In this document: piece by piece, positions 1 through 64,000 of the stretch | How positions within the stretch are numbered: position 1 is the stretch's first letter | Layout: every line of letters starts with the position of its first letter | Assembly (NCBI GenBank): GCA_964016885.1 | Contig: OZ024756.1 | Coordinates: 24,490,001-24,554,000, forward strand | DNA: 64,000 nucleotides | Direction of reading: 5' to 3' | DNA from: Eledone cirrhosa | Taxonomy: Eukaryota | Program-made: the position numbers and the translations under genes | The notes under the pieces: generated by a model | What the model was told of the DNA's origin: nothing | Database searches by the model: none | The model's input: only the letters and a program-made list of their open reading frames with translations

Positions 1-276
1 GCGTAACTCTATGCTGCAAAGCATGGTGACCGACCCACTACTGATACTGGCAATCCACTGCTCTACAATGAGATAAATAATAAATATTTTTAACATAAGA
101 AGGCAGTGAATTGCCAGAGTCACTACGGCATCAGAGTAAAAATGAAAGAATTTTCCCATTCATTCATCCAGTATTATATTACACTAGCTGGCCCTGTGAT
201 GTAAAAAATGAGTTAAGCGCCACCAACCTTTAATAAAGGGGTGACACCTGCTGTCTAAAAAGAAAAGCAAACTTAC

Positions 277-377
277 CTGCCCATTTGTTCAGCAATGCTC
301 ATGAATCGATGAGAGAAAATAGACAGTTGGATGGCATCTAACTCAGTACTAACTGTTTTTGTCTTTGAGGAACCAAC
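277..377 (-). CDS. OPLAH: 5-oxoprolinase coding exon 20 (start of hydantoinase-B half)
   Basis: [33 protein letters not shown](R); ttttag / GTAAGT. Confidence 0.95.
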
Positions 378-385
378 CTAAAAGA

Positions 386-428
<43 letters not shown>

Positions 429-636
429 GTTGCGAGTTGGTTTAGCAGGAGTCATGAGTGCTAGTTGACATTCGATCTAGGGTGTTTGCTAAGTATTTTG
501 TGGACTGATTGGGGCAATATCGGAAGATGTGTGCGTGTAAACTTGTCTTGTACATTGCCTTTCTTTATTTTTTTCTTCCAGTCACTTCTGTGTGCCAGCA
601 CACTTCTCCTTGTCCTCTTCCTCTTTCAATCTTTTC

Positions 637-1195
637 TATATTTCATCTGCCTGTCACCCACCCTGTGGATTGTCTCTCTGTTGACCACTGGCTGTTGGTC
701 TCTGTCCTCTGAGGCATTATATTTCATCTGCCTGTCACCCACCTTGTGGATTGTCTCTGTTGACCACTGGCCACTGGTCTCTGTCTTCTAAGGCATTATA
801 TTTCATCTGCCTGTCACCCACCTTGTGGATTGTCTCTCTGTTGACCACTGGCCGCTGGTCTCTGTCCTCTGAGGCATTATATTTTGTCTGCCTGTCACCC
901 ACCTTGTGGATTGTCTCTCTGTTGACCACTGGCCGCTGGTCTCTGCCCTCTGAGGCATTATATTTTGTCTGCCTGTCACCCACCTTGTGGATTGTCTCTC
1001 TGTTGACCACTGGCCGCTGGTCTCTGTCCTCTGAGGCATTATATTTTATCTGCCTGTCACCCACCTTGTGGATTGTCTCTCTGTTGACCACTGGCCGCTG
1101 GTCTCTGTCCTCTGAGGCATTATATTTTATCTGCTTGTCACCCACCTTGTGGATTGTCTCTCTGTTGACCACTGGCCGCTGGTCTCTGTCCTCTC
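637..1195. repeat. 81-bp minisatellite, about 7 copies
   Basis: Unit TTTCATCTGCCTGTCACCCACCTTGTGGATTGTCTCTCTGTTGACCACTGGCCGCTGGTCTCTGTCCTCTGAGGCATTATA. Confidence 0.95.
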
Positions 1196-1503
1196 ATTTT
1201 TATATGTATTCAAATACACTCTTGCTTTGTCTCAATCAGAGAAAACATTGTTTTTATATATATATTTATATATGTTTAACAGGAATTACGAGTGCAGGTT
1301 GACATTTGGTTTAGGGGGTTTGCACAGAGTTTTGTGAACTAATTGGAGCAATAACGGTCTTATTTACGTATATATAATTAAGGTTAGTTTTCTGAAGGGG
1401 ATTGGAGAGTAGCCACAGATAAATAAGGTACTCAATATGTTAATAGAGAAGAAGCATATTTATTTTATATAAAAATGACTTCTACAGGAGTAGAACTGTT
1501 TCA

Positions 1504-1928
1504 TTTAGAGTTGCTGAAGCATGGAGCAAACTGCCTGCGTCAGTTGTTAGCTGCCGAGACACTGCATCCTTTAAGACACTCATGCTTCCCGAAATACGCC
1601 AAAACTACACCTGATGTACCCCTTCCATACACATGCACACATGTGTGTATCATGACTCGTGCACTGTTCATTTTACTGATGTTTGTGCATTGCCCTATGT
1701 ACTGTACATGTGACTTTTTTGATGAGTTGTGGTGCACCTGGGCACTGTACACAATATTTCATTATTGTTATTATTATTATATCATGACTCATACACTGTT
1801 CATTTTCCTGACATTTGTACATTATTCTATGTACTTTACATGCACCTTTGATGAGTTGTAGTGCACCTGAGCACTGTACACAATAATTTCATTATTATTA
1901 TTATTATCATCATTATTATTATTATTAT
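1504..1928 (+). mobile_element. 3' end of a CR1/L2-group LINE with duplicated 3'UTR and (ATT)n tail
   Basis: FRVAEAWSKLPASVVSCRDTASFK...* resembles the CR1/L2 ORF2 C-terminus. The 3'UTR block ending GATGAGTTGT.GTGCACCTG.GCACTGTACACAAT+(ATT)n occurs twice. Confidence 0.7.
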
Positions 1929-1986
1929 TTGTATGAAATCATCAGGAATGTCCATGATCAATCAAAGAAACTGAAGATCTATTTAC

Positions 1987-2050
1987 CTGGATTTTCACAT
2001 CTCCATGTGCTGTGATGCTAGTGGAACAATCTGGTTCAACGATAATGGTA
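1987..2050 (-). CDS. OPLAH: 5-oxoprolinase coding exon 19
   Basis: TIIVEPDCSTSITAHGDVKIQ; ttacag / GTAAAT. Confidence 0.92.
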
Positions 2051-2079
2051 CTGTAATGAAAATTATAGTATGTTTAATA

Positions 2080-2516
2080 ATGTATTAGTCATATTAGTAT
2101 TAGTCACAGTAATGTTAGTGTTCGTTAGTCACTGTTGTGTTAGTATTAGTCATTCTAATACGCATTAGTCACTGTAGTGTTAGTATTAGTAAGTGTAGTA
2201 TTAATATTAGTCACTGTAGTATTAGTATTAGTAACTGTAGCAGTAGTATTAGTCACTATAGTGTTAGTCACTTGTGTTAGTATTAGTAACTGTAGTATTA
2301 ATATTAGTCACTGTAGTATTAGTATTAGTAACTGAAGCAGTAGTATTAGTCACTATAGTGTTAGTGTTAGTCACTTGTGTTAGTATTAGTAACTGTAGTA
2401 TTAATATTAGTCACTGTAGTATTAGTATTAGTAACTGTAGCAGTAGTATTAGTCACTATAGTGTTAGTGTTAGTCACTTGTGTTAGTATTAGTCATTCTA
2501 GTATGTATTAGTCATT
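2080..2516. repeat. Degenerate (TAGTAT/TAGTCACTG) compound tandem repeat
   Basis: Repeated AGTATTAGTCACTGTAG-like units with higher-order duplication. Confidence 0.85.
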
Positions 2517-2691
2517 GAAGTATTTCAGAGCTATATTCCACAAAACTTTAAAACTTTCAAGAAGAGCTTGTATTCTGAACACCTGACCATAGTAAAATGT
2601 TGGGGAATTTCAAATATATTTGTTAATTTCAGAGTTAGCAATGGAGTGTCCTGGTGATGTCAGGCTGAACTCTTCTGAAATATCAGGAAAT

Positions 2692-2908
2692 TTAGCCCTT
2701 TAACATTACTCTATATTTACTATTATATTTTCATGGTAAAGGCTTTACTTCACATAATTATCTCACATAATATCGAATCTATGAGATTTTGATGATATTT
2801 ATTTTGAGAACAATACCTTAACATGAGTATAAGCAACCGGTTGCTTTGAAGAGAAAAAGGTGAGAGAATCCTGGCTGGATATGGCCGGTTTAAATGCTAA
2901 AGATTTAA
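2692..2908. mobile_element. piggyBac-type MITE copy (diverged)
   Basis: TTAGCCCTTTAACATT ... AAATGCTAAAGATTTAA; internal sequence matches the 14110 copy. Confidence 0.7.
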
Positions 2909-3006
2909 TGTAAATAATATACAGTTGTTTTGTTTCTCTTACTTTATTTTCATTTCCACACCTTTATATTTAACTTGCAGTGTACTGGCTTTCCCGAAAC
3001 AATCCT

Positions 3007-3402
3007 GGTATGGTATAAAACAGTTTTATATTGTAGAACCAGGGGTGGTTTCAAGTGGTATGGTATAAAACAGTTTTATATTGTAGAACCAGGGGTGGTT
3101 TCAAGTGGTATGGTATAAAACAGTTTTATATTGTAGAACCAGGGGTGGTTTCAAGTGGTATGATATAAAACAGTTTTATATTGTAGAACTGGGGTGGTTT
3201 CATGTGGTATTGTATAACACAGTTTTATATCGTAGAACGAGGAGTGGTTTCATGTGGTATGGTATAAAACAGTTTTGTATTGTAGAATCAGAGGTGGGTT
3301 TAAGTGGTATGGTATAAAACAGTTTTGAACCAGGAGTGGTTTCAGGTGGTATGGTATAAAACAGTTTTGAACCACGAGTAGAATCAGGTGGTATGGTATA
3401 AA
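3007..3402. repeat. 50-bp minisatellite, about 8 copies, degenerating rightward
   Basis: Unit GGTATGGTATAAAACAGTTTTATATTGTAGAACCAGGGGTGGTTTCAAGT. Confidence 0.93.
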
Positions 3403-3467
3403 AAGGGTAGAATCAATGGCAGAAAAAAGAAAGAAGCTATTTCCACCCTGTAAATATAAGGACTTAC

Positions 3468-3580
3468 CTATTTTTATCAATGATTATAACAGGTCCCTCC
3501 AGCTGATGTCCAGACTTCAGTGTCTCCAGTAAGTAAACGTTGGTTTGATGGTAGCCACCCTCAAAGTAACAGCGAACACA
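3468..3580 (-). CDS. OPLAH: 5-oxoprolinase coding exon 18
   Basis: [37 protein letters not shown](S); ggtcag / GTAAGT. Confidence 0.93.
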
Positions 3581-3677
3581 CTGACCATAAAAGATAAGTA
3601 ATAGTAAGAACATATTATTTATAGATCTCTAATCAGTTTCATTACTACCTTGTAGTATTTAGTCATGAGCAGGGTGA

Positions 3678-4304
3678 TGGATAGATTGTATGATGTCTGT
3701 GTGAGGTGACATGGGACATTGTAGTGGGTAGATTGTATGATGTCTGTGTGAGGTGACATGGGACGTTGTGGTGGGTAGATTGTATGATGTCTGTGTGAGG
3801 TGACATGGGACATTGTAGTGGGTAGATTGTATGATGTCTGTGTGAGGTGACATGGGACGTTGTGGTGGGTAGATTGTATGATGTCTGTGTGAGGTGACAT
3901 GGGTAGATTGTATGATGTCTGTGTGAGGTGACATGGGTAGATTGTATGATGTCTGTGTGAGGTGACATGGGTAGATAGTATGATGTCTGTGTGAGGTGAC
4001 ATGGGTAGATTGTATGATGTCTGTTTGAGGTGACATGGGTAGATAGTATGATGTCTGTGTGAGGTGACATGGGTAGATTGTATGATGTCTGTTTGAGGTG
4101 ACATGGGTAGATTGTATGATGTCTGTTTGAGGTGACATGGGTAGATTGTATGATGTCTGTTTGAGGTGACATGGGTAGATTGTATGATGTCTGTTTGAGG
4201 TGACATGGGTAGATAGTATGATGTCTGTTTGAGGTGACATGGGTAGATTGTATGATGTCTGTGTGAGGTGACATGGGTAGATTGTATGATGTCTGTGTGA
4301 GGTG
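3678..4304. repeat. 34-bp minisatellite (longer ~48-bp variants at left end)
   Basis: Unit GGGTAGATTGTATGATGTCTGTGTGAGGTGACAT; explains the overlapping ORFs at 3619-4467. Confidence 0.95.
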
Positions 4305-4410
4305 TGATGGTGTACGAGTAGATGATGAAGACAAATAAGTGATGAAGATGAATAAATAGAAGGCGATGACAAAGAAACAATGAAGATACGATACAAAAGA
4401 AGTTGCTTAC

Positions 4411-4549
4411 TTTTGTAGGTTTTGGTTTGTCAGCTGCAGTGTTGAGTTGTGGAGAGTGTTCTGCCATACTATGTCCAATTCCTCTAACTCTGATGTCATC
4501 AATTCTGATAGAACGGTCATCAATAACAAAACCAAACTCTCTCTTGTAA
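4411..4549 (-). CDS. OPLAH: 5-oxoprolinase coding exon 17
   Basis: YKREFGFVIDDRSIRIDDIRVRGIGHS...KPKPTK; ccatag / GTAAGC. Confidence 0.94.
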
Positions 4550-5633
4550 CTATGGAAGAATTGGAACAGAACAGAACATTTGTTTATTTATGGGTAATAA
4601 AAGAAAAGAAGTTAGTTTGGTGAATATCATCATCATCACTGTTTAATGTACATTTTCCACACTAGCATGGGCTAGACAAGTAGTCCTGTTGTGAGACAAG
4701 TCAGAATTAGGCGACTGAGTCTTGTTCGTACAGAACTGTTTCTGGCTTAGTTTCTACGATGGAAACAGTTCTGATCAACAAGACACGATCATCTGATTGG
4801 ACTTGTCTCAATCTCCATCTATAATTGTGTATATATATACATATATATAAATCAGGTGTCTAACAATTCAGCAACATTTGGACGTGAGTCTACATGTGAA
4901 AGCACATTTCTGAGGAGCTTTTGATTCCAGAGTCAGGAACGAACATAATCGATTGTTCCTCGAGCTGATTGGCAGTAAGACATGTAATATGTGATTAAAT
5001 ATGTATATGATGCAACACTGATTCTTTGTTCCCTAATTGTTATTATTATTATTATATATATATTTTTTTATATTCATTTTATTAAGGGTAAATAGTGAGT
5101 CTTGTTACTTTGGAATTTCACTTGCTTCTCACAGGGTAACAACACTCACTATTTAGCCTTAATAAAGTGAATATTTAAACTCTACTTTGGTATTGATTAT
5201 TCTTTTCTCTCAATTGTCAACTACATACGGATATATCAGCATTCTCATCACTATTTAACGTCCATTTTTTCCATGCTTGCATGGGTTAGATGTGCACTCC
5301 ACATTATGAGAAAAGTGCCAGTTGGTTTTGATCAAACAGAACTGTATTTTAGCTGGGCTTTTTATAGCAGGATGCCCTTCCTAACTCCGACCACGTTTAC
5401 AGTGTGGAACTGGGTAGTCCCGTTATGAGGAGGGTCTGGTCAGTTGGATGCACCGTACTTTATTCATAGCAGAACTGTATTTTGGGAGCTGGGTGGTCCT
5501 GCTAGAAGGAATGTCTGGTCAATTGGCCGTGGCGTACCGTACTCATAGCAGGACCGTCTTTTGACTGAGTGCCCTTCCTAACAACAACCACATTTACAAT
5601 GTGGGACACACTATCTATTTCTCTATCTCTCTT

Positions 5634-5870
<237 letters not shown>

Positions 5871-5879
5871 CTATCTATC

Positions 5880-6050
5880 TAAGGTGGGTGAAATTCCCGA
5901 GATCCATGGACGAGTTCTCTCCAGCGGTCTCTGTCCCTCCTTATCGCTGCCATGTCCTGCGTCTCCAACAGACCAGTGTCTGTCCTTAGGGCATCAACAT
6001 ACGTTAACCTTGGTCTTCCTCTTCTAGTGTGTCCATGTAGGGGCTCCCAA
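5880..6050 (-). mobile_element. RTE-type LINE 3'-terminal fragment
   Basis: WEPLHGHTRRGRPRLTYVDALRTDTG...DRDRWRELV, typical of RTE/RTE-X ORF C-termini; followed by a short simple-repeat tail. Confidence 0.75.
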
Positions 6051-6150
6051 TATATATACACATACATATACATATACACATACATATATATATATATATA
6101 TCCACAAATACACTTAGAGTGTAATTATCAGTGATAAGAAATCAACTCAC

Positions 6151-6288
6151 CGACTGAGAAATGACTGCTTGAAATCTCCATATTGACTGCTGTCTTTGTG
6201 TGAGGGGAAGTTTTCTGTGGAACACATTAAAGCACAATCTGTTCCCTCATAACGCAAGTGTAGAAATTGTTGTGTTGATATCTGTTCG
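6151..6288 (-). CDS. OPLAH: 5-oxoprolinase coding exon 16
   Basis: EQISTQQFLHLRYEGTDCALMCSTE...YGDFKQSFLS(R); ttacag / GTGAGT. Confidence 0.94.
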
Positions 6289-6989
6289 CTGTAAAAGAAA
6301 ATCATTAGATATTTATTCAGAAACCAGGGCAGTGGATTGGCAGAATTGGTATAGGGTCAGATAAAGTACCATTGCTGTATTTGTTTTGGTTTTTTATACA
6401 CATTCTGAGTTCAAATCCCACTGAGGTATAACTTTGCCTTTCATCCTTCAGCCGATTGATAGAAACCATGCAGAAGTCTATCATATGTGTATGTATGTGT
6501 GTGTGTGTGTGTGTGTATATATGTATGTGTGTGTATATGTGTGTCTGTATATATGTATGTGTGTGTATATATATATAGGAAAAGAGTCAGGACCCCGACG
6601 ACTGAGCTCCGGTCATTTCAACAGCTAGATCATATATATATATATATATATGTGAATTTACTGAAGATACATATATACATATATACACAAGTATAGACAT
6701 ACATATGAGGGAGTCCAACCAATACCAATTTTGCTCAATGGAGGAATTAATAAGAAACAATTTGCTGCTCCTCTGTAGAATGCTAGTCACGTGATAATTG
6801 TCCCATTTGAAATTATTGCTGGTAGCAGATAGCTCAGATGAATTCTTTCTTGTTGGAAAATGCTCCCTGATGAGTTGAGATTCCGCAGTACTCAGTGCTG
6901 AGGTTTACACAATGTAACTGTGGTAAGGATGTTCTAAGTAAATAGGTAAATTTTTCTTTATCTTGCTTGCTTTTCCTAAATATAATTTT

Positions 6990-7043
<54 letters not shown>

Positions 7044-7540
7044 TAATTTATATATATATATAAATATAAATATAATTTATATATATATATATATATTCAA
7101 TTAGAAATTGAACAACACAAAATATAACTACTCCATTACCAAAGGTTTCTGGATCACAGACGATAATAATATATGTCTGGATTGGTCGTCAGACAGAGAT
7201 GTTATAGATAAAAGATATGAAATGAGATTTAAAATCTGTTAAAAATTTTTTAACAGATTTTAAATCTCATTTCTGGTTTGAACAGAAAAGGCTGAGAGAA
7301 TTCTGGCTGGATACGGCCGGTTTAAATGCTAATGGGTTAAAATAGTTTTGTGTCATAGAACCAGGGGCTTGTTTTTGGTAATTTGGTATAAAAGGGGTTA
7401 AAATATAGAAATAGTAGACAGGAAGCAATGATTGGACATACACAGAGGGGGGGGGGGGTGTCCAGGCAGGTTTAGTATTGAATGGGTTACTACAATATAA
7501 GCAAGAAGCAAGATCGGACATAAATTATAACTGGACATAC

Positions 7541-7622
7541 TCTGTAAATCCTTGAATCTTTAAGGCTTCTTTACATTTCTCTATCAAAGTCAATATTTGT
7601 TGATCAATGTGAGATAGTGTAG
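7541..7622 (-). CDS. OPLAH: 5-oxoprolinase coding exon 15
   Basis: TLSHIDQQILTLIEKCKEALKIQGFT; tttcag / GTATGT; phases match the neighbouring exons. Confidence 0.9.
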
Positions 7623-7704
7623 CTGAAATGATAGTTTAAAAAATGATAATAATAATTATTTCATTTATTGGCCACAAGGGCCGAAAAAAATAATAATAAT
7701 GAAA

Positions 7705-8535
7705 ATAATTGTTTCTACTTTTGGCACAAGGCCAGCAGTTAATCAGTACATTACTGGTACTTTATTTTATCGACCCCGTAAGGATGTAAGACAAAGTTAA
7801 CCTCGACGGGATTTGAACTCAGACCGTAAAGGGACATAACTATACTAGAATGCATGGCTTCCAACTCTCTCGCCATCCTTTCTAGTATAGTTACGTCCCT
7901 TTACGGTCTAAGTTAATAATAATTGTTTCTACTTTAGGCACAAGGCCAGCAATCATCAGTTCATTACTGGTACTTTATTTTATCGACCCCGTAAGGATGA
8001 AAGGCAAAGTCAACCTCGGCAGGAGATAATTGTTTCTACTTTAGGCACAAGGGCCAGTAATTATCCAGTGCATTACTGGTACTTTATTTTATCGACCCCG
8101 TAATGGTTTCATTTATTGGCCACAAGGGCCAACATATAGGGGATAATACAATAGACAGGGACAGTGGGGGGTTTTATACAAAAATCGAGTAAAAAAAAAT
8201 AGAAAAACAATAACAATAAACAAGAAAAATATAACAACGAAAATTCCCCAATTGGGGGGATTACCACCCAAGGTTGACTCAGGTACCCCACCAATCCTGA
8301 ACCACCCACCAACGCTTAATAATAATGGTTTCTTATATAGGCACAAGGCCAACAATTTGGGGGGAGAGGACAGTCAATTAAATCGACCTCAGTGCGTGAC
8401 CGGTACTTTATTTTATCGACTCCGTAAGGATGAAAGGCAAAGTTCACCTCAGAGGGATTTGAACTCAAAGAGGTGCAGAGAACTGTAACTAATACAACAA
8501 AGCATTCTATCCAATCTTCTAACGACTCAGCCAAT
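7705..8535 (-). mobile_element. Cluster of tRNA-derived SINE copies and fragments
   Basis: Reverse complements of the SINE seen at 54703 (GAGTTCAAATCC B box; CTTTCATCCTTACGGGGTCGATAAAATAAAGTACCAG core) at about 7705, 7920, 8028 and 8325. Confidence 0.85.
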
Positions 8536-8572
8536 ATGCCACTTAAGATAACTGGATTTAATTATAACTTAC

Positions 8573-8661
8573 TTGGTTCATAAAAACTGGCACAGGGAAT
8601 TTGTTCTTCATGGACCACATCAGCTAATGCCATTCCATAGGCTGAAAGTATTGCTGAAAAC
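8573..8661 (-). CDS. OPLAH: 5-oxoprolinase coding exon 14
   Basis: FSAILSAYGMALADVVHEEQIPCASFYEP; ctatag / GTAAGT. Confidence 0.94.
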
Positions 8662-9115
8662 CTATAGATAAAAGAAGAAGAAAAAAAAAAAAAAAAAAAA
8701 AAAAATCACCAATAAAAAATATGATCATCTCTGTCTCTTTTGATAAGAAGCTTCCTATCATTGTCTCTTTTCCATTAATCCCCGAATTCCCAATCACCCT
8801 GTAACTCTGTCTCACCCATCAAAGTAAAATGCAACTATTACACTCTGTAAAATGGTTGATGTTAGGAAGGGCATCCAGCTATAGAACCCATGCCGAATGA
8901 AATGTGTTGATGGGCTGCTGCTACATAAATTACCCCAGCCTCTTAGCCTTTGGCAGTGGTTCAAAAACTTATTTATGACACTAATCCCTAATACGAATTT
9001 CAAAAATTGCAGAAACTTTATACGATTTTTCAAAACTTACAGAACCTATACCTATATTTTATGGACAATCTTCATCAGAATAAAAAAAAAAAAAATGGAA
9101 TAAGCTCCTATTTAC

Positions 9116-9228
9116 CTGTGTATGAAGATCTCTGAAATTCCCAGTGATCGAGCAATGGAGCAAGCATGTTGAGCACCAGCACCACCAAAACAGGCCAATA
9201 TATGCTGAGAAGTATCAAAGCCTTTCGA
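9116..9228 (-). CDS. OPLAH: 5-oxoprolinase coding exon 13
   Basis: [37 protein letters not shown](R); ttctag / GTAAAT. Confidence 0.95.
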
Positions 9229-9692
9229 CTAGAATAGAGCAAACATAATAATAGATAATTGTTTCTACATTTGGCACAAGGCCAGTAATTTGAAGGGGAG
9301 GGGAAAGTCGATTAAATCATCCCTAGTGTATTACAGGTACTTTGTTTTATCGACCCCATAAGGACGAAAGGCAAAGCTAACCTCGCTACATCTTACTGAT
9401 GCTGTATCCTTTTATGTTATAATGGTAATCAATAAACTAAGTAGCAATCTAAAATAAGCAGTAAGGTTTATATGATAGGTTAAAACTCTCAAAGGTGTTG
9501 CCTCTGCATGGCCACAGTTCAATGGTTGTAACCAGTGAAAGGACAAAAAGAATAAAGAAATAAACAAAAGCAAAGAAAACAAACAATGAATCAAACAAAA
9601 CAAATAAAAATAAAAATTTTGATAGAAATTCAAGCAAAATCAGGTATACAAACATCTTGAATAAGATAACCATTGCAACTAGTGATGCTTAC

Positions 9693-9815
9693 CTGGGTGA
9701 GAGCTCTAATTGGACGGCACATAGCTTCATTAGCAACCCGTATGAAGCCCATAGCAACCTCTTCTATACTCATTGTGTGACTGCCAGGTTGTTGACCTAA
9801 AATAAAATGGTTTAC
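9693..9815 (-). CDS. OPLAH: 5-oxoprolinase coding exon 12
   Basis: [41 protein letters not shown]; tttcag / GTAAGC. Confidence 0.95.
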
Positions 9816-9896
9816 CTGAAATAATACAATGAGCAGGAAAGAAAATAAAGAAATTAATAAAGACAAAATGAAATCTGACAATTTTAAAAATAGACA

Positions 9897-10112
9897 CAGG
9901 TATAGCTGTGTGGTTAAGGAATTCATTTCACAACATAGGTGTAGATATGGCTGTGTAGTTAAGGAGTTTACTTCACAATGTAGGTGTAGGCATGGCTGTG
10001 TGGTTAAGGAGTTCACATCACAACACAGGTGTAGGTAATGCTGTGTGGTTAAGGAATTCACTTCACAACATAGGTGTAGGTATGGCTGTATAGTTAAGGA
10101 GTTCACTTCACA
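9897..10112 (+). repeat. 45-bp minisatellite, about 5 copies, SINE-head-like
   Basis: Unit GGTGTAGGCATGGCTGTGTGGTTAAGGAGTTCACTTCACAACATA contains a TGGCnnnnTGG A-box-like motif. Confidence 0.9.
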
Positions 10113-10600
10113 GTCAAGTGTCTTTTAGTTTAGACGTGGTTTAACTAATGTCTTAAGAGTGGAATTGTGTGTGTGAATACCTATCGGTATGTGTGGTTAC
10201 ATTTATACGCAACTTAATAACTAGTATTGTATGTTCACATAACTTAGCAGTCAACGAAAGAATTGATAAAATAACCAGCAGACTTAAAATTATGTGCTGG
10301 GGTTGATATGGTCGACTAAAATCTTGGTGGTTAATTCCCAGCTGCTGCTCTTGCTCAATTGTTTCAGCTGAGTTGACTGGAGCAGCATGAATGAAGTGTC
10401 TTGCTGAAGGACATGATGAACCACCAAGTCTAGGGATAGAACCCACGATTTTATGATCACGAATCCAACACCCTAAACACAAGGCCATGTACCTTCACCT
10501 ATGTTGCTGAAGTGTCATTAATAAAGATACCAACACCCTAACCACAAGGTGACGTACCTTCACCTATAATGCCGAAGTGTCATTAACAAAAGATTCTTAC

Positions 10601-10743
10601 CTTGGTCGTTAATTTATGAAAGGCCTTTAAAGTAGCTTCTTTATCAAGTGGTTGATCCTTTGATTCTCCGAAGATGTGTGGAAAATATTCCGGCAAGATT
10701 CGTCCAAGGCACAAATTGGCGTCGGTAACAGTCAACGGACCAT
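10601..10743 (-). CDS. OPLAH: 5-oxoprolinase coding exon 11
   Basis: (N)GPLTVTDANLCLGRILPEYFPHIFGESKDQPLDKEATLKAFHKLTTK; ccccag / GTAAGA. Confidence 0.95.
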
Positions 10744-11130
10744 CTGGGGGAGATGAGAGCACATCAATTTATAAGAAAGAATTAACAAACAAAAAAGGTC
10801 GGGAGTGAGGACTCTTCAGCTATGTTGAAGACATGACAACCTCCCTAATGCTGGTGCCAAGATAAAATCCACTCAGTAGAGTGTGGGACCATATGTATGC
10901 AAGATACTGGCCTATACAGTCTGTCCAAACAAGATGCAGACTCCCTAGCACATTTGAGAGGTCAGTAGCTCCACTTCAGTACTGACTTGGTCTGTGACAA
11001 CCTGTTGAAGCCTTGCTAACAAGGAAAATGGACATTAAATGCTAGTTCATAGCATCCCCATGCACGAGTACACCACTCTTTATATCAACTTTATCCTCTC
11101 AGCACTTTGTAAAAGTCCGAGAGATCAGCT

Positions 11131-11163
<33 letters not shown>

Positions 11164-11235
11164 CATTTTTAGATTTTTTTAATTTTTGCTAAATCTTTAC
11201 AGGATGTTATGGTCTAAATAAACAGAGTAACTTAC

Positions 11236-11353
11236 TTTTTTTGTAGCACAAAGGTCCCGGGTGGGCCCCAGCAGATTCTGGACCCACAACAAATAAACCA
11301 GATCTAAAATATAAAATGGATCCACCTCCAGCAGCAACAGTATTGACATCCAG
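11236..11353 (-). CDS. OPLAH: 5-oxoprolinase coding exon 10
   Basis: [39 protein letters not shown]; ttgcag / GTAAGT. Confidence 0.96.
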
Positions 11354-11899
11354 CTGCAATAGAGAAGAAAACACTTCATTCACTATATACAGAAGTAGCA
11401 GCAACAGCAGCAACAGCAACAATTAAGTACTGAAGTTGATTCTTCCTCTTTCTTACTTCCTCTCTATCACTATCTCTCTATCTCTGGAAGAAATCAGCCG
11501 TGTTCAGACATGGAGAGGCATGGGCTCCACCAGGTTTAAAGAGCCCATGATGTGCCATATGTCACTTTCGCACCCCTACGACTCCATCAGGAATTACAAT
11601 AATAAAGTTTAAATAATACAAACAAATGAATACGACAGAAATGAAATAAAATTAAATAACAAAAAGAATATGTAAATTGAGTTAAATATAATTGTTGCTA
11701 TTTCATGCCATACATGGAGTCTTATACAGTAGTACAACATCATGTAACCACAACTGGTACAGCCAGTCGTTGGAGGTGGGGCACTCAAGATGTCCCACTG
11801 GTGCAGCCAATTATTGGGGTGCCACTCTAGACGCTTTTGCAGTCAGTCATTGGTCTCTATTCTCCATGATGTGTAGAAAGGTCTCTGTGTTGTGATCAG

Positions 11900-12160
11900 T
11901 CCAGTCTTTGATGCTGCGGGACCAGGATTTTCTTTGTCTTCTTCTTCTTCACCCTCCCTCGACTGTGCCCTGAAGGATGGTTTGGGACAAGGAGCTGTGA
12001 TATGGGATATATCACCATATCAGACAAGATTCTGTCTTTTCACCATTGCAAGATGTGGTTCCTGTCTGTCAGCATATTTGTTAACTTGCTGCCTGACAAA
12101 GCTGTTTGTGTTGTGCTCCATGTATGGGATGTGTAGCAACCTTCTGAAGTACTTGTGCTC
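11900..12160 (-). mobile_element. RTE-type LINE 3' fragment
   Basis: Minus strand reads RLLHIPYMEHNTNSFVRQQV...AMVKRQNLVWYG, resembling the RTE C-terminal region. Confidence 0.65.
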
Positions 12161-12177
12161 TAGTACATTTACACATA

Positions 12178-12425
12178 GTACAACTACACACGGAGTCTTA
12201 TATAATGGTACAACTGTTCATGGAGTCTTGTATAGTGGTACACCTGTTCATGGAGTCTTATATAGTGGTACAACTACACACAGAGTCTTATATAGTGGTA
12301 CAACTGTTCATGGAGTCTTATATAGTGGTACAACTGTTCATGGAGTCTTATATAGTGGTACAACTGTTCATGGAGTCTTATATAGTGGTACAACTGTTCA
12401 CGGAGTCTTATATAGTGGTACAATT
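12178..12425. repeat. 30-bp minisatellite, about 8 copies
   Basis: Unit CAACTGTTCATGGAGTCTTATATAGTGGTA. Confidence 0.95.
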
Positions 12426-12456
12426 GTCAAGGTATGATGTGAGCAATAAAACTGAC

Positions 12457-12545
12457 CTGCGGTGCTTGAATAGTGATTCCGGCAGTGGTTGATTCAAAAA
12501 CATGTTCAAACTGTCCAGCATAGCGACTGACATCTGTTGATGTAC
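12457..12545 (-). CDS. OPLAH: 5-oxoprolinase coding exon 9
   Basis: (G)[29 protein letters not shown]; gttcag / GTCAGT. Confidence 0.95.
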
Positions 12546-13401
12546 CTGAACAAAAAAGCAGAAAATTGAAGATGATTATCAATGGTTCTATGACAAGAAG
12601 CCTCCCTTAACCCTATTGATACCATCCTTGGGTCTATGAGATGAAGCTGTTCATTTTTAAATGTTTATATCTATAAAAAACAACAACAACCAATTACATA
12701 AAAAACAATGAGATGTTAGGTAAGACTGCCCCTGGTTCTATGATACTAATCTATTTATTTTAAAATGTTTATATCAAACAAAAACCACCCACAATTATAT
12801 GAAAAACAATGAGATCTTAGGCAAGATAATGGCCTCATATTTGTCTGGTTGGCTGTGATACTTCTCAGAATGACAATTATCAGAACCCATATAAAAGATA
12901 AATAAAGTCACAACACAACAATTTCTCTAGTGTTGTGCCATGAAAAATGCACCCAGTGCACCCTGTAAGGTGATTGGTGATAGGAAAGGCATCCGACCAT
13001 AGAAAACTTGACAAAAGAGTGAGAGGACTCTTCAGTTGAGTCAAGGGCACAACAACCTTCCTAATGTTGGTGATTTTTATATATATGATAAATCCACCCG
13101 GTATATGGTGTCAAGTGGTTGGAAATAGGAAGAACATCAAGCTGTAGAAAACATGCTAATCAAGAGGTCAGGGTGGTTCTTCAGTTGTGTTGAAGACATA
13201 ACAGCCTCCCTAGTGTTGGTGCCATGATAAAATGCACTTGATGCAGTCTGGAGAGTGCTGGAACATATGTAAGTAGGAAACGGGGCGCTTGGCCCATCTG
13301 AGAGGTCAGTAGCTCCAATTAAGTACTCTCTTGGTCTGTGATAATCCATCTAATTCTTGCTAACTGGGAAAATGGACATGAACTGAGGATGATGAACATA
13401 C

Positions 13402-13514
13402 CTCCCATATCAAAACCAATGACTGGAAGATCTGATTCTTTCTTATAGGTTGTCATGGCATAACCAACCACTCCTCCAGCGGGACCTGACAGAATAGCTC
13501 GAGCACCATTAAAC
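13402..13514 (-). CDS. OPLAH: 5-oxoprolinase coding exon 8
   Basis: [37 protein letters not shown]; ttctag / GTATGT. Confidence 0.95.
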
Positions 13515-14109
13515 CTAGAAAAAGAAAAAAAAAGTGTTCATTGAAAGAAAGTGCTCAACATCATTCATCATCATCCTCATCACCGTTTAACATTTTCCCA
13601 CGCTAGCATGGGTTAGATGAATTGTCCCATTGTAAGACAAGCCAGGTCAGATGACCGTATCTTGCTCATACAGAAATGATTTGGGCTTGGTTTCTACGGC
13701 TGGATGCCCTCCCTAATGCCAATCACATTTACAGTGTGGGCTGGGCACTTTTTGTCATGTCACTAAAGCAACCACTTTACAGTGTGGACTGGGGGATAGG
13801 TGGGGTAGGTTGCATGGGGATTGGGGAGGTAGATCTAAGGACGTGGCAGAGAGGTGGGGTGTTAGAAGGTGGGTAGTGTGTCAGGACATGGGAAGTGTAT
13901 GGAAAAAGGAAGGGCAAGGTAGGGGAAAGTAGTGCATACTAGATGTATGTTTCAACTCATGCACCTTCATGGGAAGGTGGGTCTTCTGTATTACTGCATA
14001 CCGCCAGAGATCTTGATTATGTAATTTTCCATTATCATACAATTGTATACACTGACAAGCAGAAACTCACCTGGAGAGCAGACTTTCTGTTAGTCTGTAT
14101 AAAACTAAT

Positions 14110-14338
14110 TTAACCCTTTAGCATTTACATTACTCTATATATACTACTGTATTTTCATGGTAAACACTTTATTTCACATAAGTATCTCACATAATATTGA
14201 ATCTGTGGGATCTTGATATTATATACTTTGCAAACAATACCTTAACATCAGTATCAGCAGCCGGTTGTGGCCGGTTTGAACAGAAAGAGGTGAGAGAATT
14301 CTAGCTAGATATGGTCAGTTTAAATACTAAAGGGTTAA
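14110..14338. mobile_element. piggyBac-type MITE (TTAA-flanked, CCCTTTAGCATTT terminal inverted repeats)
   Basis: TTAA-CCCTTTAGCATTTA ... TAAATACTAAAGGG-TTAA; about 220 bp with no ORF. Other copies at about 2692, 21363, 37504, 41960 and a remnant at 7274. Confidence 0.8.
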
Positions 14339-15043
14339 AAAATGAAAAAATGACAACAATCAGCTGACATAGGATATTTTGACAAACTAGCAAACACCTA
14401 AAAAAAAAAACCTATTTATGGCATAAAATAACAAAAGGTATAAAAGCTAATTTTGAAATGTAAACAATGTGGTTGACTTAAGAAGCATTTGACAAATTTG
14501 AAATTTGAGACGTAGTTGTCCCAACTATCATAATAACAGTCCATCATTATAAATAATTGTTTCTACTTTAGGCACAAGGCCAGCAATTACCCAGAGTGCA
14601 TACTGGTACTTTATTTTAGCGACCCCGTAAGGATGAAAGGCAAAAAATAATAGTTGAGAAAATCAGGTAAAGTATCCCTTGGAGATGGAACAAACTGGGC
14701 AGAGGCACCTGTGAGGAACAGAATGATGTACATGTGCCTTTCATCATCATCATTGTTTAATGTCCATTTTCCATGCTAGTATGGGTAGGACAGGTTGACC
14801 CTTTGGGAGAGAGTCAGGTCAAAGGACCGTATTTCGCTCAACCAGGGCTGATTTTGGTTTGGTTTCTACAGCTGGATGCCCTTCCTAACGCCAACCACAT
14901 TTACAGTTTGTCCACTTTTTTCCATCTTCAGGGGTACTTTACCCAATTTTCTCAACTATTTTTTATAGTGATTGACTATTATTATGGTCATTTGCATTAG
15001 AACTACTACTACATTTCCAATCTAGTTAGAAATGTAAACCTAC

Positions 15044-15096
15044 ATGTTCATTGGTGTGAGACCTCCATCAGATTGCATAAATAATGTTCGAACACC
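15044..15096 (-). CDS. OPLAH: 5-oxoprolinase coding exon 7
   Basis: GVRTLFMQSDGGLTPMN(M); ctctag / GTAGGT. Confidence 0.92.
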
Positions 15097-15348
15097 CTAG
15101 AGAGAATAGAAAATAATAAAAAGTTATATAAATCTATGAAAAATACAAAAAAAAATACAAACAACAAAACAAACAATTCATGGGAATTTGTACAAAATCT
15201 AAGATATACTATCAGCCACGAGGAAGTGTAGTGCACTTGGCAGTTTTCAGGGGCCTCTTAGACTGATAGGAAAGTAGGACAAGGAAGAAGCTATCCTGAA
15301 ACTGAAGACCTGGTCTGCATGCTTGTAATAGACAAGACTCCTCTAAAG

Positions 15349-15522
15349 ACCACCTTACAAGGTGGACTGGGTGCTTTTTGTTGTGTCACCAGCATGACCA
15401 TCTTACATGGTGGACAGGGAGTATTTTATGGTGTCACCAGCATGACCATCTTACATGGTGGACAGGGAGTATTTTATGGTGTCACCAGCAGAACCACCTT
15501 ACAGGGTGGACAGGGAGTATTT
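15349..15522. repeat. 48-bp minisatellite, about 3.5 copies
   Basis: Unit ACCATCTTACATGGTGGACAGGGAGTATTTTATGGTGTCACCAGCATG. Confidence 0.85.
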
Positions 15523-15537
15523 AGTATTTGTCTTTAC

Positions 15538-15617
15538 CTTCAATTGGTCTTTAAAACCGTCTGCAAAACTGGCAATGTATTTCTTTACACATGGAGTGAG
15601 ATAAGCATCAGCACAGG
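15538..15617 (-). CDS. OPLAH: 5-oxoprolinase coding exon 6
   Basis: (A)CADAYLTPCVKKYIASFADGFKDQLK; ccacag / GTAAAG. Confidence 0.93.
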
Positions 15618-16215
15618 CTGTGGAAAAACAAAACAAAAACATCATCATCATCATCATCCTAATCACCACCTCTCCAGGTCTGAACACAGCCAATTTCTTC
15701 AAGAGAAGGATAGAGAGTGAGAGAGAGAGCAAGTGAGAAAGAGATATAGAGATAGAATCGACCTTAGTACTAGACTGGTACTTTTTTTTTTATTGATCTT
15801 GAAAGCAGGATTTGAACTCACAGAGCAGAGAACCAGAACGAATACCATAAAGCATCCTGTCTGATGTTCTAATAACTCTGCCAATTCACCGCTTAGCTAC
15901 GCTGCACTGCACTGGCTTCATATTGGGTAAATATAATCCAAGATTTAACCATTTCTGTAAAGATGTGAAGGTCATTGTAAGAAGGCTTTTGAATATAGGT
16001 CTCCTTGACTAGGAGACTAAATAACTGTTTCTACTTTTGGCCAGCAATTATCCCAGTGCATTACTGGTACTTTATTTTATCGACCCCGTAAGGATAAAAA
16101 GCAAAGCTAACCTCAGCGGGATTTGAACTCGGACCATAAAGGGCTGTAACTATGTAGGAGACGAAACAACAACATGTATTTCAGAAAAAAAATGATGAAA
16201 GAGAAGAGAATATAC

Positions 16216-16331
16216 CTGTGTAACCACGGAGAACAATTTTAACCATTGGTATTACATCGGATGACAATGAAATGTGCTCGAAACCAGTCTCTTTGGCAAG
16301 TTTTTCTACCTGTTCCTCATGATCTGAATAT
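16216..16331 (-). CDS. OPLAH: 5-oxoprolinase coding exon 5
   Basis: [38 protein letters not shown]; ttacag / GTATAT. Confidence 0.93.
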
Positions 16332-17051
16332 CTGTAACATACAATAAAATACTTGAAATAACTCTCCTACACTGTACTATATATATAATTTGGTAGAGAA
16401 AAAACAACTGGAAGCCTTAGGAATCTAATGCTAGTATGTGTTAGTAAAATTGATAAAAATTGATCGTGTCATTAGAGTGTAAGACAAAATACTATATAAA
16501 CTATGTGTATGTAAAAACACTATATAAAACTGTGTATATAAAAACACTATATAAACACTATGTGCATATACAAACACACTTCAGAGAAGTAGTGGCTCTA
16601 CCTGGAGTGACTCTCTGATCTCCGAGCTACGCACTCTATCAAATAATGTTACTCCAAAGACCCTTCAGAGGAGCCCCATTTCCGCCGCTTGTATTCGCGA
16701 TCGTATTCTTTTGGTCATTACTCAAGATTCATGACCATAGGTAAGGGTTGGAAGAAATACCAAATTGAAGATAGCGAGTTTGACTTTTACGCCTAACTGC
16801 CTATTTTTGATTACTGAAGCTGGCGCATTACTGCACCAGCTTCTGCAATCCTTTCACTTAATTCAACCTTAATTCTAACTTGCCTCAATAGGGACAACTT
16901 GTCTAACTCATGCTAGCATGTAAAAATGGACATTAGTAAACATATTTTATATAAACATTTAAAATAACAAACTGGGTTTTAGATATTTTCTGCTAAATCA
17001 TTACAGAGTGTTAAGAGTTAAAGAAATACAAACCAGAAAACAACAACTTAC

Positions 17052-17158
17052 GTGTAAGAATGCATAAGAATGACAGCCAGGCTTCTAATTCCTCGATTGT
17101 AGACAGAAACCAAGTCTTGCTTCAGCTTCTCAGTATTTATTTCTGACCATTCATGTAA
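17052..17158 (-). CDS. OPLAH: 5-oxoprolinase coding exon 4
   Basis: LHEWSEINTEKLKQDLVSVYNRGIRSLAVILMHSY(T); ttacag / GTAAGT. Confidence 0.93.
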
Positions 17159-17559
17159 CTGTAAGATGCAGAAAATCATGAATGACAAAGCAAGCAAACA
17201 AACGAAAAAAAAGTATATATAAATATATATATCGTCATCTCTAAATGCAAAACTGTTTCTGATGGAGGACAGGTGACAACCAAGTTTTCAGTGTTGCTTT
17301 CTTTGTTTTTGTTTTCCATTCTTTTATTGCCCCTATCCTTCACTATTTTTGTCCCATATATATGTGTTCAATATGTAGAAAGAGAGTAGGCATATACTCA
17401 ATACGATGTACGCGATGTAAATCTTGGGTACACAAGAGATGTAGTGGAATAACGAATAAGCTAACAGGAAGGGAAGACTTTGTTTGTAGAGGATGAACAG
17501 GGGTAACCAAGGGGAAGATAACCAATATTGTTAGCCTATTCCAGTCACAGGAAGAACCC

Positions 17560-18132
17560 ATAAAAGTGGTTGATAGCTTCTGCTATCTAGACAAAATAAT
17601 TAGCAATGGAGTGTGAGAGGGGTGCGCTGAAAGCATAATAGCTAGAATAAGAATAGGATGGAAAAGTGCTACTCCCTCTGTTGACTACAAAAAGCTTTTC
17701 CATATGTACAGAAGGACGACTGTATGATGCATGTGAACAAAGTGCGACACTGTGCATTGTAGTGAAACATGGACTGTGACTGCAGAGGACGTGTGTAGAC
17801 TGAAGAGAAACGAAGCAACCATGCTCCATTGGATGTGCAATGTAAGTGTGAGAGAGAGGCAGAGCTTGGACGAATTGAAGGTGAAGCTGGGTTTAATAGG
17901 AAGTCGAAGTTTGGACATGTGATGCACATGGACAATAATCATTAGGTGAAGAAGTGCCAGTGGAAGAAAGTAGCGGTAGAGGTAGACCAAGAAAGACCTG
18001 CGCAGAGGTTGTGAGAGCTGACCTCAAATCATCTGAAACTCAGAGGACCGCAACATGTGGATAGATGCTGTGCTGAGAAGGACTCATCCAACCCATGCAT
18101 GCGTGGAAAAGCGAACGTAAAAATGATGATGA
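17560..18132 (+). mobile_element. Degenerate RTE-type LINE 3' region with (GAT)n tail
   Basis: VVDSFCYL...IARIRIGWK, RLYDAC and RLKRNEATMLHWMCNVSV motifs; homologous to 34980-35690. Confidence 0.7.
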
Positions 18133-18218
18133 ATGTATAATACATTAAACAACTGCATGTGTATCATATTCAGGGTACACAAGTGAAAGTTATTGTTTTA
18201 CAAGTACAGTTACTTATA

Positions 18219-18402
18219 AATAATTGTTTCTACTTTTTGGCACAAGGCCAGCAATTATCCCAGTACATTACTGGTACTTTATTTTATCGACCCCGTAAGG
18301 ATGAAAGGCAAAGTCAACCTCGGCAGGATTTGAACTCAGATCGTAAAGGGACGTAACTATGCTGGAAAGCATGGCGTCCGATCCTCTACCGATACTGCCA
18401 AA
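18219..18402 (-). mobile_element. tRNA-derived SINE, near full length
   Basis: Reverse complement of the 54703 copy; a second copy follows at about 18442-18590. Confidence 0.9.
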
Positions 18403-19299
18403 TATTGAAGACAAACATTCTTACCTATAAACTGTAGAATTATAATTGTTTCTAATTTTGGCACAAGGCCAGCAATTACCCAGTTCATTACTGGTACTTT
18501 ATTTTATCGACCCCGTAAGGATGAAAGGCAAAGTTAACCTCGGCGGGATTTGAACTCAGATCGTAAAGGGACGTAACTCTTTGCGTCAAAGCATATACAC
18601 ACATGCATATATATATACATACATACATGCACATACACACGCATATATATATATACATACACACGCATATATACACACACACACATATATATATATACAC
18701 ACACACATGCATATGTATAACCCATGTTAGTGTGGAAGATGGACGTTAAACGATGATGATGATGATATACATATATACCATATCACCATTCATCATCACT
18801 GTTTAACGGCCATTTGCCCCACTAGCATAGGTTATATATATAGTGTTGTGTGTGTATAGCTGTATGTGTATGTATATGTGTATATATATATGCACACACA
18901 CACATATATACATACATCTACACATACACTGATAACAATAGTGAAGAGGTGTGAAGAAAGTGACAGGCTGACCTTGTTCTAAAACTAATGAATAATTCAT
19001 CAACTTGGAAATCTTGAGATAAGAAGAAATAATTAATTGGAATAATTCACTGGCATGCAGGTAAAACTAGTAGGAGAGGTAAGAGGGAATCAGTAGGAGA
19101 GGGGAAGTAGGTGGTATGTCTAAAGCAGTCAAGGGCCTCATGCAGGCTGCGAAGCTTTCTGATGGTTCGCCTAAGTCACCTAAGTGAAATCTTTCTGATT
19201 TTTTTACCAAAACTTTTCAGTCATAATTCATCTTTCTATCATTTTTATGATTGAGGAAAACAACTTGTATGAATTCTGAAGAAACAAATCAAAACAACC

Positions 19300-19409
19300 T
19301 GAGTTACCGCCCTTTTTTTATGTGGGCACGAATGTAAACTAGCGCTTGCGGCCTGCCTGATGAGCCATATCTCATGCGGGCCGCTTCTCAAAAAGGTTGC
19401 CCATGCCTG
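19300..19409 (-). mobile_element. hAT-like (Charlie-type) non-autonomous element terminus
   Basis: Minus strand TAGAC-CAGGCATGGGCAAC...GCGGCCCGC resembles hAT-Charlie MITE ends; the other end was not confidently located. Confidence 0.45.
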
Positions 19410-20559
19410 GTCTAAAGTCTGTCTCGTGCCCACTGGCTCATAAGGCTTATCCCAGTTTCCATGGTGTGAAGCGACTGAGAGTATAAGACCCCATCCTGGA
19501 CAGGACACCAATCCATTGCAGGGTTAAACCCGCCTCAGCTCAAGAACACAACACACAACCCAGTCCTAGAATCGAACCCACAACATTGTGTTCGTAAGTT
19601 CAACACCCTTACCACTAGAACACATGCCTCCAGATGGTATGAGCAGTGGAATAATTCACTTGTATTCAGGTTAAATAAGTGGAAGAGGGTGGTAGGTGAA
19701 CAGATGGTATGAATATGATTATGAAAGAGCTTAATCACAATGACTTTTAGTTCTTTTGTTTTGATGTTAGCTTTAAGTACATCATGTGAATTCAATATGG
19801 TTGGCTGGTTAATGTGTAGCAAAATCTCTTCCACACACTGACCCCCAAATGACATCTAGCTGTAATTTCTCTTTTATCTGTGTTGGTGTCAGTGGTCTGG
19901 ACTGGTTGGTCAGCTCGAGGTGAAAGTGAGATAAGTTCTTCCTTCGTCTCAATTGCCTATGGTAACTCAGAAGAGAAGCATCACCAGAGATATGTAAAAT
20001 TTATCAAGCCCTGTTGACAAGGGCCCAACAGCAATTCTACCATCAGCATTTCAACTACACAGATAATCATACAGCTCCTTTGTACTGCGAGCTTACTGCT
20101 ACCTATGCTGGTATGTACATCCTGAAATAACTTGTCACTTTGTAATCAAACGTGCCATATCTGTTTCCACTTTTGGCACAAGGCCAGCAATTATCCCAGT
20201 GCATTACTGGTACTTTATTTTATCGCCGCCGTAAGGATGAAAGGCAAAGCTAACCTCGGCGGGATTTCAACTCAGAGCATAAATTATTGTATTTGATTTG
20301 TTTATCATCTTCAACAATAGCCACTAACTTCACTTCAAATGTGTGTGCATCACAATTATTTGATCCTAAGTTTAATCTCACTATTTGTCATTTTTACCAT
20401 AACCTCAGATCAACCCTTGCCTTGGGAGTGAAATTTGGTAGAAGGGAACCGTTTGGAAGCACATTAGATGGACTATACTTGATATATTATGATAGATTTT
20501 AGATAAATATAAACACTTAAAAACAGTGTCAGATTGAGGCAGTTTGGTATGAAAAGAGT

Positions 20560-20833
20560 TAGCATATATGACAGGTGTAGTGTAGTATGAGCTGTGAGTA
20601 AAATATAGCTGTTGACTGATTGCTCTCACCTTTATACCTATAACCCTGTCACATATATGACAGGTATAGTGTAGTATGAGCTGTGAGTAACATATAGTTG
20701 TTGGCTGATTGCTCTCACATTTTTACCGGCAATACCTGTCACATATATGACAGGTATAGTGTAGCATGAGCTGTGAGTAAAATATAGTTGTTGACTGATT
20801 GCTCTCACCTTTTCGCCTGTAATACCTGTGACA
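20560..20833. repeat. ~90-bp tandem triplication spanning the OPLAH exon 3 donor
   Basis: Three copies of CATATATGACAGGTRTAGTGTAG...GATTGCTCTCAC...CCTGT. Confidence 0.9.
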
Positions 20834-20934
20834 ACTTTACAGTCCAGTCCCATTTTGCAGTTATCTTGCTTTAACAGCATCCGTTCTTCAACTTCAATGA
20901 CTTCTTCATACAGAACTTCAGGTGTAGTTATCTC
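20809..20934 (-). CDS. OPLAH: 5-oxoprolinase coding exon 3
   Basis: EITTPEVLYEEVIEVEERM...VTGITGEK; ttacag / GTGAGA. Confidence 0.93.
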
Positions 20935-21362
20935 CTGTAAATAAACACAATGGATTATAGATAAATACATAGAGAGAGAATTCACTCGACAAGATCCCAG
21001 ACCTCATTCACTTACCAAGTGGGGTGGACCATGTCAAATCAGACCAAGGAAACAATGTTTCCATTGGTTTTTTCCATTTTTGACACTATCTACCAGTTGC
21101 AACTTCTGACACAAACAACAATGGGAAATAAAGTGTCTTGCTCAAGAACATAACACATCACGTAGTCCGGGAATCGAACTCGCAACCTCACAGTTGTGAA
21201 TCAAATTCTGTAAACACTAAGTCACAAGAAAAATATGAGATTGTTATCATCAACATTTCATATTTTTTTCCATGCTGGCATGGGTTGGACAAGTCATCAC
21301 AATCAAGTTAGTACTTAATCGAAGTTACTATCCACCTACATGGGCTGAGGATGATGTCTCAT

Positions 21363-21578
21363 TTAACCCTTTAGCATTTACATTACTCTATATTTACTAT
21401 TGTATTTTCACAGTAAAGGCTTTATCTCACATAATATCGAATCTATGAGATTTTGATATTACTCATTTTGAAAAAAATACCTTAACATCAGTATGAACGA
21501 CCAGTAACAGCTGGTTTGAACAGAAAGAGGTGAAAGAATTCTGGCCAGATACGGCCGGTTTGAATGCTAAAGGGTTAT
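21363..21578. mobile_element. piggyBac-type MITE copy
   Basis: TTAACCCTTTAGCATTT ... AATGCTAAAGGGTTAT; same internal sequence as the 14110 copy. Confidence 0.8.
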
Positions 21579-23359
21579 ACAAATTCTTGTTTTGGCATGG
21601 TTTCTACAGATGTATGGCTTTCCTAACACTACTTGATACACTGTGTATTGAATACATTTTATCATGATACCTACACTAGGGAGATTAAGTCCTTGACATG
21701 ACTGAAGAATCCTCTCAACCCTTTGTTTGGCAAGTTTTTTACAGATGGATGCTCTTCTATTAACCACTTTACAGAGTGTACTAGGTGCATTCTATGATTG
21801 TCACCAACACTAGAGAAGTTTTCATGCACTCTAAGAGTTCAATCATCCTTGACACTGCCAACCACATTGCAGATGTATGATTATATAAATATATATCAGC
21901 TAACAGAGCTGATGATAGATAAGAAACAGTGTTGATAATAGATTATATACATATATAAATATTTAGCAGTTAAAAGGATAGATAAGATATGCAAGTGTGG
22001 AATATGGACGATGATGATGATGATGATGATGATATATATATATATATCAGTTTAAAGTGTTGATAGATGATTAAGGAAAAAATATGTTTGAACGACAGGA
22101 AAACATATATGCAGTGTATTGTAGAAATACATCTAACATAAATGACATGTTTATAGTTTTATTCATATTTGACCCGGGAGGGGGTGAAAACCAAACCAAA
22201 CAGTGAGTGTGTTTTACTAGTTTTTGGCAACATTATAGGACAGCATGACGCTCATCAAGTATAACAAAAATATTTAACTCCAAACTATAAAATCTAAACA
22301 AACTAAATGATTTATGTAGTTGGTGTTGTCTTTGTTGTAGCTGTAATTGTTTTTATAGTTCAGAGGGTCTCAAAGCCCCCCCCCCCATCCTCCCCGGGGG
22401 GACACATTGAGATGGTCCAAGGAGGAAGGTGGGGGTTGCAGTAGAGATGATATAATAATATATTAAATATCAAATGATACATATTATATACAAATATAGT
22501 AAAATAAAAAATATATATAATATTTATTTATACATAGTATATATATATTATATAATTTATTATATATAAGTTAACGATTTTATTTATTATATATTATTTA
22601 CAATTTGCGTGGAAATAGGGTTGGAGGCGCACTGAAGGTATTACGAGGCTGTGAGGGGGGGGGGGGGGGGGCAAAAGTTTGAGAACGTCTATTGTAGTTG
22701 GTGTTGTCTTTGTTGTAGCATAGTTGTTATTGTTGTTGTAGTTGGTGCTGTTGTTTAGCCATAGGATGACCTGGAGCAAGCAAACCTATGATCAAAAATA
22801 TTCTAAAAACTGGGATGTGTGTGTGTCTGTGAGTGTGCATGTGACTGTTTGTATGTGTGTATGTGTATCTCTGTGTGTATGTGTGTATCTGTGAGTATCT
22901 GTGTGAGTATCTGTGTGTATGAGTATATGTGTGTGTCCCTATGTCTATGTTTACGTTTGTGTCTTATTTATCTCCATTAATTTTGTAGTTTAACGAAACA
23001 AAAAAAAAAAAAAAAATGTACCCGACTTGAAAAACTAAGAACTTGTGTCAATATGATCAACTAAGTCTAGATGGTGCTCCAGCATGGCCACAGTGTAATG
23101 ACTAAAACCAATAAAAGGTTAACAATAGTATTTTATTGAGCAATGCATTAACTACAGTTGCCTGCATCATTGTTTTATGTCTACTGTTCCATGCTTTCAT
23201 GGTTTGGATGGATACCTCCACTTGTTGCAGTCTTTCATCATCTCCTCTGTTAACTGCAGTGATTTGAGATCAGCTCTCACAACCTCTGCCTAGGTCTCCC
23301 TTGGTGTCCATGTTAAAAACAACAACAAAAAGGTAAAGAAAAAAAGTTCTTACACTTAC

Positions 23360-23551
23360 CAAATCAAAGATATTTGGTCTGGATTGATTACCAATATACA
23401 ACAAATCCTTAAAGCCCTTGGTAATAACCAAGGCAATCCTCTCTCCTTTGCGTTCTAGTAAGGCATTAGTTGCTACAGTAGTACCCATGCGTATCCAGTC
23501 AATACAGCTGGTATCCAGTGGTTTGTTTGCAGGTATGGGATGACCAGTTTC
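23360..23551 (-). CDS. OPLAH: 5-oxoprolinase coding exon 2
   Basis: ETGHPIP...[23 protein letters not shown]...PNIFDL; ttacag acceptor, GTAAGT donor. Confidence 0.96.
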
Positions 23552-24567
23552 CTGTAACAGAAAAAAACCCAAAAGTATTGACCATTTCATACCAAACTGC
23601 CTGAAACCATCCCTCATTCTATATTTCTTCTTCACTCACATATTTCTGAAAGGATTGTTGGGACAGAGTCCTCAAATACTCCTTCCAGCAAGTCCTATCA
23701 GAAGTAAACATCTCCAGTTGATCTAGCTGGATCCCCAAGTGAAACTAGCTGAGCTCATGGATGTTATCCAACCATCTTGCTCAGGGTCTACCCTTGGGTG
23801 GTTTTGCCCGTAAAATCTGTCCAGCTATTCTTTTCTGAGACATTCTGACCACATACCCATCATATCAGAGTTTGATCTCTCAATTTAGAGAAGCACCAGC
23901 TCTACCTGCAGCAACTCTCTATGATACAGAAGTATTTATTTTAAGGTGCTTGCATTTATCTTCCATCATAATTTGATGTAAGAACCTTTGTTCTTATATT
24001 CTAAAGTATACATATTTGAAATGTGGTGGTCCCAAAGCAAATGACAATAATAATAGTTATAATAGTTTAAAAAATTAGGTAAAGTACTCCCTAGAGATGG
24101 GAAAATTGTATAGGGGTACTTTATCAGACTTACTCAAATATTGATATTTATCGACTAATATATATATATACGATGGACTTTCCTGTCAATTGTGATGTAT
24201 AAGAAACTGAACAGCCTACTCAGTTCATTCAGTTTTAATGTTTATGTCAGGCATGACATTTTAGTCCTGCCAAGGATTTGCAAGCAAGTCCATAGATCAT
24301 GCAAAGGTGAGGAGTTCTGGACAATGTTGCTGGTATGTTTGATAATGCTTTTTCTCCTCCTTCTTGCAGCCTATGGTTACAACTGGACTTGAAGTCCCTG
24401 ATCCCATTATGATACACAGATCTTCATTTATTCTGCTGTAGGGCCACTTGCTAAAATGTCTCATAAGGTATATTGGCTTCTGAAAGATTGTTCGCCAGCT
24501 TGTCTTTGTACCCGAGCTATATATATGGCTCGGGTACAAAGTGTGTATATATATGGCTCAGGTACAA

Positions 24568-24623
<56 letters not shown>

Positions 24624-26009
24624 TACATATACATATTGAGTGAGCACTCAAAACAATGTAAGTAGAATGAAGACTTTACTTTACAAAGAAAATGTTATCA
24701 GTAACTTCGAAGTTTCTGCCTTGATGCCTTTCGGACTCCATCAAAAAGGCCGAAATTGCCTCATCAAATAAATCTGACTATTTTCTTTATAAAATAAATC
24801 TTATTCTCTCCACCTGATAGGTATGTAGGTAGGTAGATAAATAGATAGATGTGTAGGTAAGTAGATAGATAGATAGATAGATAGGTAAAGAGATGTGTAT
24901 GTAGGTAGGTTGACAGATAGGTAATTTGTTAAGTATGTAAATAGATATATTTCTTTATTTGCCACAAGGGCGCACAAGAAAAGGGGACAATACAAGGACA
25001 TATACCGGGGATTTTACATACAATCGTGTAAAAAATTTTTTTAAACAAATTAAACAATCGAAATCCCCAATAGGGGGAAGGCGTTACAAATGGGTTGTTT
25101 AATACCCCACAGATAGAACAACCCTCAACTCCAGGAGCGTGTTAAGTATGTAAATAGATATCTTTCTTTAAATAGATAAGTGGTTAGATAGATACGTCGT
25201 TAGACATATCTATAGATATGAAATCCTTAGTTATATACCTAAGACCATTATTCAATAAATACCCTATTACAATGTAAAGGGGCGGGTGGATTTCTATAGG
25301 TGTTACTCGAAACTGATTATTCACAAATACAGCTAATATTTAAATAATATCATACGTCCCTTTACGGTTTGAGTTCAAATCCCGCCGAGATTAACTTTGC
25401 ATTTTATCCTTACGGGGTTGATAAAATAAAGTACCAGTAATCCACTGTGATAATTGCTGGCCTTATGCCAAAAGTAGAAACAATTATGCTGTCGAAACAG
25501 CATGAGTTCAGCCGTTGGGCCCCGACTGTCTAATATATATATGGGTATGTTCTGTGTTTACGTCTACCTCTGTATTTTTTTACCTTAAACATATCTCTCA
25601 TATCTTCTACCTATAACTACATAAACACATTGAGCTTTGTATAAAACTATTTGGCAATCATATACTCTCCTATATAGCTCTCTACATTCAAATAGAATTA
25701 TATTTTGACTTTTGCTTTATATATATATACATATAAAGAAAGAAAAATTACGAAGTTTCGTTTACGCGGCCTATGAATCGAGTGCTCATCGGGTACCCCC
25801 ATCAGAAATTAACTATATACACACACATACATATGTGTATATATATATCGAAGATGCAAGGTAAATCCGACTCTTCTGATCACAATATATATTTATATAT
25901 TGTTTGATAGAAACATAACATGCTTTCACAGACACGAGTTGCCGGTTGTTGTAAAGGAAGTAGAGGTTTCGGTAAGGCGAATCGTATAGAAACAAACAGA
26001 CATACATAC

Positions 26010-26183
26010 CTTTTCAATAATTCTCCGAATTCCTTCGGTAGGAGCATCCTTATAGTGTTCAGGATCAACAGAGAGAAGCTTGAGAACCGAGATGGAACCA
26101 TTCGGTGTGCGAGCAAAGACATCGGTAAATGTACCACCACGGTCAATAGCAAATTGAAACTTACCGGAGCCTTTAGTTTGCAT
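26010..26183 (-). CDS. OPLAH: 5-oxoprolinase coding exon 1
   Basis: ATG at 26183; [27 protein letters not shown]...[13 protein letters not shown]; donor GTATGT, phase 0. Confidence 0.95.
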
Positions 26184-26829
26184 TTCTGTTGATTCAAACA
26201 AGCCTAACTTCTTTTAAGAAGTTCTCGTATTATCTTTATTTTTTAAATACAGGAGATTTAAGTTTAGTTAATTACCCGGTTAGCAAACATTAGCAGCTGG
26301 TTTATCTTACTTCTTTAATAGTTGTGAATGAAATAAATAACAATAACAGCCAACCAGGCATACAGCCAGTCAAACCAGAAACAGATTAGATAAAGTCAAC
26401 GAGGTTAGGTATTAAAATATGGAAGGCAGGAAGTGACAAAAATAAAAAATGAAACAAAGTTATCAATATGTATCTCTTTGTATGTCTGTCTCTCTTGCAC
26501 ACACACACACACTCACTTTCTCTCTCTGTTCCTCTTGCGCACACACACACTATTTGTTCCTCTTGCATACACACACATTGTTCTCCCCCCCCCCTTCTTT
26601 ATCTCCGACCCTGTCTTTTTTGTGCACACACACAGTATCCCTCTTACGCACACATTGTTCCTCTCTCACACATAACTATGACGAGATAACTGCGGTAAGA
26701 AAAAAATATTAGATAAGCTTAGTGTATGTGTGAAAGCGAGAGAGAGAGAGAGAGGGGGAGGGGGGTGTATGTGTGTGTATGAGTGAGAGGACGTGTATAT
26801 ACAAGAGAAGGGGTGTGAGAGAGAAGGTA

Positions 26830-28400
26830 GAAAGCCGAAATTATCATTCCCGATTGCCATTGCTTAGGTACCTTTCCAGAGTTCCTGGTTACCCAGCACA
26901 CACGAGTCAGCCAGAGAATACCTTCTCTATTTAAGGCTTTTAACATCTCGGGCCGGATTTCATCTTTCTCAGCGGCCTTGTCACATTTGAGCTCTTTAAC
27001 TGCTCTTGTGATCTCAGCCTCTGAGAGATTAGTCACCGCTCCCAGATGCACCTCGTGTACATCAGAAGATGCTGTTGTGATTGGGTTTAGCAAATCAGCT
27101 AAGTATTCTCTCCACCTCGCGAGGATGCACCTCTTTGAAGAGAGGATAACCTCCAGATGAATTCTTGATAGCAGGTGTGGAGGAGGGCTTCTTATTTCGA
27201 AATCGGTGGATCGTCTGCCAGAACACTTTATTTGCTGATCTGAAGTCGGGTTCCAGCTTAATTCCAAAGTCCTCCTATGTCTCCTAACTTTGGATGCCTT
27301 TACTGTCTCTGCTGCGAATTTTAGTGCCTGCTTGTACCGCACGTGCAAGAAGGGGGGATATTTCCAAGCCAAGCTTTGTATGCCTCCTTCTTTGATCGGA
27401 TGGCATCACTGACCTCTTGATTGAACCAAGGGATCCTGCTGCCACCCGGCGTCACATCAAGCCTCTTTCGCCCGCAACATTTAACAGCTGAGCTGAACAA
27501 TCTCCACTCTGTCTCAACGTCCGCAGGGAGTTCTATGAATTTGGATGCAATAGTTTCTGCACACCTAGTCCTGATTTCCTTATCCACCTGTTTCCCACTT
27601 TATCCTGTAAGTCACCCTGGACCTTCCAAGTTTAGGTAGTCTCAAGTTGCAGATAAATAGGTGATCAGTTGACAGCTCAGCCCCTCTTTTAACACGAACA
27701 TCCAGCACAGAATCGAAGAGATCAGAGACAATAACAAAATCAAATATTGATCTCTGTCCCTAATTCCCCTTATACCATGTTTATTTGTGGATGTTTCTGT
27801 GCTGGAGGTATTCATAATAGAGTCCATTGCCAGAACAGAAGTCTAATAAGGCTTCTCCATTCGTATTTAGATCGGGGTCGCCATTCCTTCCAATAATTCA
27901 TTTTTATGTCAGATGGCCAGTGCCAACATGTGCAATGAAGTCTCCATCAGGATATATGACTCAGTCCTAACTATAGCTAACGCTGCAGTGACTTCATCAA
28001 GGAAGGACCTGTATTCGGACTCCTTGGCTGGTGCATAAACATGCACCACCCACAGAGACCTATGTCTCAGACTAAGCTCCAAGAGGCAAATCCTCCCTCC
28101 TAATGGGATCCAGTCCATAACACATTTTGAGAGCCGGGGGTTTCTGAGTATCCCCACTTCCACCCTCCATCCAAATGTACAGTATCAGAGCCACGGAACT
28201 CAGTTGACAGATCGCAGGCCCATCGCCAGTTTTTGTGGTATGAAATGGAGACGGCAATATATCTTTCGAACAGGCCCCTCTACCTAAGGCTTGAACGCGT
28301 CTCTTGTTAAACCGCGCGAAAGACGATGCTGTACGGTTCTTTTTTGTTTTCCTCACCATATTGCAGTTGCAGTTTCGGTGGGCTTATTCACGCCAGTCAC
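26830..28400 (-). mobile_element. Decayed RTE-clade (Rex3/Expander-like) LINE fragment: APE endonuclease, linker and pre-RT region
   Basis: Broken frames encode VVHVYAP..EYRSFLDEV (APE), IPWFNQEVSDAIRSKKEAYKAWL, RWREYLADLLN and KAAEKDEIRPEMLKALNREGILWLTRVC...GKVPKQWQSG. Frameshifted, and ends before the RT core. Boundaries approximate. Confidence 0.88.
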
Positions 28401-28791
28401 TAATCCATTACTTTGTCAAACCCGCGAAGACTAGACTTTTTTAGAGGCTGCCTTTACTCGCCCCGTCATAGCTACGTCTCTGGGTTGTGATGGGAGCTAT
28501 AGGTGTCACCCATTGCGCCATCTCCTCTAGTATTTTACCGCTGTCGGTCCGGAGTCACTTATTCGTTCGGCAGTTGCCCGCTTATATCACAACTAACCAT
28601 CATATTTGGTGGCCGTATCGCTATACACCACCTGCAACCCGTTCTGCCGGGACCAAAGGGAGATAACCTGCAAACATTTAAAAAAAAAAAGAGTTGCCTT
28701 CAGAAAACAAATTTATTTATGTACAGATATTATGTAATTTGAGTATTATTGTAGAACACCCCATTCGATTTCAGACGGAAAACATTTTTTT

Positions 28792-29382
28792 ATCCACCAA
28801 CCTAACTTCCAAGATGCTGGTAATCAATTTTTTCCCCCGGAGACGGATGTGGTGGGGTGCACTCGCACTCGCCCTCTACGATTTTTTCTTCGCGTTTTAT
28901 CAACGAATAAGGCCCCCAAACCAGTCGGAATCGACTAGATTTGTAGAAAAAAGGGGTGTGAAAGGGGGCGAAAAGACCATCGGAGCTTCGTAGATCGACA
29001 CACTTCTTATGTTTGGTTGGAAATAATTATCTTTCCTCGTTTTTTACAGGACCTCTTAGATGCTTGCAATAGACTCACAGATTAAGGTTAGGATTTCCGT
29101 TTCCAGGAAAAAAAAAAAGTCGATTGCAAGCATCTAAGAGATCCAGAAAAAAACAAGGAAAGATAATTATTTCACTCCAAATGCGAGATGTGTGTATATC
29201 TGTGAAACTCCGATGATCTTTTCGCGCTTCCTTTTCTATAAGTCTAGTCGTTTCCGATAACAAAAAACAAAACAAAAAAAAAACAAAAAATGGAGATAAA
29301 ACTCCGAGGGAACACTCCATCACCTTCGTTCTCCGGGAAAAAAAAGTTGATTGCCAACATCTTGGAGGTTAGATTAGTTGAT
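28792..29382. repeat. Long imperfect inverted repeat (foldback/MITE-like), arms about 270-285 bp, loop about 40 bp
   Basis: CTCTTAGATGCTTGCAATAGACT pairs with AGTCGATTGCAAGCATCTAAGAG; GAAATAATTATCTTTCCT with AGGAAAGATAATTATTTC; CTAACTTCCAAGATGCTGG with CCAACATCTTGGAGGTTAG. Confidence 0.85.
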
Positions 29383-31579
29383 AGCACACGAAAAAAAAAA
29401 AAAGATTTTTTTCTATTGAAATACTGAGGGGAGTTTTACCTTATTTTGGATCGAAGATACAATGTCAGAGTTATCGATCAGTCTCATATCAGTGACGATT
29501 CATCGAACTGTATTGGTTATATGAAATAGTGCGCGCACCCCCAATTCCAACATATTTATGTGTGTTTAGTGCTGTATATAAACAAGTAATTTATGGTTCG
29601 TACACACGCAATAAAATTTCGTGTGTGCAAATCATCTCATGTATAAAGTTCAGATCAACCTAGAGCCAGCAGATCTATGATTAAAGGTATTCCAGTTATG
29701 ACTACCCACTCTTTTTATTTCAAACATAATATAAGTACGATGTTATTAAACGCATTCTGTCATTTTAAAAATTATAACAAAATAATAACAGGTAGATTGT
29801 AATTTAGGAGAGATGTGGCTGCTGTTTCTAGCAATTAGGTCAATTGACCACGTAGAGGGCTCCCTTAGAGCGGGATATAAACACACAAAGACGTATTCCC
29901 CCTCTTCCTTCCGTTTCTCGCATGTGCGCGTATTGTTTATAAAACAACGTAAATACAGTTACAGTAATCAGTAATAATTAATGAAAACATTCACAATTTA
30001 TCTGAAAAATAAATTAATTAAAATAAAAAACATCGAAACTAAATTGGATTGATTATTTTATATCAGGTTTTCGTTTTGACTAAACATTTGATCAACAAAG
30101 AGTTAATGCGATGAAGTCACACTTGCTATTTATTTCACACAGCGCCTCTCCGCCTATTGGTTACCTACAATATATATAAATATATACGTGCATATATTAA
30201 GATATATATATCTACACACACACACACATATATATTAAAAGCTACTGCAACTGCCACAACGATGAACAAAGGAGAGAAAAAGCAAGGTCGTATATATATA
30301 TATAAATATATCTGTGTATGTGTGCGCGTATATATGACATTATATATATATACATATATATAGTGAGTTTGAGTAAATATATATACATATATATATAGAA
30401 AGGGATAGTTTTATATAAATATACGTGTATCAAAATGGATGTTTAAAAATCATAGTACTTAAAACATCTAAACATTAACAGAATGAGTACTCAATAAGTA
30501 GAGTATATATTTTATTTTCTGGGTATATATGAAAGAGGGAGAGATGATATAGAGGGAAATATATATATAAAATTGTAGTGAGAGTCACGAGTATGAAGCA
30601 GATTCAGTGATAACGATCTATGATAATGTCAGGAAACTGGAATAGACAATAATAATAATAATAAAGATATCTATATAAGCCAAAAGAGCCCAGTATGACT
30701 TCATTGCTATAACTAGATAATGATCATGGTTAAAATAAAAAATTAAAATAATAATCGAAGAAAAATAAATTTCATTGTGGAAAAATATGTTTATGATGAG
30801 AGAAATAGAAATTTGTAATAATGATCTTATATAGAATTACAGGAAATTTATACATAAAAAAAAATTGGCAATTTTCCCAGTAATATAATTTTGGTGGGCT
30901 GAATTGTTTGTATTTTTAGTAAATGAACATCTAAAAAAACGTCATTCTGTTGCTAGAGTTACAAGTAAAAACGAAGGATGGTTGAATGTATAAAATAGGG
31001 AAGAGAAAATACTTATTTTTTCTATTTGAGAGGAAAAATAGGTTTTGTAGATCGAAACTCTGATAACATTCAGCCATTTTCGATCGTGCTCTGCACAGTT
31101 TCTATAAAACATGAAATGGCTACCAAAGATAATTGAAACTTTGGCACGAAGCGAAAGTTCCAGTTATAAGTATTAATGTCTCTTTAAAGTTTAATTGTAT
31201 TGAAATATTATCGTTTAAATTGTTTCTTTTTTCAATTTAATTAATTCATCAATAGAAATTTTAGATAAAAAAAGGTTTTTATAATTCTTATATATTTTTG
31301 CTATGCTATGCGTTATGTTTCGTCATATTTCCGGTCCGGGTTTTATAGAAACCGTTGTTGGCTTACCCGGCTACTATTCACCTTTTTTTCCTCGGAATGT
31401 AAGTTTAATGTCAGGCAGCAATTTTTGTGCTGTGATGTTTCCCAATGTTTTTTTTACCAACTACATTCATTTGAAAGACTTCACCCCAAGACCCGCATTC
31501 CAGTTTTAATGATTTACGTGTAAAGTCTTTATTGTCAACATCGAACAGTGAAATAATAAGAAACAAGTGACGTGAAGTG

Positions 31580-33539
31580 ATGTCTGAATGCAACTATAGC
31601 GATATGTCGAAAGGACAAACTAGTAGTGGTGGTGGTGGTGGTGGTGGTGGTGCTAGTAGTAGTGGTGGTGGTAGTACTACTGGAACAGCAACACAGATTT
31701 GTTTCAGAATTGATTCAGGACGTGATTTTACTCTGGATTTTCAGCCTCACCAGACTCTTTGCGACATCCTTAGTCGAACTATCTACGACAGTAAGAACTT
31801 CTGTGTTACCCACAACGGTAAAGTTCTTTTATGGTATTTCCCACTTTCAGAACAAAACATAAAGCCTACCGCAGACAACAACTACATCGAATGTAAAATA
31901 CATGCTAAAACTACGAAACCTCGGAGAGTCTGCGACCGAACTGACCTCAGTAACTTCGAAAGCCTCTATGACAGCGATCCGGATGTTTTTCTAAATTCTT
32001 CAAACGGATGTTTAGACTGTAACACCACTTCCGAGATTTTTTGTGATGGCAACAACTACAGTTATGGCTGCTATTCCGATCACCAGATCAGCAACTGTCG
32101 GATCGATAGACAATCTCGATCGTTTACAGTTGGCGATGATAGAAAGAATGAGAAACGAATGAAAAAGCGGGAATACCAGAGAAGACGTTATGCCAATATG
32201 TCACTGGCAGATAAACAGATGCGACTGGAACAGATGAAAGCTTATGAACGGGCAAAACGTGCGAGAGAAACTTTAGCGGAGAGAGAAGCTCGCCTCATGA
32301 GGTTAAGAATCAATCAACACAGACGGATTGATATCGAATCTGAGCCTGATCGATTAAGGCGATTGCAGAGACTACAAAAGAACCAACGACATCGAATACT
32401 TACCGAAGACCCAGATGGTCGGCACAAAAGACTGATACGAATGAGAGAAAATGCCCGAATGCGCGTCGAAAGAAGAAAGGCAATTGCACAGATATTGGGA
32501 AGTTGTAAGAGAGGACGGAAAAAAACAACGACGGCCGAATTATTGATGAGGCAAGCCAGCGACAATTTATCTTTCATGAGATTGAACTCCAAAAACAATA
32601 ATAATATCTCGGGCCGTAATCAAGGATTTTCATCTACGGAGCAAGGACAGAAAAATCCGAATGAAAGACAAGATGATTTTAGTTATTTAAGCCAGAATGA
32701 TAAAAATGTGTGCAATACCCAGGACGGTAACAGACAAGGTGGAGCGTTGTATTTGGATTCAAGTCATAAAAATTCCAACGGAGAATTTGCTTATATGAAA
32801 GAGAATAATGGTCAATGCCAGAATAGGATTAAGACTGGGATGGAACGTGGATCGGCTGGTGGGGCTGTTTTACCGTGTATGGAGTCAAATATGAACAAGG
32901 GCGGCCTCAACAAAGAGGGTCTGACAGATAAAACAGATGCCGCTGGCATATTTTCTCACCTGCATTCTAACCAAAACAAGGATATTGCTGCTAAAGAAAT
33001 GGGCTTTGACTGTCTGACATCACCACAAAATTCTATCAACGAAGAGAATGGCAAAACGGTAGCGAACGAAAGAGATGCTGGATTTTCTTATATTAGTGCA
33101 GCCCAAGGTTTGGGTCTTTCCGACAGAGACGGGGCCTTTCCTTATCTCAAGCCTAACTATAAGCCAACCCAGGTTGACTGTGTACGTACTGAGATAATGA
33201 CACCTCGAAGTGAAGATCTACTGAACTTGGATGCTATTCAAAGTTCACTTGATCAGTCGGGCAAAGGAACGGCTAAGGGTGGTCACAACGACCCCGGAAA
33301 CAACAGCAACAACAACCTGACATTACTGGACATTGGTGGTCAACAAAAAACTGGCAATTCCTCTTGTTCGTTTGCTTCGTCGAAGGTAGTGAAACGGAAG
33401 AAGAAAAAATCGACATTTAATCAGGGTGAAGTAGGGGGTGATTTTGGTGCGCTTGGACAATTGGACGAATTAGGGGCACTCGACAAGAAAAACATTGATT
33501 GCATGTTAGGGTCTCCATTTTCACCGATCATTTCTCAAG
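31580..33539 (+). CDS. Uncharacterised STPR-repeat protein, coding exon 1 (ubiquitin-like domain + 4 STPR repeats + NLS-like patch)
   Basis: 653-codon open frame with non-repetitive coding-like composition. ATG at 31580; donor CAAG|GTAAGT, phase 1. Four exact 23-aa repeats at 32198-32473. Read-through of the donor would stop at 33553. Confidence 0.88.
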
Positions 33540-33752
33540 GTAAGTCTAAATAATAATAAAATTAATGCAATTATATATATATATATATATATACATATAG
33601 TCCAACCCATGCGAGCTTGGGAAAACGGATGTAAAAACGACAATGATAAATGTATATATATTTTGATAATAATATATTGTTTAATAAACACCATACACAA
33701 CACATTTCCTTATTGTTTACATTGAGTATGTAATAAACACGGATGCCTATAC

Positions 33753-33791
<39 letters not shown>

Positions 33792-34093
33792 CAAAACCAT
33801 ATATATATATATGGATGTATATATATACATACACACCCCCATCTATGTATGCATGTGTGTGAGGTATACATATATCAGACATTTTGAATATGTGATTATA
33901 AATATATAAATATATATATATGTCTGTGTTCGTGTGTATTGTTTAGTAAACACCATACATAACACATTTCCTTATTGTTTACATGCATGCCCAAATATAT
34001 ATAGATGTGTATGTGTAGTATATATATATATATATATATATATCGGACATTTTGAAAATGTATAACAAGTAATTTAATATGTGTGTGTATATA

Positions 34094-34163
<70 letters not shown>

Positions 34164-34640
34164 TCATAGATTGAGTTAGAAACTCAAAAGAGTCTTTTAC
34201 AATTAAATAGCTCAAGGAAGGGAATCTTTCCGAGCCGTGTAATACAAATGAATATATGAGAGAGATGAACATCTATACAAGTATACATGATTTATTATTT
34301 TAAATCGAGACAGGCAAACCATATTGTTTTAAATGAGTATTTTTTCAACCTAGCTAACTTGGTCATTTACAATTCGAACACATGTATACTTGTATAGGTG
34401 TTCATTCCTCTCATATATACACATATAGATAGTTAAGCATTTCTATTTGAAAGTTTCATTCTTCTGATGAATGTGATTCTACTGAAATTTTTTTTCGTAA
34501 TCACACCCTGCTAGATTTAACATGGAATTGTCAGTTATTTATCTACCATGGTACTGTCACACTATAAACAACATATTGAAACGTGTATATATGTGTGTAT
34601 ATATTTATATATATTGTGTCTGTGTATGTATGTGTATATG

Positions 34641-34679
<39 letters not shown>

Positions 34680-34979
34680 ATGTAGTGGTAAGAAAGAGCT
34701 GGACAGAAAGGTCTTCAGAGACGAAAGCCCCTCCCCCTCAAGCACATGTTTTGACCCTTAACTTCACACACATATACGAAACTATGCATGTATATATACA
34801 TACATATATTCATGTATATATATGAAGTCTGCGTAAGTTGTGATCTGTTCGACCTATGAACAGATGTAGTGGGATCCCAGGCGAGTTAACAGTGACGAGA
34901 TATTGTGTATGTGTCAGATTTACAAGGGTTAATAGTAAGAACACCAGTGAAATAAACTCTTTCCATTCTTGTGAAGGCT

Positions 34980-35690
34980 TTGTAGTAGTTGATAGCTTCT
35001 GTTACCCAGGTGATCCAATTAGCAATGGAAGAAGTTGCTCTGAATGTATTGTAGCCAGAATAAGAATAATATGGAAATAAGTTAAGGGAACTACTATCTC
35101 TGCTGGCAACAAAGGAATTTTGTCATTCCAAGCAAAAGGTAGATTGTATGATGCTTCATATGAAGTGCAGTGTTGCCTGACAATGAGATATGGACAACGA
35201 ATGCAGAAGATATGCAAAAGTTAAAATAAATGAGACTGGCATGTTCTGTTTTATGTGTAATGTTAATGTCCATGAAAGATGATGCAAGGATGATGATTGT
35301 TGGATGAAGGAATGCCAGGACTTCTGTCTATGCAGAACATAAATAAACATCACCATGTTGAATGTGAAGAGAAACGAAGGCTGGCTGTATGATGCCTGTG
35401 TGTGGTATGTGATTTACAATTAACATGGTATTGAGACAAGGCCATTGAATGCAGTGTGTATGCAAATGCTGGAAAGAAATGAAGTGAGCATGCTTCAACG
35501 GATGTGTAATGTTAATATGTGAGAATGATGAAGCATAGATGAACTAAAAGAAAAACTGTGTATAAGAGGAATCAGAATGCAGTGTGAAAGAGAGAAGACT
35601 GCTGGTATGGATGTTGATAGCTAGGTGAAGAAGTGACAAGGAAGATCTGGACAGCGGTAGTGGAGACTGATCTCAAATCCTCAGTGCTTT
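34980..35690 (+). mobile_element. Degenerate RTE-type LINE 3' region
   Basis: VVDSFCYPGDPISNGRSCSECIVARIRIIWK; homologous to 17560-18132, with a partial internal duplication. Confidence 0.7.
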
Positions 35691-36285
35691 GTAAAAAATC
35701 CAAGAGATCAGCTATGTATACACAATGTTTGTTGACATTTAAAAGCTGTGATTCAGCTATCTAATTTAAGACGGTAAGAGTTGTCACAGTCCCTTGGCTG
35801 GATGGTTTAAAGCACCTATCCTGTATCTGCGAGATATAGGGTTCAATTCCTCATAACAGCCAGTGGCAACTTTTTCCATCTTGAAGGGTCTTCACCCTAT
35901 TTTATAGTATCGCCATGCATGAGCACATCATTTTTTTATGTATATAGTTGAACTAATGCCAAAACATCCATTGAGGAGAAAAGAAACTAGACAAACTGAT
36001 ATTAGTAAGCTTCGCTCATATCTTCTCCCTGACTGCAGTTTCTGGAATTAGGAAACAATATTAATTATTCCAATAAATTAAGACAACCAGTATTGGAAGA
36101 AATTCTTTGATTGGAAGGATTCTTTGGGTATAGATAAAAATGTTCAATAGTGTATGAACCTTGTCATTATCAAACAATGTGGTGCATTGAATAACTCATG
36201 GATCATTTAACTACCAGATGAATTTGTGAATATCAGGATAATATTACAGGATCAGTGTGTATGTGTGTATAAAGTAAAAAAGACC

Positions 36286-36615
36286 CCCTTCAGTCATGAA
36301 TGACCATAGGATTTGCACCTAGAAAGTTCCCCTCCGAGGCACAAGTCCAGGCAAGGTTGTTTTTTTGTGGAAGACCCAGCAGTTGCCCATGCATACCAGT
36401 CTCCCCTCTCCACGTCACCGATGTTGTCCTAGGAAAAGGCAATGGCTGATACAGCTTGGCATCAGTGATGTTGCAACTCATTTCTACAGCTTAGTGAACT
36501 GGAGCAATGTGAAATAAAGTGTCTTGCTCAAGAAGGCAATGCAAAGCCCGGTCCGAGAATCGAATGCACAACCTCACAATTGTAAGCCCGATACTCTAAC
36601 CACTAAGCCATGCAC
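36286..36615 (-). mobile_element. Second tRNA-derived SINE family copy
   Basis: Minus strand starts GCATGGCTTAGTGGTTAGAG...CATTCGATTC...CTTGAGCAAGACACTTTATTTCACATTGCTCCAG; same family as 50052 and 51395. Confidence 0.75.
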
Positions 36616-36778
36616 GTGTCTGCTTCCCTACTTACTAAAACTTTAGTCTGCTAAGTTTTCTTTGAGGCTTCTCTTTTCTAGGATTTTCTTCAATGCCAGG
36701 AATTTCTTTTCTAAACCTTGTACAGATTCAGTTATAAGAACTACTCAAATATCATTTCAAGCAGGTGGTGGGTGAGAG

Positions 36779-37500
36779 TGGCACAGGACCTAGATAGCAC
36801 ATGAAAACAGGGATGGTGGCACAGGACCTAGATAGCACATGAAAACAGGGATGGTGGCACAGGACCTAGATACCACATGAAAACAGGGATGGAGACACAG
36901 GACCTAGATAGCACATGAAAACAGGGATGGTGGCACAGGACCTAGATAGCACATGAAAACAGGGGTGGTGGCACAGGACCTAGATAGCACATGAAAACAG
37001 GGATGGTGGCACAGGACCTAGATAGCACATGAAAACAGGGGTGGGGACACAGGACCTAGATAGCACATGAAAACAGTTGGTGACACTGGCACAGATGACA
37101 TAGATAGCATGTGGAAACAAAGGGAGTGATACTATGTCACACAGGACCTAAGTAGCATGTGGAAACAAGGGGAGTGATACTATGTCACACAGGACCTAAG
37201 TAGCATGTGGAAACAAGGGATTGACACTATGGCACACAAGACATAGGTAGCGCATAGAAATAGGGGTGGGGTGCAACATGGTTTACAGGACCCAGATACC
37301 ACATAGAAACAGGGGGTGCAACACTGACATACAGGACCTTGATAGCACATAGAAACAGGTGTGTAATACTGTGGTACACAAGACCTAGATAGCATTTGGA
37401 AACAAGGGGGTGTTATACAATGGCACACAGGACCCAGGTAGCACAAGAAAACAGGGGGAGTGAAACTATGGCACACGGGACCCAGGTAGAACATTGAAAC
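36779..37500. repeat. 38-bp minisatellite grading into diverged ~43-45-bp units
   Basis: Unit GGCACAGGACCTAGATAGCACATGAAAACAGGGATGGT. Confidence 0.92.
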
Positions 37501-37503
37501 AAG

Positions 37504-37731
37504 TTAACCCTTTATCATTTAAACCAGCCATATCCGGCTAGAATTCTCTCACCTCTTCCTGTTCAAACCGGCCATAACTGGCCACTCATACTGATGTTAA
37601 GATTGTGTTCTCAAAATAAATAATATCAAAATCTTTTTATTCGATATTATGTGAGATAATTATGTGAAATAAAGCCTTTACCATGAAAATATAATAGTAA
37701 ATATCGAGTAATGCAAATGCTAAAGGGTTAA
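37504..37731. mobile_element. piggyBac-type MITE copy (opposite orientation)
   Basis: TTAACCCTTTATCATTT ... AAATGCTAAAGGGTTAA. Confidence 0.8.
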
Positions 37732-37869
37732 TGGCATGTGGGAGATAGAGTTTTATTATTTTTTTAAAATATGCATCTTTAATTTCTCAGCTGTCACCCC
37801 AGAAGGGGATATATGATGTGTTCAGTTGTACACTGCTTAAAAAAGCAATGTTTGTTTAGCAACAGTTTA

Positions 37870-40380
37870 CCACCTGTGGGTCAAGATGGTGACAATATAT
37901 TACTTTGATCTCTCAGTTTACAGGTATTGTCTGTTATTAACACTGTGTCATCTCAAACTCCAAACACTGACCATCTGATGGTCAAGATGATAATATATAT
38001 ATATTACTTTGATATTAACATTGTGTCATCACAGACTCTAAACACTGACCATCTGATGGTCAAGGTGATGACAATATAATACTTTGATCTCTCAGTCTAC
38101 AGATATTGTCTGTCATTGACACTGTCATCACAGACTCTAAACACTGACCATCTGATGGTCAAGGTGATGACAATATAATACTTTGATCTCTCAGTCTACA
38201 GGTATTGTCTGTCATTGACACTGTCATCACAGACTCTAAACACTGACCATCTGATGGTCAAGGTGATGACAGTATAATACTTTAATCTCTCAGTCTACAG
38301 GTATTGTCTGTCATTGACACTGTCATCACAGACTCTAAACACTGACCATCTGATGGTCAAGGTGATGACAATATAATACTTTGATCTCTCAGTCTACAGA
38401 TATTGTCTGTCATTGACACTGTCATCACAGACTCTAAACACTGACCATCTGATGGTCAAGGTGATGACAATATAATACTTTGATCTCTCAGTCTACAGGT
38501 ATTGTCTGTCATTGACACTGTCATCACAGACTCTAAACACTGACCATCTGATGGTCAAGGTGATGACAGTATAATACTTTAATCTCTCAGTCTACAGGTA
38601 TTGTCTGTCATTGACACTGTCATCACAGACTCTAAACACTGACCATCTGATGGTCAAGGTGATGACAATATAATACTTTGATCTCTCAGTCTACAGGTAT
38701 TGTCTGTCATTGACACTGTCATCACATACTCTAAACACTGACCATCTGATGGTCAAGGTGACGACAATATAATACTTTGATCTCTCAGTCTACAGGTATT
38801 GTCTGTCATTGACACTGTCATCACAGACTCTAAACACTGACCATCTGATGGTCAAGGTGATGACAATATAATACTTTGATCTCTCAGTCTACAGGTATTG
38901 TCTGTCATTGACACTGTCATCACATACTCTAAACACTGACCATCTGATGGTCAAGGTGACGACAATATAATACTTTGATCTCTCAGTCTACAGGTATTGT
39001 CTGTCATTGACACTGTCATCACACTGACCATCTGATGGTCAAGGTGATGACAATATAATACTTTGATCTCTCAGTCTACAGGTATTGTCTGTCATTGATA
39101 CTGTCATCACATACTCTAAACACTGACCATCTGATGGTCAAGGTGATGACAATATAATACTTTGATCTCTCAGTCTACAGGTATTGTCTGTCATTGACAC
39201 TGTCATCACATACTCTAAACACTGACCATCTGATGGTCAAGGTGATGACAATACAATACTTTGATCTCTCAGTCTACAGGTATTGTCTGTCATTGACACT
39301 GTCATCACAGACTCTAAACACTGACCATCTGATGGTCAAGGTGATGACAATATAATACTTTGATCTCTCGGTCTACAGGTATTGTCTGTCATTGACACTG
39401 TCATCACATACTCTAAACACTGACCATCTGATGGTCAAGGTGATGACAGTATAATACTTTGATCTCTCAGTCTACAGGTATTGTCTGTCATTGACACTGT
39501 CATCACAGACTCTAAACACTGACCATCTGATAGTCAAGGTGATGACAATATAATACTTTGATCTCTCAGTCTACAGGTATTGTCTGTCATTGACACTGTC
39601 ATCACAGACTCTAAACACTGACCATCTGATGGTCAAGGTGATGACAATATAATACTTTGATCTCTCAGTCTACAGGTATTGTCTGTCATTGACACTGTCA
39701 TCACAGACTCTAAACACTGACCATCTGATAGTCAAGGTGATGACAATATAATACTTTGATCTCTCAGTCTACAGGTATTGTCTGTCATTGACACTGTCAT
39801 CACAGACTCTAAACACTGACCATCTGATGGTCAAGGTGATGACAATATAATACTTTGATCTCTCGGTCTACAGGTATTGGCTGTCATTGACACTGTCATC
39901 ACAGACTCTAAACACTGACCATCTGATGGTCAAGGTGATGACAATATAATACTTTGATCTCTCGGTCTACAGGTATTGTCTGTCATTGACACTGTCATCA
40001 CAGACTCTAAACACTGACCATCTGATGGTCAAGGTGATGACAATACAATACTTTGATCTCTCAGTCTACAGGTATTGTCTGTCATTGACACTGTCATCAC
40101 ATACTCTAAACACTGACCATCTGATGGTCAAGGTGATGACAATATAATACTTTGATCTCTCGGTCTACAGGTATTGGCTGTCATTGACACTGTCATCACA
40201 GACTCTAAACACTGACCATCTGATGGTCAAGGTGATGACAATATAATACTTTGATCTCTCAGTCTACAGGTATTGTCTGTCATTGACACTATCATCACAT
40301 ACTCTAAACACTGACCATCTGATGGTCAAGGTGATGACAATATAATACTTTGATCTCTCGGTCTACAGGTATTGGCTGTC
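37870..40380. repeat. 99-bp satellite, about 25 copies
   Basis: Unit ACACTGACCATCTGATGGTCAAGGTGATGACAATATAATACTTTGATCTCTCAGTCTACAGGTATTGTCTGTCATTGACACTGTCATCACAGACTCTAA. Confidence 0.97.
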
Positions 40381-40424
40381 TCAAAATATGCCATGTCTAA
40401 CACAGAAAGGGCATCCATAAAAAT

Positions 40425-40636
40425 GTTGATAGCGGTGATGTTGATGATGATGATAGTGATGGTGATGGTGACATTGGTGGTGTTAATGGTGGTAATGATG
40501 GTTGTGATGTTGATAGTGATAGTGGTGATGATAGTGATGGCAATGGTGATGATAAGGATACTGATAATGATGGTGATGTTGATAATGATAATGATGGTGG
40601 TGATGATAGTGATGAGGATAATGGTGATGATAATTG
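40425..40636. repeat. Degenerate (GAT/GGT)n trinucleotide tract
   Basis: Direct inspection. Confidence 0.9.
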
Positions 40637-41142
40637 TAAAAGAATGCTATTCCAACCCATGTTAATCAGTGGGAGGGAGTTTGCAGTAGATTAAATATTG
40701 GGAAGACCCCCTCCTCTCAAACCCCCCCCCCCATGTCTCTGTTATATCTATCTGAAACCCTTAAAAAGAGGAGGACACTAGATTGAAATCCATACTGGGA
40801 GAGTGGGATGGATGTGTATGTGGGGGATAAGGGTGGGTGAATAGAATCCTTCTAGAATTTTCCATCAACTTCACACTGTGACTCACTGGGATATCTCTCC
40901 CCCTCTACTGCTGTTCTGTTGCTTATTTTGATAAATCACCTTTGCCCATTGAAGCTCTCCTCCCCAACACCACCACCACCACCACCACTATCTCACACAA
41001 TTTACATTCACATATATGCATCTATCTACATACACACATCTATTTACACACACATTCATATATACACATCTTACCATATCTCCATAGCATTTCTCTCTAT
41101 CTCTCCCATTCTTCTCAGCTGTCTGTCTCCCCCCTCTCTCTC

Positions 41143-41144
41143 TA

Positions 41145-41212
<68 letters not shown>

Positions 41213-41228
41213 ATATATATATATATAT

Positions 41229-41268
<40 letters not shown>

Positions 41269-41866
41269 ATATATATATATATATATTATAATATATATAT
41301 ATATATATATATTATAATATATATATATATATATATATTATAATATATATATATATATATATATATTATAATATATATATATATATATTATAATATATAT
41401 ATATTATAATATATATATATATATATATATATTATAATATATATATATATATATATATTATAATATATATATATATATATATATATTATAATATATATTA
41501 TAATATATATTATATATATATTATAATATATATTATATATATATATATATATATTATAATATATATTATAATATATATTATATATATATTATAATATATA
41601 TTATATATATATTATAATATATATTATAATATATATATATAATATATATATAATATATATATAATATATATATATAAGCTTTGCCTTTCATCCTTATGGG
41701 GTCGATAAAATAAAGTACCAGTAATGCACTGGGATAATTGCTGGCCTTGTGCCAAAAGTAGAAACAATTATAATATATATTATATATATATTATAATATA
41801 TATTATATATATATTATAATATATATTATAATATATATTATAATATATATTATATATATATTATAT
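41143..41866. repeat. Compound (AT)n/TTATAA repeat interrupted by a SINE 3' fragment (41677-41770)
   Basis: (AT)n blocks punctuated by TTATAA. Confidence 0.93.
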
Positions 41867-42916
41867 GTGTATATTATTCAATTTAGGAAAGTTGATTGAT
41901 CAGATAATCCACTGATTTTGATTGTAAACAAATGTAAAGCACTCTATGGCTTGTATTCCTTAACGTTTTAGCATTTATATTACATTTTCATGGTAAAGGG
42001 TTTATCTCGCATAATATAGAATCTACGAGATTTTGATGATGATATTATTTATTTTGAGAACAATACCTTAATGTCAGTATGAGTGGCCAGTTATGGCCAG
42101 TTTGAACAGAAAGAGGTGAGAGAATTCTGGCCAGATACAGCCGATTTAAATGCTAAAGAGCTGAAGTACTATCAATAAGGTATTAACTGGAGTGTCAATA
42201 TTATAAAGAAGAGAGACAGTTTTAATTGAATATCTTCTGTTTATTATATAATCCTGATTATGTAATAAACAGAAGAGGTACATTTAAAACCATCTCTCTT
42301 CTTTATAATATATATATATATATATTTAAATAATTTGAAAGCCATACAATGCATTAGAAAGAAAATCAAGATTGCTAAAATAACAAAAGAATCTTATCTT
42401 AGCAAATATATAAGAAAATGACGGTTTTTTAAAAAAAAAGATGTCTTACACGGGTGAAAGTATAAGGAAAAGAAATTGAAAATGCAACTGGAGTCTTTTT
42501 AAGAATATTTATTTATTTACTTTACCGGTTTCTCAGTTCTTATGATTTTCATAAGTAAAATGGAGATGGAGGGTTTGTGTTTCTGTTGGGGTTTGTCTTA
42601 CCTTACTCTCTGTTTCTCTCTATCTATGATTCTTTGTATAATTTTAGCCATGCAGGACACTTTTTTCAAATATTTATATATATAATATTATATTATATTA
42701 TATGCAGGTAGACGACCAGTTAGGGTATTGTAATTGGTAGATCTCGAAGTATCCTGAGGTAAGCACTCAACATGCTGAAGCATCCCAGATTGCATCTGGT
42801 TGTTCAGGCAGAGTATCTGCAGTGCAGAATAAGTATGCAAGATTGGTTTTTACAATTTATTCAGAAATTTCCCAGTAAATTGTTGTAAAAACTCATCTTT
42901 CGGACTTATTCTTCAC

Positions 42917-42971
<55 letters not shown>

Positions 42972-43207
42972 CTGTTTCTTCCCTCTCTCTCTGTATTCAT
43001 CAGTGCTGTTCTTATCTAGAGAGGAACTGATAATATCATGGGTGGGGTGTATGGTGGTAGGGGGAGGGGCAACTGATCTGTTGCTAAGCAACAAAGATAT
43101 CAACTGCCATTACAGCCTGATAAGCCACCCCACCCCCTTTTTGCCCAGATCTTCTTTTTAACAAAAAAAAAGAAACTGTTGTCCCACAACAGTGATACTT
43201 TCCTAGC

Positions 43208-43838
43208 TTCACTACAACCACCACCACTACTACGATGCCACTACAACCACCACCACTACTACGATGCCACTACAACCACCACCACTACTACGATGCCACT
43301 ACAACCACCACCACTACTACGATGCCACTATAACCACCACTATTACTACTACTACTACTACTGCTGCTGCTGCTACTACTTCTACCACCACAACCGCTAC
43401 TACTACCACCGTCACTACAATTTTACATCTACTACACTACGATGCCACTACAACCACCACTACTACTACTACTACTACTACCACTGCTGCTACTACTTCT
43501 ACCACCACAACCGCTAAAACTACCACCACCATCACCACCACCACCACTACTACAATTTTACATCTACTACACTACAATGCCACTACAACCACCACCACAT
43601 CACAACTACCACTTTGACCACCACCACGACTACTACTACTACTACCACTGCTGCTACTACTTCTACCACCACAACCGCTAAAACTACCACCACCACCACC
43701 ACCACCACTACTACAATTTTACATCCACTACACTACGATGCCACTACAACCACCACCACATCACAACTACCACTTTGACCACCACCACGACTACTACTAC
43801 TACTACCACAACATTACATCCACTATACTACCATACCA

Positions 43839-43871
<33 letters not shown>

Positions 43872-43905
43872 ATTTAGCACCACCACACTATTTCAGCCAC
43901 CAACT
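43208..43905. repeat. (ACC)/(ACT) compound repeat with 30-bp and larger higher-order duplications
   Basis: CCACTACAACCACCACCACTACTACGATG-type units. Confidence 0.9.
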
Positions 43906-43915
43906 GATGAAGGCT

Positions 43916-46585
43916 GTGTGTGTGTTGTGTGTTAGGGATGTGTGTTGTGTGTTAGGGATGTGTGTTGTGTGTCAGGGATGTGTGTAGTGTGTCAGGGATG
44001 TGTGTTGTGTGTTAGGGATGTGTGTTGCGTGTTAGGGATGTGTGTTGTGTATTAGGGATGTGTGTTGTGTATTAGGGATGTGTGTTGTGTGTTAGGGATG
44101 TGTGTTGTGTGTTAGGGATGTGTGTTGTGTGTTAGGGATGTGTGTTGTGTGTTAGGGATGTGTGTTGTGTGTTAGGGATGTGTGTTGTGTATTAGGGATG
44201 TGTGTTGTGTGTTAGGGATGTGTGTTGTGTATTAGGGATGTGTGTTGTGTATTAGGGATGTGTGTTGTGTGTTAGGGATGTGTGTTGTGTGTTAGGGATG
44301 TGTGTTGTGTGTTAGGGTTGTGTGTTAGGGATGTGTGTTGTGTATTAGGGATGTGTGTTGTGTATTAGGGATGTGTGTTGTGTGTTAGGGTTGTGTGTTG
44401 TGTATTAGGGATGTGTGTTGTGTATTAGGGATGTGTGTTGTGTGTTAGGGATGTGTGTTGTGTATTAGGGATGTGTGTTGTGTGTTAGGGATGTGTGTTG
44501 TGTATTAGGGATGTGTGTTGTGTATTAGGGATGTGTGTTGTGTATTAGGGATGTGTGTTGTGTGTTAGGGATGTGTGTTGTGTATTAGGGATGTGTGTTG
44601 TGTGTTAGGGTTGTGTGTTGTGTATTAGGGATGTGTGTTGTGTATTAGGGATGTGTGTTGTGTGTTAGGGATGTGTGCTGTGTATTAGGGATGTGTGTTG
44701 TGTGTTAGGGATGTGTGTTGTGTGTTAGGGATGTGTGTTGTGTATTAGGGTTGTGTGTTGTGTGTTAGGGATGTGTGTTGTGTGTTAGGGTTGTGTGTTG
44801 TGTATTAGGGATGTGTGTTGTGTATTAGGGATGTGTGTTGTGTGTTAGGGATGTGTGCTGTGTATTAGGGTTGTGTGTTAGGGATGTGTGTTGTGTGTTA
44901 GGGATGTGTGTTGTGTATTAGGGTTGTGTGTTGTGTGTTAGGGATGTGTGTTGTGTGTTAGGGATGTGTGTTGTGTGTTAGGGATGTGTGTTGTGTATTA
45001 GGGATGTGTGTTGTGTGTTAGGGATGTGTGTTGTGTGTTAGGGATGTGTGTTGTGTATTAGGGATGTGTGTTGTGTGTTAGGCATGTGTGTTGTGTGTTA
45101 GGGATGTGTGTTGTGTGTTAGGGATGTGTGTTGTGTGTTAGGGATGTGTGTTGTGTGTTAGGGATGTGTGTTGTGTATTAGGGATGTGTGTTGTGTATTA
45201 GGGATGTGTGTTGTGTGTTAGGGATGTGTGTTGTGTATTAGGGATGTGTGTTGTGTGTTAGGGATGTGTGTTGTGTGTTAGGGATGTGTGTTGTGTATTA
45301 GGGATGTGTGTTGTGTGTTAGGGATGTGTGTTGTGTGTTAGGGATGTGTGTTGTGTGTTAGGGATGTGTGTTGTGTGTTAGGGATGTGTGTTGTGTGTTA
45401 GGGATGTGTGTTGTGTATTAGGGATGTGTGTTGTGTATTAGGGATGTGTGTTGTGTGTTAGGGATGTGTGTTGTGTGTTAGGGATGTGTGTTGTGTGTTA
45501 GGGATGTGTGTTGTGTGTTAGGGATGTGTGTTGTGTATTAGGGATGTGTGTTGTGTATTAGTGATGTGTGTTGTGTGTTAGGGATGTGTGTTGTGTATTA
45601 GGGATGTGTGTTGTGTGTTAGGGATGTGTGTTGTGTGTTAGGGATGTGTGTTGTGTGTTAGGGATGTGTGTTGTGTGTTAGGGATGTGTGTTGTGTATTA
45701 GGGATGTGTGTTGTGTATTAGGGATGTGTGTTGTGTGTTAGGGATGTGTGTTGTGTGTTAGGGATGTGTGTTGTGTATTAGGGATGTGTGTTGTGTGTTA
45801 GGGATGTGTGTTGTGTGTTAGGGATGTGTGTTGTGTATTAGGGATGTGTGTTGTGTGTTAGGGATGTGTGTTGTGTGTTAGGGATGTGTGTTGTGTGTTA
45901 GGGATGTGTGTTGTGTGTTAGGGATGTGTGTTGTGTGTTAGGGATGTGTGTTGTGTATTAGGGATGTGTGTTGTGTGTTAGGGATGTGTGTTGTGTATTA
46001 GGGATGTGTGTTGTGTGTTAGGGATGTGTGTTGTGTGTTAGGGATGTGTGTTGTGTGTCAGGGATGTGTATGTTGTGTGTCAGGGATGTGTGTAGTCTGT
46101 CAGTGATGTGTGTGTGATGTGTGTTGTGTGTCAGGGATGTGTGTTGTCTGTCAGTGATGTGTGTGTGATGTGTGTTGTGTGTCAGGGATGTGTGTTGTCT
46201 GTCAGGGATGTGTGTGTGTAGTGTGTCAGGGATGTGTGTGTGTAGTGTGTCAGGGATGTATGTGTGTTGTCTGTCAGTGATGTGTGTGTGATGTGTGTAG
46301 TGTGTCAGGGATGTATGTGTGTAGTCTGTCAGTGATGTGTGTGTGATGTGTGTTGTGTGTCAGGGATGTGTGTTGTCTGTCAGTGATGTGTGTTGTGTGT
46401 TAGGGATGTGTGTTGTGTGTGTGTGATGTGTGTAGTATGTCAGGGATGTGTGTAGTCTGTCAGGGATGTGTGTAGTGTGTCAGGGATGTGTGTTGTCTGT
46501 CAGTGATGTGTGTAGTGTGTCAGGGATGTGTGTGTGTAGTGTGTCAGGGATGTGTGTGTGTAGTGTGTCAGGGATGTGTGTGTCA
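43916..46585. repeat. 20-bp GT-rich satellite with TTAGGG in most units, about 130 unit-lengths
   Basis: Unit GGGATGTGTGTTGTGT(G/A)TTA; degenerates to TCAGGG variants after about 46060. Confidence 0.97.
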
Positions 46586-46639
46586 GTTTAATCCAGGGTT
46601 CTATATTGTTACTACTATTTATTATCATTATCTATATCA

Positions 46640-46815
46640 GTATCGGTCGAGAGTCAGACACCATGCTTTGAAGCATAGAGTTACGTCCCTTTATGATCTG
46701 AGTTCAAATCCCGCCGAGGTTAACTTTGCCTTTCAGCCTTACGGGGTCAATAAAATAAAGTACCAGTAATGTACTGGGTAATTGCTGGCCTTGTGCCTAA
46801 AAATAGAAACAATTA
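46640..46815 (+). mobile_element. tRNA-derived SINE
   Basis: Matches the 54703 copy and directly abuts the 84-bp array. Confidence 0.88.
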
Positions 46816-48288
46816 TCTATATACTAAGGTTGGTGGCTTGACAGAGCTGTTACATTCTGAGTTCAAATCCTACTGAGGTCAACTTTACCTTCCTTATTAT
46901 CTATATATTAAGGTTGGTGGCTTGACAGAGCTGTTACATTCTGAGTTCAAATCCTACTGAGGTCAACTTTACCTTCCTTATTATCTATATATTAAGGTTG
47001 GTGGCTTGACAGAGCTGTTACATTCTGAGTTCAAATCCTACTGAGGTCAACTTTACCTTCCTTATTATCTATATATTAAGGTTGGTGGCTTGACAGAGCT
47101 GTTACATTCTGAGTTCAAATCCTACTGAGGTCAACTTTACCTTCCTTATTATCTATATATTAAGGTTGGTGGCTTGACAGAGCTGTTACATTCTGAGTTC
47201 AAATCCTACTGAGGTCAACTTTACCTTCCTTATTATCTATATATTAAGGTTGGTGGGTTGACAGAGCTGTTACATTCTGAGTTCAAATCCTACTGAGGTC
47301 AACTTTACCTTCCTTATTATCTATATATTAAGGTTGGTGGCTTGACAGAGCTGTTACATTCTGAGTTCAAATCCTACTGAGGTCAACTTTACCTTCCTTA
47401 TTATCTATATATTAAGGTTGGTGGCTTGACAGAGCTGTTACATTCTGAGTTCAAATCCTACTGAGGTCAACTTTACCTTCCTTATTATCTATATATTAAG
47501 GTTGGTGGCTTGACAGAGCTGTTACATTCTGAGTTCAAATCCTACTGAGGTCAACTTTACCTTCCTTATTATCTATATATTAAGGTTGGTGGGTTGACAG
47601 AGCTGTTACATTCTGAGTTCAAATCCTACTGAGGTCAACTTTACCTTCCTTATTATCTATATATTAAGGTTGGTGGCTTGACAGAGCTGTTACATTCTGA
47701 GTTCAAATCCTACTGAGGTCAACTTTACCTTCCTTATTATCTATATATTAAGGTTGGTGGCTTGACAGAGCTGTTACATTCTGAGTTCAAATCCTACTGA
47801 GGTCAACTTTACCTTCCTTATTATCTATATATTAAGGTTGTTGGCTTGACAGAGCTGTTACATTCTGAGTTCAAATCCTACTGAGGTCAACTTTACCTTC
47901 CTTATTATCTATATATTAAGGTTGGTGGCTTGACAGAGCTGTTACATTCTGAGTTCAAATCCTACTGAGGTCAACTTTACCTTCCTTATTATCTATATAT
48001 TAAGGTTGGTGGCTTGACAGAGCTGTTACATTCTGAGTTCAAATCCTACTGAGGTCAACTTTACCTTCCTTATTATCTATATATTAAGGTTGGTGGCTTG
48101 ACAGAGCTGTTACATTCTGAGTTCAAATCCTACTGAGGTCAACTTTACCTTCCTTATTATCTATATATTAAGGTTGGTGGCTTGACAGAGCTGTTACATT
48201 CTGAGTTCAAATCCTACTGAGGTCAACTTTACCTTCCTTATTATCTATATATTAAGGTTGGTGGCTTGACAGAGCTGTTACATTCTGA
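46813..48288 (+). repeat. 84-bp satellite, about 17.5 copies, derived from a SINE head
   Basis: Unit TTATCTATATATTAAGGTTGGTGGCTTGACAGAGCTGTTACATTCTGAGTTCAAATCCTACTGAGGTCAACTTTACCTTCCTTA. Confidence 0.97.
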
Positions 48289-48703
48289 TTTCCATCACCC
48301 ACTGCCCCCTTCCACACTGTTTTTTGTCCTATGTTGTTGTTATTGCTACTCCCTCTCCTATTTCTAACTTGTTTTTCTTATGTATTTCACCTGCCTTTCT
48401 ATTGGTGTCTCTAACACCTTGCACTCTTGTGACCTTTGAAGGAATTTATTAGTACTATTATTTTGTTATTATTGTCGATAAAATAAAGTACCAGTAATGC
48501 ACTGGGATAATTCCTGGCCTTGTGCCAAAAGTAGAAACAATTATTATGTTTAAGCTCTTTACAAATTCCGCTGGAGTCAACTTCATCTTCCATCCTTCCA
48601 GGGTCGATAAAATAAAGTACCAGTTAAGTACTGGCTGGGCTTGATATAATCACCCCCCCCCCCCCTAAAATTGTTGGCCTCGTGCTTAAATCAAACCATT
48701 ATT

Positions 48704-48900
48704 TTGGCAGTTTCAGTAAAGCGTCAGACACCATGCTTTGCAGCATAGAGTTATGACCCTTTACGTTCTGAGTTCAAATCCCGTCGAGGTTAGCTTTGCC
48801 TTTCATCCTTACGGGGATGATAAAATAAAGTACCAGTAATGCACTGGGGGTAATTGCTGGCCTTGTGCCAAAAGTAGAAACAATTATTATTATTATTATT
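48704..48900 (+). mobile_element. tRNA-derived SINE with (ATT)n tail
   Basis: TTGGCAG head, GAGTTCAAATCC B box, core and GTAGAAACAATT(ATT)n end. Confidence 0.88.
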
Positions 48901-48953
48901 GTTAATGTAGCATATTTCCATTCTAATAGTTGTGTTCTGTTTGTTTTTTGTAG

Positions 48954-49871
48954 AATTCTATAACAACTCTACAACGGAGATGATGACTCCGAAAGACAGG
49001 AAGCTTCTGAAGATGAGGCTGAAGCAACGGAGACGTCTTCACACAGAGACAGAAGCACAACGCAACAAACGTCTACAGCGCATGAAACGTTACCAACACC
49101 AACGCATGGCTGCCGAGGACCCAGAACATCGCCAGAAAAGGCTGATACGCATGCGAGAGAACGCGAGGAGACGCGAAGAGAGGAAGAAAGCTATAGCGCA
49201 ACTGTTGGGAAACAGCCACAAGGGAAAGAAAAAGTCGCAAGCCATTGCATTCCTAATGCGGCGGATGAAAGACAACGAGAGTTTGCTGCAGTATCAGAAT
49301 ATGCTCAACCGTGACGGCAGTAATTTGTCAAAGGTGTCTTCAAAGAACACGGATAAAGATTTCGGCTACATGTGTCCTGACGACAAGACCTGTGGAAACT
49401 TAGATGAAGGCCCCTGTTTTTCCAGCGAATGTAGCAAGTCTTGCAGGCAAGGAAATTCCTGTTGTAACGGAGAATTTCCTTACCTGAAAGAAAACGGTCG
49501 GCAATGCCAGAGCAGAAGCCACTCCAAAGGAACTCCGAATGGCTCTTACTCTTGTATGGAGCCACCAATGGACAGTAATAAAGATATGACGGAGAGAGGG
49601 TCTACTGGAGAAGTTGTCTTCCCTTCTTTCAACCAGATCCAGAACAGGGTGAACACAGATGGTGATGGAGGTAGCAATAATTTTGGTTGTTATTCCTCGG
49701 ACCAGAACAAATCGATGTCTAGCAGTGTGTCTGACTGTTCTTACATGAACAGCTGCAGCATGGGCAATGATGGATGCTACTCTAACATGAAATGCTCTCA
49801 AGATGGTAAGAAGAGGAAGAAAGGATGCGATGACTGTCTCTCTTCGTCACCGCTATCTTCCATGAATGAAG
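48954..49871 (+). CDS. Uncharacterised STPR-repeat protein, coding exon 2 (symmetric phase 1-1, 918 nt)
   Basis: Acceptor ttgttttttgtag, donor GAAG|GTAAGT. Paralogous to exon 1 (EDPEHRQKRLIRMRENARRREERKKAIAQLLG; NGEFPYLKEN). Confidence 0.85.
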
Positions 49872-50051
49872 GTAAGTACCACTATGATGATGATGACGAT
49901 GATGGTAGTGATGGTGGTGATGGTGGTAGGGATGATTGTAGTTTGGGGGTGGTAGTGAGGATGATGATGGTGCTGGTAGCTTATTGCAATGCGTAGTTGA
50001 GTGTGTGTGATATTTATATATATATATATATAAATATATATATATACATGT

Positions 50052-50390
50052 GGAGGCACATGGCTTAGTGGTTAGAGCATTGGCCTTGCAATCGAAAGGT
50101 TGTGAGTTCAATTCTCAGACCGGGTGATGTGTTGTTTCCTTGAGCAAGACACTTTATTTCACATTGCTCCAGTTTACTCAGCTGTAGAAATGAGATGGAA
50201 GGAACTGGGGTCCCTATCATTCCACTGCAAAGTGGTCGTGGAGGTGCCACGGCAAAAAAAGCACCCAGCACTCACTGTAAATGAGGTTGGTGTTAGGAGG
50301 GCATCCAGCTGTAGAAATCAAGCCAGAATCAGTTCCCGTCCCACCCTTGCAAGCAGGGAAAAGTGGACGTAAAATGAAATGATGATGATG
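50052..50390 (+). mobile_element. Second tRNA-derived SINE family copy (possibly composite)
   Basis: TGGCTTAGTGG A box, GAGTTCAATTC B box, (GAT)n tail. Confidence 0.75.
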
Positions 50391-51226
50391 ATATATATAA
50401 TATAAGATCAAAAGATGGTTAAAAGAGTTCCAAATATTTTATTATGCGCATTTCAAAAACAAATATCATCATTTGATGATATCTGCGTTTTCATCAGATA
50501 ATTATATTTGCCTTGCTTTATTGTGCTACAATAAAACTCACCTCCTACATTATATATATATATATATCTTGCAAGCAGGGAAAAGCGGACGTAAAATGAT
50601 GATGATACGAGAGAGAGAGAGAGTGGGGTGAATGAGAGAGAAATTAACGCATCTAGCTACACACATCATCATCATCATTATCATCTTCGTTTAACGTCTA
50701 TTTTCCACGCCAGCATGGGTTAGATGGGAGTTGTCCCACTTGAGTCAAGGTTGGTCGGATGACCGTGTCTCGCTCATATAGGACTATCTGGCAGTCTTTC
50801 TACGGCTGGATGCCCTTCCTAACCCCAACCACATTTAAAGTGTGGAGCTGGGAACTTTTTACCGTGTTACCTACACGGCCACATTACAGCGTGGACTGTG
50901 TGTTTTTTCTCGTGACACCTACACAATCTCGATCTCATTATCTCATTTATTTGGACTGGATGTTGTGGTACCAACTTTATAGAGAGAGGGTGGTGTTGGT
51001 GGGAGTGGGAGGATAGGGTAGGGGTAGTGGATTGGGATGTATATTTGGTTAAGAGGTGCCTACTGACTAGGTTTCGCTTTCTACATAGGCAAGGCGGGTC
51101 TTCTGTATTACTGCGTAGCACCAAAGATCTCGGTCCAGTGACATTGTCTTAGAGAGGTGCAAGTGTGTATGGGGGAGTAGTTTTGAATGTATGATTGAAT
51201 TGAGCGAGAATGTAACACATGCATAG

Positions 51227-51269
<43 letters not shown>

Positions 51270-51667
51270 AGGACCGTCATATTTGTATGATACAAAGAGC
51301 CAGTGAGAGTGTAACTATACACACACATGTAGATATACACACACACACACACTATAAATACCATATAATATATGTTTATATATATATAGTGGTGAAGGCG
51401 TGTGGCTGAGTGGTTAGAGAATTGGATTCACAATCTTGAGGTTGTGAGTTCGAGTCCTGGACCGATCGATGCGTTATGTCCTTGAGCAAGACATTTTATT
51501 TCACGTTGCTCCTTCTACCTGGAGTTGCGACCGATAGATAGTACTAGCAACTGGAAAGACCGATGGAAACATTGTTTCCTCGGTCCGATTTGACGAAAGT
51601 CGATCGCAAAAAAAAAAAAAAAAAAAATATATATATAGTGCTTAAAACCTACTTTATCTCATTGCAG

Positions 51668-53196
51668 ATTGTTATGAATGCTGTGCTAACAATATGATGT
51701 GTGGCCCCGACTGTGACCAAGGATCGAAACTTAAAGGAACCCAATTCAACGATGGCAACTGCGTGAACCCTCGAGAGAAAAGACTCGAACAGATGAGGCA
51801 GTACCAGCGGAAACGGTTAGAGAATGAATCGACTGAGGAACGACAGAAACGGCTAGAACGCATGCGGATGAATTCCAAGGTGCGCGTGGAAAGAAAGCGC
51901 ATGATGGTACAGATGATGAAGACCGGCCAAAAACCTCGTGACAAGGGGTCAACTTTGACTGAGCAGGACTCTCTCCTGCGCTACCCGGACGTCTGTGAGC
52001 AAGATGGGAACGTGGATAACTTCTGTATTGAGCAGACCGGGTTGAAAGGCAAAGAAGACCGCTTGCAGACTGCAAAAGGAAACCCAAACGAGGAACAGTC
52101 TCCTGATTTTGCATACGTCGGCTCAAACCAAAAGGCAGTGGTGAACAGACAGTCGGACTACCTTTATTCCAAGTCGAACATGTCAACAGACAACCACGGC
52201 AAGACAATGTCAGATCGAGACAGTGGGTTTATGGGTCGCAACCAAGTAAACAATAAAATTGTGCCGGAGAGGGGGAGTGTCTTCCCATGTATGGATCAAA
52301 TAACTGGCAAGAACGAACTGGATCGAGCCAGTTTGGGTGGTCCGGTGTTTCCCGGAATGACGCTGATCTCAAACAAGGACACACACGACAAGGGCCCCGT
52401 CTTTCCTTGTATGGATCAGGAGCAAAACAAGAACCTCCCTGCTGACCGAGGAGTAACTGGTGCAGGGGGAGGTGCAGATGTAACCGCAACAGCAACTGGC
52501 GGCGGCGGCGGCGGTGGTGGAGGAGGAGGAGGAGCGACGGCTTCTGGGGCTGGTGGTGGAATGGCAGGAGGGCCGTTCTGTCTGAATCCCTATCAGGCTG
52601 AAGTGACATCGGCTGACAGAGCGTCTATGTTTCCTTACGGTGTTCAGTCCCAGAACAAAGACCCAAATGATAAAGCTGGCGGTGTGATCCATTCATTCTT
52701 CAACCAAAACCAAGGTCGGAACATGACCGACCGAGATATAAACTTCCCTTGCATAATCCCCGAACAGAATCGAATGTCAAACTTCTCGTACATGAACCCT
52801 TACCATGGTGGTGGCGTTGCTGGCGGCAACCTTGACCGGGATGGAAACTGCTCTTACCTGAAAACAGTGCCGGATGTTAGAAAAAAAACTGACCATGGTC
52901 ATCGGAAAAAAGAGGTGGAGTCTTCTAGTTCTGCATTTTCTTCTTCTGTCGTCAACTACGGGAAATCTGCTGATACTGGAATGCAAATGTATTCGAAGCA
53001 AAGTCTCGGCTATATGTGTATTTCGTGTGAAAGGCCATTGCCTAGAGATCAACTGAGTCGATTTTCACCATTTCCTGGTTCGCTGATCCCAGATCACGAT
53101 CCCAACAAACTCGCAGACCAACAGAAGCAGTGGATATGCAAGACCTGTGAGAAATTAAAAAGGAACTACCACTTATTTCCGAACCCCGTCAGCTAA
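51668..53196 (+). CDS. Uncharacterised STPR-repeat protein, terminal coding exon 3 (STPR repeats, Gly-rich tract, C-terminal C4 zinc finger)
   Basis: Acceptor ctttatctcattgcag, phase 1, in frame with the 500-aa ORF; TAA ends at 53196. Contains ESTEERQKRLERMRMNSKVRVER and CISC-x36-CKTC. Confidence 0.87.
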
Positions 53197-53261
53197 TTTT
53201 TCTGCTGTTTTGCAACTTCCATTGAAACAATCTTCCTTATAACACACACTATTCTACATTC

Positions 53262-53510
53262 TATACACTCTACTCCACTCCAAATACCATTACTGCACAA
53301 CACTCCACTTCACAAACCTTCACTCCACTCCAAATACCATCACTTCACAACACTCCAATCTACTCCACTCCAGATACCATCGCTTCACAACACTCCAATC
53401 TACTCCACTCCAGATACCATCGCTTCACAACACTCTACTTCACATATCATCAGTCCACTCCAAATACCAACACTCCACAACACATACCCTCACTCCACTC
53501 CCACATTACT
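53262..53510. repeat. ~40-bp imperfect tandem repeat in the presumptive 3'UTR
   Basis: Unit TACTCCACTCCAGATACCATCGCTTCACAACACTCCAATC. Confidence 0.8.
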
Positions 53511-53634
53511 ACACACCAAATCTACAAAAAATAAAAAAAATAAAAAACAGGCAAAAGAAAGAATTATATATATAGATATGTATGTATACATACATATATA
53601 TGCACATGTATATCTATATAGGTATAGATATACA

Positions 53635-53693
<59 letters not shown>

Positions 53694-54702
53694 CTTTATG
53701 TGTTTATGTGTGTATTTATGAAAACCAGTGGGGTGGTAATGTCTCTCCAAAATTACTCTACTCATAAATTCTATCGTTCCCCTTCATTTTAACCAGAAAA
53801 AACAATGACTTCACGCACATACTAACATATACTAACATACACAATCACACACACACACACAAACACTTTGTCTGAATCTTATGTCCTTCTAAACAAGACA
53901 ATGTTGTTAGTATGTCCTTCTCCCTCCCAGAATCATTTATCATTATGAATCCCTACGCTATACTCAAACACTGGGCCCCTGCCTTCCCCCCCCCCCCCCC
54001 ATTAAACATTCACTTCCAGCCCCTTCCTTACCATCCCGTTAAAATCCAGCCTCAGATTTTGTTAAACTCTAAATCGCATTATCATCTGAATCTAACCCCA
54101 ACCCTACCTACTGAGCTTTGCCCTCTTCAAATAAGGTGGCTGGTTGGCTCATTAGAGCTTTGAACAAACTACCTTATGGTATTTGTTTCAGAGTTTTTAT
54201 TCTGGTACCAGTCAAATGCTGGGGTAGATTTAAACACATTCGCTTTCCCAAAATTGCTGGTCTTGTGCCTAAATCAGAAATCATTATCATTATTGTTATT
54301 ATTGTTATTATTTATTATTTATTATTATTATTATTAGGGCGGTGAACTGGCAATATTGGTAGAGTGTCAGACACCATGTTCCGAAGCATAGAGTTATGAC
54401 TTTTTATAATTTCTGAGTTCAAAGCCTGCGACAGTTAACTTTGCCTTTCATCCTTACGGGGTCGATAAAATAAAGTACCAGTAATACACTGGATAATTGC
54501 TGGCCTTGTGCCAAAAGTAGAAACCATTATTATCATTATCATTGGTAATGTTGGACAACATGCTTTGTGGCATGTAGTTACGTCTCTCTACATTCTGAGT
54601 TCAAATGCTGCCAAGTTTAGTTTTTGTAATGCACTGAGGTCGATTTAATTGACTTTCCTCTCCCCGCAAATTGTTAGCCTTGTGCCTAAATCAGAAAGCA
54701 TT

Positions 54703-54898
54703 TTGGCAGTATCGGTAGAGGGTCGGACGCCATGCTTTCCAGCATAGTTACGTCCCTTTACGATCTGAGTTCAAATCCCGCCGAGGTTGACTTTGCCTTT
54801 CATCCTTACGGGGTCGATAAAATAAAGTACCAGTAATGCACTGGGTAATTGCTGGCCTTGTGCCTAAAGTAGAAACAATTATTATTATTATTATTATT
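54703..54898 (+). mobile_element. tRNA-derived SINE, full length, within a cluster (about 54338-55025)
   Basis: TTGGCAGTATCGG A-box-like head, GAGTTCAAATCC B box, conserved core, (ATT)n tail; neighbours at 54338 and 54898. Confidence 0.9.
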
Positions 54899-55944
54899 GG
54901 CAGTATAGGTAGAGCATCAGACATCATGCTTTGCAGCATAGAGTTATGGCCCTTTGCGTTCTGAGTTCAAATCCCGCCGAGGTTAGCTTTGCCTTTCATC
55001 CTTACGGAGTCGATAAAATAAAGTTTCATTGAAATACTGGGATCAGTATAACCAACTGTTCCCTCTCCAGTTCTCTCCCAACATTCTCATTACCTAAACA
55101 GTCAAGTCTCGTAATGTGACAACTCGTCTAACCCATGCAAATATGGAAAATAGAAATTGAGTGGTGATGATTCCAGAGTCAGGCACGATCGATCGCAAAA
55201 CGCGAACCACATGTAAATTGACTCCAGTGCATTACTGGTGCTTTATTTTATCGATCCTGTATCATCATTATCATCGTTTAATATCCATTTTCCACGCTAG
55301 CATGGGTTAAACGAGTTGTCCCATTTGAGACAAGTTAGGTCAGGTGATGTGTCTTGCTCATACGGAACTGTTTTATTTAGTGTGTGGACTAGGAGCTGGG
55401 TCAGCGGGTGTAAGGACATGAGAGGTATATGAAAATGGAGAGGTGGATAGGGGTAAAGTGGTGTATATTAGATACATATATATATATATATATACATATG
55501 TATATTTGTTTACTCTATTATGTGTTCCAGCCGACAGGTTGAAGCCATGTTCGGGCACTGCCATATGTACTCAATTCATTAGTAGCGTATAGCCATGTTT
55601 ATTATATAGAAATGACTTGGTGACTTCTACAGGACTTCATTAAACATAAGCAATGGTATAGACTAATATATACTATATTTTGTGATTTATTAGATGCATA
55701 GTTTCCTCTATAGTCATTGATGGGAATTTTATGTTTGAAATAAGTGTTTCAAGTTAAAATAAGGTATGCCATATGTTTTAATCTATACCTAAATCAAACC
55801 TAACTTGACTTCTGTATCCAAAATAACATATTTGATTTGAATTTAGAGTTCCATCCTGGTTTGTGATAAGTTTGTCACAATTACTGAAGAATTCAACCTA
55901 AAATGAGATTAGGTTTCAGTGGAGTAAATATTATTTGGTGTGGA

Positions 55945-56125
55945 TTGGCAGTGTCGGTAGAGGGTCGGATGCCATGCTTTCCAGCATAGTTACGTCCCTT
56001 TACGATCTGAGTTCAAATCCCGCCGAGGTTGACTTTACCTTTCATCCTTACGGGGTCGATAAAATAAAGTACCAGTAATGCACTGGGTAATTGCTGGCCT
56101 TGTGCCTAAAGTAAAAACAATTATT
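55945..56125 (+). mobile_element. tRNA-derived SINE
   Basis: Near-identical to the 54703 copy. Confidence 0.9.
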
Positions 56126-56187
56126 TGGTATTACCATCTAAATATATGTGTCTAATGCATCTGAGAGTCTTATAAATCACAAAATAT

Positions 56188-56225
<38 letters not shown>

Positions 56226-56396
56226 TAATAATAAATTTGAAGACTAAAATCCAAAGAGGGCTCGATAAGGATAAATATATATCAAATATATAAGAACCCT
56301 AGAGCAAATATTTATTAAAATAACAGATTAAAGTTTAAGCAAAGAATCGCTGCTTTCACCCTTAACGGGATCTTCTGAAAGTCATATATGTACATA

Positions 56397-56670
56397 CAGT
56401 GGAACCTCAGTTCACAAACTTAATTCATTCCTGAAGGCTGTTGGTACTCAAAATGTTCGTAAACTGACATTATTTTCCCATACAAAATGTTGAGAGAGAG
56501 ATTGTGTGTGAAAGACAGATAGATATTACCATATTTAACTACACAGCAAGTGATGCTTTCCCGCCTTACGCTCCCAGCTTGTCGCTAACCGTTGTTGCTG
56601 GCTTGCATGTTTGTTACTCATGTTCAGAAAAATTGATCGTGATAAGAAACATTCTTGAATTGAGGTTCCA

Positions 56671-56673
<3 letters not shown>
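56397..56673. mobile_element. Tc1/mariner (Tigger/pogo-like) MITE
   Basis: TA-CAGTGGAACCTCAGTTCA ... TGAATTGAGGTTCCACT terminal inverted repeats in a TA context. Confidence 0.7.
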
Positions 56674-56732
<59 letters not shown>

Positions 56733-56738
<6 letters not shown>

Positions 56739-56866
56739 TTTATTATGGCTATGGAGTGAGTCTTGTTACTCTGGAGTTTCACCTGCACATTCACACATCA
56801 TCAGGTGCGTGCGCCAGTGAAACTCCAGAGTAACAAGACACCCTACTTAGCCATAATATATGAATA
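56733..56866. repeat. Hairpin/foldback repeat next to (TA)n; related copy at about 5071-5173
   Basis: GTCTTGTTACTCTGGAGTTTCAC pairs with GTGAAACTCCAGAGTAACAAGAC; TATTATGGCTA with TAGCCATAATA. Confidence 0.8.
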
Positions 56867-57479
56867 TTCAAACTATACTTCAGTATTAAGTACTCTTTCC
56901 TCTTAGCTGCCAATATGGATTTATATTTATATATATATAGCATCATCATCATCATTTAGCATCTGTTTTCTCTGCTAGTAAGGGTTAAATGGGTTGACAA
57001 TCGGTACTCAAGCAGAGCTACTGATCTCTCAGATGGGATGTGGCCCACATCTCACATTCATGCTCTCTACTGAGTGTATATTGTTCTGGTACCTGTACTG
57101 GGGAGGTTGGCATATCTTTGACACGACTGAAGAGTTCTCCTGACACAAGTTTTCTATGACTGGATGTCCTTCCTATCATCCAGACACTTTACAGAATATA
57201 TTGGTGTATTTATTGTGTTGATCACCAACACTAGAGAGATTGTCATGTCTTTGTCACAACTGAAGAGTCCTCCCAACTCTATTTGGCATCTTGCAGCTGG
57301 ACTGCTAACATCGTGTTTCAAACTATGGCAAGCATATCAAAACAAAACAAAAAATCTACACCTTAATACCTGTCTGATGACAACACATCAAATGATTATT
57401 AGGCAATCACTTTGATGTCTTCAAAATATGTAAAACAGGATTATATAATAAACAGGATGTATACATAAAACTCTCTTCT

Positions 57480-57523
<44 letters not shown>

Positions 57524-59852
57524 GTATAAAATAGTTTAGATGAGTTGATAGTACAACTATATAAAGGCAAAGAATAATTCAAAGCTCAAATGTGAATTTT
57601 TAGTCCACAGCAATAATAGGTAAAAAACAGTTCAGAGTTTAATCCAATCAGTAAATTTCCAATCACAGTAGTTTTACAATATTACAGAGCATATATATAA
57701 ATCAATAAAGAATAACCAGGATTAAATTACATTAAATTATTTAATTGATTTTCAAATGTTTCAATCAATACAACAGGAATATTCATTTTTGCTGTATTGA
57801 TTTCTGCAGAATCTATTAAACAACATAACAAATATTTACCATCCACATATTTGAACATCTAAATTGCAAAAGCCAATATAGCAGAAATGTATTTTCCTGT
57901 TGTATCGATTGAAACGTTCATAAATCAATTAGATAATTTAATGTAATTTAATCCTACTTATTTTTTATTAATTTCATATATATATATATCATTTTACATC
58001 TGCCTTTTTAAACTTGCATGGGTTGGACGGTTCCTCTCCAGTACAACTTCCCTTCACTTGCAGTGTCCCTTATCATTTCCTTTGAGGTTCAGTGTTCTGA
58101 GATTAACTCTAACCACCCCTGCCCAGATATTCCTTGGTCTTCCTCTACTGCATCTTCTTTCCACTGATATCTCTTGGCACTTCTTCACCCAGCAAGAATC
58201 ATCCATATATATGTCTGTGTGTGTGTGTGTTCTTGGATGGAGGAGAACTGAATTGATTTGAGATCAAATGTACAAGTTGGTTTTTCATGTCAGCTCTTTG
58301 AATGTTCTTCACTTGTGTTTGTGTATGTGTGTGTGTGATACCTCTTTGAGAAAGACAGAGTGGAGAGTGAGATAATTGAACCATTTCTCTGATGCCTTGT
58401 TTCTTACTGAGAAATCATCATGATTGCAAATTGAAGAAATATAACAACTGCCACAACTAAAACAACAGTCACAACTGTAATAACAACTACAATCACAACT
58501 ACAACAGCCACAATTGTAACCACAACCACCACCACCACCACCACCACCGCCAACCATGACCTCAATGGCCACCATAACAAACACCACCACCAAAGCCACA
58601 AAAACAACCACAATAATCTGTAAAACACAGTAACAAGCCCTAACAACTTCCTTTCCTTTTCGTTTACATTTCCATCTGTCATTTCATCCCTTTAACCCTT
58701 TTATTTTTCCTCAGTCAGGGTAGGTGTGTTGTGTTATTTTTATTATCAAACGCTCATTGTATGGTTTATTTTTTTCTGATGTTGTTGTTCTTGAAACTGA
58801 ATCAAATATCAAATGTAGACATTTTGAAAGCAACTTCTGCTCCTAACACTTTTGTTAACATATATCTAATGAAACATGATACTATATGATTTTCAAATAA
58901 TTTTTAAATATAATGAACAAATTCAGGGGATTTATATTATTACAAACTTTGTCATTATGAACTTGGCGTTTGGAACATAACTTAACAAAGGTTCCTACAT
59001 GATAAAATTATGTTGGGACATTTTTAGACACTTGAACCCTTTTGTTAGTATATTTCTAATGAAAGAAGCTGCCTATTATTATCAAATAATTATGATGGAA
59101 GATTTTTAGATAAATATAAATACTTTAAAACACAACTTTGTAATGTAGAATGAAGGGATAGTTTTGGGTGGTTTGGTATCAAAAGGGTTAATTTGCAAAG
59201 AAACAAAAACAAGCAAGCACACGTATATATAGACACACATAGACAGACACACACTCGTAGAAATATACGCAGACACACTGAGAGACATATACACACACAC
59301 ACACACTCATAGACATACACAGGCACATACACACACACACACACAAAACATAAAAGATTTACTTACTAATATTTTTTATTCTTGCTTAAATATTTTGATT
59401 AAATATTTTAATATTTTTTTTTTCTTCTGTTCCAAAATATCTTGGTAGAAAATTGCTTTGATGTGTGGTGACAGTATCAATAAAAATGTTGAAATACAAC
59501 AAAAATTAGCATTAGATACCAAAATGTTTGTGAAGAATTATTTTTGTAACAAAAATCCCCCTCAAAAGTCAGTAAGCAAATCTTGGATTCAAATATTTTT
59601 GTTCACTTGGTTTTTTAATTCTTGTTTTATTATTTTTTTGTTTGCTTTTTGTAATAGGCAAAAGTTATTTTATATTTATATATATGTGTGTATGTGTATA
59701 TATATGTGTGTGTGTGTCTGAGTGTGCTTCGCTTCCAAAGTTAAAACTAAAATTTGTATATATCTGAGTGTATGTGAGTGTATGGGAACGTGTGTGTGTG
59801 CTCTTTGCTTTCACTAGTAAAACTAATTTTTGTCTATATTATCATTATTATT

Positions 59853-60040
59853 TTGGCAGTAGCGGTAGAGGATCGGATGCCATGCTTTGCAGCAAAGAGT
59901 TACGGGCCTTTATGGTCTGAGTTCAAATCCCGCCGAGGTTAACTTCGCCTTTCATCCTTACGGAGTCGATAAAATAAAGTACCAGTAATGCACTGGGTAA
60001 TTGCTGGCCTTGTGCCAAAAGTAGAAACAATTATTATTAC
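59853..60040 (+). mobile_element. tRNA-derived SINE
   Basis: Near-identical to the 54703 copy. Confidence 0.9.
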
Positions 60041-63000
60041 TAATATAACAAGTGGTGGTGGTGGTGGTAGTGGAGAGGGAGGAGATCAGAATCAGTAGAG
60101 TGTTGCACAGAATCACCTTGAACTGTTTGAGTTATGTCCCCTTTTTACATTCTGAAGTAAAAATCCCACCGAGGTTAAATTTATCTGTCATTCTTCAGGG
60201 TGTGTGGGGTGGGGGTGGGCAGTCAATACAATACTTCTTCAGGGAAGGGTGGAGAGTTAACTGACTTGTACACCTTAATTTTTAAAATGCTTAGACCTTC
60301 ACCCCATACCTCTGTTAAAAATCATACTAACCTGACCCAAACCACCTGTTTTAACAGGTTCCTATTTAAATTTAAATCTTCCAACATAATTTTATATAAG
60401 TACGATATGTTAAATTACTATCTTAGTACGGAAATAATTAATAATTATAGTAAATTCCTCAGAAATTATTAACCCTTTTTATACTAACCTGGCCCTAACC
60501 AGCTCTGGATTTTATATGACCCATCATCATCATCTACATTCAATGTTCATATCTCCCATTAGAAAAGGTTGAATCATATGTTAAGTTACTATCTTAGTAA
60601 TTGAATAATTGAGAATTTTAGTAAATCCCTCAAAATTCTTCATTAATTAATTGAAATACAGGGTTCCTATTTAAATTAAAATCTTCCAACAAAGTTTTAT
60701 ATAAGAACCATGTTAAGTTACTATCAAAATAATTTAAATAAAAAATCTTATGCTAGTATCTTCATAATGTTAAGTTAATATCTTAGTAATTAAAGAATTT
60801 TAGTGAATCCCTCAAAATCTTTCATTAATTAATTGAAATAGAGTATATTACATCAGAAATATGAACGCAAAAAGGTTAAATCTTATAACATGAACAGTGG
60901 GTGACAATGGATTGAGTGTATTAAGTTGAAATCCCACCAACATCCGACAATTTCTGCCCCCTACCTCACCTTTGGCAAGTGATTAAAAAAATACAACAGT
61001 CAATATTGTGGTTTTGTTTATCCGTTTCTAATGAAAGATTGTGTTTATGATTTTCAAATAATTTTGAAAATATTCAAGAGTATATCAAAATATATGGTAT
61101 AAAATTATAATAGAAGGTTTATAGTTAAACATGAACACTTTAAGAGAGTTTTTCACCATTGAACCAAGAAGGTATTTTCAGGTGGGTTGATATCAGTTGT
61201 CTGATTTTGCTCATGTCAGGGTGTAGCCGTACTCACCACACTTGGCCAATTGCAGGCTGGTGAAGCTATTTAGCCCATAGTTGGGCTGGATGGCCAATGA
61301 CTCTGAGGAGTTTATTTGCCATTTTAACAACTTTTGTTTTTTGTGCTGCTGGAGTTCCACTTACCTTCCTCACCAAACCAGAGTCTGGTGGGGGAACCGG
61401 TTTAGTCGCTGAACATTGAAACATGAAGTAAGTTGTATTGGGTTACATGGTACCAGTAACAGGTAGAAGCCTGACTTGGTCCAATACGGCTGGGGATAGG
61501 AAGCAGTGGAGGTCAAACAGGGAGGGGTTCTTCCAAAGGATTTGAGGATGCCCTGGATTTGGAAACTTTTTGTATACTAGATGACTATTCTTGTCACAAC
61601 AGTAGATTGTAGGAAGGGAATTCAGTTGTTAATCCCCACCTCTCTCCTTATCCAAATCTTCAAAACATTGCATTAGTGTCCCAAACCACAATTGCTTGTG
61701 GGCCGGGATGCTAATACAGTTAACTAGGAGGGCACTATGGGGATGTATGACTGGCTTGAAATAGCAGCCAAATCTACCTCAAATCATCCCATACCATTAT
61801 AAAGAAAAAAAAGACATGTTGGACAATGTGGTCATCAATTTCTTTCACATAGGAGAAAAATGGAATGGTCATGGTTGGAAAACCTTGGATCATAGGTCTG
61901 CTCAATCAGAGTTGATCTAGGGTTAAACAACAATGAAAGAACTTTTATGTGGTCACTGAACTGGCAGGAAACAACAGCTGAATGTCCTTCATATCGTCCT
62001 ACTGTCTTAGCAAAAGGACACATTAGATAGTGTAGTCTAAGGTACACTGTGTCTGAATAACTGATTATATGTGATGGTCATAGTTGCTTAATTAGGGCTG
62101 ACATTGGGTTAAATAACAAAGTAAATTACTTGGAAAGAGGCAATATTTAATGTGTTGGCTACTGTTCAGTTTATAGTCTTATGTTACTTAAAGTTTCATA
62201 TCTTTATAGTAATCATTAGAATGGGATGAAGTCAGCAGTTCTAATGATTTGACTAAGGACATGAAGCTTTAAGAAACAATGCTTTTAGCTGAACTATAAC
62301 CAAAGGGAGAGGTTAGAAACTGAAACTGCTTGGGCTTGTGGATAAATCTCCATCTTATTAATATATATATTATTATTAATTAAGGATTCATATATTTCTT
62401 TGGGACTCACATCCTCCAAATCATGAATTATTGTCCTAAAATTACCCAGTAATATAAAAATGTGGAGACATTAATAAAATGATCTTTGGTTGTCAATTGA
62501 TTTAAATGTATGTATGTGTATATATATATATATGTGTACACACACATACCCACTCTGCATCCCATCATGTATTGAGTACTACTCTGATTTGTGGTCTTTA
62601 CTGTTTAATGTCCATTTTCCATGCTAGCATGGGTTAGGCAGTTGACCCATTGTGAGTCAAGCCATATCAGATGACCATGTCTTGCTCATAGAAGACTGGT
62701 TTTGGTTTGATTTCTATAGCTGGATGCCCTTCCTAACGCCAACTACATTTACAGTGTGGACTGGGCGCTTTTTGTTCATGTCTACCAATGTTATTTTTCC
62801 AAACTCAAGAAAGCGTTTGAAAGCAAAAGCAACAGAGAGGAGCTCCAACTAGATCCTGTCAACTAAATCTCTATATGGTTTAAATATGCAACAAGTCTCC
62901 AATATTTGAATGGCTAAATGTCAGCAGAAGGGCACCCAGGAAACATGACCTGGATGTGGCCCGGCCTCTTTAGAGAGTAAGAAGTTAAGGGTCAAAACAC

Positions 63001-63313
63001 TTGCTTAAGTGGGGTTTCTTCTCTGAAGACCTGCTGTCCAGCTTTCCTGAGAGTTTCTTACCATTATATATATATATATATATATAATGTGTGTGTATAT
63101 TTATATATACATATATATATCAAATATCAACCCTTATATATGTGTGCTGTTGTGGACACAACTACTTTTGAGTTAAAATTTCTTCAGTAGAACCATCTCA
63201 TATTTTCTATGGCATCTATAGGCTGGCTGGAATAATAATGTTTCTATATGTAAATTGAATTAAGTTTTGTTTCAGGCAATTTGGTATCTAAAGGATTAAA
63301 CAATTTTGTATGT

Positions 63314-63356
<43 letters not shown>

Positions 63357-63507
63357 CCCATTCCTGAATTATACCACGTAGTGAATAGTCACTTCCATAA
63401 TTATAAGCTTTCTGATGAAGTGTAATAAATAATTAAGTATTGCATATGATTGAACAATATATATTGTAATAGGCATAAGTAGACAATTATAATAGACACA
63501 GAAACAT

Positions 63508-63539
<32 letters not shown>

Positions 63540-64000
63540 CATAAATGTTCTCTATCAGATGCCAGTATGTTCAGAAATGATACATCATCATCACCGTTTA
63601 AAGTCCATTTTTCAATGCTGACAGGTCAGACGATACATATCTCTAAATATATATGTATATCATCAGCATTTTTCTATGCTCACATGGGTTGGACGGGTCC
63701 TTTTCAGCACAGCATTTCTCCACTCGCGTTTCTTTGTCATTCCCTCTGTGAGTCTCAGCAATTTGAGATCAACGCTCACCACTTCTGCCCAAGTTTTCTT
63801 TGTTCGACCTCTAATGAGGCTTCCTTATGTATTATATAGAGATATATATGTATATGTGTAGACAATGTAATATCTTTTTTACAAAAGAATAAAGATGTTA
63901 TGGATGGCCATGGCTGGAAAGTCATTGACTTTAGATGTGACTTCTAACTAAACAATATACATTATCTCAAAATAAATCATAACTTATAGGTGTGCTTGAT

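Follow-up and report, generated by a model that had tools for sequence, protein, structure and literature searches.

FMBP-1 of Bombyx mori binds DNA through a single array of four STPR repeats that are 60–80% identical to one another, each of which turns helical in the major groove and occupies 4 bp (PMC4856987). Residues R6, R9, L10, Y16 and R20 of the repeat contact phosphates, and M13, S14, A17 and L21 pocket thymine methyl groups; in vitro, three repeats bind with a Kd of 547 nM and four repeats with a Kd of 119 nM (PMC4856987). In cells, stable binding is reported to be abolished when repeat 4 is missing or when R9A is introduced in repeats 2–4 (PMC4821344). STPR arrays are also found in mobile DNA. 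The HELIANO study describes their capture by Helitron-like elements, almost only of the HLE1 type, and gives DUF6570 as a marker of HLE2 (PMC11417382). Several host DNA-binding proteins derived from transposons (THAP, ZBED, CENPB, HTH-Psq, FLYWCH and FHY3) retain a non-catalytic transposon domain in a host gene, as we propose for the gene described here. The inactive, Helitron-related VTD genes of Drosophila also hold several copies of a domain, but it is a deubiquitinase domain and not a DNA-binding front (PMC9741609).

Analysis of a 64,000-nucleotide stretch of the Eledone cirrhosa genome (the window) revealed a conserved octopod gene composed of three tandem STPR modules. We propose that it arose by domestication of the front end of a Helentron (HLE2) transposase and predict that its product binds DNA chiefly by way of the first array (head 1); we assign this reading a probability of about 0.6. 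The gene is on the plus strand. Exon 1 (31580–33539), defined by its open reading frame, donor and frame, runs from the ATG to a phase-1 GT donor (AAG/GTAAGT) and encodes module 1; exon 2 (48954–49871; 918 nt, phase 1-1) encodes module 2, which has no finger; and exon 3 (51668–53196), coding up to the stop, encodes module 3. All exon borders are GT–AG and in phase 1, the spliced exons form a single open frame of 1468 codons, and the frame is preserved if exon 2 is skipped. Intron 1 contains three large tandem arrays (38024–40380, 99 bp × 24; 43919–46581, 20 bp × 133; 46812–48292, 84 bp × 18). Upstream, a 5-oxoprolinase gene on the minus strand (3619–26183, start codon at 26183; Pfam Hydant_A_N) lies in head-to-head orientation to the STPR gene, the two start codons being around 5.4 kb apart. 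The sequence between them holds nested inverted repeats at 28791–29383, with 108-nt arms (82% complementary) within 43-nt arms, that resemble a MITE or foldback element (the repeat listing covered 27500–31600), as well as a 228-codon frame at 26719–27405 on the minus strand that by eye is similar to a LINE reverse-transcriptase fragment and has no corresponding Pfam family.

An earlier note on this DNA had assigned the three coding segments to one chain. This assignment is supported by the open spliced frame, by an exon 2–3 junction present in a contig and by orthologues annotated as one protein. Record 8 of X4, a set of contigs from one sample whose molecule type is not on record, covers 48952–49869 joined directly to 51666–52485, which is the predicted junction offset by a shared AG, and has 403 further letters past the exon 2 acceptor, outside the stretch compared. 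An X1 contig continues through that acceptor, as expected of DNA. Orthologue annotation places both predicted junctions at the same sites, and of the two, the exon 2–3 junction was also seen directly in a contig. The joined X4 sequence, which is a single contig, may alternatively come from a processed retrocopy. It is hardly credible that the three frames are separate tandem paralogous genes: relatives do exist as single-module frames with their own stop, and an in-frame stop and AATAAA lie within 16 nt of the exon 1 donor, but the X4 record has exons 2 and 3 fused where predicted and continues for another 403 letters beyond the acceptor of exon 2, and the three orthologues are annotated as a single protein of 1441–1443 aa with the same junctions. 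Because of this stop and AATAAA (33551–33560), an exon-1-only isoform produced through intronic polyadenylation is possible. Two differences from the window were noted in the contigs. At 49669, X4 has a synonymous (Gly) A>G change that is absent from X1 and represents either RNA editing or an allele, the latter being an option since X4 is another sample. At 52030, X1 has a G>A change (Glu to Lys) that is likely the other allele.

The feature flagged in the earlier note, 32198–32473 on the plus strand, translates into the four consecutive 23-residue units quoted there, with R9–L10 in 4/4 units. A degenerate fifth unit, in register (Y16, R20) and missed by the note, directly precedes them at 32129–32197. 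Head 2 comprises three units (48977–49183), the first of which is degenerate, and head 3 comprises two (51757–51894), the first without E1/T2. The segments previously placed at 49046–49183 and 51766–51894 translate as described, whereas the unit counts needed correction for exon 1, which has the fifth unit, and for exon 2, which has three. The reported fall in repeat number from exon 1 to exon 3 holds, with array sizes of 5/3/2 when degenerate units are included. A profile built from the ten units found no further STPR units in the window's six frames. The self-similarity of the exon 1 array (BLOSUM62) is maximal at lag 23 (1.23, with the next best lag at 0.16; z = 6.5, or 6.55 with the degenerate fifth unit counted in), and 0/2000 shuffles matched this peak at any lag from 5 to 40. 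Lag 23 is likewise the peak for the arrays of exons 2 and 3, which were equalled at their best lag by 17/2000 and 2/2000 shuffles, respectively. The register is as exact as had been claimed, but the units themselves are not closely alike: the four flagged units are pairwise identical at just 4–10 of 23 residues, and identity inside an array is mostly 9–43%. Net charge per unit ranges from +2 to +7.

The earlier note had proposed a search with the STPR profile HMM. Compared with the curated Pfam cut-off of 27 bits (PF21107), the excised arrays of exons 1, 2 and 3 scored 43.4, 31.4 and 30.9 bits, and the whole of the orthologous protein P0004 scored 60.2 bits; scores for the whole exons were 26.3, 29.8 and 22.8 bits, with exons 1 and 3 below the cut-off. 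The only match of the repeats among PDB sequences was the FMBP-1 structure 5d23 (E 4e-4). Of the hallmarks described for every STPR repeat, namely Glu1, Thr/Ser2 and Arg9 (PMC4856987), the octopod units keep E1 in 7/10 units, T/S2 in 5/10 and R9 in 8/10, and all three together in 4/10 units, including 2/4 of those flagged. Arrays of three or more repeats are found in head 1 (five) and head 2 (three, one degenerate); head 3 has two. Translation, profile and periodicity support the identification of the flagged units as real STPR-type repeats. A generic charged single alpha-helix is ruled out by the profile matches and the exact 23-residue period. The octopod gene thus has in common with FMBP-1 and ZNF821 basic 23-residue units in exact register, R9–L10 and a four-unit core. 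Unlike FMBP-1, it has three arrays rather than one, base-contact residues that are mostly substituted, a C4 finger and, probably, a ubiquitin-like domain; Pfam detects no C2H2 finger in it.

The gene product is 82% identical (1200–1208 of 1468 residues) to proteins of three Octopus species: O. sinensis LOC115221555 (XP_029647615.2), O. vulgaris CAI9737178.1 and O. bimaculoides LOC106870383. Their architecture does not differ from that of the Eledone gene, with the same repeats, finger and junctions, and UniRef labels two of them 'STPR domain-containing protein'; the exon 1 protein taken by itself is 80% identical to XP_029647615.2. Between units and modules, pS is saturated (0.77–0.95) and pN is 0.14–0.54. 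In comparison with O. sinensis, identity is 187/207 residues in nine units (omitting the degenerate unit E1u0, at 16/23; Fisher p 1e-4), as against 685/867 for the tails, and the N-terminal domain (69/73; Fisher p 6e-4) and the finger plus C-terminus (64/65; Fisher p 1e-5) also exceed the tails. The four flagged units are identical to P0004 at 87/92 residues, and the degenerate fifth unit is 14–16/23 identical across orthologues. Because pS is saturated, pN is far from it and the units are more conserved than the tails, purifying selection on the repeats is supported at the sequence level, bearing out the earlier argument that the DNA diverged while the protein pattern was kept.

Each exon holds one copy of a module consisting of an STPR array, a helix and a low-complexity tail. 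In module 1, the post-repeat basic helix and tail (32474–33539) can be aligned to the exon 2 and exon 3 tails; an F-[SPAG]-[CY]-hydrophobic motif recurs in this segment, and a basic cluster lies at 33392. Exon-to-exon BLASTP alignments (E 1e-7 to 7e-21) extend across 220–240 residues, well past the repeats, and 18/23 residues are shared by the final units of heads 1 and 2, above any within-array pair, which argues that the duplicated unit comprised repeats, helix and tail. By these alignments, whole modules and not just repeats were triplicated, a point absent from the earlier note. The tails at 32561–33538, 49289–49870 and 51961–52998, and those of the related proteins P0009 and P0014, carry 3–7 copies of F/Y-[SPAG]-[CY]-hydrophobic, often 14–22 residues apart; shuffles give an expectation of 0.04–0.09 copies for this pattern, which was picked after viewing the sequences. 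The motif may represent a repeat that has decayed or an array of linear motifs.

A phmmer search of 1.84 billion proteins with exon 3 gave four matches, none of them a Helentron protein: the orthologue, P0008, P0009 and P0010, the last of which is an unrelated STPR protein. P0009 and its cluster (434–512 aa) have an exon-2-like head, a tail, their own finger and their own stop, and P0014 (482 aa) combines a module resembling that of exon 3 with a finger; P0009, P0014 and P0015–P0018 are all single modules, each with its own four-cysteine finger at the end. Their distance, at around 30–40% identity, suggests a more distant cephalopod lineage. Either P0009 and P0014 come from different genes or they could be last exons used in alternation. 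When heads alone were used to build a tree of 13 modules, P0014 fell with the exon 3 group (support 98/96), and P0009 and P0017 fell beside exons 1 and 2 without firm placement and with a long-branch warning. P0009 aligns along exon 2 as far as a Gly-Lys just ahead of its finger, which is the site of the exon 2 donor. Read-through translation of the exon 1 and exon 2 donors gives Gly-Lys in both cases; this is expected of any phase-1 GTAAG donor, so that homologous placement rests on the exon 2 alignment. No finger remnants were found downstream of exon 1 or exon 2. Residues 1–340 of P0004 matched 0/1953 candidates among shorter proteins, and exon 1 matched 1/8000 longer proteins in a set that left out lengths of 793–1143, so that a distant orthologue of module 1 may still exist.

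The octopod gene keeps a finger only at its C-terminal end. This four-cysteine finger (53011–53163; Cys pairs at 53017–53028 and 53137–53148) is 51/52 identical to those of the orthologues, and the stop codon follows 15 codons past the last Cys. An Atlas feature search with the last 74 residues, which preceded the finger profile search, returned DUF6570 as the only named family (21/30 matches, score 0.91); the family is present on 26% of the listed cluster, and the 153 shared features are below the 170 typical of same-family matches. When a three-sequence finger profile was run against 5.8 billion proteins, five of 2484 candidates matched, comprising four family members and P0020, the only match outside the family (E 1.4e-3; 36% identity across 59 residues). 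In P0020, a DUF6570 match starts at profile position 1, immediately after the finger (E 2e-4, below the cut-off).

A metagenome scan confirmed two Helentron loci, L001 and L002, among 153 stretches. L002 (1–6341) is a near-complete Helentron in a metagenome contig, with two frame breaks in the helicase region, and encodes five 23-residue repeats, a finger 22 residues further on, and then DUF6570, OTU, Rep, PIF1 and an endonuclease; L001 has the finger, DUF6570 and OTU. Both loci were retrieved with a pattern derived from the shared motif, a selection that did not extend to the repeats upstream or the enzymes downstream. Likeness of the octopod finger to L001 and L002 is consequently in part circular, which applies to the HHalign comparison of the two fingers (probability 96, 56 columns) and to the reciprocal search of exon 3 with a Helentron profile (E 8e-7, or E 0.075 and second rank without the selected half). 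No loci were confirmed in viral contigs and none were found in plasmids; L003, a candidate from genome contigs, was spurious. The Helentron RepHel N-terminus, exemplified by L002, shares with the octopod protein an STPR-type array followed by an alignable C4 finger, and the octopod protein ends near the point at which DUF6570 would start. Unlike Helentrons, the octopod gene has introns, is conserved across species, carries an insert of 300–370 residues and a repeat subtype other than that of L002, and lacks DUF6570, OTU, Rep, helicase and endonuclease. Remnants of DUF6570, Rep or helicase were absent from the window, as tblastn with the three L002 ORFs matched the finger only (E 0.013). Together with the Atlas and profile matches, the order shared with L002 leads us to consider a Helentron derivation of the finger quite likely, on a link that spans around 55 residues.

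If the finger were instead simply a treble-clef zinc finger of generic type, for instance a ZAD-like dimerization domain, its Helentron likeness would be convergent and the gene would be an ordinary lineage-specific STPR factor. The structural model of the finger (pLDDT 62) best matches ZAD domains and other treble clefs, at Z ≤3.9; the top row, a ZAD domain (rmsd 4.2 over 59 residues), ties with other treble clefs and does not discriminate among them. Pfam gives weak matches to several unrelated fingers (E 0.005–0.1), and the link is short. Against this, zf-AD is missing from the Pfam matches at E 10, the sole non-family profile match and the only named Atlas family are both linked to DUF6570, and identity to P0020 reaches 36% over 59 residues. 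We regard convergence as quite improbable.

Homology to a Helentron protein was found for the finger only and is modest (E 1.4e-3), with only three Helentron finger sequences available for comparison. The repeats occur in the same order as in L002, but the two repeat sets have no mutual profile match: the L002 repeats have lag 23 as their best period and match PF21107 weakly (E 0.001), which marks them as a divergent STPR subtype, and the octopod unit profile did not match them at E 10. Two Helentron fragments, P0021 (at its N-terminus) and L001 (675–1090), have short tandem peptide repeats ahead of the finger that are unlike STPR (no PF21107 match), so that the repeat slot varies among Helentrons. 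Because the L002 repeats are unmatched, and because HELIANO places STPR nearly exclusively in HLE1 and DUF6570 in HLE2, repeats and finger may differ in source. The gene could then be a chimera whose finger was acquired separately and whose repeats came either from an HLE1 fragment or from an ancient STPR gene of the host (FMBP-1/ZNF821-like), or Helentrons could have taken the pair from a host. Such an origin is consistent with the fit of the octopod units to an FMBP-1-type profile rather than to the L002 repeats, and with the distance between repeats and finger, which is 296–374 residues in the cephalopod-type proteins versus 22 in L002. It is countered by the order, shared with L002, of repeats and then finger, with the protein ending where DUF6570 would begin, by the weak PF21107 match of the L002 repeats themselves and by a Helentron sample of two loci only. 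We consider a mixed origin unlikely, though deserving of attention; if true, the product would still be a DNA-binding protein.

Ahead of the repeats, residues 38–110 (31691–31909) form a strongly conserved domain, identical to P0004 at 69/73 residues. All three of its matches among PDB sequences are ubiquitin variants (E 0.27–0.8), and the Atlas rows with a family, all three of them ubiquitin-type (score 0.85–0.87), serve as leads. The model has the expected strand-strand-helix-strand-strand-strand order at a pLDDT of 43. Pfam gave no match for this domain and fold searches with the low-confidence model gave no clear match. These sequence and model features point weakly to a probable ubiquitin-like domain.

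DNA binding, and the differing affinity of the three heads put forward in the earlier note, are predictions, considered here by comparison with the FMBP-1 contacts. Across the ten octopod units, R6 is kept in 7/10 (with K in the other three), R9 in 8/10, L10 in 9/10, R20 in 9/10 and M13 in 7/10, whereas the positions grouped as base contacts are mostly changed (S14 0/10, A17 2/10, Y16 4/10). Since the phosphate-contact residues are kept and the base-contact residues changed, backbone clamping is likely retained and specificity is likely different; the sequence preference of FMBP-1 is thus not transferable. By this analogy, head 1 is likely a DNA-binding module, and the two-unit head 3 is probably not an independent binder, because FMBP-1 without repeat 4 loses stable binding in cells. 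The same substitutions could indicate that the repeats, although STPR-derived, no longer read DNA sequence and serve, as basic helices, in RNA binding, nonspecific chromatin association or nuclear import, as could the joint presence of E1, T/S2 and R9 in only 4/10 units. This is very unlikely, as the 23-residue register and the phosphate-contact arginines are maintained under selection, and a plain charged helix has no need of the period.

Under the domesticated-Helentron reading, a segment comprising an STPR array and the C4 finger would have shed DUF6570, Rep and helicase and acquired a low-complexity insert of 300–370 residues. Tandem duplication of the STPR–finger module would have followed, and splice donors placed just 5′ of the finger would have linked the copies into a chain, such that the inner fingers are spliced away and the last one is left, and the ubiquitin-like domain would have joined the front of the gene. 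Observed features that bear on domestication are an intact, spliced gene that is conserved between species and under purifying selection. By analogy with FMBP-1, each STPR unit would fold into a helix on contact and sit in the major groove over around 4 bp; head 1 would serve as an anchor covering 16–20 bp. Flexible tethers of roughly 350 and 260 residues would carry heads 2 and 3, which would contribute avidity and not bind independently. Such a protein would most likely regulate chromatin or transcription through multivalent binding to AT-rich DNA. A broader scenario, which we hold as doubtful, is that a cephalopod-specific factor family arose from the Helentron DNA-binding front, was amplified in tandem and culminated in the three-headed octopod fusion, that it reads Helentron ends or the AT-rich simple repeats with which octopus genomes are filled, and that FMBP-1 and ZNF821 may share this origin; if so, one rolling-circle transposon would have supplied both a factor and its sites.

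In the literature searched, which has most subscription journals and supplements outside its range, we found no host factor made out of a rolling-circle transposase's DNA-binding front and no paper containing any of the five accessions searched, and STPR appeared together with Helitron in HELIANO only. The main text of a metazoan survey that includes Octopus contains neither 'helitron' nor 'STPR' (PMC10027918). The STPR label (in UniRef) and STPR capture by Helitron-like elements (PMC11417382) were already known; the module triplication and the finger's link to Helentrons are new here. Host DNA-binding proteins that originate from cut-and-paste transposases are well catalogued, whereas a rolling-circle source has rarely been reported. 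The gene records a readable history, with single finger-bearing modules in distant relatives and three chained modules in octopods. It would also allow the number of STPR units required for binding to be tested directly, and its product is a candidate for a protein that reads the cephalopod genome, rich as it is in repeats.

Follow-up and report, generated by a model that had tools for sequence, protein, structure and literature searches.

A conserved three-exon octopus gene combining three STPR arrays with a C-terminal C4 finger encodes a candidate nuclear regulator

Gene structure and splice junctions

The window analysed in this work, a stretch of 64,000 nucleotides (64 kb) from Eledone cirrhosa, contains three long plus-strand frames which, when joined, give 4407 nt encoding 1468 amino acids (aa) and a stop. 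The locus is arranged as follows:

26040..26183, minus strand: first coding exon of a neighbouring 5-oxoprolinase (OPLAH-like) gene (Hydant_A_N, E 8e-8), head to head and 5.4 kb off
31580..33539, plus strand: coding exon 1 (aa 1-653); its start Met is shared by the orthologues and an in-frame stop lies immediately 5'
33540..48953, plus strand: intron 1 (15.4 kb), minisatellite-rich
48954..49871, plus strand: coding exon 2 (aa 654-960), symmetric (phase 1-1), with STPR array 2, linker 2 and a basic patch
49872..51667, plus strand: intron 2 (1.8 kb), precisely absent from contig 24 of run X4
51668..53196, plus strand: coding exon 3 (aa 960-1468)

The canonical splice sites that the original prediction had placed at 33539, 48954, 49871 and 51668 are confirmed, and the joined frame is free of internal stops. 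Both introns are GT-AG and phase 1, with CAAG/GTAAGT after 33539, ttgtag/AA before 48954, GAAG/GTAAGT after 49871 and ttgcag/AT before 51668. The word AGGTAAGT occurs three times on the plus strand of the 64-kb window, and two of these occurrences are donors 1 and 2. Intron 2 is skipped exactly in contig 24 of run X4, a run whose library kind is not on record, and the proposed second junction is thereby borne out: position 49869 is followed directly by 51666, and since AG flanks both sides the resulting string is identical to that of the join of 49871 to 51668. This contig departs from the genome at 48952 and continues for a further 403 letters, and it thus bears on junction 1 indirectly. The contigs of runs X1-X3 extend into the introns.

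We consider it very improbable that three separate genes lie here in tandem, or that the frames are an unspliced transposon relic. Each of the frames has internal Met codons and an RNA run is not on record, which would be compatible with separate genes; these readings are contradicted, however, by the exact skipping of intron 2 in X4, by three annotated Octopus proteins that have these joins as well, and by the behaviour of the frames themselves, since read-through of frame 1 stops four codons past donor 1 and frame 2 decays past donor 2. Single copy, strong conservation and the lack of DUF6570, Rep or helicase also speak against a relic. The locus is a single spliced gene, real and conserved.

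The three exons had been thought to share one layout. This is correct for their paralogous STPR and linker regions, but exon 1 (Gly/Ser tract, likely ubiquitin-like domain (Ubl), acidic/Cys stretch, STPR array 1, linker 1, basic patch) begins with about 180 residues that are unique to it, and exon 3 (STPR array 3, linker 3 with a Gly tract, basic patch, C4 finger, stop) is the only one of the three to carry a finger.

Domain composition of the protein

The following domains were identified in the joined protein:

31694..31915, plus strand: likely integral Ubl (aa 39-112), 95.9% identical to O. sinensis
32129..32473, plus strand: STPR array 1 (aa 184-298), one degenerate and four 23-aa repeats (PF21107 26.3 bits; FMBP-1 5d23, E 8.6e-5)
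48977..49183, plus strand: STPR array 2 (aa 662-730), three repeats (PF21107 29.8 bits)
51757..51894, plus strand: STPR array 3 (aa 990-1035), two repeats (PF21107 22.8 bits)
53008..53172, plus strand: C4 finger (CxxC-36-CxxC-helix), a predicted treble clef, 98.4% identical to O. sinensis

The assignment of the repeats to the FMBP-1 type was upheld by PF21107 matches on all three frames and by FMBP-1 (5d23) as the sole PDB sequence match. Relative to the Pfam gathering score of 27, exon 2 lies above, exon 1 just below and exon 3 below, and the whole O. sinensis orthologue reaches 60.2. The conserved residues of STPRs (Glu1, Thr/Ser2 and Arg9) and the roles of individual residues have been described (PMC4856987). 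In the octopus protein all three arrays keep the 23-residue register; Glu1 is present in seven, Thr/Ser2 in five and Arg9 in eight of the 10 repeats, these three residues occur together in four, Tyr16 is found in four, and Arg or Lys occupies positions 6 and 20 in all 10. The terminal repeats are degenerate.

The N-terminal Ubl is likely, judged from sequence likeness, and it is found in octopus-like sequences only. All three PDB matches of this region at E<=10 are ubiquitin-derived and its Atlas score to ubiquitin/Rad60-SLD clusters is 0.91 (143-155 shared features), but the PDB matches (E 0.31-0.89) are below significance, there is no Pfam match, and the AF2 model made without an alignment has a pLDDT of 35 and was therefore left out of the fold search; the Ubl of the original prediction is retained as likely. 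A Gly-Gly after the domain is absent in the window and in the orthologues, and it is therefore at most an integral Ubl and no conjugatable modifier. When exon 1 residues 38-330 were compared with proteins of 359-1143 aa, none of 1529 candidates scored, and relatives with a Ubl were thus confined to the Octopus cluster, an absence elsewhere that carries little weight because of these length limits.

Orthologues and conservation

Orthologues of 1443, 1443 and 1441 aa are present in O. sinensis, O. vulgaris and O. bimaculoides (viz. LOC115221555, CAI9737178.1 and LOC106870383, respectively); these uncharacterised predictions align from end to end with the Eledone protein, are of nearly equal length and have the identical two joins. 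Overall identity to the O. sinensis protein is 81.7%, and by region it is 98.4% for the finger and tail, 95.9% for the Ubl, 83.7-89.8% for the STPR arrays and 70.8-85.4% for the linkers. The Ubl and the C4 finger are the two most conserved parts, and the finger is strongly constrained as well as present.

Searches of genome G000 with STPR array 1, the finger, the Ubl and the relative P0008 gave significant matches at this locus alone (best candidates scored). No fourth module was found in the 30 kb beyond the window, and intron 1 contains no further module or finger remnant. The gene had been proposed as undescribed, which holds in that it is uncharacterised and its architecture was met in no described protein in the searches run, but RefSeq and UniProt already predict it in three Octopus species as "uncharacterized / STPR domain-containing". 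No description of the gene occurs in the papers listed by the literature searches, and five identifiers of LOC115221555 and LOC106870383 are named in none of the papers searched. The locus encodes a strongly conserved STPR protein that is apparently restricted to cephalopods. To our knowledge, work on STPR proteins has essentially been confined to FMBP-1 and ZNF821.

Origin of the three modules

The paralogy of the exons spans the STPR and linker alone. Pairwise scores of the post-STPR linkers are 117, 106 and 75, compared with shuffle maxima of 71-83, 79-83 and 61-76, and they are reached by 0, 0 and 1 of 500 global shuffles; exon 2 matches exon 1 at 35% over 261 aa and exon 3 at 26% over 241 aa. 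The more distant relative P0008 consists of an exon-2-type module that continues in frame into its own conserved C4 finger, and in P0016, P0017, P0018 and P0019, too, a single frame leads from an STPR start of the exon-2 type through linker and basic patch to an intact finger. Three sites are important in this regard:

33537..33548, plus strand: donor 1, within CAA GGT AAG T (Gln-Gly-Lys)
49869..49880, plus strand: donor 2, within GAA GGT AAG T (Glu-Gly-Lys), which aligns with the Gln-Gly-Lys-Phe of P0008 18 aa before its finger
52960..52968, plus strand: exon 3 Gly-Lys-Ser (GGG AAA TCT), 20 aa before the finger, at the position homologous to the donors and with no donor here

In P0008, P0016 and P0018 the sole Gly-Lys-[FSYCLW] tripeptide lies 18 aa before the finger, and in an alignment it falls on both donors and on the exon 3 Gly-Lys at -20 (scores 59, 47 and 78; 0 of 2000 shuffles each). 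Direct comparisons of the exon ends are weak, the exon 1/exon 2 score being reached by 103 and the exon 2/exon 3 score by 39 of 2000 shuffles, and the Gly-Lys is missing in the third-unit relatives P0005, P0006 and P0015. Since donors 1 and 2 align with the pre-finger Gly-Lys of P0008 and exon 3, a finger is likely to have formed the end of each unit originally. The Gly-Lys of P0008, which is known as a protein only, could follow from a conserved donor rather than be the donor's source, and P0008 and P0015, whose taxon and locus are not on record, may be separate genes.

Plain exon shuffling would account for these data by duplication, within the gene, of a symmetric phase-1 exon carrying STPR and linker, the finger having only ever been in the last exon and P0008-type proteins being a separate paralogue or a last-exon copy. 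The 1-1 symmetry of exon 2, its greater similarity to exon 1 than to exon 3 and the lack of a decayed finger in the introns behind donors 1 and 2 are in keeping with this. Nevertheless, we consider it unlikely: the STPR start of P0008 resembles exon 2 and not exon 3 (51% over aa 13-146) although the protein is finger-ended, the donors sit at the pre-finger Gly-Lys, and the module tree groups P0015 with unit 3 (99/98) and places P0008 on the other side (83/81, a placement that is not firm and that the STPR-only tree leaves open). Of the whole-exon triplication originally envisaged, the equal phases and the paralogy of STPR and linker stand, but the duplicated unit is better described as STPR-linker-Gly-Lys-C4-finger, with copies 1 and 2 cut by a donor immediately ahead of a finger that a relative retains.

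Under this tandem-unit explanation, the ancestral unit would have ended in a finger and a stop; the Gly-Lys codons just 5' of the finger would contain a GT donor that causes splicing to bypass the finger and enter the next unit at its phase-1 acceptor, and units 1 and 2 would have lost their fingers in octopods. The locus could therefore be read as a record of tandem copies becoming one multi-module protein by means of a donor inside coding sequence.

Predicted function and comparison with known STPR proteins

Our preferred explanation, which we judge fairly probable, is a conserved octopus gene of three exons, present in single copy, that likely encodes a nuclear DNA-binding regulator and likely arose by the splicing together of three tandem STPR-linker-C4-finger units. 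The earlier reading of the locus is thus partly supported, the regulatory role being one that we infer. By analogy with FMBP-1, a role in the nucleus as a regulator binding AT-rich DNA is likely: each array would lay short helices along the major groove at about 4 bp per repeat, and the three arrays, separated by low-complexity linkers of 230-360 residues, might either contact three distinct sites or form a bridge between DNA segments. As nuclear signals the protein would use its STPR and basic patches, and the N-terminal Ubl and C-terminal treble-clef finger may recruit partners.

The protein shares with FMBP-1 (Bombyx mori, 5d23) and ZNF821 the 23-aa repeats with Glu1, Thr/Ser2, Arg6, Arg9, Leu10, Met13 and Arg20, as well as basic patches. 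ZNF821 has C2H2 fingers. FMBP-1 is a protein of 218 aa with one four-repeat array (PMC4856987), whereas the octopus protein has three arrays (4-5, 3 and 2 repeats) in 1468 aa and adds long Phe-x-Tyr/Cys linkers, the likely Ubl and the C4 finger.

Possible relationship of the C4 finger to Helentron transposases

Among 1.84 billion representative proteins, the best non-cephalopod match of the finger was the finger that directly precedes DUF6570 in the transposases of Helentrons (HLE2); a DUF6570/OTU protein matched, whereas host proteins from outside the cephalopod set did not. The N-terminus of the HLE2/Helentron RepHel protein (23-aa array, C4 finger, DUF6570, OTU, Rep) resembles the octopus protein in its order of array and finger, seen in five elements (viz. 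L059, L060, L062, L063 and L065) with 23-residue arrays upstream, and in the finger pattern Y/F-x-C-x-S-C-x-R-x-L ... K-Q-W/Y-I-C-x-T-C. Against an HMM built without P0007 the octopus finger scores 18.1 bits, a value reached by none of 1000 Cys-fixed and one of 1000 stricter shuffles; the HLE2 finger set was itself chosen through P0007 and is therefore biased. Of 15 element fingers tested with the reverse HMM, 13 reach 16-24 bits, and the other two, both from own-genome Helentrons, are at background. Three of the seven finger matches (P0009-P0011) cover the loop only and were rejected as chance, the two examined being repeat proteins without Cys pairs. Such matches illustrate how repeated domains can raise a score, a caution that also holds for P0007, whose score sums five stretches.

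The octopus gene differs from HLE2 elements in being spliced, in the 330-370 linker residues between array and finger, in its repeat sequence (Pfam STPRs were recognised in none of four L059-L065 arrays at E<=10), in its occurrence at one locus in G000, unlike a mobile element (best candidates scored), and in the absence of DUF6570, OTU, Rep and helicase from Pfam scans of the three frames and of P0001. The exon 3 frame stops about 15 residues past the last Cys. No finger-DUF6570 relatives were found among 73 candidates in viral contigs, and the Atlas search with the finger gave unnamed prokaryotic and viral clusters only (0.90-0.92).

An ordinary host origin, in which the parts are those of an FMBP-1/ZNF821-like STPR factor with a ZAD-like treble-clef dimerisation finger and the Helentron likeness reflects an ancient shared fold or capture by transposons from a host, is a serious alternative to which we give somewhat less than an even chance. 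Consistent with it, the repeats are closer to FMBP-1 (Arg6, Arg9, Leu10, Met13) than to the L059-L065 arrays, the own-genome Helentron fingers are at background, and HELIANO regards STPRs as domains that such elements have captured (PMC11417382). The finger model (pLDDT 60) has no match at Z>=5 in VIA-align, its weak matches including five ZAD structures (Z 2.5-3.6) and CsfB (Z 3.7), and none in Foldseek at E<=0.001. Treble-clef C4 domains such as those of Grauzone, CG2712, CsfB and the ClpX ZBD share the CxxC-long loop-CxxC-helix arrangement and the predicted topology, but these Z values (<=3.7) are far below the trustworthy level, zf-AD gives no Pfam match at E<=10, and the octopus finger is C-terminal. 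ZADs are N-terminal to C2H2 arrays. A predicted two-copy finger complex with zinc, made without an alignment, scored 0.00. Also difficult for a host origin are the outcome of the search of 1.84 billion representatives, the order of 23-aa array, finger and stop, which corresponds to a transposase cut just before DUF6570, and the long intron-free units, which would fit descent from a mobile element.

The Helentron match suggests, with moderate strength, that the gene was domesticated, the likeness being to one element family, subject to the selection bias and not extending to the own-genome Helentrons. The chances that the finger, perhaps with the repeats, derives from the N-terminus of a Helentron-type transposase are about even. 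A fuller scenario, in which a cephalopod transcription factor was domesticated from a Helentron N-terminal 23-aa array and C4 finger, triplicated in tandem and welded by the pre-finger donors, with other cephalopods still switching to finger-ended isoforms and octopods having fixed the long form, is more tentative. In the literature searched, "helentron", "zinc finger" and "domestication" never occur together in one paper. The proposed route resembles that of ZBED6-type regulators, in which the DNA-binding region of a DNA transposase was kept by the host, although these derive from cut-and-paste elements. If the Helentron origin is true, the gene would be a rare case of part of a rolling-circle transposase being kept as a host regulator, and possible roles of the protein would be binding to AT-rich sites of Helitron descent or competition with Helitron proteins that are still active. 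The genomes of the host animals still contain many STPR-bearing elements.

Gene structure and splicing

Our frame scan of the window identified three long open frames, each carrying an array of 23-aa STPR repeats:

31571-33553, plus strand, first open frame
48911-49996, plus strand, second open frame
51646-53196, plus strand, third open frame

When spliced in silico at GT-AG sites, these frames form 4407 nt encoding 1468 aa and a stop, with both introns in phase 1; the one alternative nearby donor that was tested broke the reading frame. The original prediction that the three frames encode a single spliced protein is borne out by these phase-1 joins, by three Octopus orthologues and by an assembled contig that skips intron 2. 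Exon 2 is present in four public sequencing runs (X1–X4), none of them recorded as RNA, whose contigs were mapped to 48400-53260. The contigs from X1–X3 extend into the introns, and in the 2159 nt contig from X4 position 49869 is joined directly to 51666, which is the string of the predicted intron-2 junction (49871>51668) because AG occurs on both sides. At 48952 this contig ceases to follow the genome, at an acceptor AG identical to the dinucleotide that ends exon 1, and continues for another 403 letters. Hence, the second junction is seen directly and the first (33539>48954) indirectly. Genome searches, in which the best candidates were scored, found no second copy of the gene in the E. cirrhosa assembly, and a retrocopy is therefore an unlikely origin of the spliced contig.

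Orthologues and conservation

Among 8000 scored candidates (proteins of 1144-3265 aa) a single match was found, the 1443 aa protein LOC115221555 of O. sinensis, which is 80% identical to exon 1. Clustered with it are proteins of O. vulgaris and O. bimaculoides plus an unnamed fragment of exon 1, and all three named Octopus proteins align end to end with joins identical to those of the window gene. Identity to O. sinensis is 98.4% in the C-terminal C4 finger and tail, 95.9% in aa 39-112, 83.7-89.8% in the STPR arrays and 70.8-85.4% in the linkers. The gene is already predicted in public databases, where it is uncharacterised; in the literature searched, no paper names any of the five identifiers tried and no STPR paper found describes a similar architecture, in agreement with the earlier claim of novelty. 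The gene is real and adds a variant form to the STPR regulators; how its parts were fused is informative, and a transposon origin is plausible.

STPR arrays and terminal domains

The assignment of the repeats to the FMBP-1 type is upheld by Pfam STPRs matches in all three frames, of which exon 2 alone exceeds the cut-off, by the whole orthologue, which matches above it, and by a comparison of array 1 with PDB sequences, where FMBP-1 is the sole match (E 8.6e-5). In the account of PMC4856987, Glu1, Thr/Ser2 and Arg9 are conserved in STPRs, phosphate contacts are made by Arg6, Arg9, Leu10, Tyr16 and Arg20, and each helix covers 4 bp of AT-rich DNA. Arg/Lys6 and Arg/Lys20 are each present in 10/10 repeats of the window protein, followed by Leu10 (9/10), Arg9 (8/10), Glu1 (7/10), Thr/Ser2 (5/10) and Tyr16 (4/10). 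The nuclear signal of FMBP-1 is described as STPR and basic region acting jointly, and the nuclear location of ZNF821 as partly due to its STPR (PMC4821344). The protein may likewise be nuclear, where its three separately tethered arrays would bind AT-rich DNA and the putative ubiquitin-like domain and the finger could recruit partners.

The proposed ubiquitin-like domain (aa 39-112) appears ubiquitin-like in three tests, all weak, including the visible sequence pattern, but it has no Pfam match and its structure model was unsuccessful. In the finger model (pLDDT 60, core 66-76) a hairpin and a strand precede the closing helix; the folds it matches, each of them weakly, are treble-clef domains including ZADs.

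Relatives and build-up of the gene

When the C-terminal 69 residues were compared with 1.84 billion representatives, 7 matches emerged, viz. the O. sinensis orthologue (P0001), P0006 (71%), P0007, P0008 (46%) and three repeat proteins dismissed as chance. As judged by sequence, P0005-P0019 probably come from other cephalopods. P0005, P0006 and P0015 are relatives of the third unit with identical final 20 residues, and P0015 is placed with unit 3 in the module tree (support 99/98). The start of P0008 resembles exon 2 (51% over aa 13-146), and in P0008 and four cluster mates this start is followed by a linker, a basic patch, a Ser-rich stretch, an intact finger and a stop.

Window donors 1 and 2 both lie within Gln/Glu-Gly-Lys codons; exon 3 has Tyr-Gly-Lys-Ser, lacking GT, 20 residues ahead of the finger, and the sole Gly-Lys-Phe of each of P0008, P0016 and P0018 sits 18 residues ahead of theirs. 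Alignments of the ends of exons 1, 2 and 3 with the pre-finger stretch of P0008 each beat all 2000 shuffles; the exon ends align weakly with one another. On the simplest reading, the ancestral unit would have ended in a finger and been tandemly triplicated, its copies linked via a donor upstream of the finger, and octopods would have lost the finger from both unit 1 and unit 2; remnants of these two fingers were not detectable. The donor may have arisen from the Gly-Lys codons, or these codons may be kept in place by an older donor, the comparison with P0008 being at protein level. Of the whole-exon triplication first proposed, the paralogy stands for STPR arrays and linkers, as likeness among the three linkers exceeds the composition effect, but a P0008-type unit ends in a finger and the donors fall at the pre-finger Gly-Lys.

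Possible Helentron origin of the finger

Whether the finger derives from a Helentron transposon is, in our estimation, evenly balanced. P0007 is a Helentron-like protein with an internal duplication and five such C4 fingers, the last adjoining DUF6570 and then OTU. DUF6570 is described as a marker of HLE2 elements, and STPRs as one of 20 domains stably borne by Helitron-like elements (PMC11417382). Ten of 228 candidate metagenome loci were confirmed, with this type of finger in 8/10, DUF6570 after it in 4/5 scanned and, in five, 23-residue Glu-Thr...Arg repeats upstream of and in frame with the finger; however, all are one family, reached through P0007, which was itself picked for likeness to the query. 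In element locus L062, one stop precedes continuation into Helitron_like_N. An element-finger HMM that left out P0007 gave 18.1 bits for the window finger, 17.5 for P0006 and 15.2 for P0008, scores reached, for each finger, by 0/1000 Cys-fixed and 1/1000 stricter shuffles. Against such an origin, the E-value of P0007 is a sum over five stretches, two Helentron fingers from the octopod's own genome scored at background level, its elements are only 25-31% like the element locus L059, and Pfam STPRs recognised 0/4 of the element arrays tested.

Genomic neighbourhood

The surrounding features are as follows:

3619-26183, minus strand, gene for an OPLAH-like 5-oxoprolinase, starting at 26183, 5.4 kb from the STPR gene and head to head with it
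26719-27405, minus strand, open frame of 228 aa, close upstream of where the oxoprolinase gene begins
38024-40380, long, homogeneous intron-1 minisatellite, period 99, 24 copies
43919-46581, long, homogeneous intron-1 minisatellite, period 20, 133 copies
46812-48292, long, homogeneous intron-1 minisatellite, period 84, 18 copies
L073:4290-5982 (G000:C17), same strand, TPR and MYND-finger exons (domain matches), ~24 kb past the window end

CpG observed/expected is ~0.7-1.3 over 28000-32000, exceeding that of 26000-28000, and the two head-to-head genes possibly share a promoter region. From its pattern, we take the 228-aa frame to be a LINE reverse-transcriptase fragment; the TPR and MYND exons presumably belong to a SMYD-like gene.

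Other STPR and DUF6570 loci

PF21107 matches in the genome number at least 233, from 150 scored candidates out of 2172, and most of the 30 loci examined are, by motif, presumably Helitron N-terminus copies. In most of L011-L037 the frame starts as a run of STPR repeats and then has a CxxC...CC motif, which we take to be the Helitron N-terminal finger; elements of this type are abundant, with hundreds of copies. Three loci (L008, L016 and L027) resemble other host STPR exons. L027 (G000:C4:286060895) and L016 (G000:C4:286076511; PF21107 58 bits) are similar STPR exons ~15 kb apart on one strand, unlike the Helitron copies, and possibly form a second tandem-module STPR host gene. The best PF21107 match among those scored, L008/L068 (G000:C8:40278164-40278385, minus strand), is a 225-aa open frame with ~5 canonical STPR repeats and no finger, and may be an FMBP-1/ZNF821-like host gene. 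DUF6570 has 59 matches, several in near-identical frames of 2230 aa; the many near-identical copies of an HLE2/Helentron family (L043-L052 and further loci), with intact frames of 2230-2245 aa carrying DUF6570 and Helitron_like_N, suggest recent activity.

Follow-up and report, generated by a model that had tools for sequence, protein, structure and literature searches.

A spliced octopus gene with STPR repeats and a C4 finger similar to that of Helentron transposases: a possible rolling-circle domestication

The RepHel proteins of the Helentrons (HLE2) are long assemblies in which, as in P0049 from Branchiostoma lanceolatum, 23-aa repeats and a C4 finger accompany DUF6570 (PF20209), OTU, Helitron_like_N, PIF1 and EN domains, DUF6570 being the marker of HLE2 according to the HELIANO work (PMC11417382). 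The same work presents the STPR domain (PF21107) as almost exclusive to HLE1 and interprets it as a captured host domain. STPR repeats are also found in host factors, such as Bombyx FMBP-1 (PDB 5d23), human ZNF821 and Drosophila CG14440/CG14442 (PF21107; PMC4856987), and for the first of these the residues of the repeat that contact DNA have been described (PMC4856987). By its description, FMBP-1 is a protein of 218 aa that consists of an acidic/basic N-terminus and four repeats, without a finger of the kind considered below.

Domesticated DNA-binding factors are well cataloged for cut-and-paste transposons, octopus included (PMC10027918), and the gene described here is like them in that a transposon binding module would have been kept while the catalytic domains are gone; it is unlike those surveyed in that they come from cut-and-paste transposons, Helitrons and STPR being absent from the main text of that survey. 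Closer in origin are the inactive VTD genes of insects, which are related to the deubiquitinase domains of Helentrons (PMC9741609): these too are host genes from an N-terminal accessory domain of a Helentron, often with several copies per protein, although what was retained there is a protease-fold domain and not a DNA-binding repeat with a finger. In the open-access literature, searched mostly through listings, we found no report of a host factor formed from the repeat-plus-finger module of a Helentron, and none on the gene LOC115221555 or on STPR in cephalopods; STPR and Helitrons appeared together, in the literature so covered, in the HELIANO work (PMC11417382 and its bioRxiv version).

The gene lies in a window of 64 kb, the whole stretch of Eledone cirrhosa DNA that was analyzed, which is repeat-rich animal DNA. 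It resembles the Helentron proteins in its order of parts, with 23-residue repeats of the form E-T/S-x6-R first and a finger of the form [YF]xCxxCxR...W[IV]CxTC further downstream. In contrast to them, it ends 15 aa past the finger, without DUF6570, OTU, Rep, helicase or endonuclease, and it possesses introns, a linker of 300–400 aa and three repeat blocks, the repeats of which carry R20, as in FMBP-1, whereas those of the sampled Helentrons commonly carry R21. With FMBP-1 it shares 23-aa repeats having E1, T/S2, R6, R9, L10, M13 and R20, but its blocks are three and separated, not one, and they are followed by a terminal C4 finger.

We propose that this is a host gene domesticated from the N-terminal module of a Helentron, that is, from STPR-like 23-residue repeats followed by a C4 finger, a tentative account to which we would give a little less than an even chance; the broader claim that the finger is derived from a Helentron, whether by domestication of the joint module or by way of a chimera, seems to us probable. 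The Helentron proteins used for comparison (P0011–P0071) were gathered with the finger-plus-DUF6570 region of P0006, a DUF6570/OTU protein of Helentron type that is the best match of the octopus finger outside its own family. This query brought in 61 more proteins, with DUF6570 in 61/61, Helitron_like_N in 58/61 and PIF1 in 45/61, and, being seeded from P0006, the sample leans towards it and is without HLE1 or cephalopod elements.

Structure and surroundings of the gene

The open reading frame list shows three long plus-strand frames in the window. Canonical GT/AG sites connect them across two phase-1 introns, which gives a coding sequence of 1,468 codons with a single stop (Table 1), and the frame that bears the finger, of 516 aa, constitutes the last coding exon of this spliced gene. 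That these might be three separate genes was considered and rejected, because the GT/AG sites join the frames in phase and because the Octopus sinensis protein spans both junctions. This orthologue, LOC115221555, of 1,443 aa (the one match among two candidates in the search with the finger), aligns over the three exons and both junctions with 82% identity.

Table 1. Features of the gene, with positions in the window
Feature	Position	Strand	Details
Coding exon 1	31580..33539	+	ATG 31580, GT donor 33540; ubiquitin-like lead domain, STPR block 1, linker; without finger
N-terminal domain, possibly ubiquitin-like (lead only)	31703..31924	+	2 differences in 72 aa from O. sinensis
STPR block 1	32198..32476	+	4 repeats
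Intron 1	33540..48953	+	15.4 kb, phase 1, satellite-filled
Coding exon 2	48954..49871	+	AG/GT, phase 1 on both sides; STPR block 2 and linker; without finger
STPR block 2	48977..49186	+	2–3 repeats; PF21107 29.8 bits; PDB 5d23 FMBP-1 E 1.9e-11
Intron 2	49872..51667	+	1.8 kb, phase 1
Coding exon 3	51668..53196	+	AG acceptor 51666–51667; STPR block 3, low-complexity linker, C4 finger, stop
STPR block 3	51757..51897	+	About 2 repeats of 23 aa
C4 finger C-x2-C-x36-C-x2-C	53011..53166	+	Homologous-looking to the pre-DUF6570 finger of Helentron RepHel proteins
15-residue tail after last Cys, with stop codon	53149..53196	+	Stop at 53194–53196
Two AATAAA hexamers, candidate polyadenylation signals	53530..53544	+	

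The exons are paralogous (exon 1 against 2, E 8e-43; 1 against 3 and 2 against 3, E 8e-20), each of them being made up of an STPR block (PF21107) and then a low-complexity linker, and only the third continues into a finger; a degenerate finger 3′ of exon 1 or 2 was not found with the family profile in six frames. A protein of 436 aa, P0007, is a single STPR-linker-finger unit that scores the three exons about equally (143–153 bits), and this layout, in matching all three, fits the triplication of such a unit. Together with P0005 and P0072, it is a protein that we infer to be from cephalopods. The linkers of the three exons share short F/Y-[PSA]-[CY]-[MLI] motifs, which P0007 and P0072 also present. 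For the N-terminal domain, the leads in the Atlas are ubiquitin/SUMO-like clusters (score 0.84–0.86), and no match was found for it in Pfam.

Between the two octopuses the stretch from the finger to the stop differs at 1/61 residues and the linker sequence, outside the STPR blocks and the N-terminal domain, at 203/1,081 (finger against rest, Fisher p 1e-4), the differences in the three STPR blocks being 5/93, 8/70 and 7/47. An intact frame, introns, an orthologue in a second species and constraint at the level of the protein are the marks of a host gene, and this is a real, constrained one.

Of the body of a transposon there is no trace in the window. Rep, PIF1 and DUF6570 were not found anywhere in its 64 kb by motif patterns, tblastn or profiles: the Rep/PIF1 motif patterns gave one loose RG..H.H match in a minus-strand CA-repeat stretch, tblastn of 62 Helentron-type proteins returned the finger only, and the DUF6570 and RepHel-body profiles stayed below 0 bits in six frames (best for DUF6570, −3.7 bits). 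Since no Rep, PIF1 or DUF6570 remnant is present in the window, the octopus gene is not a Helentron; the earlier note had seen neither Rep nor PIF1 motifs downstream of the finger, and the absence extends to the window as a whole. Sub-terminal repeats were sought among inverted-repeat pairs, the 25 longest of the 854 being mainly AT microsatellite and dispersed repeats. Beyond the stop codon there is no remnant of RepHel; the stop-free frames at 53197–53575 were rejected as coding, as they consist of C/A-rich tandem repeats and are likely 3′ UTR, and 53197–53688 has no match in Pfam.

In the surroundings, an OPLAH-like 5-oxoprolinase gene of many exons runs on the minus strand from 26183 down to at least 6251 (first coding exon 26183–26010; Pfam Hydant_A_N, E 6e-21, at 23273–23635), is transcribed away from the STPR gene and offers an anchor for synteny. 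Between both genes, at 29–33 kb, the observed/expected CpG ratio is about 1. Intron 1 contains three satellites, at 38024–40380 (a 99-mer, 24 copies), 43919–46581 (a 20-mer, 133 copies) and 46812–48292 (an 84-mer, 17.6 copies, 99% match), and dispersed repeats occur in opposite orientations (36471–36612/50059–50200; 37510–37633/42035–42158; 54330–55000), one short interspersed repeat, probably SINE-like, having several copies in the window.

The repeats and their counterparts in Helentrons

The Arg/Glu-rich repeats of the gene are genuine STPR by their matches to PF21107 and to FMBP-1 (PDB 5d23, E 1.9e-11). With the PF21107 cut-off at 27 bits, exon 2 lies above it (Table 1), exon 1 reaches 26.3 and exon 3 22.8, and the O. 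sinensis protein 60.2. Among nine units of the family, seven of them taken from the window and two from P0007, E1 is present in 8/9, T/S2 in 7/9 and R9 in 9/9, and of the residues by which FMBP-1 contacts DNA the family preserves, besides R9, R6 (8/9), L10 (9/9), M13 (7/9) and R20 (8/9), with Y16 in 3/9. As these contact residues are kept, it may fairly be expected that the octopus blocks bind DNA.

The repeats of the Helentrons were followed by their periodicity in place of the single-repeat STPR profile of the family, which reaches at least 10 bits in only 1/55 of the regions upstream of the finger. In the Helentron proteins that have at least 46 residues upstream of the finger, the best period just before it is 23 in 38/55 (36 of them with z above 4), and in a control region downstream in 1/55. 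The 23-aa E-T/S-x6-R repeats that precede the finger in the sampled RepHel proteins are mostly missed by PF21107, which matches 3 of the 23 scanned, one of them above the cut-off. Repeats of 23 aa are thus frequent among the sampled HLE2 transposases (38/55), at odds with the published restriction of STPR nearly to HLE1. The order of repeats followed by a finger, which the earlier note gave for proteins of this kind, is thus the usual one in Helentrons.

However, the repeats of the two groups are mostly not of the same kind, FMBP-1-like units being present in only 4/56 Helentron proteins. In 182 sampled Helentron units, R6 occurs 10 times, L10 19 times, M13 10 times and R20 11 times, and R21 128 times; the family repeat profile gives about 29 bits per stretch to FMBP-1, and 6.3 to the best Helentron protein. 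The distance also differs, the last Helentron repeat beginning 27–68 residues before the finger (n = 32) and that of the octopus about 320–400 aa before it. The octopus STPR being of the FMBP-1 kind, from which the majority of the Helentron repeats sampled differ, repeats and finger may have arrived separately. The placement of PF21107 almost wholly in HLE1, as a captured domain, in the HELIANO work likewise speaks against a joint arrival.

This leads to the alternative of a chimera, in which an existing host STPR factor of FMBP-1/ZNF821 type would have acquired nothing but the finger, through the insertion of a Helentron, much as host-transposase fusion genes arise. The far better score of the repeats against FMBP-1 and the length of the linker would both be natural in such a case, as would the behavior of the fingers, which move and duplicate alone within Helentron proteins. 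On the other hand, a chimera needs the chance rejoining of repeats and finger in the domain order seen in 38/55 Helentron proteins, no intron separates the two in exon 3, and FMBP-1-like units do exist in some Helentron proteins (P0042 and P0049 are examples), in a sample that has neither HLE1 nor cephalopod elements. With this evidence we regard the chimera as rather unlikely, and the joint domestication of repeats and finger as the preferred reading.

The terminal finger

The 156 bases of the finger encode 52 residues, YMCISCERPLPRDQL...WICKTCEKLKRN, with the Cys codons at 53017, 53026, 53137 and 53146, so that translation bears out the C-x2-C-x36-C-x2-C pattern of the earlier note, as well as its statement that the frame stops just afterwards, the stop being 15 residues past the last Cys. 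The four Cys are invariant across all 5 family members found, no relative having lost them, and the tail is identical in 4/5 members, its length and the stop position being equal in 5/5. Six-frame translation of the window contains a single W-[ILV]-C-x2-C but 19 instances of Y-x-C-x2-C, whereby the pattern of the first knuckle alone would be chance; it is the presence of both knuckles within one long frame, and their conservation, that makes the finger real.

No described family claims it: neither Pfam nor NCBIfam gave a significant match (the best, Pfam Zf_2nd_IFT121, E 0.007, is below the cut-off), nor did the PDB sequences (best E 0.12), and tblastn against phage genomes found nothing. When the last 68 residues were compared by phmmer with 1.84 billion representatives, 7 matches were obtained: P0006, three members of the family and three unrelated proteins with tandem repeats. 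The latter (P0008–P0010) were discarded as spurious, since they align with the linker only, through a tandem repeat, and do not have the cysteines; P0006 has E 6.4e-7, a value summed over five stretches and near those of the three spurious matches. P0006 contains five fingers of this kind, the last of which immediately precedes DUF6570, with OTU after it, and is itself without Rep. In the Atlas, 20/30 matches fall in the set marked by PF20209, DUF6570 (26–30% of members), with a score of 0.91–0.92 that shuffled proteins attain 4–10 times in 100.

Among the 61 relatives of P0006 the finger pattern adjoins DUF6570 in 56, and of the other five, four are truncated N-terminally and the fifth carries a knuckle of variant sequence. 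Additional fingers, without DUF6570, occur in tandem in P0006 (five in all) and in P0011 (three), and such duplication indicates that the finger is a separable module. The extra fingers of P0006 stand in low-complexity linkers, and Pfam contains no family for this finger.

The octopus finger, taken as a 71-mer, scores 28.1 bits against a profile of 17 Helentron fingers from which P0006 had been left out, and the best of 177,635 PDB sequences, a set that includes many host zinc fingers, scores 14, the two values being not strictly equal in kind, as the PDB control used default filters, whereas the local score was computed with none. Shuffled 71-mers reach the score of the octopus finger in 0/1,999 cases with Cys fixed (15 bits at most), in 0/2,000 with Cys, Y and W fixed, in 0/2,000 with the first knuckle fixed and in 1/2,000 with the second (WICKTC) fixed; with a profile of 56 sequences, no shuffle reaches it in any of the four sets. 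In the context of the whole protein the score drops, to 20.8 bits for exon 3 and 18.2 for the O. sinensis protein, and hmmsearch often broke the match to the finger into two local ones. In the opposite direction, the best stretch for the family profile is a finger in 57/57 of the Helentron-type proteins that have one. Profile against profile, hhalign relates the family to the Helentron fingers with 96.9% probability and a score of 53.5 (94.8% when another pair of alignments was used), the maxima in three series of shuffled columns, 100 shuffles each, being 31.6 (Cys fixed), 32.4 and 47.7. A finger of the type that precedes DUF6570 is therefore present in the octopus gene, with a similarity that is weak but above controls.

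This similarity is confined to two short knuckles, [YF]xCxxCxRxxxR and KxWICKTC. In Helentron fingers the R after the second Cys is found in 51/56, the W in 43/56 and the T before the fourth Cys in 53/56; P(−4), V(−1), H(+1) and Y(+5), which surround their first knuckle, do not recur in the octopus family, and the spacer between the Cys pairs is of 34–36 residues in the family and of 36–59 in the Helentrons. In two trees made with 25/56 Helentron fingers, the second without four long-branch extra fingers, the family stands next to the Helentron fingers on a single long branch with good support, the trees being unrooted, without outgroup, and of 78 columns.

Could it then be any treble-clef C4 finger, without a special link to Helentrons, the likeness being due to convergence or to very remote ancestry? 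Some 12 informative residues match, with about 25% identity between the octopus and Helentron fingers, treble clefs are widespread, a number of unrelated fingers in Pfam match weakly, and in hhalign the shuffled profiles with the WICKTC knuckle fixed still average 87.6% probability. Nevertheless, no finger family of the PDB or Pfam is significant, two independent and unbiased searches led to DUF6570 proteins, the shuffles with fixed knuckles almost never attain the score, and the 23-aa repeats are a partner common to both. All this makes a generic finger quite improbable. The best match is not, then, a host zinc-finger family lacking ties to Helitrons, and the resemblance to the RepHel finger of Helitrons that the earlier note had perceived holds in so far as the nearest outside relatives are rolling-circle fingers, those of Helentrons (HLE2) before DUF6570, but not of Helitrons generally.

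As regards structure, the model of the octopus finger, built from 4 sequences, is too poor to use (pLDDT 60.5; best Z 2.4), and nothing significant was obtained with it in the Foldseek and VIA searches. The model of a Helentron finger is better (pLDDT 83.9), and its weak neighbors are treble clefs (Z 2.5–3.4): FYVE 2yw8 (Z 3.4, rmsd 3.0, 46 aligned), ZAD 1pzw (Z 2.9, rmsd 3.1, 52 aligned) and GATA1 3vd6 (Z 2.8), with no Foldseek match at E ≤ 0.001. Treble clefs include modules of dimerization, of partner binding and of DNA binding; the matches to ZAD, FYVE and GATA are weak, tied and without a sequence match, and their function is not transferable to the Helentron finger.

Origin, possible mechanism and significance

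The direction, from transposon to host, is one that we infer from distribution, as the host form comprises five sequences and the finger-DUF6570 pair is found in elements of amphioxus, mussel and fish. In the reverse direction, the STPR-finger unit would be an old host gene that Helentrons captured; Helitron-like elements do capture host domains, STPR is treated as such in the HELIANO work (PMC11417382), host factors with STPR occur widely among animals (PMC4856987), and the finger tree, being unrooted, is compatible with it. However, a host family so small, the extension of the finger-DUF6570 pair over such different animals, the fungi included among the few labeled members of the Atlas clusters of the finger, and the fact that DUF6570 is reported to mark the whole HLE2 clade (PMC11417382) make the transposon form look older and wider, and capture from a host distinctly improbable. 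That the locus is a decaying or non-autonomous Helentron fragment without host function, in a lineage where O. sinensis has 55,718 HLE1 and 5 HLE2 copies (PMC11417382), is hardly credible given an intact spliced frame of 1,468 codons with two introns, a named orthologue, domain-specific conservation and no RepHel remnant after the stop.

Under the preferred hypothesis of a domesticated N-terminal module, the steps could have been: (i) the cutting of the open reading frame of a Helentron just after the finger, where DUF6570 starts, with the gain of a stop; (ii) host selection upon a single STPR-linker-finger unit, a layout that would survive in P0007; (iii) and finally, the lengthening of the linker and the triplication of the unit as phase-1 exons, the finger being kept by the last copy only. 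Elements that could have contributed it are present in cephalopods, with 5 HLE2 in O. sinensis and 21 in Euprymna scolopes (PMC11417382, Table S10). The earlier note, which spoke of a gene domesticated from a rolling-circle transposon, is upheld in that the gene appears to have been retained by the host, with introns, an orthologue and 1/61 changes, and has to be qualified in that the direction is deduced and the repeats may have arrived separately.

In the resulting protein, each 23-aa repeat would be a helix lying in the major groove and reading the shape of some 4 bp of AT-rich DNA, as in FMBP-1, and the three blocks would thus allow binding at multiple sites. The finger would hold one zinc, in the manner of a treble clef, and, as the 15-residue tail is invariant in 4/5 members, we lean, with somewhat better than even confidence, towards a role of finger and tail in protein contact or dimerization, the direct reading of DNA being possible but less likely. 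Thus, of the claim that only the DNA-recognition parts were kept, what stands is the portion referring to the STPR blocks, for which binding is predicted, and not that referring to the finger, whose Helentron counterpart is weakly similar to treble clefs (Z about 3). The whole could act as a regulator bound to chromatin, transcriptional or of repeats, without transposase activity.

A more far-reaching possibility, speculative and on balance unlikely, is that STPR originally served Helitron-like transposases as their arm for recognizing DNA, combined in Helentrons with a treble-clef finger hitherto undescribed, and that the host STPR factors (the cephalopod gene, FMBP-1, ZNF821 and CG14440/CG14442) are repeated domestications of rolling-circle elements. 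In that case rolling-circle elements would be an origin of animal transcription factors that present catalogs lack, and the octopus protein would still read Helitron-derived or AT-rich repeats throughout the genome. Because the repeats are common in HLE2, both the origin of STPR and the role of the Helentron N-terminus are directly testable. If the proposed domestication is true, rolling-circle transposons would be added to the sources of transcription factors, and the gene would be a candidate for a lineage-specific regulator in genomes that carry tens of thousands of Helitron-like copies.
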